From Candidatus Moraniibacteriota bacterium (GTDB lineage: Bacteria; Patescibacteriota; Minisyncoccia; Moranbacterales; UBA1568): a stretch of 51,123 nt of DNA. This document shows, piece after piece, positions 1 through 51,123 of this stretch (positions are counted from its first letter, which is position 1; each line of letters begins with the position of its first letter). The notes beneath the pieces were generated by a model that was not told where the DNA came from, searched no databases, and worked only from the letters and a program-made list of their open reading frames with translations. Where the stretch lies: assembly GCA_013336285.1 (NCBI GenBank), contig JAAXTX010000005.1, positions 1-51,123 of the forward strand. Direction: 5' to 3'. The translations under genes were made by a program, and so were the position numbers.

Positions 1-127
1 ACTCATGAAACGAGGGATTCGCCCCGCCTGCGCGGGGCGCCCGGCGGATGCCGGGCGAACCCTAAACCCGAAGGCCGAAGCCGGCAGATTTACAGTCTGC
101 TCCATTTGACCGCTCTGGCACCTACCC
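1..127 (-). tRNA. tRNA-Tyr(GTA)-like gene. The 5' two-thirds are canonical; the 3' part is aberrant or runs off the window.
   Basis: Minus strand from 127 reads GGGTAGG-TG-CCAGAGCGGTCAAATGG-AGCAGACTGTAAATCTGC-CGGCTTCGGCCTTCG. That gives the acceptor 5' strand, D arm, anticodon arm (GTA; plus-strand tac at 91-93) and a class-II long variable arm, very like bacterial tRNA-Tyr. No CCTACCC 3' acceptor strand and no normal T arm occur in 1-68; GC-rich hairpins sit there instead. Confidence 0.45.
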
Positions 128-154
128 ATTTTTTCCTATCACCTCACCCGCCTG

Positions 155-227
155 AGCCGAAGGCCGGACTCGAACCGGCGACCGACGGTTTACAAAACCG
201 TTGCTCTACCAACTGAGCTACTTCGGC
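155..227 (-). tRNA. tRNA-Thr (anticodon TGT)
   Basis: The minus strand folds as a cloverleaf: acceptor GCCGAAG/CTTCGGC, D arm TAGCTCAGTTGGTAGAGCA, anticodon arm ACGGT-TTTGTAA-ACCGT, T arm GCCGG-TTCGAGT-CCGGC, discriminator T. CCA is not encoded. Confidence 0.92.
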
Positions 228-260
228 AGCCATCGGTCCCGACACCCACGCCTCAGTATA

Positions 261-1121
261 CTATGATTCACGTCCCTCGAAAAATTTTTCCAGTCTCCGT
301 ATCTTGATCTTCACGGCACGATTCGTCGGATGAAGCTTCAGCGCCTGGCGGTAGCACTCCTTGGCGTCCTGCATCGAACGACTCGCGAAGTACCAGTCGC
401 CAAGTTCCTCGTACGCGGACGAATCACGAGGATTCTCCACGATACGGGAAAGAAGCGCGACTTCGTGAGGATCTTTGCCGCCCCGACCTCGCCCTTCCGG
501 CATAGCATCCGGAGTCACCACCTCTCTCCGAAGCATGGGACGGGGTACCGGCATTTCCTCCTGCGGTTCCACCCCCTCACGGACGCGCTGGGATATGCGA
601 CTCCACGGCCGCGGACGGGCAGATGGAATTACGGGTTCGTCCGACTGCGTCACGACCGGCGTTTCTACCGCGGTATATTCGGATTGTTCTTTCAGCGCGC
701 TTTCAGTCACCTTCGGCCGGAGTGACGACAGGAAACGCGGTTTCTTCTGAACGGCACTCTCCGTATTCTCCGGGATGATCGCCGTCTCCTTCGGCTCCTC
801 CTTAATCTTGTCATCATCGATGTGCCGTCGGATGGCATCGATCTCATTTCTCCTCTTCCTCAGTCGTTCCAATGAATGTTGGAAAAAATTGTGAATCCGA
901 AGCGTTCCGGTCTTAAACCGGGATGCGGCCTTCTCGAGCATCTTCAGGAAAAAAGCCTTTCGATGTAAGGATCGGGAGTGCGACTCCGACATGGCCTCCG
1001 CTTTGGCGATGGAAAGTTTCTTGGATATCTCCTCATCGTTCATCCGACGAGAAAGGTACCAGAGCAGCACTCCGAGCGAGAGGATGACTATGAACGGTGG
1101 GAGTACGAGGTACCACAGCAT
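261..1121 (-). CDS. Hypothetical membrane-anchored protein with a C-terminal TPR-like repeat
   Basis: 286-aa ORF. N-terminal hydrophobic segment LVLPPFIVILSLGVLLWYL, a charged low-complexity middle, and a C-terminal AYEELGDWYF...AKECYRQALKLHP helix pair typical of TPR. Confidence 0.7.
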   Translation of the reverse strand: MLWYLVLPPFIVILSLGVLLWYLSRRMNDEEISKKLSIAKAEAMSESHSRSLHRKAFFLKMLEKAASRFKTGTLRIHNFFQHSLERLRKRRNEIDAIRRHIDDDKIKEEPKETAIIPENTESAVQKKPRFLSSLRPKVTESALKEQSEYTAVETPVVTQSDEPVIPSARPRPWSRISQRVREGVEPQEEMPVPRPMLRREVVTPDAMPEGRGRGGKDPHEVALLSRIVENPRDSSAYEELGDWYFASRSMQDAKECYRQALKLHPTNRAVKIKIRRLEKFFEGRES

Positions 1122-1143
1122 GGCAGCGGCACAAATGTTCGGT

Positions 1144-1728
1144 TTATATCTCGAAGCGGACGAATTCGCCGACCTGGATGTTCTCGCCCATTTTCTGAAC
1201 GGACTCCGTGACGATATCCCGGATGGTCTTCGTGGGATCCTTCACGAACGACTGCGACAAGAGCGCTCCTTCCTCGCGGAACTTCTTCTCTTTTCCGGCG
1301 AGAATCATCTCCATCATCGCTTCCGGTTTCTTTTCCTGGCGGAGCTGCTCGATCCAGATTTCTTTCTCCTTGGCGACCGATGCATCGGAAACGTCTTCCG
1401 GTCTGAGCGCAGCCGGATTCATCGCCGTCACCTGCATCGCTATATCCCGACCGAGCAATTGAAATTCCTCATTACGTGCGACGAAATCCGTCTCGCAATA
1501 CAACTTCACCATAGCACCGATCCTGCCGTTCGAGTGCAGATAGGTCGTGATGACACCTTCCTTCGCCTCTCGATCCGTCTTCTTCACCGCTTTGGCAGCG
1601 CCGCTCTCGCGAAGGATGCGAATCGCCTTCTCCTCATCGCCGCCCGCGGCTTCCAAGGCCTTCTTCACCTCCACGATGCCAGCCCCGGTCTTTTCGCGGA
1701 GCGATTTCACTTGTTCCATCTTCACCAT
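1144..1728 (-). CDS. tsf: Translation elongation factor Ts (short form)
   Basis: N-terminal UBA-like VKSLREKTGAGIVEVKKALEAAGGDEEKAIRILRESG and core ...YLHSNGRIGAMVKL.CETDFVARNEEF. Sits directly downstream of rpsB, the conserved rpsB-tsf order. Confidence 0.95.
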   Translation of the reverse strand: MVKMEQVKSLREKTGAGIVEVKKALEAAGGDEEKAIRILRESGAAKAVKKTDREAKEGVITTYLHSNGRIGAMVKLYCETDFVARNEEFQLLGRDIAMQVTAMNPAALRPEDVSDASVAKEKEIWIEQLRQEKKPEAMMEMILAGKEKKFREEGALLSQSFVKDPTKTIRDIVTESVQKMGENIQVGEFVRFEI

Positions 1729-1759
1729 AACGTTTCGTGTTTCCGATGGTTACATTATC

Positions 1760-2557
1760 CTACTTCGCATTCTTGGCCGCAACGACGGCCTCTTTCGCGT
1801 CAAGCACCGACTTGCCGAGACAGCCGAGCAGGAATCTGAGAGAGGAAAGGGCATCATCGTTACCCGGGATCGGATATTCCACGGACGCGGCATTCGCATT
1901 GGTATCCATGATCGCGACGACCGGGATCCCGATGGCGTGCGCCTCACGAATGGCAAGTTCCGCTTCCTTTCCGTCGGCGACGACGATGGCACCCGGAAGT
2001 TCACGCATGTTCTTGATACCGCCCATACGCTTCTCAAGCCGCTCGACTTCTTCCATCATCTTGAGCCGTTCAAGTTTCGTATACATACCGAACTCGCCGC
2101 GCTCAAGCTTCTCCTCGGTCTCGCGGAGATAGCGCGCGCGTTCACGGATAACCGAGAAATTAGTAATTGTCCCCCCGAGCCACCGATCGATGACATAGGA
2201 CTCACCGAGCCGCTCGGCGAGCGATCTGATGAACTCATGCGTATGCTTCTTCACACCAACGAACAGGATCGGCTTACCGCTTTTCGCCACCTCGGCGAGA
2301 AACTTTTCGGAACGCTCGAGATATTCGCGCGTCTTTTCGAGGTTGATGATATTGACGTTCTTACGCGTCAGATAAACCAACGGACGCATCGAGGGATGCA
2401 ATCTGGACTTCAGATGTCCGAAATGGACTCCGTGCTTGAGCATCGCCTCAAGACTCGTATCGATCGATTCGAAATCGTACCCCGTAAACGAGAGATTCAC
2501 AGGCGTCTTGTCCGCGACAGTCGTGGTCGGCTCCGCTATGGTGTCGGTCTTACTCAT
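1760..2557 (-). CDS. rpsB: 30S ribosomal protein S2
   Basis: Motifs MLKHGVHFGH, PILFVGVKK, RWLGGTITNF, IVVADGKEAELAIREAHAIGIPVVAIMDTN. Start moved to the ATG at 2557, which has a GGAG Shine-Dalgarno (GGAGAAAGAATAT-ATG); the longer ORF to 2728 has an implausible N-terminus. Confidence 0.95.
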   Translation of the reverse strand: MSKTDTIAEPTTTVADKTPVNLSFTGYDFESIDTSLEAMLKHGVHFGHLKSRLHPSMRPLVYLTRKNVNIINLEKTREYLERSEKFLAEVAKSGKPILFVGVKKHTHEFIRSLAERLGESYVIDRWLGGTITNFSVIRERARYLRETEEKLERGEFGMYTKLERLKMMEEVERLEKRMGGIKNMRELPGAIVVADGKEAELAIREAHAIGIPVVAIMDTNANAASVEYPIPGNDDALSSLRFLLGCLGKSVLDAKEAVVAAKNAK

Positions 2558-2842
2558 ATATTCTTTCTCCTTATTGCTTAATCCCCGGAACAAAAAACGC
2601 CGGGGAGGCGCTTTCACCTGCCTTCCGTCCGCACTTCGACCCCGATATCTATCGAGGCAGGAATGAAGCCAGACACGGTTCGAAGGCATGATTGATACCG
2701 TTCTTCCCCTACCAAACGGCAACTCCAAGGGTACCCGATAGCCGGGTACTTGTCAATTTTCAGTATGCATGATAGGCTGCTCACGTTATGGAAAGGCCGT
2801 ATCTTTCCTTTGATTTGAGTCATCAGAATCCGATCAGACATT

Positions 2843-3136
2843 ATGAAGAAGAATATCCATCCGGAATACCACGACGACGCCGTCATATCATGCGCCTGCG
2901 GCGCGAAATACGAGACCGGTTCGACCGTCAAGGCGATCGATATCGAAATCTGTGCCCAGTGCCATCCGTTCTATACAGGCAAGAAAAAATATATCGACAC
3001 CACCGGCCGCGTCGATCGATTCAAGAAACTGACGGAGCGCGCCCTCGCAAAGCAGGAAGCGGTGAAACCGATAAAGAAGTCAGACAAGAACGCCGTCCGA
3101 CGGGAAAAAAAGGCCGAAACGAAGCAGGTCGCGTAG
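2843..3136 (+). CDS. rpmE: 50S ribosomal protein L31 (Zn-ribbon type) with a basic C-terminal tail
   Basis: MKKNIHPEYH...SCACG...CAQCHPFYTGK...GRVDRFKK is the L31 signature. Confidence 0.93.
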   Translation: MKKNIHPEYHDDAVISCACGAKYETGSTVKAIDIEICAQCHPFYTGKKKYIDTTGRVDRFKKLTERALAKQEAVKPIKKSDKNAVRREKKAETKQVA

Positions 3137-3150
3137 TGAGGATTCTCCCA

Positions 3151-3180
3151 GGCGTCCGCCCTTAAGGCGGGCGCCTTTCG
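3151..3180 (+). terminator. Rho-independent terminator after rpmE
   Basis: Hairpin GGCGTCCGCC-cttaa-GGCGGGCGCC (one mismatch) followed by TTTCGTTTCTC. Confidence 0.6.
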
Positions 3181-3243
3181 TTTCTCCCTTTCCGCCATAT
3201 CAGGCATCCCGTATAATAGCAGCAGACAACGCCTCATTATTTT

Positions 3244-4341
3244 ATGGAAGACCTCATCAGGAACATAAGGGAACAGGAGCAGTCGGTCGATGCGGAACTC
3301 TCCGATCCGGAGACAGCAAGGAAACCTGGCAAGCTCGCCGAACTCGGCCGTCGCAAGGCGGAACTTTCCGGTATCCTCGAACAGGCCAAGGCGTTCGAGC
3401 AAGTCGAAAAATCAATGAGGGAAAACGCGGAGATCATGAAGGAATCCGATGATTCCGAGCTCAAATCACTCGCGATGGAGGAAAATATCTCGCTTTCGGT
3501 CCGACGTGACGCTATCGAAAAGGAACTCAAGAGACGTCTTCTCCCGCGGGATCCGAACGACGACAAGGACATCATCGTGGAAATCCGTGCAGGTGCCGGC
3601 GGCGACGAGTCGAGTCTTTTCGCGGCGGAACTTTTCCGGATGTATTCAAGATATGCGGAAACGGTCGGTTGGACACTCTCGATCGTCCATGCGAACCGGA
3701 CCGAGGTGGGAGGATACAAAGAAGTCGTCTTCGAAGTGAATCGCGGACGAAGCGAATCCCCCGTATATCGGAAGCTCAAGTACGAATCCGGTGTCCATCG
3801 CGTCCAACGCATCCCGGAAACGGAAAAGACCGGCCGCGTCCACACATCGACCGCGACTGTCGCCGTCCTGCCGGTCGCCGAGGAAGTCGACCTCGAGATC
3901 AATCCGTCCGACCTACGTATCGATACGTTCTGTTCGTCTGGTCCCGGCGGCCAATCGGTCAATACGACCTATAGCGCCGTCCGTATCACCCATATCCCGA
4001 CGAACACCGTCGTCTCATGCCAGGACGAAAAGTCCCAGATAAAAAACCGGGAACGTGCGATGAAGGTCCTTCGTTCCCGTCTCCTCCAAGTCGAGGAAGA
4101 GCGCCGTGCCAAGGAACTCGGCGACGCGAGACGCTCGCAAATCGGCACCGGCGACCGAAGCGAGAAGATACGCACGTATAACTTCCCACAGGACCGAATC
4201 ACCGATCACCGCATCAAACAATCATGGAGCGGTCTTCCCGGGATCCTCGACGGCGCGCTCGGAGAAATCACTTCGGCACTCGAGGAAGAGGATATCCGAC
4301 AGAAACTCGAACGGGAATCCGAAAATATCGCTTCCGTATGA
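3244..4341 (+). CDS. prfA: Peptide chain release factor 1
   Basis: GGQ motif ([23 protein letters not shown]), PxT-type tripeptide region [14 protein letters not shown], 365 aa. Followed by prmC, as in many bacteria. Confidence 0.93.
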
Positions 4342-5225
4342 CGCTCCGCGAGCTCGCGCGGGAATTCCGCGACAGTGTCGCGCCTGAGGATTTCGATCTT
4401 CTTGCCGCTTTCGCGCTCGGACAGTCCAAGGAGTTCGTCATGCGTGAGCCCGGGCTCGTTTTGGACGATACTGTCCTTGTTCCCCTTCGTTCCCTGCTCG
4501 ATCGACGCGCGAGGCACGAACCCGTCGCCTATATCGTCGGTGACAAGGAGTTCTACGGACTTCCGTTCTTCGTTACACGCGACACTCTTGTCCCGCGTCC
4601 CGAAACGGAAATTCTCGTGGAAGAGGTGATCACTCGGGTAAAAACGTTGACCGAGCACGACTCAGAAAAGGACATCGTCATCGCCGATATCGGAACGGGA
4701 AGCGGCGCGATTATAATATCGCTCGCCGAGAAGTTGAAAGACACCTTCTCCATCTCTTATCTGGCATCCGACATTTCATCCGCCGCTCTGAACGTGGCGC
4801 GAAGAAACGCCGTACGTCATAATGTCGATGCCCGCATCTCTCTCCTTGAAGGAGATCTCCTCGCACCCATAACGGATACGTCCCGATTCTCTGACTCGGA
4901 TACAATCATCCTGGTCGCGAATCTCCCATATCTTTCCGAAACGATATTCGCTTCCGCACCGGAAGACGTCCGTTCCTATGAGCCGCTTTCCGCGCTTGTC
5001 ACCGACGACGACGGTCTCGCACTCTATCTGGAACTTCTCAACGACCTCGCGCAAAGAAAAAGCAGGGGTGAGATCGGCGCGCCCGTCGTCGGCTATTTCG
5101 AAATCAGCCCGGAGCAATCGGAACGTATCAAGAGAGAATTCGCTTCGCGTTTCCCCGACGGGACATCGGATATCGTCGCCGACCTCTCCGGCCGTCCGCG
5201 CGTCCTCAGCTTTCTCATCAAATAA
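4338..5225 (+). CDS. prmC: Release-factor glutamine N5-methyltransferase (PrmC/HemK family)
   Basis: ATGA start/stop overlap with prfA. SAM-binding [11 protein letters not shown], HemK-like [11 protein letters not shown]. The catalytic tetrapeptide reads NLPY (4920-4931) instead of NPPY. Confidence 0.85.
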
Positions 5226-5279
5226 TAAAAGCCGCCCGAACACGTTGTCCGAGCGGTTCATACCTACTCATTCGATCGT

Positions 5280-6656
5280 TCAGACCTTCCGTACAGGAAA
5301 ATACTCCGCCGACTCCCGCCTGGAAATATCGCGCCCGCAGTATCTGGCCCCTTCGGCGCATTTCCCGGTCCGATAACACGGGGGCTCGAACATACCAAGC
5401 AAAGGACTCTCCGGGTTCCCTGCACCGATCGCTTCGCGAAGTTGGAGATTGTTATTATATATCTCCTGCTGTGCCGAAAAACAGAGACGTTTTTCCTGTT
5501 CATGCAATACGGCGTTGAACGATCCGCTTTTCTCATACGAGACCATCGCGCCGTACGGCGCCATGATCGTTTTAAGCGTAGACGAAACATCCAATTCCAG
5601 CCATCGGGACAAGATGTCTTCCGCTTCTGAATGCAAGCCGAGCTCCTTCATTATCGGCGGAACATAGAAAGACGGCAGGAAAACGGGTTCGCTTCGGCTG
5701 ACGGTCCGATGCCTCTGGTCCTGCCCCATGGTCGCGACCGACAGACCGACTCTCGTCACGATCCGTCCCATGGAATTATTCATCAATTCCGGAAGAAAGT
5801 GCAACCGATCGACCGGGTGCATATCGCGTGTGGCAGGCATGGTGAACAGCTCTTGATGCGCGATGTCGAGCAATGCAAGCGCCGGTTCCTCTAGAAGGCC
5901 GATCGGTCCCTCCGGAATTCGCGGATTCCAATCACGATCCTTCGATCGTCGACGATCAGGATCGAACAGGAACGATGCTTCCGGATACTCCCGAAGCACC
6001 GCGACCCGCATCAGGTCCGTCACACGCCGCATCACCGGATCCCATGCCGATTCCCAAAGCGCTACCAGCGCCGACCCGACGACGGTATACACCAATCCCG
6101 TCGGAAACACGACCGGGATAAGATTTCGCAACTGTTCCTGCGCTATCTTCCGGGCGTTGCCGAGCACTGTCTTTCCCGCGAATTTGCGCTCCTCGCGAAG
6201 CATTATTTCAGCAACGACAGCCGCGCGCTCCAGATTATCGACATAGACGCCGACACTGTGCCGCAGGTATGACATCGCCCGTTCGATCGATCCGGATCTT
6301 TCGTCCGGCCAGAAATACTGAACATACTCCCCGATGCGCTCGAAGTCGGGATTGAGAAACATGTCCGAGCAGAATCTTCCGCTCCGTTGGTCCGAATTAT
6401 AGAACGGACTCACGAGATGCAAGCCGAACGTCACATTACCGACGGCAATACCCTCGACCTGAAACGAGAATAACGAATGTTGCAGTGTCGTATGATGTCC
6501 TGTAGAAAAGAGTTTCTCTTTCACGAACTTGGCAGCCGATGCGTCTTTTCCGGTACCGATATCCGGTATCGCTCCCTGATAACAAGTCTTCGCCGCGTGT
6601 TCGGCTTTCGCGAGCGGATGAACAGCACAACAGTCGATCAATGTTACTTCGATCAT
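5280..6656 (-). CDS. thyX: ThyX-like flavin-dependent thymidylate synthase, long (about double-length) form
   Basis: N-terminal GHHTTLQH (ThyX-like H..EH), NSDQRSGRF, and a second-half QDQRHRTVSRS resembling the RHRxxS ThyX signature. SD GGAGAAG 5 nt before the ATG. At 458 aa it is about twice a canonical ThyX. Confidence 0.6.
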   Translation of the reverse strand: MIEVTLIDCCAVHPLAKAEHAAKTCYQGAIPDIGTGKDASAAKFVKEKLFSTGHHTTLQHSLFSFQVEGIAVGNVTFGLHLVSPFYNSDQRSGRFCSDMFLNPDFERIGEYVQYFWPDERSGSIERAMSYLRHSVGVYVDNLERAAVVAEIMLREERKFAGKTVLGNARKIAQEQLRNLIPVVFPTGLVYTVVGSALVALWESAWDPVMRRVTDLMRVAVLREYPEASFLFDPDRRRSKDRDWNPRIPEGPIGLLEEPALALLDIAHQELFTMPATRDMHPVDRLHFLPELMNNSMGRIVTRVGLSVATMGQDQRHRTVSRSEPVFLPSFYVPPIMKELGLHSEAEDILSRWLELDVSSTLKTIMAPYGAMVSYEKSGSFNAVLHEQEKRLCFSAQQEIYNNNLQLREAIGAGNPESPLLGMFEPPCYRTGKCAEGARYCGRDISRRESAEYFPVRKV

Positions 6657-6707
6657 GATTCTTCTCCGATAGAATTGTTAAATTACCATGTTTCCAAAAG
6701 ACGACCC

Positions 6708-6737
6708 ATCCTAACATCGCGGAAAAAGCGCTGTCAA
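6708..6737 (-). promoter_or_regulatory. Putative sigma70-type promoter of the thyX-like gene
   Basis: Minus strand TTGACA (6737-6732), 18-nt spacer, TAGGAT (6713-6708). Confidence 0.35.
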
Positions 6738-6750
6738 CAAATCCCTTCCA

Positions 6751-6788
6751 CAAGCAGAAAACCCGCCGTTAGGCGGGTTGTCTGCTTG
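6751..6788 (-). terminator. Long hairpin terminator downstream of the 47-aa Lys-rich gene
   Basis: caagcaga-aAACCCGCC-gtta-GGCGGGTT-g-tctgcttg. On the minus strand the inner stem is followed by TTTCTGCTTG. Confidence 0.5.
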
Positions 6789-6808
6789 AAGAGCCAAAAA
6801 GTGAAAGA

Positions 6809-6952
6809 CTACTTTTTCTTGGCGACCTTCTTTACCGCCTTCTTGGCGACCTTCTTTACCGCCTTCTTGGCGACCTTCTTTACCGCCTTCTTGGCGACCT
6901 TCTTTACCGCCTTCTTGGCGACCTTCTTGACGGCCTTTTTCTTTGCTGCCAT
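6809..6952 (-). CDS. Small (47-aa) Lys/Ala/Val tandem-repeat basic protein, histone H1/HC-like putative nucleoid or nucleic-acid binder
   Basis: Too short for the ORF track. Minus strand reads AAAGGAGGTG-aacact-ATG GCA GCA AAG AAA AAG ... TAG and translates to MAAKKKAVKKVA(KKAVKKVA)x4KKK. Strong SD, own promoter and own terminator. Confidence 0.75.
   Translation of the reverse strand: MAAKKKAVKKVAKKAVKKVAKKAVKKVAKKAVKKVAKKAVKKVAKKK
6821..6928. repeat. Perfect 24-bp tandem repeat, 4.5 copies (unit ggcgaccttctttaccgccttctt)
   Basis: Units at 6821, 6845, 6869 and 6893 are identical; a half unit follows at 6917-6928. In frame with the 47-aa CDS (KKAVKKVA per unit). Confidence 0.95.
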
Positions 6953-7076
6953 AGTGTTCACCTCCTTTCGTTATTCCGCCGTTGCGGAGTTTGTTTTGCA
7001 CGATGGATCTGTACGTTCGTACTTCGCCTGTGCGTTTTTTATTTCGCGTGAAGATTTTTTTCCTCAACGCAATTTC

Positions 7077-7104
7077 ATTATACGTTTTTTTTTAAAAAAA
7101 TCAA
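7077..7104 (-). promoter_or_regulatory. Near-consensus sigma70 promoter for the Lys-rich small gene
   Basis: Minus strand TTGATT (7104-7099), 16-nt spacer made of T5 A9 CG, TATAAT (7082-7077). The leader is about 120 nt. Confidence 0.6.
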
Positions 7105-7628
7105 AGAAATAAAATTACTGTCAAGTGTCGAGTGAAATATTTTTTTCAGTATGAGATTTCAATACATGCATGAAGAAAATAATTCATGAAAAAAATAATC
7201 GACAAAGGGCAATCGATCATATCCGTCATCGACGATCCGTATATTTCATAAAACGATTTCGAATTCGTATCGGGATTTTACTTTTTGAAAATTCATCGAT
7301 TCCGATTTCGTCGACGGTCCGATCTATGAATCGAAACCGCAAGATCCTTCGCCGTCCTTTAAGCACCCCCCGGACATCTGCTCCCGCCACTGCCCGAACA
7401 AGTGTCTTTCCGATCAGTATCCCGCGGATTTCGAGACTGATATCGACCATTTTCCCAGTATCAGGCCAAGAAACGGCCATCCTGTAAAGTTGACGCGGTA
7501 CGAGCGGCCTCGTACCATAGGGAAGAGGGGAAATCCTTCTTCGGTGAGAACCGAAGAAGTCGAGGACCAGGCTTCAACGCAAGCGGTTCCTTTCAAAAAT
7601 CATTTATCTAGAAAGGAAGGTGAATCAC

Positions 7629-8258
7629 ATGGAAGAACAGAATGACACATTTGCGGAGGAGGGAAACGTAAAGAAAGTCCAGTCTTGGATCCAGGAGAAT
7701 CTTCGCATCATCACGAGCGTCTTCATCGTCGGGGTGATCGCGATCGGAATCTATTCGTATTCCGGAAGGTCGTTACCGACCGAAGTAAACGGAGTCGGCG
7801 GTCAGACGGCTTCCTCCGACACGGAAAAGATAGCCGAGGAAGGCAATGCGGACGTGAAGGATTCGTCTACGGACAACACGACGACGGACACTGCCGCGAA
7901 AACCACGGAGCCTGCGAAGGCAGTCGTGGAAACACCGGCCGAAACGAGTCGCGAAACGGAGACCTCTTTCGTCGAGACGGCGCAGGCCAAGCAAGGCCTC
8001 ACGAATCTCGCCCGAAAGGCCACCGCGAACTATCTCGAGAAGAACGCCGATTCATCGATTACCGCAGAACACAAGATCTACATCGAAGACTATCTTCGCA
8101 AGAATGTCGGACACCAGGGAGGCGTCCGCGTCGGTACCTCAGTCGAATTCTCGAAGGATCTCATTCAGAAAGCGGTCGCCGCCTCGAAGAATCTCAACGA
8201 GCGTCAACTCGAGAACCTGAAGAAATATTCGGCCCGGGTATCGGAATTCCGGAAGTAG
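7629..8258 (+). CDS. Single-pass membrane protein with a Thr/Glu-rich linker and a C-terminal 'domain X' shared with the 1401-aa protein
   Basis: AAAGGAAGG SD 8 nt before the ATG at 7629 (the track's GTG at 7620 is less likely). TM segment ITSVFIVGVIAIGIYSY, low-complexity linker. The C-terminal ~92 aa (7980-8255) align with aa 1117-1212 of the giant protein. Confidence 0.8.
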   Translation: MEEQNDTFAEEGNVKKVQSWIQENLRIITSVFIVGVIAIGIYSYSGRSLPTEVNGVGGQTASSDTEKIAEEGNADVKDSSTDNTTTDTAAKTTEPAKAVVETPAETSRETETSFVETAQAKQGLTNLARKATANYLEKNADSSITAEHKIYIEDYLRKNVGHQGGVRVGTSVEFSKDLIQKAVAASKNLNERQLENLKKYSARVSEFRK

Positions 8259-8291
8259 ACCATACGCTTATACCCGTTCTTTCCTGTACCG

Positions 8292-8316
8292 AAAACCCCC
8301 GCAACGCGGGGGTTTT
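8292..8316. terminator. Bidirectional rho-independent terminator between convergent genes
   Basis: AAAACCCCCGC-aac-GCGGGGGTTTT. An 11-bp GC-rich stem with A/T tracts on both sides. Confidence 0.85.
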
Positions 8317-8348
8317 CGTATTCCGGATTTCCGTCATCGCAAACGATT

Positions 8349-10892
8349 TCATCCTCCGACCTTCCGGGCGACGGTCAGAAAATTATTCACACGCTCAAGG
8401 ATCTCGCGGTTCACGATAACCGAATCACGGCCGTACCGGAGTCGCGAAAGTTCCTTGAACGCTTCCGCGACCCGACGATCACCCGATGACGATCGGAGCG
8501 TCTTTATATTGAACGGCTTGGTGAGCTCGTTGTTCATGAGAAGCCGGACCACGCACTGGTAATTGTCGATGCTCATAAGATCCTGTTTCGAAAAGACCGG
8601 TGCGAACTGTTTTTCGAGGAATTCCGCGTCCTCCGGTCCGACACGCAAGGCGATCATCGATCCGACATTCCCGAACACCGCCTTGGAAATCTCTTCCTTG
8701 AGCTGGGCGATGAACTGATGCACGATGATGAGATTGAGTCGGTATTTTCGCGCCTCGGACAGGATCTGTGCGATCGAGTTCGTCGTCACGTTCTGGAACT
8801 CATCCATATAGAGATAAAAGTCTTTCCGATCTTCCTCCTTCGTATCGACCCTCGACAATGCCGACATGAGAATCTTTCCGACGATAACCATACCGAGAAG
8901 CCTCGCGTTGATCTCGCCGATCTTTCCTTTCGAGAGATTGATGAGAAGAATCTTATTGCCATCCATGATTTCGCGGAAATTTATCCCGGACTGCTGCTGG
9001 GATATGATCGGACGCATGATATCGTTCGAAATGAACGTGGTGAGTTTCGAGGTGATGTACGGGACCATGTTCGCGAGCGCCGCCTCTCCGCCGGCCTTCT
9101 CAGCTTCTTTGGTCCAGAAATCACGAACGATCGGGTTAGCACAGTGGGAAAGTTTCATCCGGCGAAATTCCTCGTCGGCGAGCACGCGGGATATCTCCAT
9201 CAGGGTCGACCCGCTTTCGGGATGTTCCATTATAAGGAGCATCGCGTTTCGCATATACTGCTCGAACATCGGGCCTCCGGTCGATTTGAGGTCGTACAGC
9301 TGATCGAAAATACCGATCATCTCGTTTATGACGAACGTCTTCTGCTCGGGATGTTTCGGATCGAACTCGAGCATATTGAGCCCGATGGGTCGCTCGATGT
9401 CGGAGGGATCGAAGATAATCACGTCGTCTGCCCGTTCACGGGGGATACATTCGAGAATACTCTCGATCGCGTCGCCATGCGGGTCGATGAAACAGAACCC
9501 GTGTCCCTGCTTCGCGTCCCACTTCGCAAGTCCCTCTATGAAATTCGACTTTCCAGTGCCCGTCTGACCGATGACGTACATGTGACGCCGACGATCGTTG
9601 TCGGTGATGCGTATCTCGGTATTCGAGCCGCGATAATCGTTGTATCCCAGTGGAAGGCCTTCCTTCGGGACATTGATCGGAGGTGCGGCGACACCGGCCT
9701 TAAGCCATTTGATCTTCGGCGTCTCAGTGACGGAAATCGGAAAGTGAAATATTGACGCTACCTCCTCGGACGAGAGCAGCAACGAGTGCTCGCTATCGAA
9801 GTTTCGGAAAATATAATCGAATGCTGCCCGACTGTTCTTCATCCGTTTCTTCACGCGAAGCGTATTCACGTCCGTATATTCGAACTGTGTGAAAGCATTC
9901 TCCATGTGTGACAGTATCTGTTCCGCGCGAGAACTCGTCGTCGCCGATGCGAGCAGTCTTATATTGGCGCGAAATGCCGGGAGAGTCGCTTTCCTTTCGA
10001 TAGCTTTCACGACCTCCTGCTCCTCCGGGGTCAGGGATACGGTCTTATCCTCCGGACTCGGATGATTCGGATCCTTTGGATCCGACACACCGAACGAACC
10101 AACGGCACCCGCCTCTTTGAGAACGCCCTTTCCGACACTTTTCACGAAAGCCATCTGAGACGTATGAGCGCTCGATTGAGCCTCCTTGAGCCGTTTCCCC
10201 TGTTGCATATGCTGCGCGATTTCCCTTCCGTGCCGACGCCACTCGTTACCATGAACCGGAGCCAACACGACTTGTATGACCGCGCCCTCCGTCTCCGTAT
10301 CAAGACCGCTCATCGCATTTGCGAGCTCATCAAGGGAATCCGTCCCCATAGCCTGATATGTTCGAAGCGGTAGCGCGGCCGGTTTCTTGAGATCAAGGAT
10401 CGAGATAGCGGTCGCGCTTCCCGGAGTAAAGATCGAGTAGTCGGGAGCCTTCTCGATGACCGCGTCCGGAAAAAAACTGTGGATCTGTTTCTCTATACCA
10501 TCCCGAAACCGCTTCGGCATGGAGATATAGAACAAAATCTCCTCTGAGCCGGCCGGCTGTGACATTTCCAGGACGACGGTCGGTATTTCATAAAATATAC
10601 GTTCGATCGGTGAAATCACCCGTTTGAAGGACGCCATGGCCTCCAGCAGCTTCTCCATTATGAGTACTTCTTCTTTCCAAGCATCGGCAGGCTTCTGGTT
10701 ACCGTTCTCGGGATTCGGCCTTTTCGAGACCCTGACAAGCTCGATATCCATCGAAATCGACTGATTCACCTGTGCACGAAAACGGAAAAAACCCCTGAGA
10801 ATGAGAAATCCCCCGGTAACGATCGACAGCCCGCCGGAAAAAACAGCTATCGGTATGAATACGGCATTCCAATCAACCGCGTGCGGTGTCAT
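8349..10892 (-). CDS. Membrane-anchored P-loop ATPase, type IV secretion coupling protein (VirD4/TraD/TraG)-like
   Basis: 847 aa. N-terminal TM AVFIPIAVFSGGLSIVTGGFLIL. Walker A YVIGQTGTGKSNF (9546-9569), FCFIDPHGDA, Walker B FYLYMDEFQN, RKYRLNLIIVHQFIAQL...FGNVGSMIAL, matching the C-terminal layout of TraG/TraD-type coupling proteins. The first ~430 aa are not recognisable. Confidence 0.75.
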   Translation of the reverse strand: MTPHAVDWNAVFIPIAVFSGGLSIVTGGFLILRGFFRFRAQVNQSISMDIELVRVSKRPNPENGNQKPADAWKEEVLIMEKLLEAMASFKRVISPIERIFYEIPTVVLEMSQPAGSEEILFYISMPKRFRDGIEKQIHSFFPDAVIEKAPDYSIFTPGSATAISILDLKKPAALPLRTYQAMGTDSLDELANAMSGLDTETEGAVIQVVLAPVHGNEWRRHGREIAQHMQQGKRLKEAQSSAHTSQMAFVKSVGKGVLKEAGAVGSFGVSDPKDPNHPSPEDKTVSLTPEEQEVVKAIERKATLPAFRANIRLLASATTSSRAEQILSHMENAFTQFEYTDVNTLRVKKRMKNSRAAFDYIFRNFDSEHSLLLSSEEVASIFHFPISVTETPKIKWLKAGVAAPPINVPKEGLPLGYNDYRGSNTEIRITDNDRRRHMYVIGQTGTGKSNFIEGLAKWDAKQGHGFCFIDPHGDAIESILECIPRERADDVIIFDPSDIERPIGLNMLEFDPKHPEQKTFVINEMIGIFDQLYDLKSTGGPMFEQYMRNAMLLIMEHPESGSTLMEISRVLADEEFRRMKLSHCANPIVRDFWTKEAEKAGGEAALANMVPYITSKLTTFISNDIMRPIISQQQSGINFREIMDGNKILLINLSKGKIGEINARLLGMVIVGKILMSALSRVDTKEEDRKDFYLYMDEFQNVTTNSIAQILSEARKYRLNLIIVHQFIAQLKEEISKAVFGNVGSMIALRVGPEDAEFLEKQFAPVFSKQDLMSIDNYQCVVRLLMNNELTKPFNIKTLRSSSGDRRVAEAFKELSRLRYGRDSVIVNREILERVNNFLTVARKVGG

Positions 10893-10925
10893 AGTTTTTT
10901 TCGTTTTTGTTTCCGGCCCGACTTC

Positions 10926-11357
10926 CTATACTTTTATCACGCCCTTGGCCACCAGCGCATCATAGAACTTTTCCGCCATCTCATCATGCATCCTGTCAAG
11001 GACATAGAAGTCGTTCAATTTTATCGCCACTTTGACGGCATGCTCCGGACCCTTCGTTTCCGCCAAAGAAAGCAACCTTGTCACCCGCGCCTCGATATCC
11101 ATCTCGCTGAATACCGCCTGAGCGTCGGAAGCGACCGTCTGATCGTCACCCGAAACCGTCGAAATCTTCACCTGAGGAGTTACTTTCGTAAGTATTTCCG
11201 AATATTTCTCTCCCGCCCTTTCGCGTGCCTGCTCATGCTCGGACGATGATCCGGGTATCCGTTCCGGGGAATTCGGTATTTCTGAAACCGACCGCGAGGA
11301 AACCGTTTCCTGAGACGGCATATTCTCACCGATCGGCATATTCACGTCCTGCGGCAT
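10926..11357 (-). CDS. Hypothetical protein (143 aa from the ATG; 148 aa if the TTG at 11372 is used)
   Basis: ORF sits between the giant gene and the ATPase on the same strand. Ser/Pro/Glu-rich N-terminal half, helical-looking C-terminal half (...AVKVAIKLNDFYVLDRMHDEMAEKFYDALVAKGVIKV). No recognisable family. Confidence 0.6.
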   Translation of the reverse strand: MPQDVNMPIGENMPSQETVSSRSVSEIPNSPERIPGSSSEHEQARERAGEKYSEILTKVTPQVKISTVSGDDQTVASDAQAVFSEMDIEARVTRLLSLAETKGPEHAVKVAIKLNDFYVLDRMHDEMAEKFYDALVAKGVIKV

Positions 11358-11364
11358 ATCGGAA

Positions 11365-14300
11365 TTACTCAATACTTACACCATCCAGAGTCCAGACCAC
11401 CCGTTTCCCCTCCGACACAGTCCATTCTGCGACCCTCGCAAGATACTGCGCCGTAGATTCCCCGCCTATGGGAAGCCCGGACGGTTTCTTCCCGCTCGCT
11501 TGCCAGAACGCATTGACAATCCGTTCGAACGATTTCAACTGATTCGGTCCGAGCCCTGAGCTACCGTCATTCCGAGCGCAGTCATGAACGACCGTATACA
11601 CGTCTTCGGACGGCGTTCCCTTCATACCCGCAAGGTCCACGTAATGGCCGCGCGCGTCGGTACCGGACATTCCCTTATTGAACTCCTCCATCGCGCTCCA
11701 AAATTTCCCGACCTTTTCCGATGAGGACACTACTGACTCTGGCACCTTTATACCGGATTTTACCATACTATCGGCGAACAAGGTAGGACGTACCGGGACA
11801 TTCTCGCCGGTTAAAACCGTGTCTTTGATACTTTCCGACGGCGCCGGCATTTCGGGAACAACATCCCCGCCATGGATCACCGGGGGATTCACAACTTCTA
11901 CGGAATGATGTATGGCTGCCCCGTCATCCATCGATACCTCCTTACCGAACCCGCTCACCCTCTCTGAAAACTGATGAAGATTTTCCACCTGTGACGAACC
12001 GAGTCCCCTTGCCTTCGCAACCGCCTCATCGATAAGCTGACGGGAGAATCCGACCCGTTCCCCGATCCCTAACACGCCGACATGTGCGGTTTTCTTCTGC
12101 AGATAATCTTCAATGTACACTTTCTGTTCCGCGGAAAGTCCCGAGAGTTTAGGATTCTGCGCCGTATATTCCGCGAATGCCCGCCGTGCAAGATGCGTCA
12201 TCCCCTCACCGGACTTCGCTTCCGAGGTGAAGATATCCCCCGCTCGCGACACTCCCGCACCGGCCGTATCCGTCATCTGTCGGACGGTCTCGACTGCCGA
12301 GCCTTCGGGACGCACCCCTTCTGCGACAGTTCCAATCGCCGATTGACCGGGAACACTGGTACCGCCCGTATCCTCTATGACCTTTTCAGAGCCATATACC
12401 CGATCAAGCGCCGTCCTGGCTGTCTCTGAACCGGAATGAGACGCCTGCGGATGAGCCCACTCCCCGACCCAATGCGCCACTCCGACACCAAGCGTGGATA
12501 TCGAACCGGAGATGACTGCTCCCTTGATAGTCTCATGCCGGACATACGCCTCCCGAGCGGAATCGACTCGCCCATCCTCTTTCCGTTGTCGTTCTCCGAA
12601 CATCCGTCCGAACCGTACCGATACACTTCCCTCGGCTTTTTCATTGGAATCAGCGAAGAGTCCCAGGGTGAGTTCCGCTCTCGATAACGATTCCAAAAGC
12701 CGTACCCGACCGCGGATTCCCTCTGCATCATCGCCGAAACTCACCTTATCCTCGTCGAGTTTCTTCTTCACGTACTCGACACGGGCTAGCAGATTGCCAA
12801 GCTCCCGCTCGCGAGCCTCGGCAGCATCCGGGGAAAGCGAATCTATCCGCCCCAGGATAATATCAAGACGTTCCGACAAGCCGCGTTTCCGTCCGTCTTC
12901 CTTTTCAGTCATCGGCACCGTTGCACGGACCATTGCCCGCTTTCCCGCTGCCAGTCTTTTCTCCGATCCCAGTGCGACGCTTCGCATCATGTTTCCGAAC
13001 CAGCCGTCTTCCGATTTTTTCGACTCCGCCGCCCTCTCGTCTATGCCTCGGCGTGACTTCCGGTCAAGATCAGAAAGGGCTTCCTTGGCACGACGGTTCG
13101 CCATCACCCCACCGGTAAAGAAAGAAACGAGTGGCGCGACAGCGAGACCGAGCGTTCCTGCCACCCCCATCATGCCGACTGCGCCACCGACCGCCATTCT
13201 GCCTGCCGCGCCTCCAGCAAAATAAGCACCACGTTCGACCAATGTCGTCCTAAGAAAAGAAGAAATCGAACCCCGTTCCCTGATATCGTTCAGGTATTCC
13301 CCGATTTCCGGGTGTGACTGGATATGTTGCACCAGACTGACACGGTTCTCAGCGATGCGAAGGGCCCCGTATTCCTGGGTCAAACCGGCGTATGCCGCGG
13401 CATCGTCTCCACGCTCCGTCGTAAAAATGACATGTTCGACCCTCATGCCGGCATCTTCGAATAGTTTCCTTTCGTCCGCGTATTGCTGTCGCTGCTTCTT
13501 GGTCGCACCTTCATAGGACCATTCCTGGGGAATTTTCGAAAAACGGTTCGCCGCCTCGTTGTAAGACTCACATTCCTTCCTTATAATCTCATTCTCAGCC
13601 ATCCCGGCAGAGATGGTCAGAAAACGTACGTCGAACTTTCCATCCTTTTCTTCGAGATCCAATCCTGCCGCATGTATACCGTTCACCAATTGCCTGAGTT
13701 CCTCGCCATACGTCCCGATGCCGCCGGAGGCCATCCTTTCCACAAGGTCCTTACGCGTTTTCGCCAGACGGTAACCTTTCGTGATGCCAGCCTTCGTCGT
13801 GTCGCGTGCCACGTCCTCGATCTTGTTCACGGCCGTCTGACGAAGCATCTCTACAGCGAACAGCTGCTGATCACGCGTCAAGGTCCCAAAAGCGGGAACC
13901 TCGTTTTCCAGGTCCCTCATACGAATTCCGAATTCCTGGTGAAGTTGCAACGCCGGTCCGTTGAAAACGAAAGGCTTTCCCGACGTGTCACCGCTCATCG
14001 GTTCCGGTGATTTGTTCTCCGGTCCACTTTCCGTTTCCGCGGTTATGACCGGCTCACTGGCCGTGTTCATCGTCTCCTTGGTCGGATCCCCCGACTCTTC
14101 CGACTTCTCGACGATTATCCCATCCTCAGACATGGGCGTCCGTTCCGTCAATTCATTCCCATCGTCGCGAACTTCTCCCGCAACCATATCTTCCAAGATG
14201 TCCCCAATCGATTCCCTTTCACGCGCGAGCGCGGCCCGGAGCAACCTTAATCGCTCTCTCGATTCATCGATATGACGCAGTCTCTCAAGAAGCGGGCTTT

Positions 14301-15570
14301 CCTCTTCATCGCGACTTTGTCTCAAGTGATCCTCCGATACGAAATGAGAACCAAGCCTCCCGATGATAAAATCCTCTTTCTTCTTCCGTTCGGAGCGAAT
14401 ATCGTTCAACTGCTCCACCAATCCGTGCCGGTCGGACTCAGCCGCGGCGACTTCTCCTTCCCTCCCACGAATAAGACCGGTCAACGTTTCGATCCGAGAA
14501 CGGGCCCTCTCATGTTCGTTCGCGAGCGCCTCATCGGAAGTAAGGGAGAGGTCGCTCTTCCGTGATTCGAGTTCGGCTATACGGAGTTCCTTCAATTCCG
14601 GCTCCATCACATACTCAAGATCTGCCTCCTTCAAAGCGATTTTCCGCTCAATCTCCGATATGTTCGATTCCAAAAAACCGATGTACGTTTCATCCGGATG
14701 CTCTCTCCCTTTCCATTCATCCAATCTCGCCCTCTCGCGGACAAGGGCCTGTCGCGTCTCCTCGATAGACTCCGAAAAATGAACCGGATTCTCCGAATCA
14801 AGCTTCTTCAATCTTTTCTGTTCCCCGTCCAACGCGGAACGCTCCGAAACTTCGATGGATCTGTCACGTTTCTTCGAATCCGTGCTGTTTTTCGGACGCT
14901 CCGGGACTGCGACGGCTGACCCCGCGACAGGAAGGACGGCTCCCGACTTTTCGGGATTTTCCACACTTTCCGATCCACTGCCAAGATCAACCGAAGAAAC
15001 CGTCACTCCCCCATTTTCGGTATCTTCGGATCCTCCCGACGGATTTTCCTCCACGGACATAAGGACGCTGACAAGACGTTCAGCCTGTTCCTTCCTTAGC
15101 CGTTCATCCCTCTGCGCTGCCTCACTATCCCATTTTCCAAGATGAGGCCCCTTATCGGGCCGGCGTTCAAGAACCAGCCCTTCCGCGGCTTTCAACTTCT
15201 TCCGTTGCGCAAATTCCGGAACGTCGTGCGACGTTCCGTTTCCCCGAAAAAGAAGTTCCTCCGCCTCTTTCCCATAATCCTGCCTGCTGCGTCGCATCGG
15301 CTCCAACCTTCCTTGCAACTCCGGACCGACTGTTTTCTCCAGGTCATTCCAGATCATAAAAAGTTCCTTCCCCTCCTGATCCGTCAGTCGGACTGATTGA
15401 CGTTTGGCATCCAGTTCACCGGCTCGCGCGCGCAAACGCCTATACTCTGCCGCGAGTTCCGAGGTCGTCCAAATTCGTTCGCGAAATCGGAAGGGCTTGA
15501 TTTCATCAGTGCCACCCCTTTTTCCATTCGCTTTCTCGGATTCCGTGGGTTCCTCCATATCGGACAACAC
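11365..15570 (-). CDS. Giant (1401-aa) coiled-coil, three-TM membrane protein of unknown function
   Basis: Uninterrupted ORF. About 780 aa are acidic, heptad-like and Glu/Arg/Leu-rich. Gly/Ala-rich TM hairpin at about aa 782-824 (13099-13227), third hydrophobic segment at about aa 1017-1037 (12460-12522), domain X at aa 1117-1212 (11935-12222), then a 189-aa C-terminal domain. Start is uncertain (GTG 15570 or ATG 15558); no SD. Confidence 0.8.
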   Translation of the reverse strand: MLSDMEEPTESEKANGKRGGTDEIKPFRFRERIWTTSELAAEYRRLRARAGELDAKRQSVRLTDQEGKELFMIWNDLEKTVGPELQGRLEPMRRSRQDYGKEAEELLFRGNGTSHDVPEFAQRKKLKAAEGLVLERRPDKGPHLGKWDSEAAQRDERLRKEQAERLVSVLMSVEENPSGGSEDTENGGVTVSSVDLGSGSESVENPEKSGAVLPVAGSAVAVPERPKNSTDSKKRDRSIEVSERSALDGEQKRLKKLDSENPVHFSESIEETRQALVRERARLDEWKGREHPDETYIGFLESNISEIERKIALKEADLEYVMEPELKELRIAELESRKSDLSLTSDEALANEHERARSRIETLTGLIRGREGEVAAAESDRHGLVEQLNDIRSERKKKEDFIIGRLGSHFVSEDHLRQSRDEEESPLLERLRHIDESRERLRLLRAALARERESIGDILEDMVAGEVRDDGNELTERTPMSEDGIIVEKSEESGDPTKETMNTASEPVITAETESGPENKSPEPMSGDTSGKPFVFNGPALQLHQEFGIRMRDLENEVPAFGTLTRDQQLFAVEMLRQTAVNKIEDVARDTTKAGITKGYRLAKTRKDLVERMASGGIGTYGEELRQLVNGIHAAGLDLEEKDGKFDVRFLTISAGMAENEIIRKECESYNEAANRFSKIPQEWSYEGATKKQRQQYADERKLFEDAGMRVEHVIFTTERGDDAAAYAGLTQEYGALRIAENRVSLVQHIQSHPEIGEYLNDIRERGSISSFLRTTLVERGAYFAGGAAGRMAVGGAVGMMGVAGTLGLAVAPLVSFFTGGVMANRRAKEALSDLDRKSRRGIDERAAESKKSEDGWFGNMMRSVALGSEKRLAAGKRAMVRATVPMTEKEDGRKRGLSERLDIILGRIDSLSPDAAEARERELGNLLARVEYVKKKLDEDKVSFGDDAEGIRGRVRLLESLSRAELTLGLFADSNEKAEGSVSVRFGRMFGERQRKEDGRVDSAREAYVRHETIKGAVISGSISTLGVGVAHWVGEWAHPQASHSGSETARTALDRVYGSEKVIEDTGGTSVPGQSAIGTVAEGVRPEGSAVETVRQMTDTAGAGVSRAGDIFTSEAKSGEGMTHLARRAFAEYTAQNPKLSGLSAEQKVYIEDYLQKKTAHVGVLGIGERVGFSRQLIDEAVAKARGLGSSQVENLHQFSERVSGFGKEVSMDDGAAIHHSVEVVNPPVIHGGDVVPEMPAPSESIKDTVLTGENVPVRPTLFADSMVKSGIKVPESVVSSSEKVGKFWSAMEEFNKGMSGTDARGHYVDLAGMKGTPSEDVYTVVHDCARNDGSSGLGPNQLKSFERIVNAFWQASGKKPSGLPIGGESTAQYLARVAEWTVSEGKRVVWTLDGVSIE

Positions 15571-15619
15571 CGAACACAGACAAGTAATGATACGACAACG
15601 GATGAACCGATCGCAATTA

Positions 15620-15628
15620 TGTTATAAT
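15620..15628 (+). promoter_or_regulatory. Extended -10 element (TGtTATAAT) upstream of the first GT-C gene
   Basis: tgttataat lies about 33 nt before the ATG at 15661, in the divergent intergenic region. Confidence 0.3.
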
Positions 15629-15660
15629 CATATCATAATACCGAACCAAACAGAAAAGTT

Positions 15661-17229
15661 ATGCGGCTCATCCTCCGCTCCCGTCCATTTTTCTGGACCA
15701 TGCTCGTTCTCATCATGCTCACGGGAGGAATCATCCGCTGGTACGATATCGACAAACTCCCGTCCGGTCTCTACCCGGACGAAGCGATGAACGGCACGAA
15801 CGCGCTTGAAGCCAACCGGACCGGAGACTATAAGATCTTCTATCCCGACAATCAGGGTCGCGAGGGACTTTTTATCAATATTCAGGCGCTTTCGGTCAAA
15901 GCCTTCGGAGCGAACATTCCCGCACTCAAGCTTCCTTCCGTCATATTCGGCATGCTCGCCATCCTCGGAATAGGCCTTCTTGCCTGGGAGTTGTTTCGAA
16001 GCCGATATGCAGCACTTATCGCCGCATTTCTCACGGCGACCTCATACTGGGCAATCAATTTCTCCCGAATCGGCTTCCGAGCCATCATGGTCCCGTTCAT
16101 CCTGTCATTCGCGTTCTATTTCTTTTTCAGGGGCCTCAGAAAAGAGAAATTCATTCCATTCGCCCTATCGGGGCTCTTTTTCGGAGCGGGTCTCAATACC
16201 TATACCGCCTATCGTCTCGCACCGTTCATACTGATTCTGCTCATCCCTTTCCTCTTCCTCTCTTACGAGTCCTTCCTGAAACGTTTCTGGAAACACGCGC
16301 TTATGTTCATCGTCGCCGCCGCAATCACGGCCGCACCGATGTTCTACGAGTTCGTGAGTCATCCGGAGATATTCTCATCCCGATCGGCCGCGGTCTCCGT
16401 ATTTTCGCCGGAGATAAACCGCGGAAATCTCTGGGGAACGCTTACTAAGACCGTCGGGCTCTCCCTTATCAAATACAACTTCGTCGGCGACCAGAACTGG
16501 CGACACAATTACCCGCCGTATCCGATACTCGACCCGATTGCCGGGATCTTCTTCCTCGCAGGACTCATCTTCTCCGTCAAGATGTTCCTCCAGCTTCTCT
16601 GGAATCGGTTCCGTACAAAAGACCATGACGTCGAGCTTTCAGTCCACGCTTTCCTCCTCCTTGCATTTTTCATAATGCTCGCACCGGAATTCCTGACAAA
16701 CGAAGGTCTCCCGCATGCGCTTCGCTCCATCGGGACCCAGCCGGCAGTATTCCTCCTGGCAACCATTCCGATCCTCTTCCTATTCAGGAAACTCGCACAG
16801 GCGAAAGGTGGGACCAAAGTCGCTATCATGCTCTCGCTCTCACTCGTACTCGCGACGTCAGCCATGTGGAACATCACCAAATATTTCGTATTTTTCCGGA
16901 ATCGCCCCGAGCAACACGCATCGTTCAACGAGAATTTCACGAACATGGCGACCTATCTCGTTTCACTCCCGAAAGAAACGCATAAGTATGTCATCCCCGA
17001 AAACGGTATCGCCGTCCAACCGATCGTCTTCTTGACGAACGGTCTGACGGAAAACCTCGAGGTCGTGAGTGGCAGCACGACATTCCGGTCCCCGGCCATT
17101 CTCATTCCACAACACTACGACCCACAGATCATCGGAAACATCCGCACATATTCACCGGCCGCATACGAGACCGACATAGACCTTGACCCGGGGTTCGGTA
17201 CCGGTTTCAAAGCGATTATGATTCCATAA
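15661..17229 (+). CDS. GT-C fold glycosyltransferase, ArnT/PMT (GT39/GT83)-like, paralogue 1
   Basis: 522 aa and polytopic. First-loop motif LYPDEAMNGTNALE (the DE motif of lipid-phosphate-sugar dependent GT-C enzymes). Confidence 0.8.
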   Translation: MRLILRSRPFFWTMLVLIMLTGGIIRWYDIDKLPSGLYPDEAMNGTNALEANRTGDYKIFYPDNQGREGLFINIQALSVKAFGANIPALKLPSVIFGMLAILGIGLLAWELFRSRYAALIAAFLTATSYWAINFSRIGFRAIMVPFILSFAFYFFFRGLRKEKFIPFALSGLFFGAGLNTYTAYRLAPFILILLIPFLFLSYESFLKRFWKHALMFIVAAAITAAPMFYEFVSHPEIFSSRSAAVSVFSPEINRGNLWGTLTKTVGLSLIKYNFVGDQNWRHNYPPYPILDPIAGIFFLAGLIFSVKMFLQLLWNRFRTKDHDVELSVHAFLLLAFFIMLAPEFLTNEGLPHALRSIGTQPAVFLLATIPILFLFRKLAQAKGGTKVAIMLSLSLVLATSAMWNITKYFVFFRNRPEQHASFNENFTNMATYLVSLPKETHKYVIPENGIAVQPIVFLTNGLTENLEVVSGSTTFRSPAILIPQHYDPQIIGNIRTYSPAAYETDIDLDPGFGTGFKAIMIP

Positions 17230-17370
17230 AAGAAAACCGCGAGCAAGTCCGAGAAATCGCAAATGCACACCATCGAGAATTGGAACTCTTCCCTGATCCT
17301 CTTCACCGTTAGTGCCAATCGTTCCATTATTCCCCGTGAGCCGCTAATCGTTCCCGTTATCTGACATCTT

Positions 17371-19260
17371 ATGGACCATATCAAGAAACATGCGCGACTC
17401 CTGGTCACACTCATGCTGATGGGATATTTTTTCCTTTCGCTGTCACTCGCATGGCAGGAATCGACGACTTTCGACGAGAAAGCCCATACCCCGGCTGCCT
17501 ATTCATACGTCCGTTTCGGGGATATGCGTATCAATCCGGAACACCCTCCCCTATTGAAGGATCTCGCCGGAATCCCCCTCCAATTCATGAGTCTTTCCTT
17601 TCCAACCGATTCCACGGAGTGGCGAAGCGGGATAAACGAGCAATGGACAATAGGCGACCGGTTCCTCTCCGGAAGCGGCAACGACGGGGAATGGGTCATG
17701 TTCTGGGCCCGATTCCCCATAATCCTTGTCGCACTTCTGCTCGGATTCCTCATATACCGCTTCACCAAGGAACTCGCGGGTACCGTCGCCGGGCTGTTCG
17801 CGCTACTTATGTATGTCGCTGATCCGAACGTAATCGCGCACGGACACTACGTCACGACAGACCTCGGCATCGCAGCCGCCATTTTCCTCGCCCTTATCTT
17901 CTTTCTCAGGTTCCTCCGGACTCCGGATCCGAAGAACACGTTTCTCTTCGGTATCTTCCTCGGAATCGCGCAGCTGACGAAGTTCTCTGCGGTTCTCCTT
18001 TTCCCTTATATCGCCCTCGTCATACTCATCTATGCGCTTACCCGTCCGAAGCCGGATAAGATCCATACGTCGCGTTTCGCCTTCTCCATGAAGCAACTGT
18101 TCTCGTACATCCTGCTCTACATCGCCGCGATCATCATCTGTTTCATAGTCGTTTGGGCCCTATATTTCCTCAACACAATAAATGAACCCGGCACGAAGAT
18201 CGCCGAGAACGCACAATTCGTCTTCTCGCAGGACAATCTGGCCGCACAGTTCGCCGCCTCCACGGTCACGACACTGTCCGGTTCAATCTTCGGTAAACCG
18301 TTCGCGCAGTATCTCCTCGGAGTTTTCATGGTATTCGCACGCGTCGCAGGCGGCAATACGCATTACTTCCTCGGCGAGGTCACGAACCAGGCAAGTCCCT
18401 GGTATTTCCCTGTCGTCTTCATGACCAAGGAGACGATTCCTTTTCTGTTCCTTCTCTTCTCCACCGCGACGTACACCCTCTTCCGTATCGGGAGATCATT
18501 CACCGAAACGTCGACTCGGAAATGGCACGCCTTGATCGCGCATTCTTTCCAAACCCATATCTCACAATACGCGATGTTCGGCTTCGCCGCATTCTATGCG
18601 ATCATAAGCATCACGGGTAACCTCAATATCGGTTTCCGACATCTGTTCCCCATATTACCGTTCCTCTACGTCCTCATCGCGAAAGTCGTATTCGATTTCA
18701 TGCGCCGAAAGGGGTTCCAAGGAGAACACGCTTCCCGCGCGGCGCTCCTGCTGATCTCCCTCTGGATATTCTTCATACCCGTCCTCACCTACCCTTCCTA
18801 TCTTTCATATTTCAACGAGGCTTCGGGAAGTCATAAAAACGGATATCAGATCGTCACCGATTCCAACTATGACTGGGGACAGGACCTGAAACGACTCCGC
18901 GACTTCACTGACGAATTCAACACCTGCAAATCCCCGACTGCCGACCGTTATACCTGCTCGAAGTTCGATAATATCAGCCAATACCCGAAAATCGACAAGA
19001 TACGCATGGCATATTTCGGCGGGGCTGATCCGGCATACTACCTCGGCGACAAGTACGTGCAGTGGTATGCCGATTGGGGTCGTCGGTCCGGATGGCAGGC
19101 CATCTCGGTCAATTCTTGGCAGGAAAGCCTGTACCAAGCCAATCCGACCGGAAGGGAAACCTACCAGTGGATCATAGACGGCGACTATCCTATAGCCTGG
19201 CGTGCCGGGGACTCCATCCTCGTCTATTACATTCCGAGGAGTGAAGATACGCAACGGTAG
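17371..19260 (+). CDS. GT-C fold glycosyltransferase, ArnT/PMT-like, paralogue 2
   Basis: 629 aa and polytopic. TTFDEKAHTPAAYSY loop motif and a C-terminal soluble domain (SNYDWGQDLKRL...). Confidence 0.8.
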   Translation: MDHIKKHARLLVTLMLMGYFFLSLSLAWQESTTFDEKAHTPAAYSYVRFGDMRINPEHPPLLKDLAGIPLQFMSLSFPTDSTEWRSGINEQWTIGDRFLSGSGNDGEWVMFWARFPIILVALLLGFLIYRFTKELAGTVAGLFALLMYVADPNVIAHGHYVTTDLGIAAAIFLALIFFLRFLRTPDPKNTFLFGIFLGIAQLTKFSAVLLFPYIALVILIYALTRPKPDKIHTSRFAFSMKQLFSYILLYIAAIIICFIVVWALYFLNTINEPGTKIAENAQFVFSQDNLAAQFAASTVTTLSGSIFGKPFAQYLLGVFMVFARVAGGNTHYFLGEVTNQASPWYFPVVFMTKETIPFLFLLFSTATYTLFRIGRSFTETSTRKWHALIAHSFQTHISQYAMFGFAAFYAIISITGNLNIGFRHLFPILPFLYVLIAKVVFDFMRRKGFQGEHASRAALLLISLWIFFIPVLTYPSYLSYFNEASGSHKNGYQIVTDSNYDWGQDLKRLRDFTDEFNTCKSPTADRYTCSKFDNISQYPKIDKIRMAYFGGADPAYYLGDKYVQWYADWGRRSGWQAISVNSWQESLYQANPTGRETYQWIIDGDYPIAWRAGDSILVYYIPRSEDTQR

Positions 19261-19372
19261 ACCACTGTCCCTCAAGCAAAACGGATTCCTGCAAGAGTTC
19301 GTTTTACTTTCCGCCGGAACGTATCCGACTCCTGGAAACTCGATAGATACGATATCAACGTTGGACATTTCG

Positions 19373-19401
19373 TAAATAAAAAGATGGAGCAACGCTCCAT
19401 C
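19373..19401 (-). terminator. Rho-independent terminator of the 132-aa membrane protein gene
   Basis: Minus strand GATGGAGC-gtt-GCTCCATC followed by TTTTTATTT. Confidence 0.7.
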
Positions 19402-19453
19402 CAGAATATTCGACTTCATCGGGTCGGATTCCCCCATACGATCGCGAATCATG

Positions 19454-19852
19454 TCAGCCCATTTTTTCTTCCATTCGCTTCAGCGATTTCCGGACTTTGT
19501 CCAGTTGTCTCTTTAGAAAAGTGCTGCCCTTCCATTGCCGTACTCCGTCCGAAAAAGCCAGATAACCCGCGCGGGCGAATATAACTATCAGAACGACAGC
19601 TAACAGGAAGTAAATGAAAGCCAGCATATGGTTGACACCCCACACGTACGAGTAACCGACGAGGAACAGACACACAACGAAGGTATACAGTGATCCCCAT
19701 GCGAAACTCCTGCATGCCGCCAGTCTTATACTCAGGACGGCGCGCCATGAAAGTAAACCGAGTTGTCGGGAAGATGGGATCGGCAACTCTTCACTACTGG
19801 GCTTCTCCGGATCTTTCGATGGGCCCGATGAATCGACGCTCTGTTTATTCAT
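19454..19852 (-). CDS. Hypothetical small membrane protein (132 aa)
   Basis: GGAGG SD (ggaggtaata-ATG). Two to three hydrophobic segments (LYTFVVCLFLVGYSYVW, MLAFIYFLLAVVLIVIFA) and a basic C-terminus. Has its own terminator. Confidence 0.7.
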   Translation of the reverse strand: MNKQSVDSSGPSKDPEKPSSEELPIPSSRQLGLLSWRAVLSIRLAACRSFAWGSLYTFVVCLFLVGYSYVWGVNHMLAFIYFLLAVVLIVIFARAGYLAFSDGVRQWKGSTFLKRQLDKVRKSLKRMEEKMG

Positions 19853-19956
19853 TATTACCTCCGATATTGATGGTTATTCAAGGGCAGTATCGCAACGTTA
19901 TGATATTTCCCCGCTCTCGTCAATGATCTGTCGATTCATACCGAACGAGGTCGATT

Positions 19957-20187
19957 TCAAGACCCTGTCTTATCCCGATCGCGACGTTTAGGTACATTTC
20001 CTGAATTGACCTTGTCATCCGAGCACTTTTGACAAGATGCCGTTTTCGCGATACGATACATGGTCACTTTATGCTCTTTTACAATTTCCCGATCCGCTTT
20101 CCATATTTCGCGGAAAACGGGAGGAATGACGAGAACGTCATAAACGATACGATCCTGACAATTTTCATACCTGACATAACAGAACAT
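19957..20187 (-). CDS. Possible small Cys-containing protein (76 aa), weak call
   Basis: ORF in an AT-rich gap from the internal ATG (MFCYVRYENCQDR...CQKCSDDK...). No SD and no recognisable family. Confidence 0.25.
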   Translation of the reverse strand: MFCYVRYENCQDRIVYDVLVIPPVFREIWKADREIVKEHKVTMYRIAKTASCQKCSDDKVNSGNVPKRRDRDKTGS

Positions 20188-20209
20188 TAATAACAAAAGG
20201 AGGACGACT

Positions 20210-20797
20210 ATGCGAAAAAAACGGAAAGCGACCGTACGCGACATCATCAATCCCGCAACCGGAAAACCGGATCTGACCGGAGCCATGCGTCACGCAGTCG
20301 AAAAGTTGAACAGGGAAACGGACCTCGGCGATGGCACCGTATACCATACGCTTCACGGATCGATGACTGAACGCCTCAAGATATTCGGCTTCCTTGGCAC
20401 CCACCTTCCAACTTTCCTGCTTCTGACGCAGGAGATCGGTGTCTTGCGTCTCCTTCGGGAAGGCAAGAAAACAATCTGGCAGGTATGCAGCATCGATCTT
20501 TTCGACGGCTTTCTGTCGCCGCCGGAAATGGTCATCGAGCGGGCGATTCTGAAGGTCGGACATCGTCATCGTTCGAACACAAACACCCCTCGTGACAACA
20601 AGCCCGATGAGGCACCGTCACCACTCGGTCCGAAGACTCTCGAGGCAGTCGCCAAGATAATCGCCGAAAACGATCGGCTAAAACTGGAAGGATCGCAAAT
20701 CCGGGAAGAAATCAACAGGCTCCGGGAAGAGGCGGGCGCAGGCAAGCAGGACGAAAAACTTGCACGGATGGTCAGAAAGCTGACCGAAGGAACCTGA
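20210..20797 (+). CDS. Hypothetical protein with a C-terminal coiled coil (195 aa)
   Basis: Strong SD AAAGGAGGA 6 nt before the ATG. C-ending codon bias matches the other genes, and a terminator follows. Preferred over the antisense ORF 20165-20569. Confidence 0.65.
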   Translation: MRKKRKATVRDIINPATGKPDLTGAMRHAVEKLNRETDLGDGTVYHTLHGSMTERLKIFGFLGTHLPTFLLLTQEIGVLRLLREGKKTIWQVCSIDLFDGFLSPPEMVIERAILKVGHRHRSNTNTPRDNKPDEAPSPLGPKTLEAVAKIIAENDRLKLEGSQIREEINRLREEAGAGKQDEKLARMVRKLTEGT

Positions 20798-20824
20798 ACC
20801 TTCCATGGAAAGTGACAACGAAAC

Positions 20825-20857
20825 GAGCCGGGCGTCATCGACCCCGGCTTTTTTATT
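20825..20857 (+). terminator. Rho-independent terminator
   Basis: AGCCGGG-cgtcatcgac-CCCGGCT followed by TTTTTTATTTT. Confidence 0.8.
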
Positions 20858-20988
20858 TTCACCGACGATTCGACCGGCTCGCATCCTATCCGTATCGAGC
20901 ACGTTCGCTACCGATCCGGTTGCACGTTTTTCGCCTGATGGTACGATAGAGATGAGCCGACGGTTTCCATAACAGATAATACAAACCG

Positions 20989-22467
20989 ATGAAAAAGTCA
21001 TATCTGATGATCGACGAAGAAGCGGTCTCTTGGCTGCTGCTAACCGTCATCGTGCTGGCCGGATTGGCATTCCGTCTTTCACCGATGCTCTGGACCCGGG
21101 ACTTCTGGTATGACGAAGCATTCACCGGCGTCCTACTCAAAAGCCCATGGGGAGAGATGAACCGGATGATCTTCGCCGACGTGCATCCTCCGCTTTATTA
21201 CTGGCTGGCCAAGCCGATCGCGTCGCTCTTCGGTTATTCCCCATTCGGCATCCGCCTGCTTTCGGTATTCGCAAGTATGGCCGGACTGCTTTCGATCAAT
21301 TGGATCGGTAAGAAAATGTTTTCCTGGCAAACGGGCCTCATGGCATCGATTTTTTTCGCTTTCTCCCCTTTCGCGATCCAATACGCGCAGGAAGCACGCA
21401 TGTACGCCGTGTTCGGGCTGTTCATGCTCTGGTCCGCGTGGTTCTTCTACCGAGCCCTTTCCGAGAACCGTACGCGGGATTGGGTGCTCTGGGGCATATT
21501 CGGGGGGCTGTCATTTTTGACACACTACCTGTCATTGTTCTTCTTCCTTACCTTTTATGGCGTATTCGTCGCATGGCGTATCGTCTTCGATCGGAAAAAC
21601 AAATGGGCGGCATTTCTCGGAGAACGGGGTTTCTGGATCGGAACGGGGACGATACTCATATTCTTCCTCGCCTGGGTCAAGATCTTCATCGCTCACATGA
21701 TGAAGGGCAATCTCGGATGGATCGATCCGACCTATCTCTCCACGCTCCCGTCCACCCTGCAGATCTTCCTATTCGGCCATCCTCCGGGAACCGGCGGGAT
21801 GCCGTCCTCGAACGCGTTCCGTTATTTCTTCGACGGTTCAACCGCGGGGTTGCTCCTGATGGTCCTTGTCGCGGTCCTTATCGCGCTGAACTGGAAGAAC
21901 GATCGTAAGCGTAAGGAATCATTGTTCCTCTCGGGCATGTCGTTCGGAGTGATGATACTTCTCATCGTCCTCTCCCACCTCGATATCAAGCTCTACGTCG
22001 CACGCTATTTCATGCCGGTTGCGATGATGATGTATATTCTCCTTTCAGGATCGATCCTGACCGCCTTCGGAGAAAAAAGGGGCATTTATTGGACCGCATT
22101 CGTCTTCCTTTCGATGATCCTCCTACTAAAACCGATTCCCTACGATACCGACTGGAATCAGATATCCGAGCTCAGGAAATCAGGAGACCTCGGAAGCGGC
22201 ATCATCATCGCCTCGGACGCTTTCGCTTATTCAACGGCACGATACTATTTCGGCGAGGATGCCGTACGTTACTATAACAAGAACAACCCCCAAGAAGATT
22301 TCTCCGGATGGGTGATTGTCGGAAACGAGAACCGGATAGGAAGTACGGATTCCTTGGAAAAAATACAAGGGGGTAACATCGTCGACCAGACCTGCGATTG
22401 GTCCGGATTGAGGCTGAAAGAGATTGCTCGGACAAGAAGGCTTTCTGTCTGCCGGATCGAGCCGTAG
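20989..22467 (+). CDS. GT-C fold glycosyltransferase, ArnT/PMT-like, paralogue 3
   Basis: 492 aa and polytopic. RDFWYDEAFTG loop motif. Confidence 0.8.
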   Translation: MKKSYLMIDEEAVSWLLLTVIVLAGLAFRLSPMLWTRDFWYDEAFTGVLLKSPWGEMNRMIFADVHPPLYYWLAKPIASLFGYSPFGIRLLSVFASMAGLLSINWIGKKMFSWQTGLMASIFFAFSPFAIQYAQEARMYAVFGLFMLWSAWFFYRALSENRTRDWVLWGIFGGLSFLTHYLSLFFFLTFYGVFVAWRIVFDRKNKWAAFLGERGFWIGTGTILIFFLAWVKIFIAHMMKGNLGWIDPTYLSTLPSTLQIFLFGHPPGTGGMPSSNAFRYFFDGSTAGLLLMVLVAVLIALNWKNDRKRKESLFLSGMSFGVMILLIVLSHLDIKLYVARYFMPVAMMMYILLSGSILTAFGEKRGIYWTAFVFLSMILLLKPIPYDTDWNQISELRKSGDLGSGIIIASDAFAYSTARYYFGEDAVRYYNKNNPQEDFSGWVIVGNENRIGSTDSLEKIQGGNIVDQTCDWSGLRLKEIARTRRLSVCRIEP

Positions 22468-22472
22468 AAATT

Positions 22473-22502
22473 GGAAAACCCGCCGCTATCGGCGGGTTTT
22501 CC
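22473..22502. terminator. Bidirectional terminator between GT-C paralogue 3 and ftsQ
   Basis: GGAAAACCCGCC-gctatc-GGCGGGTTTTCC. A perfect 12-bp stem. Confidence 0.85.
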
Positions 22503-22529
22503 TCATCACTTTCGAAGAGCGCCGTCAGG

Positions 22530-23504
22530 TCACTTTTTTTTCGCCTTATCTTCCCGTTTCGTTTCAGGCACGGGATCTGCGGTCTGTTCCTGCTGCATGC
22601 TCTCCCCATCCTGAGCAGACCCTTCATTCCGGTAAGCCACAAACGCTCGTCCGTCGGTCCGGAGATCTACATATCGAAGACTCGACCGCTTTTCCTCAGG
22701 AATCTCTTTCTCCAAAACAAGACGGAGCGTGCGAACCGTCTTTACGGGATCCCTATCGATCGACACCATGATATCCCACCCGGCTTCCGTCGTGAAACGG
22801 AGTTCGTTTGATACGCGTGCGGGTGTCGTGGCCGTAGTCCGAAGCGAAATACCGGCTTCCCCTTCTATCCCCTCTTCCGTCCGAAGAACGGCATCGGGAT
22901 ATCCGCTACCGAACAACTTATCACCGATTTTGACAGGCCGGTTACCTTCATCCTCTACGCGAAGTATGAACGGGTCGTTTTCAGGAAGATACGCAAACGC
23001 GGCATCGGTCGCTTTTCCGTCACGATCAGGCAGGAAACAATCACCCGAACAGAACAAGAAGATGCGACTCCGTTCGGAAACGATGATGTCAATCTCGTTC
23101 GGGAACCGTTTCACGATCCGGACCGAAGAAAGCTTAGGAAACCTGCGAAGGATATCTTCCGAAAGCTCATCCTGCCGAAGAAGGAAAAAATTATCAAGAG
23201 GAATGAACGACAATGTCTTCCTTGCGAGCTCCTCACGGACAAATCCGGACAACCTGTCTTCGGGAATATCCCGAAGACCGGACACGGAAACCACCGTCAA
23301 TCGGTCAAATTCCGAAAAGAGGAGCGTGTAGGTCAAAATCCCGAAGAAAACTACCCACAAGACGGCAACCCACCAAGGGAACCCGTAAGGCTCCGCGGTC
23401 CGTTTCGGACGTTTTTTCTTTTTTTCTTCGAGAAACGCCTCCCGGAACATACTGTTCCGGTTCGAATCCCGGCTCGGTTTCCTCTTCTTTTTATTTTTGA
23501 ACAT
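22530..23504 (-). CDS. ftsQ: Cell division protein FtsQ/DivIB-like (POTRA domain)
   Basis: Basic N-terminus, one TM (WWVAVLWVVFFGILTYTLLF), then LTVVSVSGLRDIPEDRLSGFVREEL, typical of the FtsQ POTRA start. Confidence 0.7.
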   Translation of the reverse strand: MFKNKKKRKPSRDSNRNSMFREAFLEEKKKKRPKRTAEPYGFPWWVAVLWVVFFGILTYTLLFSEFDRLTVVSVSGLRDIPEDRLSGFVREELARKTLSFIPLDNFFLLRQDELSEDILRRFPKLSSVRIVKRFPNEIDIIVSERSRIFLFCSGDCFLPDRDGKATDAAFAYLPENDPFILRVEDEGNRPVKIGDKLFGSGYPDAVLRTEEGIEGEAGISLRTTATTPARVSNELRFTTEAGWDIMVSIDRDPVKTVRTLRLVLEKEIPEEKRSSLRYVDLRTDGRAFVAYRNEGSAQDGESMQQEQTADPVPETKREDKAKKK

Positions 23505-23507
23505 ACG

Positions 23508-24395
23508 CTACAGGGAGACGAGAAAAAGCCGGTCGATCGCGAGCCGCGGATTCGCATTCGTCTCACGGAGCGTCCTGACCGTCCCTTCGACCTCTTCAAG
23601 AAAGCGGAACGCGGACGAAAGCTTGCCCGCATCCGACTCGTTTCTTTTCATGAACCGGAGACCGGATACCCACCATTCCAAAAGGCACACCGCCTCGGGA
23701 ACCGATTCGGATATCTTCTCGGAGAGGGAAAGTCGCTCGGCCATGGAGAGCGAGGAAATCCTGAAGAGCGAACGCAGATTGTCGCGTCGCGCAGCAAAAC
23801 GTACCGGATCCGCGAGAGCCCCGAACACGATACCCGGCCGGCCGAGCGACAAAAAAAACGGTTCCACATCGATAGGAGCGTCCATCCCGAACGCCGATTC
23901 CATTCCGGATCGTATGACCGCCTCCGGAACAAGCGTAAGCGGGACGCGGAATGAGCGGGAACGGATTGTCTCGCGAATGGCTCCCGGCCGGGACGAGACA
24001 AGAATCAGTACCGAGGTCCCGTTCGGCTCCTCGAGCGGTTTCAATATCGCGTTCTGTGCCGATTCACTCATCGCGTCTGCGTCATCTATCATAAGAACAC
24101 GTCTTGGAGCTTCAGCCGGAAACCGACTCAGAAACTTCGCCGCCTCGCGCACCTCACCAACCTGGATGCCGGCCTTTCCGCCTTCTTTCGACGATGACGG
24201 CCGTATCAGTCGGAAATCCTGTTTCCCTGACGCATCTTCTCCCGGAATCCCGAGTAATCCGGAGGCGAACTCGAGTGCGACCAAAGATTTTCCGATACCT
24301 TCCGGACCGGAAAACAGAAACGCATGATGAGGCAAACCGGCGGAAACTATTTTTCCGAGAAATTCCCTCTGCCGATCATGTCCGATGATATTCAT
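23508..24395 (-). CDS. holB: DNA polymerase III delta-prime subunit
   Basis: MNIIGHDRQREFL...LPHHAFLFSGPEGIGKSLVALEFA, LMIDDADAMSESAQNAILKPLEEP. AAA+ clamp-loader pattern. Confidence 0.85.
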   Translation of the reverse strand: MNIIGHDRQREFLGKIVSAGLPHHAFLFSGPEGIGKSLVALEFASGLLGIPGEDASGKQDFRLIRPSSSKEGGKAGIQVGEVREAAKFLSRFPAEAPRRVLMIDDADAMSESAQNAILKPLEEPNGTSVLILVSSRPGAIRETIRSRSFRVPLTLVPEAVIRSGMESAFGMDAPIDVEPFFLSLGRPGIVFGALADPVRFAARRDNLRSLFRISSLSMAERLSLSEKISESVPEAVCLLEWWVSGLRFMKRNESDAGKLSSAFRFLEEVEGTVRTLRETNANPRLAIDRLFLVSL

Positions 24396-25537
24396 ACCCG
24401 TTCAGTGTCCGAACCGGCACCGGCGAGAACCTTCCGCCATTCCGACAGGAACCGTTCCTCGGAAAAACGTTCCCGTGTCGCTTCCAGATCGATATGATAC
24501 GCGTCATTTCCACGATCAATGAACATCCGTACGGCCGCCGCGATCACTTCCGGCGTCGCCGCACGGAAAAATTCCCCGGTCTTCCTTTCCTTGATCACCT
24601 CAAGCGATCCTCCCTGATCAAGAGAGATGACCGGCGTCCCGAATGAGATCGCTTCCGCGGCCGCTAGTCCGAAATCCTCTTCCGACGGGACGATGACCGC
24701 TCTGGCCCGCACATAAAGCGAAGCGAGCGTCGCGTCATCGACGGCTCCCTCGAACCGTACCGACTTTCCGGCATGACGTTCGAGCCGTGCCCGCTCCCGT
24801 CCCTCCCCGACGATACGCAGGGGAAGCCCGAGCTTGTCGAACGCATCCATCGCCGCATCCACTCCCTTGCTCTCAGTCAGTCTCGCGACGATAAGAAAGA
24901 AGTCTTCCCGAGAATCAGACCCGGGAACTCCCGGAAACCGACCCGCCAAAGCGACCGGTGGCAGGATGACCGCCGATTCCCGGCGATAGTATTTGGAAAC
25001 ACGTGCTCGCGTATATTCGGAATTGGAAACCAACATGTCCGGTCGCTCGGCCGCCTCCCGGTCCCACACTCGGAGGTAGGAAAGAAGCAACCTCCCGAAA
25101 AATCGACGACCTATTCCGGCCCTGACGATATCGAAGTACCGTTCGTTCGCGTCCCACAGATACCGCATCGGCGAGTGAAGGTAGGCGATATGCGTCGTTC
25201 GAAGCCGCGTCACGATGCCCTTTGACCAGGCTCCGGACGACGAAATGACGGTATCGAAATCACGGAAGTCCATCGACTCTGCGGCGACCGCAAAAAAAGG
25301 AAGTAACCAACGGTACCGCTTCCGTACGAATCGCGGCATTTTTTGGAGAAACGATGTCCGGATGTCTCTTTCCGGAAATCGTTCGCGAACGATCCTTTCA
25401 TCCGCAAGCAACACGAATATCGGCGCCTTCGGATCGAGTTTAATAAGACTCTCAAGCACGCGCTCGGCACCGCCGTACGAAACGAGAAAATCATGAACGA
25501 AGGCTATCCCTCTTTTCGGCTCTTGACTCTTATCCAT
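24392..25537 (-). CDS. Glycosyltransferase family 4 (GT-B)
   Basis: IAFVHDFLVSYGGAERV N-terminus and C-terminal EDFGLAAAEAISFGTPVI (E-x7-E type motif). ATGA overlap with holB. Confidence 0.8.
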   Translation of the reverse strand: MDKSQEPKRGIAFVHDFLVSYGGAERVLESLIKLDPKAPIFVLLADERIVRERFPERDIRTSFLQKMPRFVRKRYRWLLPFFAVAAESMDFRDFDTVISSSGAWSKGIVTRLRTTHIAYLHSPMRYLWDANERYFDIVRAGIGRRFFGRLLLSYLRVWDREAAERPDMLVSNSEYTRARVSKYYRRESAVILPPVALAGRFPGVPGSDSREDFFLIVARLTESKGVDAAMDAFDKLGLPLRIVGEGRERARLERHAGKSVRFEGAVDDATLASLYVRARAVIVPSEEDFGLAAAEAISFGTPVISLDQGGSLEVIKERKTGEFFRAATPEVIAAAVRMFIDRGNDAYHIDLEATRERFSEERFLSEWRKVLAGAGSDTERV

Positions 25538-25600
25538 AGAATTGCTATCGTCGCCGGTTACCTTTCAGTCGATTTAACAACCAACAAGCACGGAGGAAAC

Positions 25601-25978
25601 ATGATATTCCGCATTCGCTTCAATATCCCTTCCCTCGGCATCCAGAAGAAAGACTCCGAGGCGGTCATCATTTCAACACTCGCGAGCGCCGCTCTCTACT
25701 TCTCGATTCATGGTCTCTGCGGGACGGCATCGGCGGCAGGATTCACATTCTGTCTGTTCACGTCCCTCCTGATGATCCTTCTGCCGGAGGATGAGGAACC
25801 CGGTCTGGCACAGGCGTTCCGTGCGATCAAATCCACCCTGTCCGGCGCAGTCTTCTATTTCGCGTTGAACGAACTGGGGCTGGTCGGATGGAGGATATTC
25901 TTCCTCATGATCGTCTTTGTGCTTGCCTCGGTCTCGATCTTTCTCAAAAGAAAAATCGTTGTCGATTCGGAAATCTAA
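25601..25978 (+). CDS. Hypothetical small polytopic membrane protein (125 aa)
   Basis: GGAGGAAAC SD directly before the ATG at 25601. Four hydrophobic segments. The longer track ORF from 25343 overlaps the divergent GT4 gene. Confidence 0.65.
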   Translation: MIFRIRFNIPSLGIQKKDSEAVIISTLASAALYFSIHGLCGTASAAGFTFCLFTSLLMILLPEDEEPGLAQAFRAIKSTLSGAVFYFALNELGLVGWRIFFLMIVFVLASVSIFLKRKIVVDSEI

Positions 25979-26032
25979 AAAAGGAAACTATCCCACACGG
26001 TCGCGGACCATTCGTCCGCTTCCGTATTTTTT

Positions 26033-27142
26033 TTACCTCAGAAGAAGATCGGAAATCTCTTCCGAACACTTCTCCCATCCGAACCGTTTCACATTTTCCC
26101 GGCCTTTGACTATTATACCATCCCGCAACCCTGGATTGGAAAGAATATCCCAGGTACGATCAGCGATCGATTCGACCGACATCGGATCGGTGTAGAGAGC
26201 CCCCATACCGCCGATTTCCGGAAGAGAGGAAATACGGGATGTCACGACCGGTACGCCGGCTGCCTGAGCTTCGACCACGGGCAGTCCGAAACCCTCGTAA
26301 AGCGACGGGAACAGGAAAACATCGGCATTCCGAAGCAATTCTACCTTCTTTTTTTCGCTCACGTATCCCGTCTCGACGATTTCCCCCCGGTATCCCGATA
26401 CCTCGATAGCTTGTTTTATGTCCGCATACCCGTAACCTTTTTTTCCGGCCAATATAAGCCTATGCGGTATGCCGTGCGATCCCTTAAGGATTCCGAACGC
26501 TTCGACGATTCTCGATATGTTCTTCCTCTCCTCGATCCGTCCAATGAACAGAAGATAAGGTTTTTCAATCTCCGACTCCCGGCTTTCGACATATTGCCGC
26601 CGTTCCGGTTTCCCCTCGTACACGACCCGTATCTTTTCCTCCGACACCCCGTAGAGTCGTATAAGATCGCGTTTCGTATTCTCGGAAACGGAAATTATCC
26701 CCATTGCCGCGCGACATGAGAACCTTATAACGGAACGCATATAGATCCGTTCCCAAAAGGAATAGCTTCCCTTTGAAAATTCATACTCGAGCCCGTGGAC
26801 AGTCACGAAAGAACGCGTCGGGTGGATCAGCGGGACGGTATGCGCCGGTACGAAGAGGATATCGGGACTATGCAACAGCATCTCGATCGAGAGACGTACA
26901 TGCGTCCAGAACCTCGGTGCCCAAAGACCTCGTACCGACCAGGATGCCGGAAGATCCATATCGATATCGGGCAGTATTACCGAGATTTTCAAACCCTGAA
27001 ACAGGTATCTTTTCCGTACATACAAAACGACCCGCTCATTCCGAAGGGGCCCGCGCAGGTGCGATATGACCTGTTTCGCGTATTCCTCTATGCCCGTCCT
27101 GTTCCTGAGAAACGCCCGGGATGCGTCGATGCCGATTACCAT
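26033..27142 (-). CDS. Glycosyltransferase family 4 (GT-B)
   Basis: MVIGIDASRAF N-terminus; LFPSLYEGFGLPVVEAQAAGVPVVTS motif. The ATG at 27142 is preferred over the TTG at 27154. Confidence 0.85.
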   Translation of the reverse strand: MVIGIDASRAFLRNRTGIEEYAKQVISHLRGPLRNERVVLYVRKRYLFQGLKISVILPDIDMDLPASWSVRGLWAPRFWTHVRLSIEMLLHSPDILFVPAHTVPLIHPTRSFVTVHGLEYEFSKGSYSFWERIYMRSVIRFSCRAAMGIISVSENTKRDLIRLYGVSEEKIRVVYEGKPERRQYVESRESEIEKPYLLFIGRIEERKNISRIVEAFGILKGSHGIPHRLILAGKKGYGYADIKQAIEVSGYRGEIVETGYVSEKKKVELLRNADVFLFPSLYEGFGLPVVEAQAAGVPVVTSRISSLPEIGGMGALYTDPMSVESIADRTWDILSNPGLRDGIIVKGRENVKRFGWEKCSEEISDLLLR

Positions 27143-27288
27143 ATCAGTCAGCAATTAGCGGATAACAGACGCAACGGAATTGTACGGTTTATCGCCGTAT
27201 CGATAACCATGCCTTAATTCGTTCACCGGACGATGCTAGAAATCATATCCCGTACCCTGTCCGCCATCTGCTCCCGCTATCCGTTACG

Positions 27289-28302
27289 CTACTTCCCCAT
27301 CATTATACTCCGTTTGTACGCTTCGAGATTTTCAAGCACGATACCGGTTCCGCGCGCTACACAAAATGCCGGATCATCCGCGACGTAACACGGTACGCCT
27401 ATTGTCTTGCTGATCAACTGGTCGAGATACCGGAGCTGGGACGTTCCGCCGGACAAAACCATTCCCTTGTCCATGATATCGGCGGACAGTTCGGGCGGCG
27501 TCTCCTGCAGGACCTGCTTCACGACATTGATGATTTCACGGAGTTCGTCCTGAATCGCTTCCGTCACCTCGTTCGATGAGATAGTGACCGTCTTCGGCAA
27601 CCCTCCCATCAGGTCGCGCCCGCGGATTTCCATGTGATCCTCCTTCACCTGCGCGATAGCGGAGCCGATACCGATCTTGAGTTCCTCAGCCATACGCTCC
27701 CCGATCGCGAGACTATACTTCCGTTTGATGTAATCGGAAATGGCGAGATCGATACGGTTGCCACCGACCCGCGCGGATGCCGACGAGACGACACCGCCGA
27801 GCGAAATGACCGCGATCTCCGAGGTCCCCCCTCCGATATTGATGATCATGTTTCCTTGCGCCGTGTGAATCGGGATACCGGCACCGATCGCCGCGAGAAT
27901 CGGTTCCCTGACGACATAAGCCGATTTCGCTCCGGCCTTTCCGGCGGCATCGATAACCGCACGCCGTTCGGTGGAAGTGACCCCGGCTGGGATCGACAAC
28001 ACCACTTCCGGACGGAACAAGTGAAATTTCCCGCTCGCCTTCTGGATGAAATACCGGAGCATCGCCTCGGTCACGCGATAATCGGCGATCGCCCCGTCAC
28101 GAAGCGGACGGGAAGCGACGATGGAATCGGGAGTACGCCCGAGCATCTCCTTGGCCTCATTGCCGACCGCGAGCACCTTGTTCTCGAATACGGATACGGC
28201 CACCACAGAGGGCTCGTTTATGACAATCCCCTGACCGGGTACGAAGACGAGCGTGTTCGCCGTACCGAGGTCTATGCCGATTTTCCGTACGAATGGATTC
28301 AT
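27289..28302 (-). CDS. mreB: Rod shape-determining protein MreB
   Basis: IGIDLGTANTLVFV, EPSVVA, VVLSIPAGVTSTERRAV, INIGGGTSEIAVISLGG, GMVLSGGTSQLRYLD. Start could also be 28326. Confidence 0.93.
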   Translation of the reverse strand: MNPFVRKIGIDLGTANTLVFVPGQGIVINEPSVVAVSVFENKVLAVGNEAKEMLGRTPDSIVASRPLRDGAIADYRVTEAMLRYFIQKASGKFHLFRPEVVLSIPAGVTSTERRAVIDAAGKAGAKSAYVVREPILAAIGAGIPIHTAQGNMIINIGGGTSEIAVISLGGVVSSASARVGGNRIDLAISDYIKRKYSLAIGERMAEELKIGIGSAIAQVKEDHMEIRGRDLMGGLPKTVTISSNEVTEAIQDELREIINVVKQVLQETPPELSADIMDKGMVLSGGTSQLRYLDQLISKTIGVPCYVADDPAFCVARGTGIVLENLEAYKRSIMMGK

Positions 28303-28388
28303 AGAAAAACGAGGTAAATAAATCAAAAGAAAATACCCGTATCCCGCATTACGGGACTTTCAGATTTTGTTTTGATGTTTTCTTTGTT

Positions 28389-29666
28389 TTATTCGTCGAT
28401 TCGGCGTATGTCGGCCCCGAGCGCCTGCAGACGTTCCTCTATCCGCTCGTATCCGCGGTCCACCTGATAGATGTCCTCTATGACGGTCTTTCCCTCCGCC
28501 ACGAGCGCGGCGATGATAAGCGCGGCACCGGCACGAAGATCGAAACTCCGGATAGCAGTGCCGCGCAGCTTCGCCGGGCCACGAAAAAGCACCTGGTGCG
28601 GATTGAGCACGATTGCCGAAGCCCGCATTTTCTCCAGTTCCGCGACGTAATTGAAGCGACCTTCGAACACCGTATCGAAAAGGAGGGTCTCGCCGTCGGC
28701 AAGCGCCGCGAGAACGCCAAACGGCGCCTGAACGTCCGACGGTATGCCCGGATACGTTCGCGTATCGATCTTCGTCACCGCGACGAGTCTTTCCGCCGGG
28801 ATAACCGTTATGGATTCTCCTTCGACACGAAAGTCCGCTCCGAACTCGCGAAGTTTCTCGAGCACTATATCAAGATGCTCCTCGTGCGCGTTTCGCACCA
28901 TTATCGGACTCCCCGTCGCGACCCCGAGAATAAGGAAGGTCGCTGCCTCGTTCGCGTCCGATATGACCGCATGTTCCGCACCGGAAAGATGTTTCACGCC
29001 CTCAATCTCGATCACGTGCGTCCCGAGACCGGATACCTTCGCGCCCATCTTTGCAAGGAATCTCCCGAGATCCTCGACGTGCGGCTCGGCGGCCGCTACG
29101 CGTATGGTCGTCTTCCCCGGCATACCGGCAGCCAACATCATCGCGTTTTCGGTAGCCGTTACGGACATTTCGCGAAGTGCTATGACGCCGGACTTCCGCC
29201 CCGACGAGTCGATGACGTATTCCTTGCCATCCGCGGAAACCGAAACGTCGACGCCGAGTTTTTTCAGTGCATCAAAATGAGTTCCGATCGGTCGCGCACC
29301 GATCACGCATCCGCCCGGATGAGCCAGCGTAAACCGTTCAAAACGGGCCGAGAGCGACCCGAGCAAAAGTATCGAGGACCGGATCTGTTTCACCGGCACA
29401 GTGTCCATCCGGGACGGATCCACGTCTTTCGGGGTAATGACGACGGTCCGATCATCCCGCCATTCGACCGTTACGCCCATGCTCTTGAGGATTTCGATAA
29501 GGCGAAACACATCCTCGATGCGCGGGACATTACCGATGACGCTCGTTTCGGTCGAAAGAAGGGTTGCTGCCAAAATCGGCAGTGCCGCGTTCTTCGATCC
29601 GCGAACATCTATGGCTCCGGAAAGCCGCTTTCCGCCTTCGATTTCGAATCGTTCCATGACTGCCAT
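28389..29666 (-). CDS. murA: UDP-N-acetylglucosamine 1-carboxyvinyltransferase
   Basis: FEIEGGKRLSGAIDVRGSKNAALPILAATLL, LAHPGGCVIGARPI (active-site Cys), DRGYERIEERLQALGADI. Confidence 0.95.
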   Translation of the reverse strand: MAVMERFEIEGGKRLSGAIDVRGSKNAALPILAATLLSTETSVIGNVPRIEDVFRLIEILKSMGVTVEWRDDRTVVITPKDVDPSRMDTVPVKQIRSSILLLGSLSARFERFTLAHPGGCVIGARPIGTHFDALKKLGVDVSVSADGKEYVIDSSGRKSGVIALREMSVTATENAMMLAAGMPGKTTIRVAAAEPHVEDLGRFLAKMGAKVSGLGTHVIEIEGVKHLSGAEHAVISDANEAATFLILGVATGSPIMVRNAHEEHLDIVLEKLREFGADFRVEGESITVIPAERLVAVTKIDTRTYPGIPSDVQAPFGVLAALADGETLLFDTVFEGRFNYVAELEKMRASAIVLNPHQVLFRGPAKLRGTAIRSFDLRAGAALIIAALVAEGKTVIEDIYQVDRGYERIEERLQALGADIRRIDE

Positions 29667-29691
29667 TCTAGCTTACATACCCTTTTCAGGC

Positions 29692-29719
29692 AAGAAAACC
29701 CACCCGGATCGCCCGGGTG
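29692..29719 (-). terminator. Terminator downstream of the FISUMP-domain gene
   Basis: Minus strand CACCCGG-gcgat-CCGGGTG followed by GGTTTTCTTG. Confidence 0.55.
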
Positions 29720-29841
29720 CTCACACATTCAAAATCGCATTCCGCGAAGAATATGTTCGTACGACTTTTTGAACAGATATCTTCGATTTCGTGCGAAAAA
29801 CGAATGACGGCGGAAAAAGAAACGGATACGGGCATGCCGTT

Positions 29842-30948
29842 TCAATTCTTGAGACAACGAACAGAAAGAGCATACGACTTATAATCGGATCCGTACGCCC
29901 GGCGGATCTTCGCGGATCCGGAATCAAGATATCGAAACCACGTTTCGTTTCCGTTTCGATCGGAAGTCCACAGGTAGGTATTCGAGCCACGTCCGCCGAA
30001 ACCGCCGCTTGCATTCCGCGAACCCGGCAGTAGAGCCGTAAAACCGGAAGAATTATTACCACCGGAAGTCAACGTGGAAAGGGCCGCTCCTTCGACCGTT
30101 CCGCGATCTCCGCCGGTAGTCGTATCCAATGGGAAATCGGTAAGACAGGTTCCCGATTTGCAAAGCGCCCTTTCCAGGTTGGTGAACTCGTCATGAGTCG
30201 GAATATGCCATCCCGAAGGACATATTCCCTGAGCCCCGGAAGATGTCGAGCCATGCATCGCGGCACCCCACTGATACACGTACCCCAGACTTCCGACAGT
30301 CGACTCTTCAATCGTATTCTGCACGTTCGGCGGAAAAGCATAGTACGCGTGATCGGTTCCGTCCCATGTGGCCCCGTTCGGGCCCCGATTGATCGCCGAA
30401 CCGTCGGGATATTTGGTTGTCTTCATGTTCTGCTTCATCCAGCATTGTGTTCCGATCGTGACCGTATCGTACGTGTTATTGTCCTCGTCCTTTACGGATA
30501 TCGTGGTTCCGCAACCGACAGGCTTCACCGCCACCTGCACGGCGCGGGTCGTCCCCTGCGATGTTCCCTCTGACTTGATCGACGTCACGTTGCTGCTCGG
30601 ACCGGAACAGTCCGTAAGACGGACCCCGTCAACGTCGTAGAACCGGACCGTCCAACCGGCATTTTGATTTTTCACCGTCCCATCGACACAAGAAAGTCCG
30701 AGATTACTCGCGACCGTCGCGATAGTATCCGGACCTTTCTGATACAGTTGATACAGGATCATATCGGCACCCGAATCGGCGACCTGAAAGGAGTGGGTCG
30801 AATCACCCGTGGATAATGCTGATTTTTCCTGAAACACCGCCGACGAGAGGAGCGTAAGCGAGGTCACCAACATGACCGAAAGAATGATGAGCGAGAAAAC
30901 AAGTACGGATCCTTCCTTTCGGACCCTGAACAGCGATGATTTCTTCAT
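29842..30948 (-). CDS. Secreted or pilus-associated protein: PilX-like hydrophobic N-terminus plus a C-terminal FISUMP (Fibrobacter succinogenes major paralogous) domain
   Basis: N-terminus KEGSVLVFSLIILSVMLVTSLTLLSSAVFQ. C-terminal half TIGTQCWMKQNM...YYAF...YVYQWGAAM...CPSGWHIPTHDEFTNLE...GFTALLPGSR...YLWTS...SVRCLKN matches the FISUMP pattern. Confidence 0.7.
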   Translation of the reverse strand: MKKSSLFRVRKEGSVLVFSLIILSVMLVTSLTLLSSAVFQEKSALSTGDSTHSFQVADSGADMILYQLYQKGPDTIATVASNLGLSCVDGTVKNQNAGWTVRFYDVDGVRLTDCSGPSSNVTSIKSEGTSQGTTRAVQVAVKPVGCGTTISVKDEDNNTYDTVTIGTQCWMKQNMKTTKYPDGSAINRGPNGATWDGTDHAYYAFPPNVQNTIEESTVGSLGYVYQWGAAMHGSTSSGAQGICPSGWHIPTHDEFTNLERALCKSGTCLTDFPLDTTTGGDRGTVEGAALSTLTSGGNNSSGFTALLPGSRNASGGFGGRGSNTYLWTSDRNGNETWFRYLDSGSAKIRRAYGSDYKSYALSVRCLKN

Positions 30949-31126
30949 ATTGATTTTTCCGATGGGTACGGTTCCATGAATATCTTACCATTGCTTAGAC
31001 ATTATACCACTATTCTTACATGAAATCGGCGCCGTTCCCGGGAATATGCCCCCGGGGAAAGAAAATGATCCCGCTCGCTTCCCGTCGGAATCAGATATAG
31101 TCCCGCCAAACGAGCCGTAGGGAATT

Positions 31127-31157
31127 CAATAAAAAAAAGAAAAGCCCCCATCGGGGC
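31127..31157 (-). terminator. Terminator downstream of the CAP-domain gene (hairpin also flanked by Ts on the plus strand)
   Basis: Minus strand GCCCC-gatg-GGGGC followed by TTTTCTTTTTTTTATT. Confidence 0.55.
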
Positions 31158-31367
31158 ATTCTTTTATGTTTTTTTTCCGGGACGCACGAGGCGCGACCGG
31201 ACTGAAGGGAGGAGGATTCATCCCTATTCAAGGTTTCCGGAAACCAGTTCCGGATATTTGTGTTTTTTTTCGTTTTTGTTTTTTTCAAGGTACGTTCCGT
31301 TTTTCGACGGAGGAGGAGATTCCCGCATATCGGAATCCTCTCCCCCGCGGGAAAGCGGGTGGGAATC

Positions 31368-32147
31368 CTACGAGGGAAACACCCCTTCCTCGTATTCCCT
31401 GGAAGCGAGCAGGCGTATCGAGACAGTGACGGCGAGCACCTGCAGGAGAGAGAACGAGAAGAGAGCAAGTATCTCGGCCATTCCGTTCCGTTCATCCAAC
31501 GATTGCGCCCACAGCGTCACGGTCTGCCGGATCCTGGTCGGAACATTCGCTACCGTGAGGGCGATTCGCCCCACAGAACCCTTGTCTTCGGAGACTCCGG
31601 ACACTGTCGGTGGCATGTCTCCCCGACACAGGGCGACAGCTGTATCCTTCGCGGAAGACAGTTCCGTCTCATCTCCGCGCAAAGTTCCAAACGACTGAAC
31701 CACGAGTATAGTCTCTCGTCCCTCCATGAACACTTTTTTCTCCGCCATTCCGATTTCGCGAAACCTCGGATCTAGAATGTTCTGACAATGCTTCTCGCTT
31801 TCCATCCACGCCTTATGTTCCGCTTCGGGATCGTTGAAGTGTATCGCGAGATTCTCACCGGCATACCGATAATCGTAACCGGCATCATCGAGGAACGACC
31901 ACGGGGTTTTTCCTTCGGGCGAGGTATGGGCGAAATATTTTTTCGACTCCATGTCCTGAAGTTTCTTCGTCGCGGCGCGTGCAAGCGTCTCATTCGGAAT
32001 CAGCGCCGGAAGACCCCTCGATTCGCGCTCCTTGTTCACGAGTGACATGGCCTTGTCCGCCCACGGGGAATCATTCCCCGCCGCGAGTACCGGACACATC
32101 GGGAGTAGGATGACCGCTATGATGATTGGGAGAAAAATCCGCTTCAT
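31368..32147 (-). CDS. CAP/SCP (YkwD-like) domain protein with a signal peptide and a C-terminal membrane anchor
   Basis: Start reset to MKRIFLPIIIAVILLPMCPVLAA (the track ORF extends upstream into trxB). CAP pattern LVNKERESRGLPAL...YAGENLA...AWMESEKHCQNILDPRF. C-terminal hydrophobic ILALFSFSLLQVLAVTV. Confidence 0.75.
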   Translation of the reverse strand: MKRIFLPIIIAVILLPMCPVLAAGNDSPWADKAMSLVNKERESRGLPALIPNETLARAATKKLQDMESKKYFAHTSPEGKTPWSFLDDAGYDYRYAGENLAIHFNDPEAEHKAWMESEKHCQNILDPRFREIGMAEKKVFMEGRETILVVQSFGTLRGDETELSSAKDTAVALCRGDMPPTVSGVSEDKGSVGRIALTVANVPTRIRQTVTLWAQSLDERNGMAEILALFSFSLLQVLAVTVSIRLLASREYEEGVFPS

Positions 32148-32189
32148 AATTGGGTTTTCGTGTTTGTATCCCGGAAAAGGGAAAACGGC

Positions 32190-32207
32190 TGTTTCACCCG
32201 TGAAACA
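32190..32207. promoter_or_regulatory. Split parS-like inverted repeat TGTTTCAC-cc-GTGAAACA in the 5' UTR of the CAP-domain gene
   Basis: Both 8-nt half sites are identical to the halves of the canonical 16-bp parS, but they are separated by 2 bp. Confidence 0.3.
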
Positions 32208-32232
32208 CCCGTTATGGAACCTTTCTGTTACC

Positions 32233-32261
32233 ATTATAGCACGAAAAAGACCGGCAGTCAA
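32233..32261 (-). promoter_or_regulatory. Consensus sigma70 promoter of the CAP-domain gene
   Basis: Minus strand TTGACT (32261-32256), 17-nt spacer, TATAAT (32238-32233). Confidence 0.65.
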
Positions 32262-32296
32262 CGACACCGGCCCGGAAAATTCCTCTCGCCGATATG

Positions 32297-33256
32297 CTAT
32301 TCCGAAATCGTTTCGCGCTTCCGCTTCATATAATCGTATGCCGAAAGCGCGGCGACCGCACCCTGTCCGGCAGAGATACCGTTCTGCCGATACGGCATAT
32401 CGGTTACGTCGCCTGCTGCAAAGATTCCCGGACACGAGGTTTCCATATTCCGGGCGTTCGTGATTATTTCTCCACGTGAATTCCGTTCAACAATCCCGGT
32501 TGCCAGTTCCGAATTCGGTACCATTCCGATCTCGACGAACACGCCGTCAACGGTGATCTCTCTGATTTCACCGGTCTCTTTCTCTTCATAACGGAGTCCT
32601 TCGACACGTTTGCTTCCGAAGATTTCCCGCATCCTCGTAGAATAGATAACTGAGACCTTTCCCGACGAGAGAATCCTTTCCTGGAGTACCGCGTCACCGG
32701 TAAGCTCCGCGACATCGGTAATGAGAACGATCTCTGTCGCGTATGGCAACAGGTCTTCGACCGCCTCAAGCCCGCAATTTCCCCCGCCGATAACCGCGAC
32801 CCTCTTTCCCTTGAAAAACGGGGCGTCGCATGTCGAGCAATAGGCAACGCCCTTGCCGTCGAATTCCGTTTCGCCGGGCACCCCGAGATGTCGGTGCCGG
32901 ACGCCGGTTGCGATGATGACCGTTCCGGCTTCATATCGGCTACCGTTTCCGATCGTCACGGAATATACCCCTTCGGCCGATTCTATACTCTTCACGATTT
33001 CATCCGTGACTATCCTGATCCCCTCCTGTGCGCGGAGATGCTTCTCGAACGATTGCGCAAGTTCCCATCCGGAGATAGTGACTATACCGAGCCAGTTCTC
33101 GACGGTCGCGGAAACCATGGAAGAGCCCCCGATCGCCTTGGCGATAAGAAGGGTCTTCATTTTTTTTCTCGCGGCGTAGATGCCGGCCGAGATACCCGCC
33201 GGACCGCCGCCGATGATGATGATATCGAAATCCATAGCGTTGATATTTTTATTCAT
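32297..33256 (-). CDS. trxB: Thioredoxin-disulfide reductase
   Basis: FDIIIIGGGPAGISAGIYAAR, redox CSTCDAPFF, second Rossmann VAVIGGGNCGLEAV, GIFAAGDV. Confidence 0.9.
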   Translation of the reverse strand: MNKNINAMDFDIIIIGGGPAGISAGIYAARKKMKTLLIAKAIGGSSMVSATVENWLGIVTISGWELAQSFEKHLRAQEGIRIVTDEIVKSIESAEGVYSVTIGNGSRYEAGTVIIATGVRHRHLGVPGETEFDGKGVAYCSTCDAPFFKGKRVAVIGGGNCGLEAVEDLLPYATEIVLITDVAELTGDAVLQERILSSGKVSVIYSTRMREIFGSKRVEGLRYEEKETGEIREITVDGVFVEIGMVPNSELATGIVERNSRGEIITNARNMETSCPGIFAAGDVTDMPYRQNGISAGQGAVAALSAYDYMKRKRETISE

Positions 33257-33271
33257 AATGACAGAAGGGTA

Positions 33272-34681
33272 TCAGCATCGCTTCGTGACGCCGATCTTCT
33301 TCACCGCCTCCAGAAATCGTTCTCCCCGATCGAACTCGTTCCTGAAAATTCCGAAGCTCGTGGCCCCCGGGGAAAGCAGGATGACATCTCCGGATTCCGC
33401 AAACGACACGGCGGTATCGACGGCTTCTTGCATGGATGAAACAACCGGAAACCGTTCAGAAACGTCTTCATCGGGCAAACGCTTCCGAATCTCGCGAAGC
33501 AGACGGTCCGTCGCGGTTCCCTTGAGCAATATCGTCCGTTTCGTATCGGAGACAACGGAATCCGCGAACGATTCGAATGGAAGTTTCTTATCAGTGCCTC
33601 CCGCGATCAGTATCGGAGAAGTCGGAAAGGACCGGATAGCGGCGATTGCGGCCTCCGGCACTGTCGCCGCGCTGTCGTTGTAGAAAAAGATGCCGCCAGA
33701 TTCCCCTGCGAATTCAAGCCGGTGCGGCACGCCGGGAAAAGATCGTAACGCGGTCGCGATCTTTTTAGCCGGAACACCATGCACGAGTGCCGCTGCTGCG
33801 GCCGCTAACGCGTCAGCAAGATACTGTTCCGAACTATTTTTGAGATCGCTCTTCACGAAGAGGGTCGTTTCCTTCTCATCACGGACGATGACCGCGACGT
33901 CGCCCCGAAAAAAAACACCTTTAGGCAAAGGCTGAGCCGTAGCGGAGACCCGGATAACTTCGGATACCGTCTCTCCTTCCGATAACTCGACCTGGTCCCC
34001 GATGATCAAGATATCTCCTCGCTTCTGATAGCGGTAGATGAAGTTCTTATCCTTCCGATACGACTTCATGTCCCGGTAATAATTGAGATGATCGGGAAAA
34101 AAGTTCGTAAAAACGGCGATATGCGGACTTCTCTTCACAGTGGCGAGCCCCGAAAGACGCCAACTCGAAAGCTCGAAAACAATCGTATCCTTCGGACGGA
34201 TTTTTCCGAGTGAACCGAGTACTGGCACCTGACTCACACCGACAGGAACGACCCCGTGTCCGGTTTCCCTTAGTATATGAGCGATCATGCTCGCGGTCGT
34301 GGTCTTTCCCTTCGTTCCGGTAATCCCGATGATCGGATTTCCGCAGTTCTCGAAAAAGATTCCGGAGTCGGACTCGACCGGTATACCCTTCGAGAGCGCG
34401 AGTCGGACATACTCATTGGACCACTGGATGCCCGGATTCTTAACGACCAGATCCGTACGGATGAAATCCTCACGGCGATGTTGCCCAAGTACGAAAGTGA
34501 TGTTCTTGAAAGCCGAAAGTCGCTTTATGGACGGCATGAGATCTTCACGTTTTTTCGCATCGGTCACTATGATCTCCCTCACTCCGGCATGTTCCAGAAA
34601 CTCGACCGTCCCGACCCCGCCCTCATTGAGGCCGAGTCCGAAAACGGTCACGCGTTTCCCTTTCAGTTCTGATTTCTTCAT
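33272..34681 (-). CDS. murD: UDP-N-acetylmuramoylalanine--D-glutamate ligase
   Basis: KRVTVFGLGLNEGGVG, GITGTKGKTTTASMIAHIL, Mur-ligase C-terminal LLSPGATSFGIFRNEFDRGERF. Confidence 0.9.
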   Translation of the reverse strand: MKKSELKGKRVTVFGLGLNEGGVGTVEFLEHAGVREIIVTDAKKREDLMPSIKRLSAFKNITFVLGQHRREDFIRTDLVVKNPGIQWSNEYVRLALSKGIPVESDSGIFFENCGNPIIGITGTKGKTTTASMIAHILRETGHGVVPVGVSQVPVLGSLGKIRPKDTIVFELSSWRLSGLATVKRSPHIAVFTNFFPDHLNYYRDMKSYRKDKNFIYRYQKRGDILIIGDQVELSEGETVSEVIRVSATAQPLPKGVFFRGDVAVIVRDEKETTLFVKSDLKNSSEQYLADALAAAAAALVHGVPAKKIATALRSFPGVPHRLEFAGESGGIFFYNDSAATVPEAAIAAIRSFPTSPILIAGGTDKKLPFESFADSVVSDTKRTILLKGTATDRLLREIRKRLPDEDVSERFPVVSSMQEAVDTAVSFAESGDVILLSPGATSFGIFRNEFDRGERFLEAVKKIGVTKRC

Positions 34682-34745
34682 ACGCAGCTATAAACGCAAA
34701 CCCCGACGAATCGGGGTCGTCCACTGACATCCTCAGATTATCGCC

Positions 34746-36347
34746 TTATCGGAAAGAAAACGACGGGCCCCGTTTCCGACTCCGTATCACCTCGCCTGAA
34801 CGGGAACCGGACCATACGCCTCCTTCCGCAGCCACCGATCCGTTTACCAGAACAAGTTTGATACCGTCCGGATAGCGGTAGGGATCCTCCATCGTCGCCT
34901 TGTCCGCGATCGTCTCGGGATCGAACACGACTATATCAGCATGAAAACCTTCTTGCAAGAGACCCCGTTCCTGTATAAGGAATTTGGCCGCCGGCTTACC
35001 GGTCATCTTATGAACTGCTTCCTCCCATGAGAGAAGCTTCCTGTCGCGCACATACCGTGAAAAAATTCTCGGGAATGTTCCGAAGTTACGAGGATGAACA
35101 CGGTCACCCGTCGAATCATGCTCCTTCGGATACCCGACACCGTTCGAGCTGATGATAGAAAACGGGTCTTGGATCGCCTTGTCGACATTGCGATCACTCA
35201 GTACTTCGAGTGAGACTATTGCCCGACCTTCGCTCGCCAACAGGATATCCAATACCACTTCTTCCGGAGCGACTCCCTGTGAGTCTGCCATCTCCTTCAC
35301 GGTCTTCTGGGCTACCATACTGGAAAGCGTCGAGACCGAAATCACCATACTCGAGTAATCGTATTCGTTTGCCTTCATGTCGCGGATGACGGACTGTCTG
35401 ACCTTGAAATCCTTGAGACGGTGCAACATCGTTTTCCGACCGCTTTCCGTGACCCAATCCGGGAGTAGCGTGTACAGCACCGAACCGCTCGAGGTGTACG
35501 GATACACATCGAAACTTATATCGAGACCGTCCGTCGCCGCATTCCTTATCGCGAGAAGCGCTTCCTCGAAGAGATGCCAGTTTCGTTTACCGACCGATTT
35601 CAGATGTGAGATATGAAGGGGCACACCCGCTTCCTTGGCGGAAGCGATGGCCTCGCCGACCGCATCAAGCAGATTCTCCCCCTCATCTCTGAGGTAGGTC
35701 GCGTAGACCGCTTTCTCCTTGGCTACGGACCCCAACAGATCCATCAGCTCGTCACGTTCCGCGAGTCGGGCATGCGTATATTTGAGCCCGGTCGACAGAC
35801 CGATGGAACCGTCGCGAAGCGCCTGATCAAGCAGACGTTTCATCTTCTCGATATCCATCTTCTCCGGCTTTTTCGTGGGACTCTTGAGTACGCTGCGACG
35901 GATTGTGCCATGCCCGGTAAGCGTCGCGAAGTTCACCGATAGCGGCCGCTTCTCGATCTCGGCAAGCAACTCACTCATCGCCAACCAGTTGAAGTTGACT
36001 TTTCCCACGTCGGTCCACTTCTGAATCGCGAGGATGTCCTCAGGCTGTGTCAACGGGGCAAGCGACGCCCCTGAGTTCCCTCCGATAATCGTCGTCACTC
36101 CCTGCAGAAGCATACCGGGCAATCCCGGGCTGCGGAACATCTCCCAGTAGGTATCCGAATGATTGTTCACGTCGATGAATCCCGGCGAAACATAGCATCC
36201 GGTCGCGTCGATGACCCGTTCGGCGGTCTCCGATGACAGATCCCCGATCTTCGCGATCTTTTCCTCTTTCACGGCGACATCGGCCTGAAACATCGGAGTT
36301 CCGGATCCGTCTATCACAGTGCCGTTCTTGATGAGGATATCGTACAT
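34746..36347 (-). CDS. Amidohydrolase-superfamily protein, N-acyl-D-amino-acid deacylase (D-aminoacylase)-like
   Basis: MYDILIKNGTVIDGSG...ADVAVKEEKIAKIGD...GFIDVNNHSD and C-terminal GLLQEGFHADIVVFDP...GIKLVLVNG fit the D-aminoacylase layout. The first His of the HxH metal motif is Asn. Confidence 0.7.
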   Translation of the reverse strand: MYDILIKNGTVIDGSGTPMFQADVAVKEEKIAKIGDLSSETAERVIDATGCYVSPGFIDVNNHSDTYWEMFRSPGLPGMLLQGVTTIIGGNSGASLAPLTQPEDILAIQKWTDVGKVNFNWLAMSELLAEIEKRPLSVNFATLTGHGTIRRSVLKSPTKKPEKMDIEKMKRLLDQALRDGSIGLSTGLKYTHARLAERDELMDLLGSVAKEKAVYATYLRDEGENLLDAVGEAIASAKEAGVPLHISHLKSVGKRNWHLFEEALLAIRNAATDGLDISFDVYPYTSSGSVLYTLLPDWVTESGRKTMLHRLKDFKVRQSVIRDMKANEYDYSSMVISVSTLSSMVAQKTVKEMADSQGVAPEEVVLDILLASEGRAIVSLEVLSDRNVDKAIQDPFSIISSNGVGYPKEHDSTGDRVHPRNFGTFPRIFSRYVRDRKLLSWEEAVHKMTGKPAAKFLIQERGLLQEGFHADIVVFDPETIADKATMEDPYRYPDGIKLVLVNGSVAAEGGVWSGSRSGEVIRSRKRGPSFSFR

Positions 36348-36392
36348 AGGATGCGAAGTGGAAAGTGAAACAAGAAATCGGTCACGAAGAAA

Positions 36393-37391
36393 TCAGATTT
36401 CCTCCGCGAGTTCGACGAGGCGATTCGAATACCCCCATTCATTGTCGTACCATGCCATGACCTTCACGAGATCGCCGTCCACGACCTTGGTGAGCGAGAG
36501 ATCGACGATACTCGAGTAAGGATTACCGATGAAATCCGACGAGACGAGCGGCTCGCGCGTGACGGCAAGCGCCCTGGAATATTCCTTGTCACGGCTCGCT
36601 TCCTCGATTACGGCATTCACCTCCTCGGCGGTCGTCTTCTTTCCGACCAGGAACGTGAAGTCGGTCAGCGATGCGACGATGGTAGGCACACGGACAGCGA
36701 GTCCGTCGAATTTTCCGTCTATTTCCGGCATAAGACGACTGACCGAGATAGCGGCTCCGGTCGTGGTCGGCACGATATTCTGAGCGGCTGCGCGAGCACG
36801 ACGAAGATCTTTGTGCGGCCCGTCTTCCAAATTCTGGTCGGCAGTGTAGGAATGAATGGTCGTCATCATCGCTTTCACGATACCGAACTTCGCCGCGATG
36901 ATCTTCGCGACCGGCGCGATACAATTGGTGGTGCACGACGCGTTAGAGACGATCGGCTCGCCCTTATACTCGCGATCGTTCACGCCGATGAGATAAGTCG
37001 GGATCTCGTTCTCCCCTTTCGGTGGCGCCGACAGAACGACTTTCTTCGCTCCTGCCGTGAGGTGCTGGCCGGCGGAATCCCCATCAACGAACCGGCCCGT
37101 GCACTCGAGTACGACATCGACGCCGAGATCTTTCCAGGGAAGTTTCTTGGGATCCGGTTCGGCATAGACGGGATAACGTTTCCCATCGACGACAATCGCG
37201 CCTTTCTCAGGGGACACCGTACGACGATACATCCCGTACGTGGTATCGTATTTAAGCAGGTGCGCGAGCGTTTCGGCGTCGGTAAGATCATTGATCGCGA
37301 CGATCTCGGTCCCCTTCCGCTCAAGCGCGATCTTGAATGCGGCCCGTCCGATCCGACCGAATCCGTTGATGGCTATCCGTTTCTTTTCCAT
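36393..37391 (-). CDS. gap: Glyceraldehyde-3-phosphate dehydrogenase
   Basis: IAINGFGRIGR, SNASCTTNC, WYDNEWGYS. Confidence 0.96.
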   Translation of the reverse strand: MEKKRIAINGFGRIGRAAFKIALERKGTEIVAINDLTDAETLAHLLKYDTTYGMYRRTVSPEKGAIVVDGKRYPVYAEPDPKKLPWKDLGVDVVLECTGRFVDGDSAGQHLTAGAKKVVLSAPPKGENEIPTYLIGVNDREYKGEPIVSNASCTTNCIAPVAKIIAAKFGIVKAMMTTIHSYTADQNLEDGPHKDLRRARAAAQNIVPTTTGAAISVSRLMPEIDGKFDGLAVRVPTIVASLTDFTFLVGKKTTAEEVNAVIEEASRDKEYSRALAVTREPLVSSDFIGNPYSSIVDLSLTKVVDGDLVKVMAWYDNEWGYSNRLVELAEEI

Positions 37392-37404
37392 ATTTTTTTC
37401 GTTC

Positions 37405-38316
37405 TTACCCGTTGTTTATGACTTCCGCCTTTCCGTCGCTCCGATATAATCTGATTTTTCCCTTCACCGCTTCCCGTACCGCATGCATCGCGGGTTCGAG
37501 TACACTTCTGATATCCGTCTTATCCCCTTCACCGATCACCTTGGTCAATTCGCCCACGAATGCGAGCTTTATGGCTGTGTCGACATTGAAACACGCGATG
37601 CCGATGCCGGAGACTTTTTCCGCACGACCGTCCTCCCAGTCGGATGCCCCGTGCAGAACGAGCGGAACGGAAACCTTCTCCACGATCCTCTTGAGACGAT
37701 CATAATCCGGCTCCGGACGTTCGGCGGCGAATCCGTGAGCGTTACCTATGGCCACTGCAAGGGTATCGATCCCCGTCTCCTCAACATAACGGGCGGCCTC
37801 ATCGGGATCGGTCATATAGTCATCCCAATCGACAACGCCGTGCACCTCGGCAAGATACGGCACGTTCCCGAGCTCCCCCTGAACGGAAACTCCCCTTTCA
37901 TGCGCATACTCCGCGACCTTCCGGGTCGTCCGTACATTGTCGGCGAACGTGTGCCGGGATCCGTCGTACATTACCGAAGGAAAACCTATATCGATGGCGT
38001 GTTCAACGATTTCGAAACTCTTGCCGTGATCGAGATGTATCCCGACCGGAATATCACGATGATAGAATTCGGCAAGATTACTGACAAGTTGAAACAACGC
38101 CCTTCCACCGGCATAGTCCATCGTCTTCTCGGTGATCTGGATGATGACCGGTGACGAAAGTTCTTCCGCCGCGTCCAGAATCGCTCGGGTCGTCTCGAGA
38201 TTGACCGTATTGAAAGCTCCGACGGCATAACCTCCTTCTCTCGCTCTTTCCAGAAGTATCTTCGTATTCAATATCATAGTATCGTTCGATCCCTCCGAAT
38301 TAATCCCTCCCGACAT
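37405..38316 (-). CDS. fba: Class II fructose-bisphosphate aldolase
   Basis: LLERAREGGYAVGAFNTVNLE, HLDHG, LVLHGASD. The alternative start MILNTK at 38277 is equally plausible. Confidence 0.9.
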   Translation of the reverse strand: MSGGINSEGSNDTMILNTKILLERAREGGYAVGAFNTVNLETTRAILDAAEELSSPVIIQITEKTMDYAGGRALFQLVSNLAEFYHRDIPVGIHLDHGKSFEIVEHAIDIGFPSVMYDGSRHTFADNVRTTRKVAEYAHERGVSVQGELGNVPYLAEVHGVVDWDDYMTDPDEAARYVEETGIDTLAVAIGNAHGFAAERPEPDYDRLKRIVEKVSVPLVLHGASDWEDGRAEKVSGIGIACFNVDTAIKLAFVGELTKVIGEGDKTDIRSVLEPAMHAVREAVKGKIRLYRSDGKAEVINNG

Positions 38317-38325
38317 TCACTCCCT

Positions 38326-39108
38326 TCACTTCTGTGCATCCGGTCTGTAAGCGTCGATGATTTCCGACATCATCGCCAATTCATGCGGTTGGAGACTTTC
38401 CCTTCCCACCAGCACTCCGTCCATCGACGGTGCGAAACAGACTTTTTCAAGAAGCGGCACCTTCACGGATCCACCGTACAGGATCGGTATCCTGTCCGCC
38501 GTTTCCGGACCATACAGTACGCTGATCGCCTGACGGATAACGGCTCTCGCCTCAAGAATTTCGTCGGTCTCCGGAGTCCGATCGGTTCCGATCGCCCACC
38601 TGGGTTCGTATGCTATTATCACCTTTTCGGCTTCCGCGGATGATACGTCGCGAAAAGCTTCGGTGACCTGTCCCGAAACGGCCGCTACCACCCCCCCCTG
38701 TTCACGATCCTCGGCCGTTTCCCCAACGCACAATATGGGACGCAAATCCTCTTTTAAGGAGGCCCTTACTTTCCATCCGACTTCCGCATCGGTCTCGTGC
38801 GCGTAGAGGCGTCGTTCACTGTGCCCGACGAGGACGAACCCGACCCGAAGGTCACGCAACATACATGGGGAAACCTGTCCGGTATACGATCCCTCTTCTT
38901 CCCAGAAAACATCCTGTGCGGCAAGAGAAACCCCGACCGGAAGACTTCTGCCGAACCGTTCGAGATAAACGGACGGCGGTGCGACGATCGTTTCGGTTCC
39001 TTTGAGATCCTTACCGGACATCTCCTTCCCGAATGCTTTAAGATATCCTTCAGCCTGTTCGAAAGAGACCGGGTTCATTTTCAGATTTCCGACGAGATAT
39101 CGTTTCAT
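38326..39108 (-). CDS. tpiA: Triosephosphate isomerase
   Basis: VGNLKMN, VLVGHSERR, IAYEPRWAIGT, ILYGGSV. Confidence 0.95.
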   Translation of the reverse strand: MKRYLVGNLKMNPVSFEQAEGYLKAFGKEMSGKDLKGTETIVAPPSVYLERFGRSLPVGVSLAAQDVFWEEEGSYTGQVSPCMLRDLRVGFVLVGHSERRLYAHETDAEVGWKVRASLKEDLRPILCVGETAEDREQGGVVAAVSGQVTEAFRDVSSAEAEKVIIAYEPRWAIGTDRTPETDEILEARAVIRQAISVLYGPETADRIPILYGGSVKVPLLEKVCFAPSMDGVLVGRESLQPHELAMMSEIIDAYRPDAQK

Positions 39109-39135
39109 AATACGCGATTCGGGATAGGTACGAGA

Positions 39136-40209
39136 TCAGGATTCTATGTATCCCCGAAGATATTCGGCCGCGACTTCCGGTTGTATCGTCGAAACCTCGA
39201 CTCCTGTCGAAAGTTCGAACCCGGCCCAGACGGCGGTCTTCGGCAGGATCTCGATATGCCAACGGTAATACGGGTAATCTTTGCCGTCACACGGCGCGGT
39301 ATTGAGATAGAAATTGTACGGCGGATCGCCGAGTCCCTTCTTTATCGCGGAAAGGGTCTGCTGCAAGGCTTCAGCGAGAGAGAGCTTCTCCTCGTTCGTG
39401 ATACGTTCGAAATAAGGATTCGCGGATTTCTTCGGAATGATCCATGTCTCAAACGCTACACGGGACGCAAACGGACAGAACGCGAAGAAATGTTCGTTCT
39501 CGAACACGAACCTCGTGCGGGTTTCCGCCTCATAGTCGAGGATGGTCTGGAACACGTTCGAGCGATGATTCTTTCGATACAGTTCGGCGCCGCGGAGCTG
39601 AAGATCGATGTACGGCGAAATGATCGGAATCGCCATCAGTTGGGAATGCGGATGCGGTATGGATGCGCCCGCTTCCTTGCCGTGATTATGGAATATCTGT
39701 ACGTATTTCACGCTCTTCCTCGTCATGAGCGAAAGATAGCGATCCTGGTAGGCATCGATCACTTCGGCTACCTGCCAAAGTGGAAGGTCGGCGATGGACC
39801 GTCGAGAATCCCGGGTGATGATGACTTCGTGAAAGCCGACACCGCTCATCGCGAAATACGGCCCTTCGGAAAGATCATGCGGCACCCGTCCGTTCGTGAA
39901 CGCGGGATACAGATTCGGGATGACGGCGAGACTCCATTCACCGTCCGACCGACGATAGATCAGCACGGGTTCCTTCTGTCCGCTCGCCTGTAGGTCGGAG
40001 AACGGATCGGGAGCGTTACGATCGTTCTGAATCCGTTCCTGCGAAGCGAACTCGTCCGGGCGTTTCGCCCGACCGGTCGCGATAACGACCCAGTCTCCCG
40101 TTATGATGTCTTGCCGAAGCTCGGACTCCGTTTCACGGGATTCCTTCGGCTTCTTCGGCACATCCGACGTAGCCTTTTCCGTCTTTTTTTCGATCACTTC
40201 TATTTTCAC
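39136..40209 (-). CDS. galT: Galactose-1-phosphate uridylyltransferase family (HIT superfamily) protein
   Basis: RPDEF, FHEVII, NHGKEAGASIPHPHSQLMA (HxHxQ nucleotidyl-transfer motif). Confidence 0.8.
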   Translation of the reverse strand: MKIEVIEKKTEKATSDVPKKPKESRETESELRQDIITGDWVVIATGRAKRPDEFASQERIQNDRNAPDPFSDLQASGQKEPVLIYRRSDGEWSLAVIPNLYPAFTNGRVPHDLSEGPYFAMSGVGFHEVIITRDSRRSIADLPLWQVAEVIDAYQDRYLSLMTRKSVKYVQIFHNHGKEAGASIPHPHSQLMAIPIISPYIDLQLRGAELYRKNHRSNVFQTILDYEAETRTRFVFENEHFFAFCPFASRVAFETWIIPKKSANPYFERITNEEKLSLAEALQQTLSAIKKGLGDPPYNFYLNTAPCDGKDYPYYRWHIEILPKTAVWAGFELSTGVEVSTIQPEVAAEYLRGYIES

Positions 40210-40252
40210 GGCTTTTTGTATTCCCTCCTTTTATATCCGTCTCCGGCCCGAC

Positions 40253-41011
40253 TCACAGTTTCTCTTTCAACCGGTACGCCCCGGTACTCAGTCGTACCCG
40301 AGTCTTCCAGAGGTCGATCAACACCTGAGTGAATCCGTTCTTGCCGGTAAGCGATACGGTAGACCCTTCCTCGTTCATCCAACGGACCGGCATCTGAGCG
40401 ACCTTGAAACCGAGTTTCTTTGCAAGCACGATGAGTTCGAAATCGAAACCGAACCGGTCCACGACCATTCGTTTCGCGACCGCGTCGGCCGCCTCTCCCG
40501 TAAGCGCCTTGAAACCGCACTGTGTATCCGGAAACCGCCAAAGGCCGAGCACGATCCGAATAAGCCAGTTTCCCATATTTCCCATGACTTCACGATATTT
40601 CGGCTGATGAACCTGGATGAACGAATCGGAAAGATCCCGGGAACCGATGACGACCGAATACCCTTTCTCGAATTCCGGCGCGAACGAATCCCAATGCGTG
40701 ACGGAAGTGGATCCGTCCGCGTCCATGAAGATACGGAATTTCCCCTTCGCCTCAAGCAGACCTTGCCTGACGACATATCCCTTCCCATGATTCTCAAGAT
40801 TCTCGATCACGCGTAGATTCGCGACCTGGTGCGAGTAGTTCCGACTCACCTCGGCGGTATTGTCCGGCGATCCGTCCACGACGACGATAATCTCGTAGGA
40901 AAAATCCTTTGCCTTCAGATATTTGTCGATCTCGAGCAGATTCCGCCCGATCCTCTCCCCCTCCTTGTATGCCGGTATGACGACCGAGAGGTATGGTCCG
41001 TTCTCTTCCAT
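40253..41011 (-). CDS. GT2 polyprenyl-phosphate sugar synthase-like glycosyltransferase (Dpm1/dolichyl-P-glucose synthase type)
   Basis: LSVVIPAYKEGERI, VVDGSPDNT, IFMDADGST. A short 252-aa soluble GT2. Confidence 0.8.
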   Translation of the reverse strand: MEENGPYLSVVIPAYKEGERIGRNLLEIDKYLKAKDFSYEIIVVVDGSPDNTAEVSRNYSHQVANLRVIENLENHGKGYVVRQGLLEAKGKFRIFMDADGSTSVTHWDSFAPEFEKGYSVVIGSRDLSDSFIQVHQPKYREVMGNMGNWLIRIVLGLWRFPDTQCGFKALTGEAADAVAKRMVVDRFGFDFELIVLAKKLGFKVAQMPVRWMNEEGSTVSLTGKNGFTQVLIDLWKTRVRLSTGAYRLKEKL

Positions 41012-41090
41012 AGATGAAAATAGAGGTATTATCCTATCGGCATTGTACCAGAAAAGCTTCTATCCTGAAAATACCGCTGACTGAAAATCG

Positions 41091-42083
41091 TTATGCCGGC
41101 ATGTCGGGAATAAGCCGGGACACGATCTGATCAAGCTCTTCATCGGAATAGTATTCGACGACGATCCGACCTCCCTTTCCTGCAGGCTTGACCGCGACCT
41201 TGGTTCCGAGAACGGCCGACATCCGATCAGCTTTCTCGACGAGTGCCGGAGAAAGTGACGACCCGTGACGGATATGGGAACGAACGACCGTTTCCCGGAC
41301 CTTCGCTTCCGTGGCACGGACAGTGAGTCCGAGTTTCACGATGAGTTCAAACAGCGCCCGTTGCTTCTCCGGATTATCGACGGAGAGCAGCGCCTTCGCG
41401 TGACCTTCCGAGATCTTTCCCTCGGCAACGGCACGTTGGATCTCCACGGGCAACACCAGCATACGGACGATATTCGCGACCGCACTCCGACTCTTCCCCA
41501 TCTTCTTCGCGACCTCTTCCTGGATCAAACCGAATTCATCCATGAGTCGCGCGTATGCTTTGGCTTCTTCTATCGGGTTAAGATCGTGACGCTGAACGTT
41601 CTCAATGATGGCAAGTTCGAGCTTTTCCTGTTCTTCCGCATCCCGGACAATGACGGGAACCTTCGACAGACCGGCCAACTTTGACGCCTGGAGCCGTCTT
41701 TCACCCGCGATAAGTTCATATTTTCCACCCGGCTTCGGTGAAACGACAAGTGCCTGAATCACTCCATGTTCGCGGATGGAATCGGCAAGCTCCCTGAGCT
41801 TCCCTTCATCGAAATGGAACCGTGGCTGATGCGGATTCGGCACGATGTCGGCGACCGGAACCTCTCTCATTCCGGATGACATCGTTTCGGATACCGTTGA
41901 CGCGACAGGAGGAGCCACAGGCGCGGACGGCTCGGATACCGCCGATTTCAAGGTCTGGGATAAGTCGACGCCTTGTGCTTCCATGGCCTTGATCGTCATA
42001 TCCCGAAACGGCGAATCCTTATCATCTTTCTTCGGAGGTATGAGTGACGAGAGTCCTCGCCCGAGTCCGTGTTGTTGTGCCAT
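41091..42083 (-). CDS. parB: Chromosome partitioning protein ParB
   Basis: GLGRGLSSLIP, ELIAGERRLQASKLAG, HTH region SQEEVAKKMGKSRSAVANIVRML. Confidence 0.93.
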   Translation of the reverse strand: MAQQHGLGRGLSSLIPPKKDDKDSPFRDMTIKAMEAQGVDLSQTLKSAVSEPSAPVAPPVASTVSETMSSGMREVPVADIVPNPHQPRFHFDEGKLRELADSIREHGVIQALVVSPKPGGKYELIAGERRLQASKLAGLSKVPVIVRDAEEQEKLELAIIENVQRHDLNPIEEAKAYARLMDEFGLIQEEVAKKMGKSRSAVANIVRMLVLPVEIQRAVAEGKISEGHAKALLSVDNPEKQRALFELIVKLGLTVRATEAKVRETVVRSHIRHGSSLSPALVEKADRMSAVLGTKVAVKPAGKGGRIVVEYYSDEELDQIVSRLIPDMPA

Positions 42084-42107
42084 AAGACAAGAATCAAGGA
42101 TGAGGAA

Positions 42108-42878
42108 TCACGCTTTCTTTTCCGTTTCCACTATTTCCCTCGCTACGGACTTGTATGCCCTGGCGCCCTTCGAGAACGCGTCGAAGTCGAGGATGGACTT
42201 TCCATAACTCGGCGCTTCCGCGAGACGGACGGATCGCGGGATGACCGTCTCGAAGACCGGGCCGGGAAAATGCGCCCTGACCTCGTTCACCACCTGCTGT
42301 GCGAGTCGGTTCCGTCGGTCGAACAAAGTCAAAAGAGCGCCCATGATCTTGAGGTTCGGCTGAAGCCGCTCACGGACCAGTTCGATGGTACCGAGCAGCT
42401 GCGAGAGTCCCTCAAGCGCGTAGTATTCCGTTTGGACCGGAATGACAACCTCGTCGCTCGCGACAAGCCCGTTCACGGTTAGGAGTCCGAGGCTTGGCGG
42501 ACTGTCGATGAGAATATAGTCATAGAATGAACGAAGCGGCCGGAGAACGGTATACAGACGGAATTCCCTCGCGTCGATATGTACCATCTCGATTTCCGCG
42601 CCGGCGAGATCTTGGGCCGCGGGAATGATATGCAGACGCGGTACGTTGGTCGAAAGCACGATTTCCTGTGATGAGAGCGTCCCGATCATGGCATGATACA
42701 GGTTTTTCTCGATACCACGTGGATCGATACCGAGACCCGACGAGGCGTTCCCTTGCGGATCGAGGTCGACCAATAACACTCTCTTCCCAAGATCCGCCAG
42801 ACTGCGGGCGACATTGATGGTCGAGGTGGTCTTTCCCACGCCACCTTTCTGATTCACGAATGCGACGATTTTTGCCAT
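42108..42878 (-). CDS. parA: Chromosome partitioning ATPase ParA/Soj
   Basis: Start reset to MAKIVAFVNQKGGVGKTT (deviant Walker A). DLDPQGNAS, ILIDSPPSLG. Confidence 0.93.
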   Translation of the reverse strand: MAKIVAFVNQKGGVGKTTSTINVARSLADLGKRVLLVDLDPQGNASSGLGIDPRGIEKNLYHAMIGTLSSQEIVLSTNVPRLHIIPAAQDLAGAEIEMVHIDAREFRLYTVLRPLRSFYDYILIDSPPSLGLLTVNGLVASDEVVIPVQTEYYALEGLSQLLGTIELVRERLQPNLKIMGALLTLFDRRNRLAQQVVNEVRAHFPGPVFETVIPRSVRLAEAPSYGKSILDFDAFSKGARAYKSVAREIVETEKKA

Positions 42879-43095
42879 ATCGGTTTCCAGTGAACAGAAA
42901 ACGGCTAACATACAGCCCGCCCCGAGACGATCAAAACCGATAGTCTCAGAAATGACTGCTCTGACCGTATTCTTTATTCCCCTGTTTTTCGTTATCTGTT
43001 CGTTGTTATCTGTCCTTCCCATTATATTCCATTGACACTCTCTTTTCAATTGCCTATCCTTGGCCTATACGAGGCTATGAGAAACGGCCTCGAAT

Positions 43096-43179
43096 GCCGC
43101 GGTGGTGGAACTGGTAGACACACGGGACTCAAAATCCCGCGATAGCGATATCATGAGAGTTCGAGTCTCTCCCGCGGTA
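43096..43179 (+). tRNA. tRNA-Leu (anticodon CAA)
   Basis: Acceptor GCCGCGG/CCGCGGT (G1-U72 wobble), D arm GTGGAACTGGTAGACAC, anticodon arm CGGGA-CTCAAAA-TCCCG (CAA at 43130-43132), long variable arm, T arm GAGAG-TTCGAGT-CTCTC, discriminator A. Confidence 0.9.
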
Positions 43180-43187
43180 CCGGACAT

Positions 43188-43216
43188 GAAAAAGACGCCC
43201 TCAGGGCGTCTTTTTC
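43188..43216. terminator. Bidirectional terminator after tRNA-Leu
   Basis: GAAAAAGACGCCC-tca-GGGCGTCTTTTTC. A 13-bp stem. Confidence 0.85.
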
Positions 43217-43394
43217 ATAGGCATGCGAAACCTATCGGATATCGACTACTTTTTGACTTCCCTCTCAAGTCATCACGTCATGTCGTTTCTTCGTCGTATA
43301 TCGCCCGACTGCCTTCAAGTATCAAAGCGGCCTGGATAGAAATGAATCAGGGATTCCTTCTAAGTACCTACCGGAATCTTCTCTCCACAAGTTA

Positions 43395-43423
43395 TTGACT
43401 TTATTAATATATCATGTTATAAT
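43395..43423 (+). promoter_or_regulatory. Consensus sigma70 promoter of the oxidoreductase gene
   Basis: TTGACT (43395-43400), 17-nt AT-rich spacer, TATAAT (43418-43423). Confidence 0.7.
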
Positions 43424-43479
43424 CTTTTTTCGTTCATTAAGTACCATCTTACAAAACCGATTAACACCAGGAGGTATCC

Positions 43480-44448
43480 ATGCTGGAAATTCCATACGGA
43501 GTATGGGGATGCGGCGGACACGCCGTCGATGCACATTGTGTCCACAACAAAGAGGTTCCGAAGATGATCCTCGCCGGGGTGTGTGACACGAACGCATCCG
43601 CGATGAAACGGTACTGCCAAAACTATGGATCGGACGTTCCGCGGTTCAAAAATCATTACGACCTGCTCAGAAGCGGGATAAAGGCGGTATTGATCGCGAC
43701 ACCCGACAGATTCCATCCCGATCATCTTCGGGAGGCGCTCGTTGCAGGACTCCATGTCATGATCGAGAAACCGTTGGCGATCGACAAACGTGGCTATTTT
43801 GAAATCGTCGAGGGGCTACGATACGCTCGCACCAGAAATCTGGTCGTGACCAGTTGCCATCCACGACGGTTCGATCCGCCTTTCGTATGGCTCAAAAACA
43901 GTCTTCCATCACTTACGGATAGACTCGGTCCCGTACTCGGATTCCATTACGACTTCGTGTACCACAAGCCGAGCATGGGGTGGAAAACGAGAAGGAGTCT
44001 CATGTTGGACCATGCCGGCCACGAAATCGACCTGGTCTCGTTCCTTTTCGGCAGGATTCCCTTCAGCGCGGAATCGCACGACGACTCGTTCGACCGTTAT
44101 CTGGTGACCGGACAACGCAAGGACGGGATACGCTTCAGCTTTCACGGCACCAGAAGGATGGAAGAGCGAGTGTTCCTCGAATGGATGACGGTCCGGTTTG
44201 AATTCGGATCGGTAACGGTCAATACCGAGACCGGCATCGCGACCGTCGAGAATACGCGCTCGAACAAGATATCACAAAGAAAGTGCGGGGCCACCGATTA
44301 CCGGATCCGTTCCGTCGGTGTCATACGGAATTTCGCCGACACGATTACCGGGGCGAAACCGAACTATCTAACCCCCGAGGATCTGGAGCTCAATAACAGT
44401 CTGGGTATCTGGCTCCGTGAAAACGGAAGCTATACCTATTCGGGATAG
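43480..44448 (+). CDS. Gfo/Idh/MocA-family NAD(P)-dependent oxidoreductase
   Basis: AGGAGG SD. N-terminal dinucleotide fold YGVWGCGGHA, VLIATPDRFH, MIEKPLA (EKP motif). Confidence 0.75.
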   Translation: MLEIPYGVWGCGGHAVDAHCVHNKEVPKMILAGVCDTNASAMKRYCQNYGSDVPRFKNHYDLLRSGIKAVLIATPDRFHPDHLREALVAGLHVMIEKPLAIDKRGYFEIVEGLRYARTRNLVVTSCHPRRFDPPFVWLKNSLPSLTDRLGPVLGFHYDFVYHKPSMGWKTRRSLMLDHAGHEIDLVSFLFGRIPFSAESHDDSFDRYLVTGQRKDGIRFSFHGTRRMEERVFLEWMTVRFEFGSVTVNTETGIATVENTRSNKISQRKCGATDYRIRSVGVIRNFADTITGAKPNYLTPEDLELNNSLGIWLRENGSYTYSG

Positions 44449-44482
44449 AATTAAACCTGAAATCCGTCCCAGATTCCGAAAA

Positions 44483-44519
44483 TTCCCCGATGCACAAGCG
44501 CGTCGGGGAACTTTTTTTT
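44483..44519 (+). terminator. Rho-independent terminator
   Basis: TTCCCCGA-(12-nt loop)-TCGGGGAA followed by CTTTTTTTT. Confidence 0.75.
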
Positions 44520-44539
44520 CGGGAATGTCGAAATTATTA

Positions 44540-45361
44540 TCACCCAACCGCCAGCCTGACTACCCGACGAAGAAGGCAGGCGACGGTGACCGGACCGACG
44601 CCGCCGGGAACCGGTGCGAGGAAGATATCGGCATCATCGCCTTCGGCTGAGACGTCCCCATAGACGTTTCCGTCTCTCTCGGAGATTCCGCCGTCGATGA
44701 TGATCGCACCCTTTTTGAAAATACTTCGTTTAAAACGCCCCGGCTGACCGATCGCGGTGACGATGACATCTCCCTCACGGATTTCATTCTCTTTCCCGTC
44801 GATTTCTTCCGCTTTGACGATAATCGCCGACATGCCCTCGTATTCGAACGCTTTTTTCATGATGCCACCGAAGATATCGGAATTGACTATGGCGATTCCC
44901 TTCTTGCCAGAAAGAACGACATCAGCCGATGTCGCCAACTCCATGATAGCCTCCGGAAAGACCGGGATCGAGTCACGATCGCCGGCGAGAAATTTCCGGA
45001 CCGTATCAGGATGGAATCCGTCCGCATCCTTTTTCGGGTCGATTGCGGCGATGACCAGGTCCGTATCGAGTCCGTCCGGGAGCGGAAGTTGCACAAGGAT
45101 CCCATGGATACCGCGATCAACGTTCAGCGAATCAACCGCGCGTATGATTTCATCCTCCGTCGCCGTGGTCGGAAGGACCTCTTTCCTGAATATGAACCCG
45201 AGCTCCGCCGCGCGTCGTTCCTTGATACCGACATAGAGCCGGGACGCGGGATTATCACCCACAAGCACCACACCGAACCCGGGTCGAACGGAAAGCCCGG
45301 AAACGATATCTTTCGCTTCCCCAAGAATCCGATCGGCGACAGCTTTTCCGGAAAGGATCAT
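44540..45361 (-). CDS. folD: Bifunctional methylenetetrahydrofolate dehydrogenase/cyclohydrolase
   Basis: Start reset to MILSGKAVADRI. GFGVVLVGDNPASRLYV, GILVQLPLP, DADGFHP, PVPGGVGPVTVA. Confidence 0.92.
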   Translation of the reverse strand: MILSGKAVADRILGEAKDIVSGLSVRPGFGVVLVGDNPASRLYVGIKERRAAELGFIFRKEVLPTTATEDEIIRAVDSLNVDRGIHGILVQLPLPDGLDTDLVIAAIDPKKDADGFHPDTVRKFLAGDRDSIPVFPEAIMELATSADVVLSGKKGIAIVNSDIFGGIMKKAFEYEGMSAIIVKAEEIDGKENEIREGDVIVTAIGQPGRFKRSIFKKGAIIIDGGISERDGNVYGDVSAEGDDADIFLAPVPGGVGPVTVACLLRRVVRLAVG

Positions 45362-45362
45362 A

Positions 45363-46139
45363 TCAGCGTATGACGAGAAAATAGAACGCGAGTGCCGCGA
45401 CGATACGATACATGCCGAACACATTGAAGGAATTGGTTTTTACGAACCGTATGAACGATTTGACGGCAAAAAGCGCGACCACAAACGAGACGAAAAATCC
45501 GATCGCGAGCGCCGGCAGATCCGCTGAAGAAAAACTCCCCGCACTTTTCAGAAAATCGTAACCGGTTGCGGCCGCCATGGTCGGAACCGCGAGCAGGAAA
45601 GAGAATTCCGTTATCGCAGTACGAGACAGTCCGAGCGCGAGGCCGCCGATGATCGTCGCACCCGAGCGCGATACGCCGGGGATGACCGAGGTCGACTGCG
45701 CTACCCCGATCAGCAATGCCTGTTTGTAACTTATCTCGTCCGTGGCCAATTCGGAAATGTCGGATTCCCGGCTTTTTAGCCACCATTCGAAAAAAAGTAT
45801 GACCAAGCCGCCGAGGAACAATGTCACGACGATCGTCATCGGCGACTCGAAAAGTTTCTTGATGAACCGATAGAGTACGAGTCCGACGAACGCCGTCGGA
45901 AGGAATGCGACCGCAAGGCGCTTCAAGGTCTCCCAATCAGTGAGGAATCGGCGCCAGTACAAAACGACCACTGCGAGAATCGCACCGAGCTGGATCACGA
46001 TCTCGAACGACTTCACGAAATCGGTCTGTGTGACGCCGAGAACATCGGAGACGAGAATGAGATGTCCTGTCGAGGAAACGGGCAGGAATTCAGTCAGTCC
46101 CTCGACGATCCCGAGAATGATCGAGTGCAATATGGACAT
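45363..46139 (-). CDS. uppP: Undecaprenyl-diphosphate phosphatase
   Basis: GIVEGLTEFLPVSSTGHL and PGVSRSGATI motifs. Polytopic. Confidence 0.93.
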   Translation of the reverse strand: MSILHSIILGIVEGLTEFLPVSSTGHLILVSDVLGVTQTDFVKSFEIVIQLGAILAVVVLYWRRFLTDWETLKRLAVAFLPTAFVGLVLYRFIKKLFESPMTIVVTLFLGGLVILFFEWWLKSRESDISELATDEISYKQALLIGVAQSTSVIPGVSRSGATIIGGLALGLSRTAITEFSFLLAVPTMAAATGYDFLKSAGSFSSADLPALAIGFFVSFVVALFAVKSFIRFVKTNSFNVFGMYRIVAALAFYFLVIR

Positions 46140-46145
46140 AGATTC

Positions 46146-46817
46146 CTAAAACAGCGTTCCGGTCGAAGAGCTCGTTACGAGCGGTGCATGCTCATTCTTC
46201 GCCGATTCAAGCAGTTTCTTCTGGCCGTTCAGCTCCATGATGATGTCCCAACTCCGGAACTCAGGATGTTTCTCGAGTATCTTCTCGAGAATCTCGACCG
46301 TGACGCGCACGTCCCCGGCCCCGGTGTGCGCCGATTCATGCGGTTTCCCGCAGTACAGTTTGTAGGCCGCGGAAAGATTACGTGGAGCGAAATTATCACG
46401 GGGAACGACCTTGTGATACAGGATCTTCGCATCGAGCACCTTTTTCTGGGAGAAATCGAACGACTTTCCGACGGTCGCGAATTCCCCCCGAAGAAACGGG
46501 AGGTCGAAGCCGAGCACATTGAATCCTCCCACGTCCACCCCCTCGAATACGTTCCAGAACTCATAGGATAACTTGGTGAACGACGGATCGCCCTTCACGT
46601 CTTCGTCGGTGATGCCGGTGATGCGGGTCGACGCCTCCGGAATGGGTCTCCCGGGATTGATTCTCTGGACCGACGCGATGATTTCCCCTGACGGCATGAT
46701 TTTCTCGTATGCGATCTCGATAATACGATCCTCGCCGGCGGTAAGACCCGTCGTCTCGAGATCGAAGATCACGAGCGGCTTGTCGAGAGGAAGATAGTCG
46801 GCAATGATGGTGCGCAT
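46146..46817 (-). CDS. DEDDh 3'-5' exonuclease (DnaQ/epsilon-like)
   Basis: LVIFDLETTGL (ExoI), GFNVLGFDLPFL (ExoII), HTGAGDV (ExoIII). Confidence 0.8.
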   Translation of the reverse strand: MRTIIADYLPLDKPLVIFDLETTGLTAGEDRIIEIAYEKIMPSGEIIASVQRINPGRPIPEASTRITGITDEDVKGDPSFTKLSYEFWNVFEGVDVGGFNVLGFDLPFLRGEFATVGKSFDFSQKKVLDAKILYHKVVPRDNFAPRNLSAAYKLYCGKPHESAHTGAGDVRVTVEILEKILEKHPEFRSWDIIMELNGQKKLLESAKNEHAPLVTSSSTGTLF

Positions 46818-46904
46818 AGGCGGATATTAGTCGGAAAGTCGGAAGTCTATGAAGTCCGTAAAATCTGATGCAAAACGGGGGAAACAGATATACCAAGGCC
46901 AACA

Positions 46905-46950
46905 CCCCATAGTATATCAGTCTAGGCGCGGAGCACGGTTTTGTAAACCT
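46905..46950 (+). pseudogene. Decayed tRNA-Thr 5'-half-like fragment
   Basis: gagcacggttttgtaaacc (46931-46949) equals the D-stem/anticodon-arm stretch of tRNA-Thr (155-227) apart from one missing base. The upstream gtatatcagtctagg loosely resembles the D arm. No T arm or 3' acceptor is present. Confidence 0.3.
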
Positions 46951-46988
46951 CTTCAATATCTGATCTTTCCGCGATTGAAAATGAAACT

Positions 46989-47092
46989 CCTCGCGGCAAG
47001 CCGCGAGGTATCCCCCGACTTTGTCATTCCGGACTTGATCCGGAATCCAGTCCCGCTTCGCGAGACCTATCCGCGGCAAGCCGCGGGGTATT
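46989..47092. repeat. Cluster of REP-like palindromic hairpins
   Basis: CCTCGCGG-caag-CCGCGAGG-gtat (46989-47012), ATTCCGGA-cttga-TCCGGAAT-cc (47026-47048), CCGCGG-caag-CCGCGG-ggtat (47071-47091). A related GATTCC...GGAATCC / CCCGC-gggaaa-GCGGG-tGGGAATCC unit lies at 31318-31368. Confidence 0.6.
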
Positions 47093-47172
47093 AGACCCAG
47101 AGAAGAGAATAAAAATTGCCCACCGAATGCTTCCGGTGAGCAATATGCATGATATTCTTGCCGCCTTCAGTT

Positions 47173-47430
47173 CTATGAGCACATAGCCGGAAAGAGCATG
47201 CGTCCTTCCCCAAGACATACTGTGTCCTCGTAATTATCGGCATATACCGGCAATTCACCGAAAGACACCGCCTCGGTATACTGAACGGTCGTACCGTCGT
47301 CGAGTAGACAATATGAGGGATCGGTAATCTCCCCATGCTGGTCCGCTTCGAGTATGAGTTCCCGGAGAAAATCTGGTGAAAAATAGAACGTACACCGTTC
47401 TTTGCTTTGTACCGTCTTGATTCCTGACAT
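47173..47430 (-). CDS. Hypothetical small acidic protein (85 aa)
   Basis: GGAGG SD (ctggaggcttca-ATG). An isolated gene between an AT-rich spacer and the REP cluster. No recognisable family. Confidence 0.55.
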   Translation of the reverse strand: MSGIKTVQSKERCTFYFSPDFLRELILEADQHGEITDPSYCLLDDGTTVQYTEAVSFGELPVYADNYEDTVCLGEGRMLFPAMCS

Positions 47431-47633
47431 TGAAGCCTCCAGTTTTTATCCTGTTAAGGTGATATTTTTTCCGAACATGAAATAATAACATTTATAACAA
47501 TAAAAGTCAATAATAAAAGAAGGCCCTATAAAGCCTAAAAGCGAACAAGCTGCCTCATGTTTGGCAACAGACCATATCAAGGGAGCACTTCTATCAAAGT
47601 ATTCCCTTTGAAAATGCGGGTCATTCCTACAGC

Positions 47634-50600
47634 CTACACCACCAGATTCACGAGCTTCCCGGGAATGACTATAACGCGTTTAGGTTCCTTGCCGTCGAGA
47701 AATTTCGCGACTTTCTCACTTCCCAGTGCTTTCGCCTTCAGGTCATCCTCGGTCGCGTCCGCGGAGATTTCGAACGAATCACGGACCTTTCCATTCACCG
47801 AGACGACGATCGTCACGGTATCCTCAACGAGAAGTGTCGGATCGGCCTCCGGCCACGATGACAGGAAAATGGATTCCGTATTGCCAAGTTCCGTCCACAG
47901 CTCCTCCGCCATATGCGGCGCGAACGGGGACAGGAGCCTGAGAAATATGCCATACGATTCTTTCGCGACGGACTGTTCCTTCTCAAACGCGTTGGCGAGA
48001 ATCATGAGCGAGCTCACTCCCGTATTGAACCGGAACGCGTCAATGTCATCCGTCACCTTCACGACGGTCCTGTGAACGAGTCCGTCGATTTCCCGTACCG
48101 CATCGGCGGAATCGGAAACCTTTCCTGACAATTTCCATACCTTCTCCAGGAACCGTCTTGTACCGATGACCCCATCCGTGCTCCAGGAGATGTTCTGGCT
48201 GAACGGCCCCATGAACATCTCGTAGAGCCGCATCGCGTCCGCGCCGAAGTCACGTACCATGTCGTCGGGATTGATGACGTTCCCCCAGCGTTTGGACATC
48301 TTTCGTCCGTCGGATGCGAGGATGAGACCGACATTGACTAGCTTTCGGAACGGTTCGTCCGTCGAGACCGCACCGATATCGAAGAGGAGCTTATGCCAGA
48401 ACCGCGCGTAAATGAGATGCCGCGTCGCGTGTTCGGCTCCCCCGACATACGCGTCGACGGGCATCCATTTTTGTTCATCTTTCTTGTCGACGATCGCGTC
48501 CTGATTCTTCGGATCGATATAGCGCAGGTAGTACCACGACGATCCCGCCCATTGCGGCATCGTGTTCGTCTCGCGCTTCGCGGGACCGCCGCACACGGGG
48601 CAGGTAGTATTCACCCAGTCGTCTATACCGGCCAGTGGCGACTCTCCCGTCCCCGTCGGCTCATAACTTTCTACGTCCGGCAAGACGACGGGAAGTTCCG
48701 ACTCCGGCACCGGCACGACCCTGGAAACATGCATGGGTTCGAGTTCCCAGCCGACGAGTCCGTTCTCGCGTATCCGCTTCACATAGTCCGGCGAGAGCGC
48801 CGTGTACGATTCCTCCAACTCTTCCGCGGTCGAGAATTCGCGGCTGAAGATTTTTCCGTGCAGATCCTTCTTTTCAGACTCGAACAGTTCCCGGACATCC
48901 TTGAAACGATAGGCCGTCTTCACCCTGAACAATTTCGTTTCTCCCGTCGGCTTAAACGCGAATCGGAGCGTATCACCTTCCGCGACATCCCCGAAATATC
49001 TCTCGGGCTCGTCGGGATTCAAGGCACGCGTCTCGACCGTCTTCTTTCCGGACAGCAGAAGTTTCCATATCTTCTCTTCACGGAAGTTCAACGTGAGTTT
49101 AACTGCGGCCTCGTTCGCCGCACACGACTCGCAATGCACGAGCGGGATCGGTTCGCCCCAATATCGCTGACGCGAGAACACCCACTCACGAAGCTTGTAC
49201 TTCACTACTTTTTTCCCACGTCCTTCGGACTCGAGTTTTTCGGTGATTTTCTCCCGGGCATCTTTCGACGAAAGACCGGAAAATATCTCCGAGTTCACGA
49301 GAAATCCGTCGTCGACGAACACCTTCCCGTTCAGGTATTCCCAATCGACGGCATCCTTTTCCCGTTTCTTTCCCTGCAACTGATACTCCTTGAATTCCCT
49401 GGCGAACCTCAGACTGAGTACGAGCGCCCCGTGTCCGCTCAATACCTTTTCATCTTCCTCGAAATCCTCGTCCGTCAAGCCGAACTCCCCGATATTCGGT
49501 CCGATATCGATTTCCATGCCTTGATCATTCGCATACACGACGTTGGTGAGTTCTTCCGACAATTTCTTCCGTTTCACTTCCCTGTACCCAAGAGAGGAAA
49601 ACACCTCGAGGGCGACAGACTGTGTTGCGGCGTCCTTGACGATAAGATCCATATCGTCATGCCCGCGATACACGATACCCGCATGGAACGCGCATGAAAG
49701 ACCGCCGAGAACCCAGATGTCGATGCCTCTTTCCTTGGCCGCCTTTCGCACCTCATCAAGTGCCTGAAGGGTTTTTTCGGTCCGTTCGAAATCGGAGAAA
49801 TCGGGAGTGACAGACTGCCGTACGGGAAGTCCGTACTTCCTCGCGAAAACGGCATCGCGCGTATCGTGCGCCGGGACCGCCATAACCGCGCCGGTTCCGT
49901 AATCGCCGAGCACATAGTCCGCGACGAATACCGGGACTTCCTCGCCGTTGATCGGATTGACCGCCATAATTCCCTCGAGCCGGACGCCCGTCTTCTCGCG
50001 CCCTTCAGCGGTCCTCTCCATCTCGGTCTTCTTCTTCGTCTCCTCTAAATATGCGAGAATTTCCTCCTGATTCTTGATTCCCGTTCCCCGTTTACCGCTA
50101 TCCGTCATCCGTTCTCTGACCAAAGGATGTTCCGGCGCGACCACTACATACGTGCAGCCGAAGAGCGTATCGACACGCGTCGTAAAAACATCAATGTATT
50201 CTTCTGCTTCGTTTGGAAATTCGAAATTCGAAATTCGAAATTTTACAATAGTTCCCTCGCTCCGGCCGATCCAGTTCCGCTGTGATTCCTTTATCGACTC
50301 CGGCCAATCAAGTCCTCCAAGCCCCTCCAAAAGACGATCGGCGTAATCGGTGATACGAAGTACCCACTGCCGCATCGGCTTCTTCTCGACGACGGTCCCG
50401 CACCGCTCACACGCCCCATTCTCCAGGTCCTCGTTCGCGAGTCCCGTCTGACACGACGGACACCAGATGATCGGCTCGTACGATTCATAAGCGAGTCCCT
50501 TTTTGAACATCTGAAGGAATATCCACTGCGTCCACCGGTAATATTCGGGGTCGGTCGTGTTTATTTCGCGATCCCAATCGTAGGTGAAACCGAGCCGGCC

Positions 50601-50933
50601 AAGCTGCTGTTTAAAGGTCGCGACGTTTTCACGTGTCGTCTTGTTCGGATGCGTCCTGTTCTTTATCGCATATTGTTCCGCCGGAAGACCGAATGCGTCC
50701 CACCCCATCGGATGTAGCACCGCGAAACCTTGGAGCTGTTTCATTCGGGCGATGACATCGGTCGAAATGTACCCCTTCGGATGCCCCACATGAAGCCCGG
50801 CCCCCGACGGGTACGGGAACATATCGAGCGCATAGAATTTCTTCCCACGGCCGTATTGTCGGAATGTTCCCTGTTCCTCCCAGATTTTCTGCCACTTCCC
50901 CTCGATATTTTCGGGGTTATATCGCCCATTCAT
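47634..50933 (-). CDS. leuS: Leucyl-tRNA synthetase with two extra inserted domains (1099 aa)
   Basis: FPYPSGAGLHVGHPKGY (HIGH), CP1 editing domain (TTRVDTLFG...AVPAHDTRD), SRQRYWGEPIP, WAGSSWYYLRY, KMSKRWGN (KMSKS). In-frame extra blocks at aa ~376-536 and ~606-737. Confidence 0.95.
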   Translation of the reverse strand: MNGRYNPENIEGKWQKIWEEQGTFRQYGRGKKFYALDMFPYPSGAGLHVGHPKGYISTDVIARMKQLQGFAVLHPMGWDAFGLPAEQYAIKNRTHPNKTTRENVATFKQQLGRLGFTYDWDREINTTDPEYYRWTQWIFLQMFKKGLAYESYEPIIWCPSCQTGLANEDLENGACERCGTVVEKKPMRQWVLRITDYADRLLEGLGGLDWPESIKESQRNWIGRSEGTIVKFRISNFEFPNEAEEYIDVFTTRVDTLFGCTYVVVAPEHPLVRERMTDSGKRGTGIKNQEEILAYLEETKKKTEMERTAEGREKTGVRLEGIMAVNPINGEEVPVFVADYVLGDYGTGAVMAVPAHDTRDAVFARKYGLPVRQSVTPDFSDFERTEKTLQALDEVRKAAKERGIDIWVLGGLSCAFHAGIVYRGHDDMDLIVKDAATQSVALEVFSSLGYREVKRKKLSEELTNVVYANDQGMEIDIGPNIGEFGLTDEDFEEDEKVLSGHGALVLSLRFAREFKEYQLQGKKREKDAVDWEYLNGKVFVDDGFLVNSEIFSGLSSKDAREKITEKLESEGRGKKVVKYKLREWVFSRQRYWGEPIPLVHCESCAANEAAVKLTLNFREEKIWKLLLSGKKTVETRALNPDEPERYFGDVAEGDTLRFAFKPTGETKLFRVKTAYRFKDVRELFESEKKDLHGKIFSREFSTAEELEESYTALSPDYVKRIRENGLVGWELEPMHVSRVVPVPESELPVVLPDVESYEPTGTGESPLAGIDDWVNTTCPVCGGPAKRETNTMPQWAGSSWYYLRYIDPKNQDAIVDKKDEQKWMPVDAYVGGAEHATRHLIYARFWHKLLFDIGAVSTDEPFRKLVNVGLILASDGRKMSKRWGNVINPDDMVRDFGADAMRLYEMFMGPFSQNISWSTDGVIGTRRFLEKVWKLSGKVSDSADAVREIDGLVHRTVVKVTDDIDAFRFNTGVSSLMILANAFEKEQSVAKESYGIFLRLLSPFAPHMAEELWTELGNTESIFLSSWPEADPTLLVEDTVTIVVSVNGKVRDSFEISADATEDDLKAKALGSEKVAKFLDGKEPKRVIVIPGKLVNLVV

Positions 50934-51006
50934 AGGGAAAAATCACGATTCACTCCACCACTCTATCGCACTTCCTGGCTTTTTTCAAGCCGAAAATCAA
51001 ATCAAC

Positions 51007-51032
51007 TACCCCGCAGCAGAGCTGACGGGGTA
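51007..51032 (-). terminator. Hairpin terminator of the upstream partial gene
   Basis: Minus strand TACCCCG(t)CAGC-tct-GCTGCGGGGTA followed by GTTGATTTGATTTT. Confidence 0.5.
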
Positions 51033-51043
51033 TCGTGCCGCAG

Positions 51044-51123
51044 CTATTGCATGTAGTCGAACAACGTCAGTGCGTCCTGGTGGAGTTGTACGTATTCCTT
51101 TTCAGTCCCCTGATTTTTTACGT
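51044..51123 (-). CDS. 3' end of an unidentified CDS that continues beyond the window
   Basis: The minus-strand frame reads ...VKNQGTEKEYVQLHQDALTLFDYMQ-TAG, with host-like codons and a terminator just downstream. Confidence 0.35.
   Translation of the reverse strand, partial: VKNQGTEKEYVQLHQDALTLFDYMQ

Follow-up and report, generated by a model that had tools for sequence, protein, structure and literature searches.

A chromosomal coupling protein-like ATPase with a conserved small partner gene in a Moranbacterium

Homologues of the type IV coupling protein (T4CP) have been catalogued in the Patescibacteria, where 5,713 are recorded in total and only 148 lie near virB4 (Quiñonero-Coronel et al. 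2025, PMC12102498). VirB4 is found in 2,417 of 3,035 Patescibacteria genomes, and T4CP homologues occur in more of them (2,918 against 2,417), a difference confounded by the incompleteness of MAGs. The Saccharibacterial T4SS cluster has no recognisable coupling protein. A Saccharibacterial t4cp has been cited as non-essential (PMC12102498). Against this background, a locus encoding a homologue of this kind is described here, together with the genes that accompany it.

The window, that is, the whole stretch of DNA analysed (51,123 nucleotides), is a complete 51-kb contig of a member of the Moranbacteria (Patescibacteria) with housekeeping gene content. The flanks of the ATPase block carry rpsB, prfA, prmC, thyX, three PMT_2 glycosyltransferase genes, ftsQ, holB and mreB, as well as murA, murD, glycolysis genes, parAB and leuS, and at 0.52-0.56 the block does not differ in GC content from the remaining window. 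A preliminary description of this DNA had delineated four open reading frames with their motifs and spacings and a hairpin, all of which were borne out by ORF calling and translation. Pfam scans of about 40 ORFs likewise agree that ordinary housekeeping genes flank the block and that the 51 kb encode no T4SS, relaxase or integrase; no relaxase, VirB4, VirB6, VirB8 or integrase was detected in the window, nor were repeats. The neighbours of the ATPase had been said to match no nameable family, and indeed neither Pfam nor NCBIfam offers a significant match to the giant, the 143-aa or the 212-aa protein. The stop codon of the giant gene is followed after 7 nt by the ATG of the 143-aa gene, which is itself separated from the ATPase gene by 33 nt. 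Table 1 gives the coordinates of these features.

Table 1. Features of the ATPase block and of the adjoining convergent gene (positions in the window)
Feature	Position	Strand	Basis
Convergent single-pass membrane protein, 212 aa from GTG	7620..8258	+	ORF
Bidirectional terminator-like hairpin between the ATPase and 212-aa genes	8289..8317	.	Folding energy
ATPase, 847 aa, T4CP-type	8349..10892	-	ORF; Pfam PF10412, PF12696, PF02534 and PF01935 above cut-off
ATPase, FtsK/HerA-superfamily nucleotide-binding domain	about aa 420-800, nt 8493-9635	-	
ATPase, Walker B FYLYMDEF	nt 8796-8819	-	Translation
ATPase, Walker A GQTGTGKS	nt 9546-9569	-	Translation
ATPase, DUF8128-type N-domain	about aa 96-400, nt 9693-10607	-	PF26449 in homologues
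ATPase, N-terminal TM helix	aa 10-36, nt 10785-10865	-	Hydropathy, translation
s148, 143-aa partner	10926..11357	-	ORF; upstream of ATPase in 78/81 loci
Giant membrane protein, 1401 aa from GTG	11365..15570	-	ORF
Giant, family-defining C-terminal domain	about aa 1286-1388, nt 11407-11715	-	hhalign
Giant, 'domain X'	aa 1114-1208, nt 11947-12231	-	
Giant, Gly/Ala-rich hydrophobic hairpin	aa 792-825, nt 13096-13197	-	Hydropathy
Giant, charged N-terminal region	~790 aa	-	Hydropathy

The ATPase had been described as VirD4/TraD-like, an assignment upheld by matches above the gathering cut-off to three T4CP families of Pfam (PF10412, 31.7 bits against 20.5, spanning residues 427-752; PF12696, 26.3 against 22; PF02534, 20.8 against 20.1) and by its homology to T4CPs of plasmids. 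An 885-aa protein encoded by a Bacillus subtilis plasmid is 27% identical to it over 564 aa (E 7e-41), and immediately after its gene come those for a Replic_Relax relaxase, TcpC, TcpE and an AAA_10 VirB4. With a homologue from Bacillus sp. F19, which also has a relaxase gene next in line, hhalign aligned query residues 96-792 (99.8%, E 9e-28). These alignments show homology over nearly the full length to proteins that occupy the place of the T4CP in Gram-positive conjugation clusters, and together with the profile matches they identify the ATPase as a genuine T4CP homologue of the VirD4/TraD class. As for linkage to relaxase or T4SS channel genes, another mark of T4CPs, none was found in the window or in about 80 related loci. 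Translation confirmed the TM helix AVFIPIAVFSGGLSIVTGGFLILRGFF and the C-terminal block IVHQFIAQL...GNVGS, and Walker A and Walker B are invariant across 32 homologues. The protein is anchored by a single hydrophobic N-terminal helix; positive charges follow the C-terminal end of this helix, which by the positive-inside rule puts the remainder in the cytoplasm. The N-domain is assigned to DUF8128 (PF26449) through homologues, since all 120 of those listed (66-89% identity), and distant ones too, carry a precomputed match, whereas a local Pfam scan of the window ATPase itself gave none; a literature search on DUF8128 and DUF5663 found nothing. The AlphaFold2 (AF2) model, whose full-length pLDDT is only 60.6, predicts helices between the two Walker motifs (residues 517-621), and Foldseek searches with it returned TrwK, Cag-beta, DotL, TrwB and HerA, with TMt values of 0.44-0.51 for TrwB, Cag-beta and DotL. 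Long members of the family have Pro/Ala-rich C-terminal extensions that are uninformative.

Other classes of ATPase were considered and set aside. The VirB4 profiles AAA_10, CagE_TrbE_VirB and P-loop_TraG gave no match at E≤0.1, and the CD1110 VirB4-like model, with a cut-off of 325, reached 13 bits; a VirB4-like reading of the N-domain, suggested by Foldseek on the model of pLDDT 60.6, is tentative. Membership of FtsK/SpoIIIE is not supported by the match to FtsK_SpoIIIE (PF01580), of 13.7 bits against a cut-off of 24, covering 26 residues only. HerA fared no better, as DUF87 covers only aa 426-514 and the HerA equivalogs score 20 bits against cut-offs of 800-850; no NurA-like gene was seen near the ATPase among the window ORFs scanned. 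The likeness to the archaeal Ced DNA importer that had been suggested finds little in the profiles, the CedD model NF053655 scoring 30.3 bits against a cut-off of 600 over aa 423-482 only.

The partner protein s148 can also be read from a TTG start, giving a 148-aa variant that reaches 11372. It consists of an acidic, disordered N-terminal half and a confidently predicted four-helix C-terminal domain (aa 68-138; AF2 pLDDT >90 over aa 70-140), for which no Foldseek match at E<1 and no PDB sequence match were found. Its 68 homologues are likewise without a Pfam match, and their contigs have the same lengths as those bearing ATPase homologues. A relationship to DUF5663 was rejected (hhalign probability <3%). 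Conservation of the gene neighbourhood, which the preliminary description had put forward as a check, holds for this small gene and the ATPase, which are directly adjacent, s148 on the 5' side, in 78 of the 81 non-redundant Moranbacteria loci, but not for the giant gene, which is variable and dispensable. Gene order thus shows s148 and the ATPase to be a stable two-gene core and the only stable linkage of the ATPase. In distant lineages, neither s148 nor DUF5663 nor the C-terminal domain of the giant's family is detectable by HMM.

The giant protein, listed in the protein collection with 1397 aa from an ATG at 15558, has only three homologues in that large collection, and the giant family proper comprises only six loci. 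Among relatives whose ATPases are 77-80% identical, the giant is 33-37% identical. Its C-terminal domain is common to the U903 and c70 families (hhalign 96.6-96.8%), and this stretch of about 110 aa, the only part that members of the upstream family share while the remainder varies, occurs in 61 of 85 loci. By these comparisons the giant is a local, expanded and fast-evolving member of a hypervariable family of large upstream proteins. It had been cast as a partner of the ATPase; an obligate partnership does not fit the closest relative (ATPase 87-88% identical) and two other lineages, where the large gene is absent from the ATPase locus. Small unknown ORFs, and sometimes large ones, precede the ATPase in distant lineages as well; the encoded proteins show no homology to one another, and one of at least 1886 aa upstream of a distant ATPase homologue proved unrelated to the giant. 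The upstream proteins were also tried as VirB2/T4SS pilins or VirB6, with no Pfam match even at E≤5, and as pilins by hhalign, with no similarity to a T4SS_pilin-bearing protein that adjoins a distant ATPase homologue; DUF5663 hidden within the giant was discarded too (hhalign probability <3%). The upstream protein may have its C-terminal domain outside the cell, beyond the reach of a cytoplasmic ATPase once the protein has been inserted, a point against the T4SS-coupled reading given below.

The convergent membrane protein (209 aa if read from an ATG) ends in 'domain X' and is paralogous to residues 1024-1210 of the giant, with 33% identity across 192 aa (E 2e-24); SpoIIIAH, the sole profile to hit it, scores 19.2 bits, far under the cut-off of 30.6. 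It had been counted as part of the ATPase block. Its family, found at 43 loci, usually lies 6-9 kb downstream of the ATPase, and the gene adjoins the ATPase here because the intervening genes are missing. From this synteny it is a conserved Moranbacteria gene and a bystander outside the ATPase module. The hairpin between the two genes has a 13-bp stem with folding energies of -26 kcal/mol (+ strand) and -28 kcal/mol (- strand), or z values against shuffles of -4.0 and -5.3, respectively; a simple terminator scan missed it because the U-run lies partly within the stem.

Relatives of the ATPase are found in at least 590 species representatives and form 5,405 clusters at E≤1e-30. The best 80 (60-87% identity) share the same housekeeping synteny, and ATPase clades follow taxonomy. 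Across the eight loci of the window subclade, identity is 75-88% for the ATPase, 58-60% for holB and 42-48% for ftsQ; the ATPase is the best-conserved gene of its neighbourhood. Three orthologues (KKQ45516.1, KKP90548.1 and KKP85141.1) appear as T4CP, t4cp1, with 91-94% coverage in Table S3 of PMC12102498, where their VirB4 proximity is given as 'No'. The view of the ATPase as an orphan does not survive these data, because separation from virB4 is usual among Patescibacterial T4CP homologues; moreover, the sister genome GCA_000991245.1, from which the evidence for a T4SS elsewhere comes (the window's own contig being only 51 kb), has a VirB4/TrsD/PrgI/VirB2 (pilin) cluster away from the T4CP, VirB4 being gene 733 and the T4CP gene 918, 185 genes apart. 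The ATPase is thus a typical representative of a very large family of coupling ATPases, which lie on the chromosome and apart from T4SS genes in almost all Patescibacteria, and is best explained as a vertically inherited chromosomal T4CP of a Moranbacterium, of the monoderm type with a DUF8128 N-domain. A second T4CP-like paralogue exists beside this family.

A Saccharibacterial locus (L092) has the gene order of SEML1_0134-0147 of Southlakia epibionticum, and its ATPase (P0365) is 37% identical to that of the window over 726 aa. By synteny, SEML1_0142 would be the counterpart of the window ATPase. In the Tn-seq study of this organism, SEML1_0142 scored ES/ES/ES and the upstream 139-aa SEML1_0141 GD/ES/ES, and the T4SS genes were essential also (Wang et al. 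2023). SEML1_0293, a T4CP-like paralogue, was non-essential. The syntenic counterpart thus appears essential, contrary to the published remark that t4cp is dispensable.

What the ATPase does can be framed in several ways. The reading we prefer, at about even confidence, is that it serves as substrate receptor and motor for a T4SS encoded elsewhere. It would assemble as a membrane-associated hexamer and spend ATP on recruiting substrates and feeding them to the Patescibacterial T4SS (VirB4/TrsD/PrgI/VirB6/pilins), which would lie elsewhere in the genome and lack a coupling protein of its own. In such a scheme, s148 would act as an adaptor or regulator, as CagZ, IcmS/W or TraM do on other T4CPs, and the upstream variable protein, here the giant, would be recognised through its C-terminal domain as cargo or docking partner, an accessory and not a required part. 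Observations that run against a T4SS-coupled role are that T4CP and T4SS are unlinked in nearly all genomes (PMC12102498), that T4CPs occur in more genomes than VirB4, that a second paralogue exists and that the window encodes no relaxase or known substrate. The same lack of linkage to virB4 favours an autonomous, T4SS-independent device in which s148, the ATPase and the upstream variable membrane protein translocate or assemble something, for example by exporting or installing hypervariable surface proteins through their conserved C-terminal domain. The conserved operon with gaps of 7 and 33 nt, the C-terminal domain common to otherwise variable upstream proteins, the unknown ORFs that precede the ATPase in distant lineages and the exaptation left open by PMC12102498 also point this way. 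Such a device is nevertheless unlikely: the large protein is absent from the closest relative and two lineages while the ATPase remains highly conserved, the upstream proteins of distant lineages are mutually non-homologous, no channel-forming component is recognisable, and the nearest characterised homologues of the ATPase are all T4SS-associated. Its boldest form, in which s148 and the DUF8128 ATPase would be an essential T4SS-independent exporter or installer of fast-evolving, sometimes giant, surface proteins by way of the C-terminal domain, we consider improbable.

An exapted T4CP acting on the cell's own DNA, either in FtsK-like chromosome clearance during cell division or as a DNA-uptake motor in nucleotide-scavenging Patescibacteria, would suit a conservation that is extreme for a T4CP, essentiality in Saccharibacteria (by synteny), positions near ftsQ/holB in Moranbacteria and near gyrBA in Saccharibacteria-like loci, and membership of the FtsK/HerA superfamily. 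We hold it to be quite unlikely, as the FtsK_SpoIIIE score falls below its cut-off, no DNA-recognition domain is detectable in the ATPase, a separate FtsK is mentioned in papers on TM7x, and competence in these bacteria is ascribed to ComEC and type IV pili. T4CPs are typical of mobile elements and weak homologues exist on plasmids, so that the locus might be what remains of an integrated conjugative element or plasmid. This is highly improbable, and a mobile-element origin is effectively refuted, by the shared housekeeping synteny in about 80 species, clades that track taxonomy, uniform GC, the missing integrase, relaxase and repeats, plasmid matches that are weak and all below 60% identity, and searches of viral contigs (IMG/VR) that found no relatives. 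Hardly credible, finally, is an anti-phage defence ATPase of the HerA/MADS type: the PADLOC mad8 match (E 1.5e-13) and weak HerA matches on the P-loop domain favour it, but the PADLOC matches cover the generic ATPase core only, partner defence genes are absent, the sole PADLOC match of the giant is a weak one to LmuB (E 0.0029), the 143-aa and 212-aa proteins have no meaningful match there, and, in contrast to defence islands, the gene occurs universally, keeps its synteny and is strongly conserved.

Taken alone, the window locus is another copy of a catalogued family and not a discovery. The family itself deserves attention, being near-universal and unusually conserved in a phylum with T4SS clusters that lack a coupling protein, and having a fixed, uncharacterised small partner. 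The apparent essentiality of the Saccharibacterial counterpart comes from the only Patescibacterial Tn-seq data set and has drawn no comment in the literature. Whether the motor feeds a T4SS, and with which cargo, bears on how episymbiotic Patescibacteria affect their hosts. Were the surface-protein reading true, a coupling protein would have been repurposed in these episymbionts as a translocase devoted to surface proteins.

Among known systems, the archaeal Ced importer also combines a membrane-associated FtsK/HerA ATPase with small membrane proteins, but the CedD match is confined to the P-loop and no CedA-like proteins are present at the window locus, which leaves the analogy unsupported. 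VirB4, represented by TrwK of R388, has a similar size and two-domain layout and gave the top Foldseek matches (E 6e-9, 800-880 columns), with TM-scores of about 0.2 on the model of pLDDT 60.6 that make this a fold-level hint only. TrwB (R388), VirD4, Cag-beta and DotL share with the window ATPase the ATPase fold, an N-terminal anchor and possibly a helical insertion that separates the two Walker motifs; the window protein has one TM helix against two in canonical VirD4 and an extra cytoplasmic N-domain of about 300 aa, and only around Walker A does its sequence resemble those of the solved structures. At SEML1_0140-0142 of S. epibionticum, ORFs of 117 and 139 aa precede a T4CP-like ATPase of about 1000 aa in a housekeeping context; these small proteins have no detectable similarity to s148 or DUF5663, and the ATPase bears a C-terminal extension. 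The T4CPs of Bacillus conjugative plasmids with Tcp/ICEBs1-like T4SS (WP_345805471.1 on NZ_CP154917.1; USK36540.1 of Bacillus sp. F19) are homologous from the N-domain through the ATPase domain (about 635 hhalign columns) and similar in length (869-885 aa), but they stand directly before Replic_Relax relaxase, TcpC, TcpE and VirB4, whereas the window ATPase is a chromosomal core gene without these. The survey of PMC12102498 covers virB4 neighbourhoods only and says nothing of the DUF8128 N-domain, of the 143-aa partner, of DUF5663 or of the variable protein encoded upstream, but the Patescibacterial T4CPs that it places far from virB4 are, like the window ATPase, chromosomal, without a relaxase and of the same family (Quiñonero-Coronel et al. 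2025).

The 847-aa ATPase encoded in the window belongs to an already known, recently catalogued family of type IV coupling proteins (T4CPs). It scores above the Pfam gathering thresholds of TrwB_AAD_bind, TraG-D_C, and T4SS-DNA_transf and also matches DUF87, and its homologues carry Pfam family PF26449 (DUF8128) at the N-terminus. The NCBIfam models for TraD, VirD4-like, CedD, and HerA proteins match it partially only, all far under their cut-offs. Homology extends across almost the entire protein, the ATPase site is intact and a membrane anchor is present, so that the T4CP identification made in the preliminary description holds. The anchor is a single transmembrane (TM) helix (aa 10–36), and because arginines lie at its C-terminal side, most of the protein should be cytoplasmic by the positive-inside rule. 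AF2 modelled the protein with mediocre confidence (pLDDT 60.6); in Foldseek searches with this model, the C-terminal half groups with Cag-beta, DotL, TrwB, and HerA (TMt 0.41–0.51), and the best E-values are those of full-length TrwK/VirB4. As the TM-scores of the latter are near 0.2 and no VirB4 profile matches the ATPase, a VirB4-like N-domain is hinted at only.

A tblastn search of plasmids with the ATPase yielded distant relatives, every one below 60% identity, among which the informative ones are 869–885-aa "DUF87" proteins of Bacillus plasmids. The gene for the NZ_CP154917.1 protein (27% identity to the window ATPase over 564 aa, E 7e-41) is directly followed by those for a Replic_Relax relaxase, TcpC, TcpE, and an AAA_10 VirB4. 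That of Bacillus sp. F19, whose product is matched by the ATPase family profile with 99.8% probability over query residues 96–792, precedes a relaxase gene and a gene annotated as conjugal transfer protein. Patescibacteria thus did not invent the DUF8128 N-domain, which belongs to a T4CP architecture of monoderm type.

ORF calls and translation reproduced the four ORFs described previously, together with their spacings and motifs (table below). When folded, the hairpin reaches -26 kcal/mol on one strand (z = -4.0 vs shuffles) and -28 kcal/mol on the other (z = -5.3). The window is a complete contig with uniform GC content. Pfam scans of its ~40 ORFs returned only housekeeping functions, including rpsB, prfA, prmC, thyX, three PMT_2 glycosyltransferases, ftsQ, holB, mreB, murA, murD, glycolysis genes, parAB, and leuS, and no relaxase, VirB4, VirB6, VirB8, or integrase, as had been claimed.

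Features of the window with their positions
Feature	Position	Strand	Remarks
Giant membrane protein gene	11365–15570	-	1401 aa from GTG, or 1397 aa from the ATG used by the protein collection
s148 gene (small protein)	10926–11357	-	143 aa; start 7 nt past the stop of the giant gene
ATPase gene	8349–10892	-	847 aa; 33-nt gap from the s148 gene
Convergent gene	7620–8258	+	212-aa membrane protein
Hairpin	8289–8317		13-bp stem; between the ATPase gene and the convergent gene
Domain X, giant	11947–12231
Domain X, 212-aa protein	7965–8255
24-bp tandem repeat	6816–6937		near-perfect, 5.1 copies, 97% matches; between thyX and the next genes
ThyX-like protein	5280–6656	-	458 aa
Pilin-like protein	29842–30948	-	PilX_N + Fib_succ_major domain
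ParB-ParA pair	41091–43049	-	adjoins tRNA-Leu
Leucyl-tRNA synthetase	47634–50933	-	1099 aa

Some other features of the contig can be noted. One strand of the tandem repeat translates into reiterated FLATFFTA, the other into reiterated GRQEGGKE. The ThyX-like protein is about twice the usual length, with its Thy1 match confined to the first ~200 residues. The leucyl-tRNA synthetase has a normal editing domain and an extra segment (aa 393–480) weakly matching the aminoglycoside-2''-adenylyltransferase family. The ParB-ParA pair beside tRNA-Leu may indicate that the replication origin, with the usual Paceibacteria T4SS site, lies only a little beyond the contig end.

ORFs called in the window and in 84 related loci were clustered. 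In the usual Moranbacteria order, two leftward PMT_2 genes are followed by rightward genes for a variable large protein, a DUF5663 protein (~100 aa), s148 (~140 aa), and the ATPase, then by a convergent gene for a 700–990-aa protein, past which lie a MarR-like gene, RmuC, and others. In most Moranbacteria (L001, L002, and ~55 other loci), this convergent protein is without Pfam match and is followed by the MarR-like gene, RmuC, and an MraY-like transferase, a block wholly absent from the window's subclade. According to an HMM search of upstream DNA, s148 is encoded immediately 5' of the ATPase in 78 of 81 non-redundant loci, and it is this pair that is conserved in the neighbourhood; DUF5663 occurs in 63 of the 81 and is missing from the window's subclade. 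The N-terminal half of s148 is acidic and disordered, and its C-terminal domain is predicted to be four-helical (pLDDT >90); no Pfam, PDB-sequence, or Foldseek match was obtained. It is detectable in Moranbacteria and close relatives only. Distant members of the ATPase family also have small unknown ORFs (50–210 aa) just upstream, without recognisable homology to s148.

The giant, by contrast, is not the steady partner of the ATPase that it had been taken for. Its family proper occurs in only 6 of the loci compared, and only 3 homologues are present in a large protein collection, two of these on contigs equal in length to contigs with ATPase or s148 homologues. In the closest relative (ATPase 87–88% identical), a leftward PMT_2 gene is separated by 96 nt from rightward s148 and ATPase genes with no large gene, which is likewise lacking upstream of s148 in two other lineages. 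Identity to relatives is 75–88% for the ATPase, 58–78% for PMT_2, 48–67% for s148, 58–60% for holB, 42–48% for ftsQ, and 33–37% for the giant. The ATPase is thus very strongly constrained, and the giant fast-evolving and dispensable. Clustering splits the large upstream proteins into many groups, which have in common one central hydrophobic stretch and, in 61 of 85 loci, a C-terminal domain of ~110–140 aa (hhalign probability for giant vs the U903 family, 96.6%, E 6e-10; for c70 family vs U903, 96.8%). This shared domain and the conserved s148-ATPase core appear unremarked in the searchable literature.

Two further observations concern distinct loci. Some family members (representative proteins P0259–P0279, e.g. 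P0262, 2006 aa; locus L086) have Pro/Ala-rich C-terminal extensions of 400–1200 aa, ending in a conserved domain of ~100–370 aa of no known family. In L088, from one distant lineage, a 673-aa protein encoded 3' of the ATPase (12558–14576) contains a T4SS_pilin-like segment (25.8 bits, just below cut-off); it is the only direct T4SS-type neighbour among the loci examined.

The 212-aa protein, included in the block in the preliminary description, proved to be a bystander. Its family is found in 43 loci, usually 6–9 kb downstream of the ATPase past five or six other genes, and its gene adjoins the ATPase here only because these are missing in the window's subclade. A TM helix, a linker, and the ~96-aa domain X are common to this protein and residues 1024–1210 of the giant (33% identity, E 2e-24). 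Domain X, which belongs to no known family, forms the end of this conserved small Moranbacteria membrane protein; copies of it have entered the giant lineage as well as two further upstream proteins, those of L052 and L065.

When each species is represented by one genome, at least 590 relatives of the ATPase are encoded, the best 80 all being from Moranbacteria or related MAGs (60–87% identity). Among 50%-identity representatives, searched exhaustively, 5,405 clusters matched at E<=1e-30, of which the best 150 are 30–53% identical, most with nearly full-length alignments. A published survey reported 5,713 VirD4-type T4CP homologues across 2,918 Patescibacteria genomes, only 148 of them near virB4, and VirB4 in 2,417 of 3,035 genomes, in Paceibacteria commonly close to dnaA (Quiñonero-Coronel et al. 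2025, PMC12102498). Exact sequence matches identify the ATPases of L042, L046, and L079 as KKQ45516.1, KKP90548.1, and KKP85141.1, which are listed in Table S3 of that survey as T4CP, t4cp1, with 91–94% coverage and VirB4 proximity "No" (PMC12102498). The L046 genome encodes VirB2 pilins, a PrgI-like protein, TrsD, and VirB4 in genes 729–751 and the T4CP in gene 918. The term "orphan" therefore fits the locus but not the genome, and such an unlinked T4CP is the published norm. Some genomes scored "VirB4: No" nonetheless have adjacent TrsD and VirB3, and one also VirB6.

A Saccharibacterial locus, L092, encodes a 994-aa DUF8128 ATPase (37% identity to the window's over 726 aa, E 2e-151) in the order M50 protease, rplT, rpmI, infC, Mg-chelatase, two small ORFs, ATPase, gyrB, gyrA, and DUF212, which is that of SEML1_0134–0147 of Southlakia epibionticum. 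From synteny and length, we infer that it is the counterpart of SEML1_0142, a TraM-recognition-domain ATPase of 1019 aa. S. epibionticum has two T4CP-like ATPases: by Tn-seq, SEML1_0142 was scored essential (ES/ES/ES), together with the 139-aa protein upstream, SEML1_0141 (GD/ES/ES), and SEML1_0293 non-essential (NE/NE/NE); the 117-aa SEML1_0140 was NE/GD/GD (Wang et al. 2023, Table S1). The main text of that paper does not mention the locus tag SEML1_0142, and the apparent essentiality of the Saccharibacterial counterpart appears unremarked in the searchable literature. The S. epibionticum T4SS cluster has no recognisable coupling protein (Wang et al. 2023). The t4cp called non-essential in the 2025 survey (PMC12102498) is probably SEML1_0293, which the paper itself does not state.

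The ATPase thus combines near-full-length T4CP homology, an intact ATPase site, a membrane anchor, a fixed small partner, apparently vertical inheritance, and very high conservation. Its most likely role, with about an even chance of being the right one, would be to receive substrates for the Patescibacterial T4SS and act as its motor. This T4SS, derived from monoderm conjugation systems, encoded elsewhere and without a coupling protein of its own, would be served by the ATPase; s148 would be its adaptor or regulator, and the variable upstream membrane protein may be a cargo or docking partner recognised via the conserved C-terminal domain.

The preliminary description, whose interpretation is borne out in part, had proposed a lone coupling ATPase acting with a giant surface protein in a non-canonical translocation system. 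Its T4CP class and the lack of T4SS genes in the window stand, but the ATPase is probably no orphan genome-wide and the giant is no fixed partner; an autonomous machine now seems unlikely. A role in DNA handling, in division or DNA uptake, is slightly less probable again. Selected ATPases sort by lineage in a BLAST matrix, which is consistent with vertical descent, and no relatives were found in viral contigs; that the gene is a mobile-element remnant is very improbable, and an anti-phage defence ATPase is, by a little, the most improbable reading of all.

Among known systems, the ATPase is homologous to the Bacillus plasmid T4CPs, whose relaxase and VirB4 genes adjoin, whereas no such genes were found in the window. 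Xanthomonas T4SS effectors carry C-terminal VirD4-binding domains, and these provide, by analogy, a model for the C-terminal domain of the upstream protein.

Follow-up and report, generated by a model that had tools for sequence, protein, structure and literature searches.

An ANT(2'')/Lnu-type nucleotidyltransferase domain nested in the CP1 editing domain of a leucyl-tRNA synthetase from Candidatus Moraniibacteriota

Introduction

Few enzymes are as strongly conserved as the aminoacyl-tRNA synthetases. The known ANT(2'')/Lnu nucleotidyltransferases (NTases) are free proteins of 160-180 amino acids and are mostly carried on mobile resistance elements. For one of them, ANT(2'')-Ia, the residues that bind the antibiotic include the stacking tyrosines Tyr74 and Tyr134, and His42 is essential (PMC4313920). 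Two toxins of M. tuberculosis, MenT1 and MenT3 (8AN4, 6Y5U), have a minimal NTase fold whose C-terminal subdomain is helical, and extend the CCA ends of tRNA (PMC10435456). Among the synthetases, the canonical bacterial leucyl-tRNA synthetase (LeuRS; T. thermophilus 1H3N/2BYT, E. coli 4AQ7) has a loop of 13 residues in its CP1 editing domain. CP1 is regarded as an insert only and not as a host. A survey of 2026 stated that the LeuRS editing domain is never host to an insertion (PMC13114784). Another class Ia synthetase joined to a small-molecule-modifying enzyme is IleRS with an N-acetyltransferase domain, known here from its profile model alone (NCBIfam NF040702, ileS_w_GNAT); both the synthetase and the enzyme fold differ from those described below.

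We analysed a window of 51,123 nucleotides from a Candidatus Moraniibacteriota bacterium (assembly GCA_013336285.1, contig JAAXTX010000005.1, positions 1 to 51,123). Unlike the free ANT(2'')/Lnu enzymes, the NTase found here has an essential synthetase as its host, in an ultra-small bacterium of the candidate phyla radiation (CPR).

Results

A profile search of the genome with TIGR00396 recovered a single LeuRS gene, leuS, at 47634..50933 on the reverse strand. Its product of 1099 amino acids, defined by ORF translation and profile searches, scored 1007.8 bits against a curated cut-off of 548.4 and is therefore assigned to LeuRS. It resembles the canonical enzymes in domain order and in all catalytic and editing motifs: the HIGH motif is present as HVGH (aa 48-51), KMSKS as KMSKR (aa 878-882), and the editing motifs of CP1 as TTRVDT (aa 251-256) and AHD (aa 355-357). 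In the alignment of LeuRS homologues, the HIGH, KMSKS, Thr-rich and AHD motifs were invariant. The TIGR00396 match was divided into four collinear pieces, with profile positions 1-367 stopping at aa ~386 and positions 364-438 restarting at aa ~534. No LeuRS position of the profile was lost across aa 376-537, and the segment is thus a clean insertion, as the first-pass annotation had proposed from about 160 extra residues. The 162 residues stand in the place of 13 residues (363-375) of T. thermophilus LeuRS (1H3N). A second insert of ~130 residues (aa ~605-737), which is also unlike the canonical bacterial enzyme, comes after the first CxxC motif in the zinc site. The two inserts together explain the length beyond that of a usual LeuRS, which had likewise been remarked on.

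The NTase module lies at 49323..49808 (reverse strand). The interval annotated earlier, 49326-49808, corresponds exactly to aa 376-536, and the GG...RGHDDMDL string quoted from it is found at aa 400-431. Its location was described less correctly, as behind the editing domain. The CP1 profile PF13603 is broken by the insert, with positions 1-152 before it and the rest after it, and isolated CP1 structures (2AJG, 5AGR) extend ~47 residues beyond the insertion point. The insert is placed within CP1, between an N-terminal part (aa ~219-375; 49809..50279, reverse strand, PF13603 positions 1-152) and a C-terminal part (aa 538 to ~579, end approximate; 49197..49322, reverse strand) delimited by PF13603 and comparison with 1H3N. 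This LeuRS is a counter-example to the claim of the survey that CP1 never hosts insertions (PMC13114784).

The insert matched Pfam PF10706 (Aminoglyc_resit) with 28.6 bits (E 1.8e-6) against a gathering cut-off of 21, and the whole LeuRS did so with 24.1 bits against the same cut-off. Of the 149 profile positions, only 3-85 are matched; support for the C-terminal half comes from the structure match. A PDB profile search found ANT(2'')-Ia (E 1.2e-4), and the GG and DxD motifs of the two sequences were aligned with each other. Modelled alone with AF2, the insert reached a pLDDT of 94 and a pTM of 0.89, as expected for a segment that folds independently, and the model has the alpha-beta-alpha-beta-alpha-beta core of the Pol-beta NTase superfamily. 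VIA-align placed ANT(2'')-Ia (4XJE) nearest, with Z 17.8 and an rmsd of 2.1 Å over 144 residues; LnuA (Z 15.8), MenT1 (Z 13.1), and Cid1 and Pol beta (Z 7-8) followed, and Foldseek agreed. The alignment reaches ANT(2'')-Ia residues 2-157, and both NTase subdomains are present. Among the 100 nearest clusters in the ESM Atlas, 47 were small proteins of PF10706. The earlier assignment to the minimal Pol-beta NTases of aminoglycoside/lincosamide type is thus borne out at the levels of sequence (PF10706), fold and motif conservation. By its model, the insert is a complete, self-folding domain of the PF10706 (ANT(2'')/Lnu) family in a surface loop of CP1.

The two-subdomain fold is common to the insert, ANT(2'')-Ia (AadB; 4XJE, 4WQK, 5CFU), Lnu(A) (4FO1) and PF10706 over nearly the whole length, but the identity to these two enzymes is only 17-18%. 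The equivalog models NF000064, NF000017 and NF000061 gave 19.3, 22.9 and 16.4 bits against cut-offs of 350, 325 and 300; the insert is therefore not an orthologue of the ANT(2'')-Ia and Lnu(D)/Lnu(P) resistance genes. The MenT toxins share the fold at Z 12-13, and their substrate, the tRNA 3' CCA end, is what the host CP1 domain handles. Unlike them, the present NTase has no antitoxin partner and no sign of toxicity, and its structural score with them is below that with the antibiotic NTases. No Pfam match to DUF1814/AbiEii was found in the LeuRS at E<=1.

NTase motifs I-II comprise G410-G411, R423, H425, D427 and D429 (49647..49706, reverse strand). In the HMMER alignment, R423, H425, D427 and D429 correspond to Arg40, His42, Asp44 and Asp46 of ANT(2'')-Ia, of which Asp44 and Asp46 are Mg ligands (numbering of PMC4313920). 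The hG[GS] motif of the Pol-beta NTases is represented by G410-G411, the [DE]h[DE]h motif by D427-M-D429-L, and the acid of a later strand by E474-I-D476 (49506..49514, reverse strand), which was placed on a beta strand by the model and the alignment of carriers. From its spacing and the range of the Pfam alignment, E474-I-D476 presumably matches the Asp86 region of ANT. In the C-terminal subdomain, K515, R522, K526, D527 and D530 (49344..49391, reverse strand) are invariant or nearly so among the carriers and possibly bind the NTP or the acceptor. Seven residues (G411, R423, D427, D429, K515, D527 and D530) were invariant in 21 LeuRS carriers, so that the DxD pair is conserved in the homologues as well; the D476 position was acidic in 21/21 and E474 was kept in 20/21.

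Divergence of the insert was 0.17-0.29 at nonsynonymous sites versus 0.63-0.87 at synonymous sites. Because synonymous sites were saturated in most pairs, dN/dS was usable in one pair only, the least saturated, in which it was 0.16 for the insert versus 0.12 for the core. The insert is under purifying selection of the same strength as the LeuRS core. Together with the conserved catalytic residues, this leads us to favour a catalytically active NTase. The first-pass annotation had left an active and a degenerate domain side by side, and the latter now appears disfavoured.

The module was found in 0/106 other genomes of the family and in 15/319 genomes of the order. Its 15 embedded copies in the order were all in aminoacyl-tRNA synthetases, 13 in LeuRS and two in PheRS-beta. 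The PheRS-beta copies occupy two other sites, in the tRNA_bind and B5 domains, which flank the B3/4 editing domain; all embedded copies are therefore within or beside editing or tRNA-binding domains. Neither the PheRS-beta host nor the module-swap pattern had been part of the earlier annotation. A free-standing gene encoding 160 amino acids shares the motifs of the module and, according to the alignment used, 38-41% identity with the insert; its neighbours are Nudix-like and Endo IV-like genes, and leuS is not nearby. Three free copies examined in relatives (L009, G036, G280) were in unrelated contexts, none of them beside leuS.

In congeners, the same LeuRS loop holds a Nudix domain in six cases and is empty in two. 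No free copy of the Nudix module closer than E 5e-4 was found in the present genome. A phage origin was rejected, since the insert had no tblastn match among 50,697 phage records. With the loop empty or Nudix-filled in congeners and the carriage patchy, the NTase module is accessory. We regard the CP1 loop as a slot for exchangeable enzyme modules (NTase, Nudix or nothing). The layout is apparently new to the literature; a full-text search, with most subscription journals outside its coverage, returned no description of an NTase or Nudix domain nested in LeuRS.

The LeuRS core was 80-86% identical to those of congeners and was placed inside their clade (SH-aLRT 100). The insert was 59-64% identical to inserts whose own cores were only 52-58% identical to the present core, and the trees of insert and core disagree. 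Along leuS, nucleotide identity to the congeners was ~87-90%, dropped to 60% or less in a mosaic, foreign segment at codons ~361-550 (49284..49853, reverse strand) and then returned to 70-87%. The breakpoints at codons ~361 and ~550 are sharp, and the segment consists of the module with about 15 flanking codons per side. Horizontal transfer of the whole leuS gene was rejected because the core nests among the congeners at such high identity and only this segment is foreign. An intein or other spliced element was also rejected. Inteins have a Hint domain, a Cys, Ser or Thr at the N-junction, and His-Asn followed by Cys, Ser or Thr at the C-junction; the Pfam scan showed no Hint family, and the junctions ...SV|TPD... 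and ...LNG|KVF... lack the required residues.

Since leuS lies 190 bp from the contig end and the contamination of the bin is estimated at 3.6%, a chimeric join in assembly or binning was considered. A Logan contig of run X1, built with a second assembler, covers 48900-50300 with both junctions and shows no difference (X1 may be the source sample), and the junction at 49808 is also spanned in a record from a second sample. The architecture of LeuRS with NTase recurs in more than 20 independent assemblies, and the LeuRS flanks have the high identity to congeners given above. As far as contigs allow, a chimera is refuted, and we attach almost no probability to an artefact. Runs X3 and X4 contained only short conserved pieces of the stretch.

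Discussion

How can an essential synthetase accommodate a whole second enzyme? We prefer, with nearly as much belief as doubt, the explanation that the module is an autonomous, active NTase cargo with a small-molecule acceptor, exchanged by recombination and independent of the chemistry of LeuRS. The fold, the conserved motifs, the purifying selection, the mosaic structure of leuS, the alternative occupants of the loop and the other hosts are observed; the catalytic activity, the kind of acceptor and the independence from LeuRS are what we infer. The NTP would be held by the GG loop, Arg423 and two metals on Asp427, Asp429 and Glu474/Asp476 in a Mg-dependent manner, and NMP would be moved from it to a hydroxyl of the acceptor. 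Judged by the family it resembles, the module most probably uses a small molecule as its acceptor. Charging and proofreading of tRNA-Leu by LeuRS would be unaffected. The module may have reached the native leuS via homologous recombination in the strongly conserved flanking LeuRS sequence, displacing a Nudix module or filling an empty loop. Within this order of CPR bacteria, it seems to move from one permissive loop of an aminoacyl-tRNA synthetase to another.

The main rival to this cargo explanation is that the module acts on tRNA. Mounted on the editing domain, it might add a nucleotide to tRNA-Leu or mischarged tRNA at the A76 ribose, or repair that 3' end, as the synthetase presents it; this would be like MenT or A/CCA repair and would regulate or rescue charging. 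The restriction of 15/15 embedded copies to synthetases, at three sites (LeuRS CP1, PheRS-beta tRNA_bind and B5), is far from random; it could reflect a tRNA-linked function and speaks against independence. MenT1 and MenT3, which extend CCA ends, are structural neighbours over the whole domain, and the invariant K515 and D527 recall K137 and D152 of MenT1 (PMC10435456), a correspondence that is unaligned and serves as a lead only. A joint model of CP1 and the NTase, with a pTM of 0.83, hints that the NTase is fixed in a defined orientation on CP1 and not loosely tethered. However, the sequence family and the best fold matches are small-molecule NTases, the close free homologue is not located at any synthetase gene, and three unrelated insertion geometries argue against an action in cis that depends on geometry. 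The pI of the module varies from 4.7 to 9.4 among carriers, without a consistent basic, RNA-binding character. The same slot is Nudix-filled or empty in congeners, implying that tRNA-Leu is handled there without need for the module. The genome also has a normal CCA-adding enzyme, a PF01743 enzyme in an ORF of 529 amino acids, and a role as a stand-in for a missing one was rejected. On balance we consider an action on tRNA rather unlikely. A broader and somewhat more speculative version, to which we give a still smaller chance, is that the NTase, Nudix and other modules in this and neighbouring slots of CPR synthetases form a tRNA 3'-end care kit on editing domains, restoring, extending or marking A76 at the time when the acceptor end is bound by the synthetase. 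If true, the kit could offset toxins by which tRNA ends are damaged or blocked, or could act as a gate on charging, and would represent a new class of synthetase-borne tRNA-end modification.

The module might also be catalytically silent and influence LeuRS as a nucleotide-binding sensor or as a lobe with a structural or RNA-binding role. His425, which matches the His42 that ANT(2'')-Ia requires (PMC4313920), was replaced in 3/22 carriers (21 LeuRS and one PheRS-beta) and in free-standing relatives, and the equivalent of D476 is gone in one PheRS-beta copy. But in the free gene, as in the LeuRS of 21 carriers, the third acidic motif is retained along with the DxD and the Arg, which is rare for a pure scaffold, and congeners live without the module; we think a silent domain quite improbable. 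It is slightly less probable still that the module is a selfish passenger of no benefit, which persists as precise deletion from an essential gene is impossible and spreads by recombination of leuS alleles. Such a passenger would fit the patchy distribution, the discordant trees and a loop that can be empty, but not purifying selection equal to that of the essential core or the conserved catalytic residues. Moreover, it is not evident how an NTase would promote its own spread, and the Pfam scan found no nuclease or intein features.

The CP1 domain of this LeuRS contains an entire second enzyme, which is exchangeable, with near-identical cores within one genus carrying an NTase, a Nudix hydrolase or nothing. 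This suggests that tiny-genome CPR bacteria use essential translation enzymes as carriers of accessory enzymes. Should tRNA ends or synthetase inhibitors prove to be the targets of the module, translation would have a new level of quality control or defence. The congeneric cores provide natural near-isogenic LeuRS variants for probing the function of the module, and the permissive CP1 loop is a candidate site for engineered LeuRS fusions.

Results

The leuS ORF (minus strand, window 47634..50933) encodes P0001, a LeuRS of 1099 aa that scored 1008 bits against the bacterial LeuRS model TIGR00396 (cut-off 548), and its genome, G000 (1.35 Mb in 81 contigs, estimated to be 100% complete), has no other LeuRS gene. 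Both signatures (HIGH and KMSKS) were intact, as were the editing motifs of CP1. TIGR00396 aligned to P0001 in four collinear pieces, and the gaps between them defined two clean insertions on the minus strand: insertion 1, a nucleotidyltransferase (NTase) domain (aa 376-537, window 49323-49808), and insertion 2 (aa ~605-737, window 48723-49121). Compared with the T. thermophilus enzyme (1H3N), a single stretch, residues 363-375, was replaced by the 162 residues of insertion 1, in agreement with the roughly 160 extra residues noticed in the first-pass annotation. That annotation had placed the insert after the editing domain, but it lies inside CP1, because it splits the Pfam editing domain PF13603 (profile positions 1-152 before, the remainder after), the isolated CP1 constructs solved for E. 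coli (2AJG) and M. tuberculosis (5AGR) extend ~47 residues past the insertion point, and a CP1 helix and strand follow the NTase lobe in our model of aa 218-593.

At the level of contigs, an assembly artefact, which had been a concern, was ruled out by independent LeuRS carriers and by other sequence records. The insert was common to six other LeuRS proteins with 47-65% identity in a collection of 5.8 billion proteins, to three further LeuRS clusters among 1.84 billion representatives, and, as a module, to fourteen more GTDB species genomes of the same order. A Logan contig of sequencing run X1, possibly the source sample although put together by a different assembler, spans window 48900-50300 with zero differences, and a second sample contributed a 151-nt record that reads across the 49808 junction.

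The insert matched Pfam PF10706 (Aminoglycoside-2''-adenylyltransferase) at 28.6 bits (cut-off 21), with weaker matches to the DUF2204, NTP_transf_5, Lnu(D) and ANT(2'')-Ia models, and PF10706 small proteins formed its nearest ESM-Atlas clusters. In sequence searches of the PDB, ANT(2'')-Ia was the only match with E < 0.001, followed by Lnu(A) chains at E ~0.06, with the GG loop and the DxD motif in register. Modelled alone from a 12-sequence alignment, the insert reached a pLDDT of 94 and a pTM of 0.89, as expected of an independently folding domain. Foldseek and VIA-align both placed ANT(2'')-Ia at the top (Z 17.8, rmsd 2.1 A over 144 residues, chain residues 2-157), followed by Lnu(A) (Z 15.8), the tRNA toxin MenT1 and TM1012 (both Z 13.1) and MenT3 (Z 12.1). 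Because the fold match spans nearly the whole domain, the modelled insert contains both subdomains of an entire small enzyme, beyond the core motif. The aminoglycoside/lincosamide-type assignment proposed earlier is thus upheld, and within PF10706 the insert is a new, distant member. Judged from its sequence scores, it is not orthologous to ANT(2'')-Ia or to the Lnu enzymes, because it reached only 19-23 bits against models with cut-offs of 325-350.

ANT(2'')-Ia binds two Mg ions through Asp44, Asp46 and Asp86, the last of which is also the catalytic base, and contacts ATP through Arg40 and His42 (PMC4313920). HMMER aligned R423, H425, D427 and D429 of P0001 to Arg40, His42, Asp44 and Asp46. 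Among 22 module carriers tallied (21 LeuRS and the PheRS beta subunit of G053), G411, R423, D427, D429, K456, K515, D527 and D530 were invariant, so that the putative catalytic aspartates at 427 and 429, whose conservation had been in question, are kept; H425 was retained in 19/22. Position 476 was acidic in all 21 LeuRS carriers, and position 474 was Glu in 20 of them. Nonsynonymous divergence of the insert (0.17-0.29) was far below synonymous divergence (0.63-0.87), and the sole unsaturated pair gave a dN/dS of 0.16 for the insert versus 0.12 for the LeuRS core. This pattern of conservation and low nonsynonymous divergence is compatible with a working enzyme.

In six congeners (G001, G002, G004, G005, G007 and G008), the CP1 loop occupied by the NTase in G000 contained, at exactly the same position, a 155-aa Nudix domain (for example L015:2719-3183 in G004 and L020:1714-2178 in G001), with PF00293 scores of 46-51 bits and an intact Nudix box; the loop was short in G003 and G006a. 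No close free copy of this Nudix was found in G000. More divergent NTase domains occupied the same loop in four more genomes of the order (loci L035 in G101, L036 in G231, L037 in G120 and L039 in G271; A2-profile E of 6e-8 to 2e-4); three of the four had a motif, GGxGxD...TRxHxDxD, that is closer still to ANT/Lnu. Their presence suggests that several NTase lineages have colonised the LeuRS slot independently.

Within the genus, the loop occupant has been exchanged, and the breakpoints could be mapped. The G000 core was 80-86% identical to those of five congeners and grouped among them with an SH-aLRT of 100. In a sliding window, aa ~361-548 were unlike every congener and had 59-64% identity to the inserts of three other LeuRS proteins (P0002-P0004), whose cores were only 52-58% identical to that of G000. 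Nucleotide identity of leuS to G004 and G002 was 87-90% through codon 360, collapsed at codon 361 and recovered from about codon 551. In the insert tree, G000 fell together with P0002-P0004, although support was weak (SH-aLRT 80). Inserts and cores also clashed elsewhere: G137 and P0005, another LeuRS carrier, had inserts 77% identical and cores 57%, whereas G276 and G039 had cores 71% identical and inserts 51%. The simplest history of the G000 insert is cassette exchange via homologous recombination, for which the highly conserved flanks AVPAHDxRD...KYGLP and G.L.NS..F.GL may have served as anchors.

Two LeuRS lineages were observed in the genus, with cores ~65% identical to each other: type 1 in G000, G002, G003, G004, G006a and G008, and type 2 in G001, G005, G007 and contig C23 of G006 (loci L020, L021, L022 and C23). 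The type 2 core clusters with those of the NTase-bearing P0002 and P0004, and G006 appears to have both types.

The distribution of the module is rare and patchy. An exhaustive search of representatives gave just seven clusters at E<=0.001. Strong matches occurred in 15/319 species genomes of the order, representing seven families, and in 0/8 congeners and 0/106 other genomes of the family. In a class-wide sample of 401 genomes, matches were confined to G000 and G034, both of this order, and genomes outside the order had none. The carriers' records named Parcubacteria-group or Patescibacteria MAGs. Module-bearing LeuRS of bacterial type also occurred at L042, L045 and L050 (JBAZKP010000004.1, JAACEG010000065.1 and JAWANI010000020.1), in MAGs whose records name an 'archaeon', a 'Lysobacteraceae bacterium' and a 'Candidatus Woesearchaeota archaeon'; mis-binning or mislabelling of CPR contigs is the probable explanation.

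In two genomes of another family of the order, the host was the PheRS beta subunit. The module lies inside the B5 domain in G053 (L046:567-3533, WGDO01000025.1), with Val at the D476-equivalent, and inside the N-terminal tRNA_bind OB domain in G048 (L030:1-2190); in both, the host Pfam domain is split around the PF10706 match. Because LeuRS CP1, PheRS-beta B5 and PheRS-beta tRNA_bind all host it, the module moves between two synthetases and among three sites. All embedded copies found were at these sites, in or beside editing or tRNA-binding domains. The module also occurs as a stand-alone gene: P0010 (160 aa), flanked by Nudix-like and Endo IV-like genes, was 38-41% identical to the insert, with the value varying between alignments, and kept every motif. 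More distant free NTases were found in G036 and G280.

Discussion

On the basis of sequence and predicted structure, we tentatively favour, at slightly less than even confidence, the view that the module is exchangeable cargo, an O-nucleotidyltransferase that is active and autonomous and would transfer its nucleotide to a small molecule. We prefer it because the module belongs to a family of small-molecule NTases, which also give the best fold matches; because a homologue occurs as a free gene; because three insertion geometries are tolerated; and because the slot is dispensable, with unrelated enzymes filling it in sister species. The main rival, which we consider rather unlikely, is that the module acts on the tRNA 3' end held by the synthetase. 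The exclusive association of the embedded module with synthetases and its likeness to MenT1/MenT3 (PMC10435456) would fit such a role, as would the CP1+NTase construct, whose pTM of 0.83 would be hard for two roughly equal lobes to reach unless the model placed them relative to each other with some confidence. Two points speak against it: a normal CCA-adding enzyme is encoded in the genome, and the domain is not uniformly basic in charge (pI 4.7-9.4). It is improbable that the module is a silent sensor or scaffold, and slightly more so that it is a purely selfish passenger.

CP1 itself is inserted in the Rossmann fold. A 2026 survey of domain insertions reported the LeuRS editing domain only as an insert, and in no case as a host (PMC13114784), whereas CP1 of P0001 hosts a complete second enzyme. 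The first-pass annotation knew of no NTase within a synthetase as a standard architecture, and full-text searches, most of them directed at insertions or fusions of synthetases, gave no description of an enzyme nested in CP1 and swappable with Nudix. Synthetases with an accessory domain are known; what appears to be new here is this nested, exchangeable enzyme.

Other insertions were observed in these LeuRS proteins. Insertion 2 of P0001 (~130 aa) lies after the first CxxC of its zinc site, has a weak ASCH match (PF04266, E 0.006, under the gathering score) and within the genus is common only to G004 and G008 (67-87% identity). The LeuRS of G008 (1266-aa frame) bears a further Nudix, unlike the first (PF00293, 46 bits; L016:1075-1500), at another CP1 position, near aa 250 of P0001, and thus has two Nudix domains and an ASCH-like insert in total. 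Low-complexity TTDNSPLTT-like repeat insertions, whose length varies and reaches ~75 aa in G004, directly precede the anticodon-binding domain in L015 (G004), L017 (G002) and L020 (G001), with none in G000. In the ~500 bases directly downstream of leuS, GC content fell to 0.39 (window 47350-47649), compared to ~0.55 within the gene.
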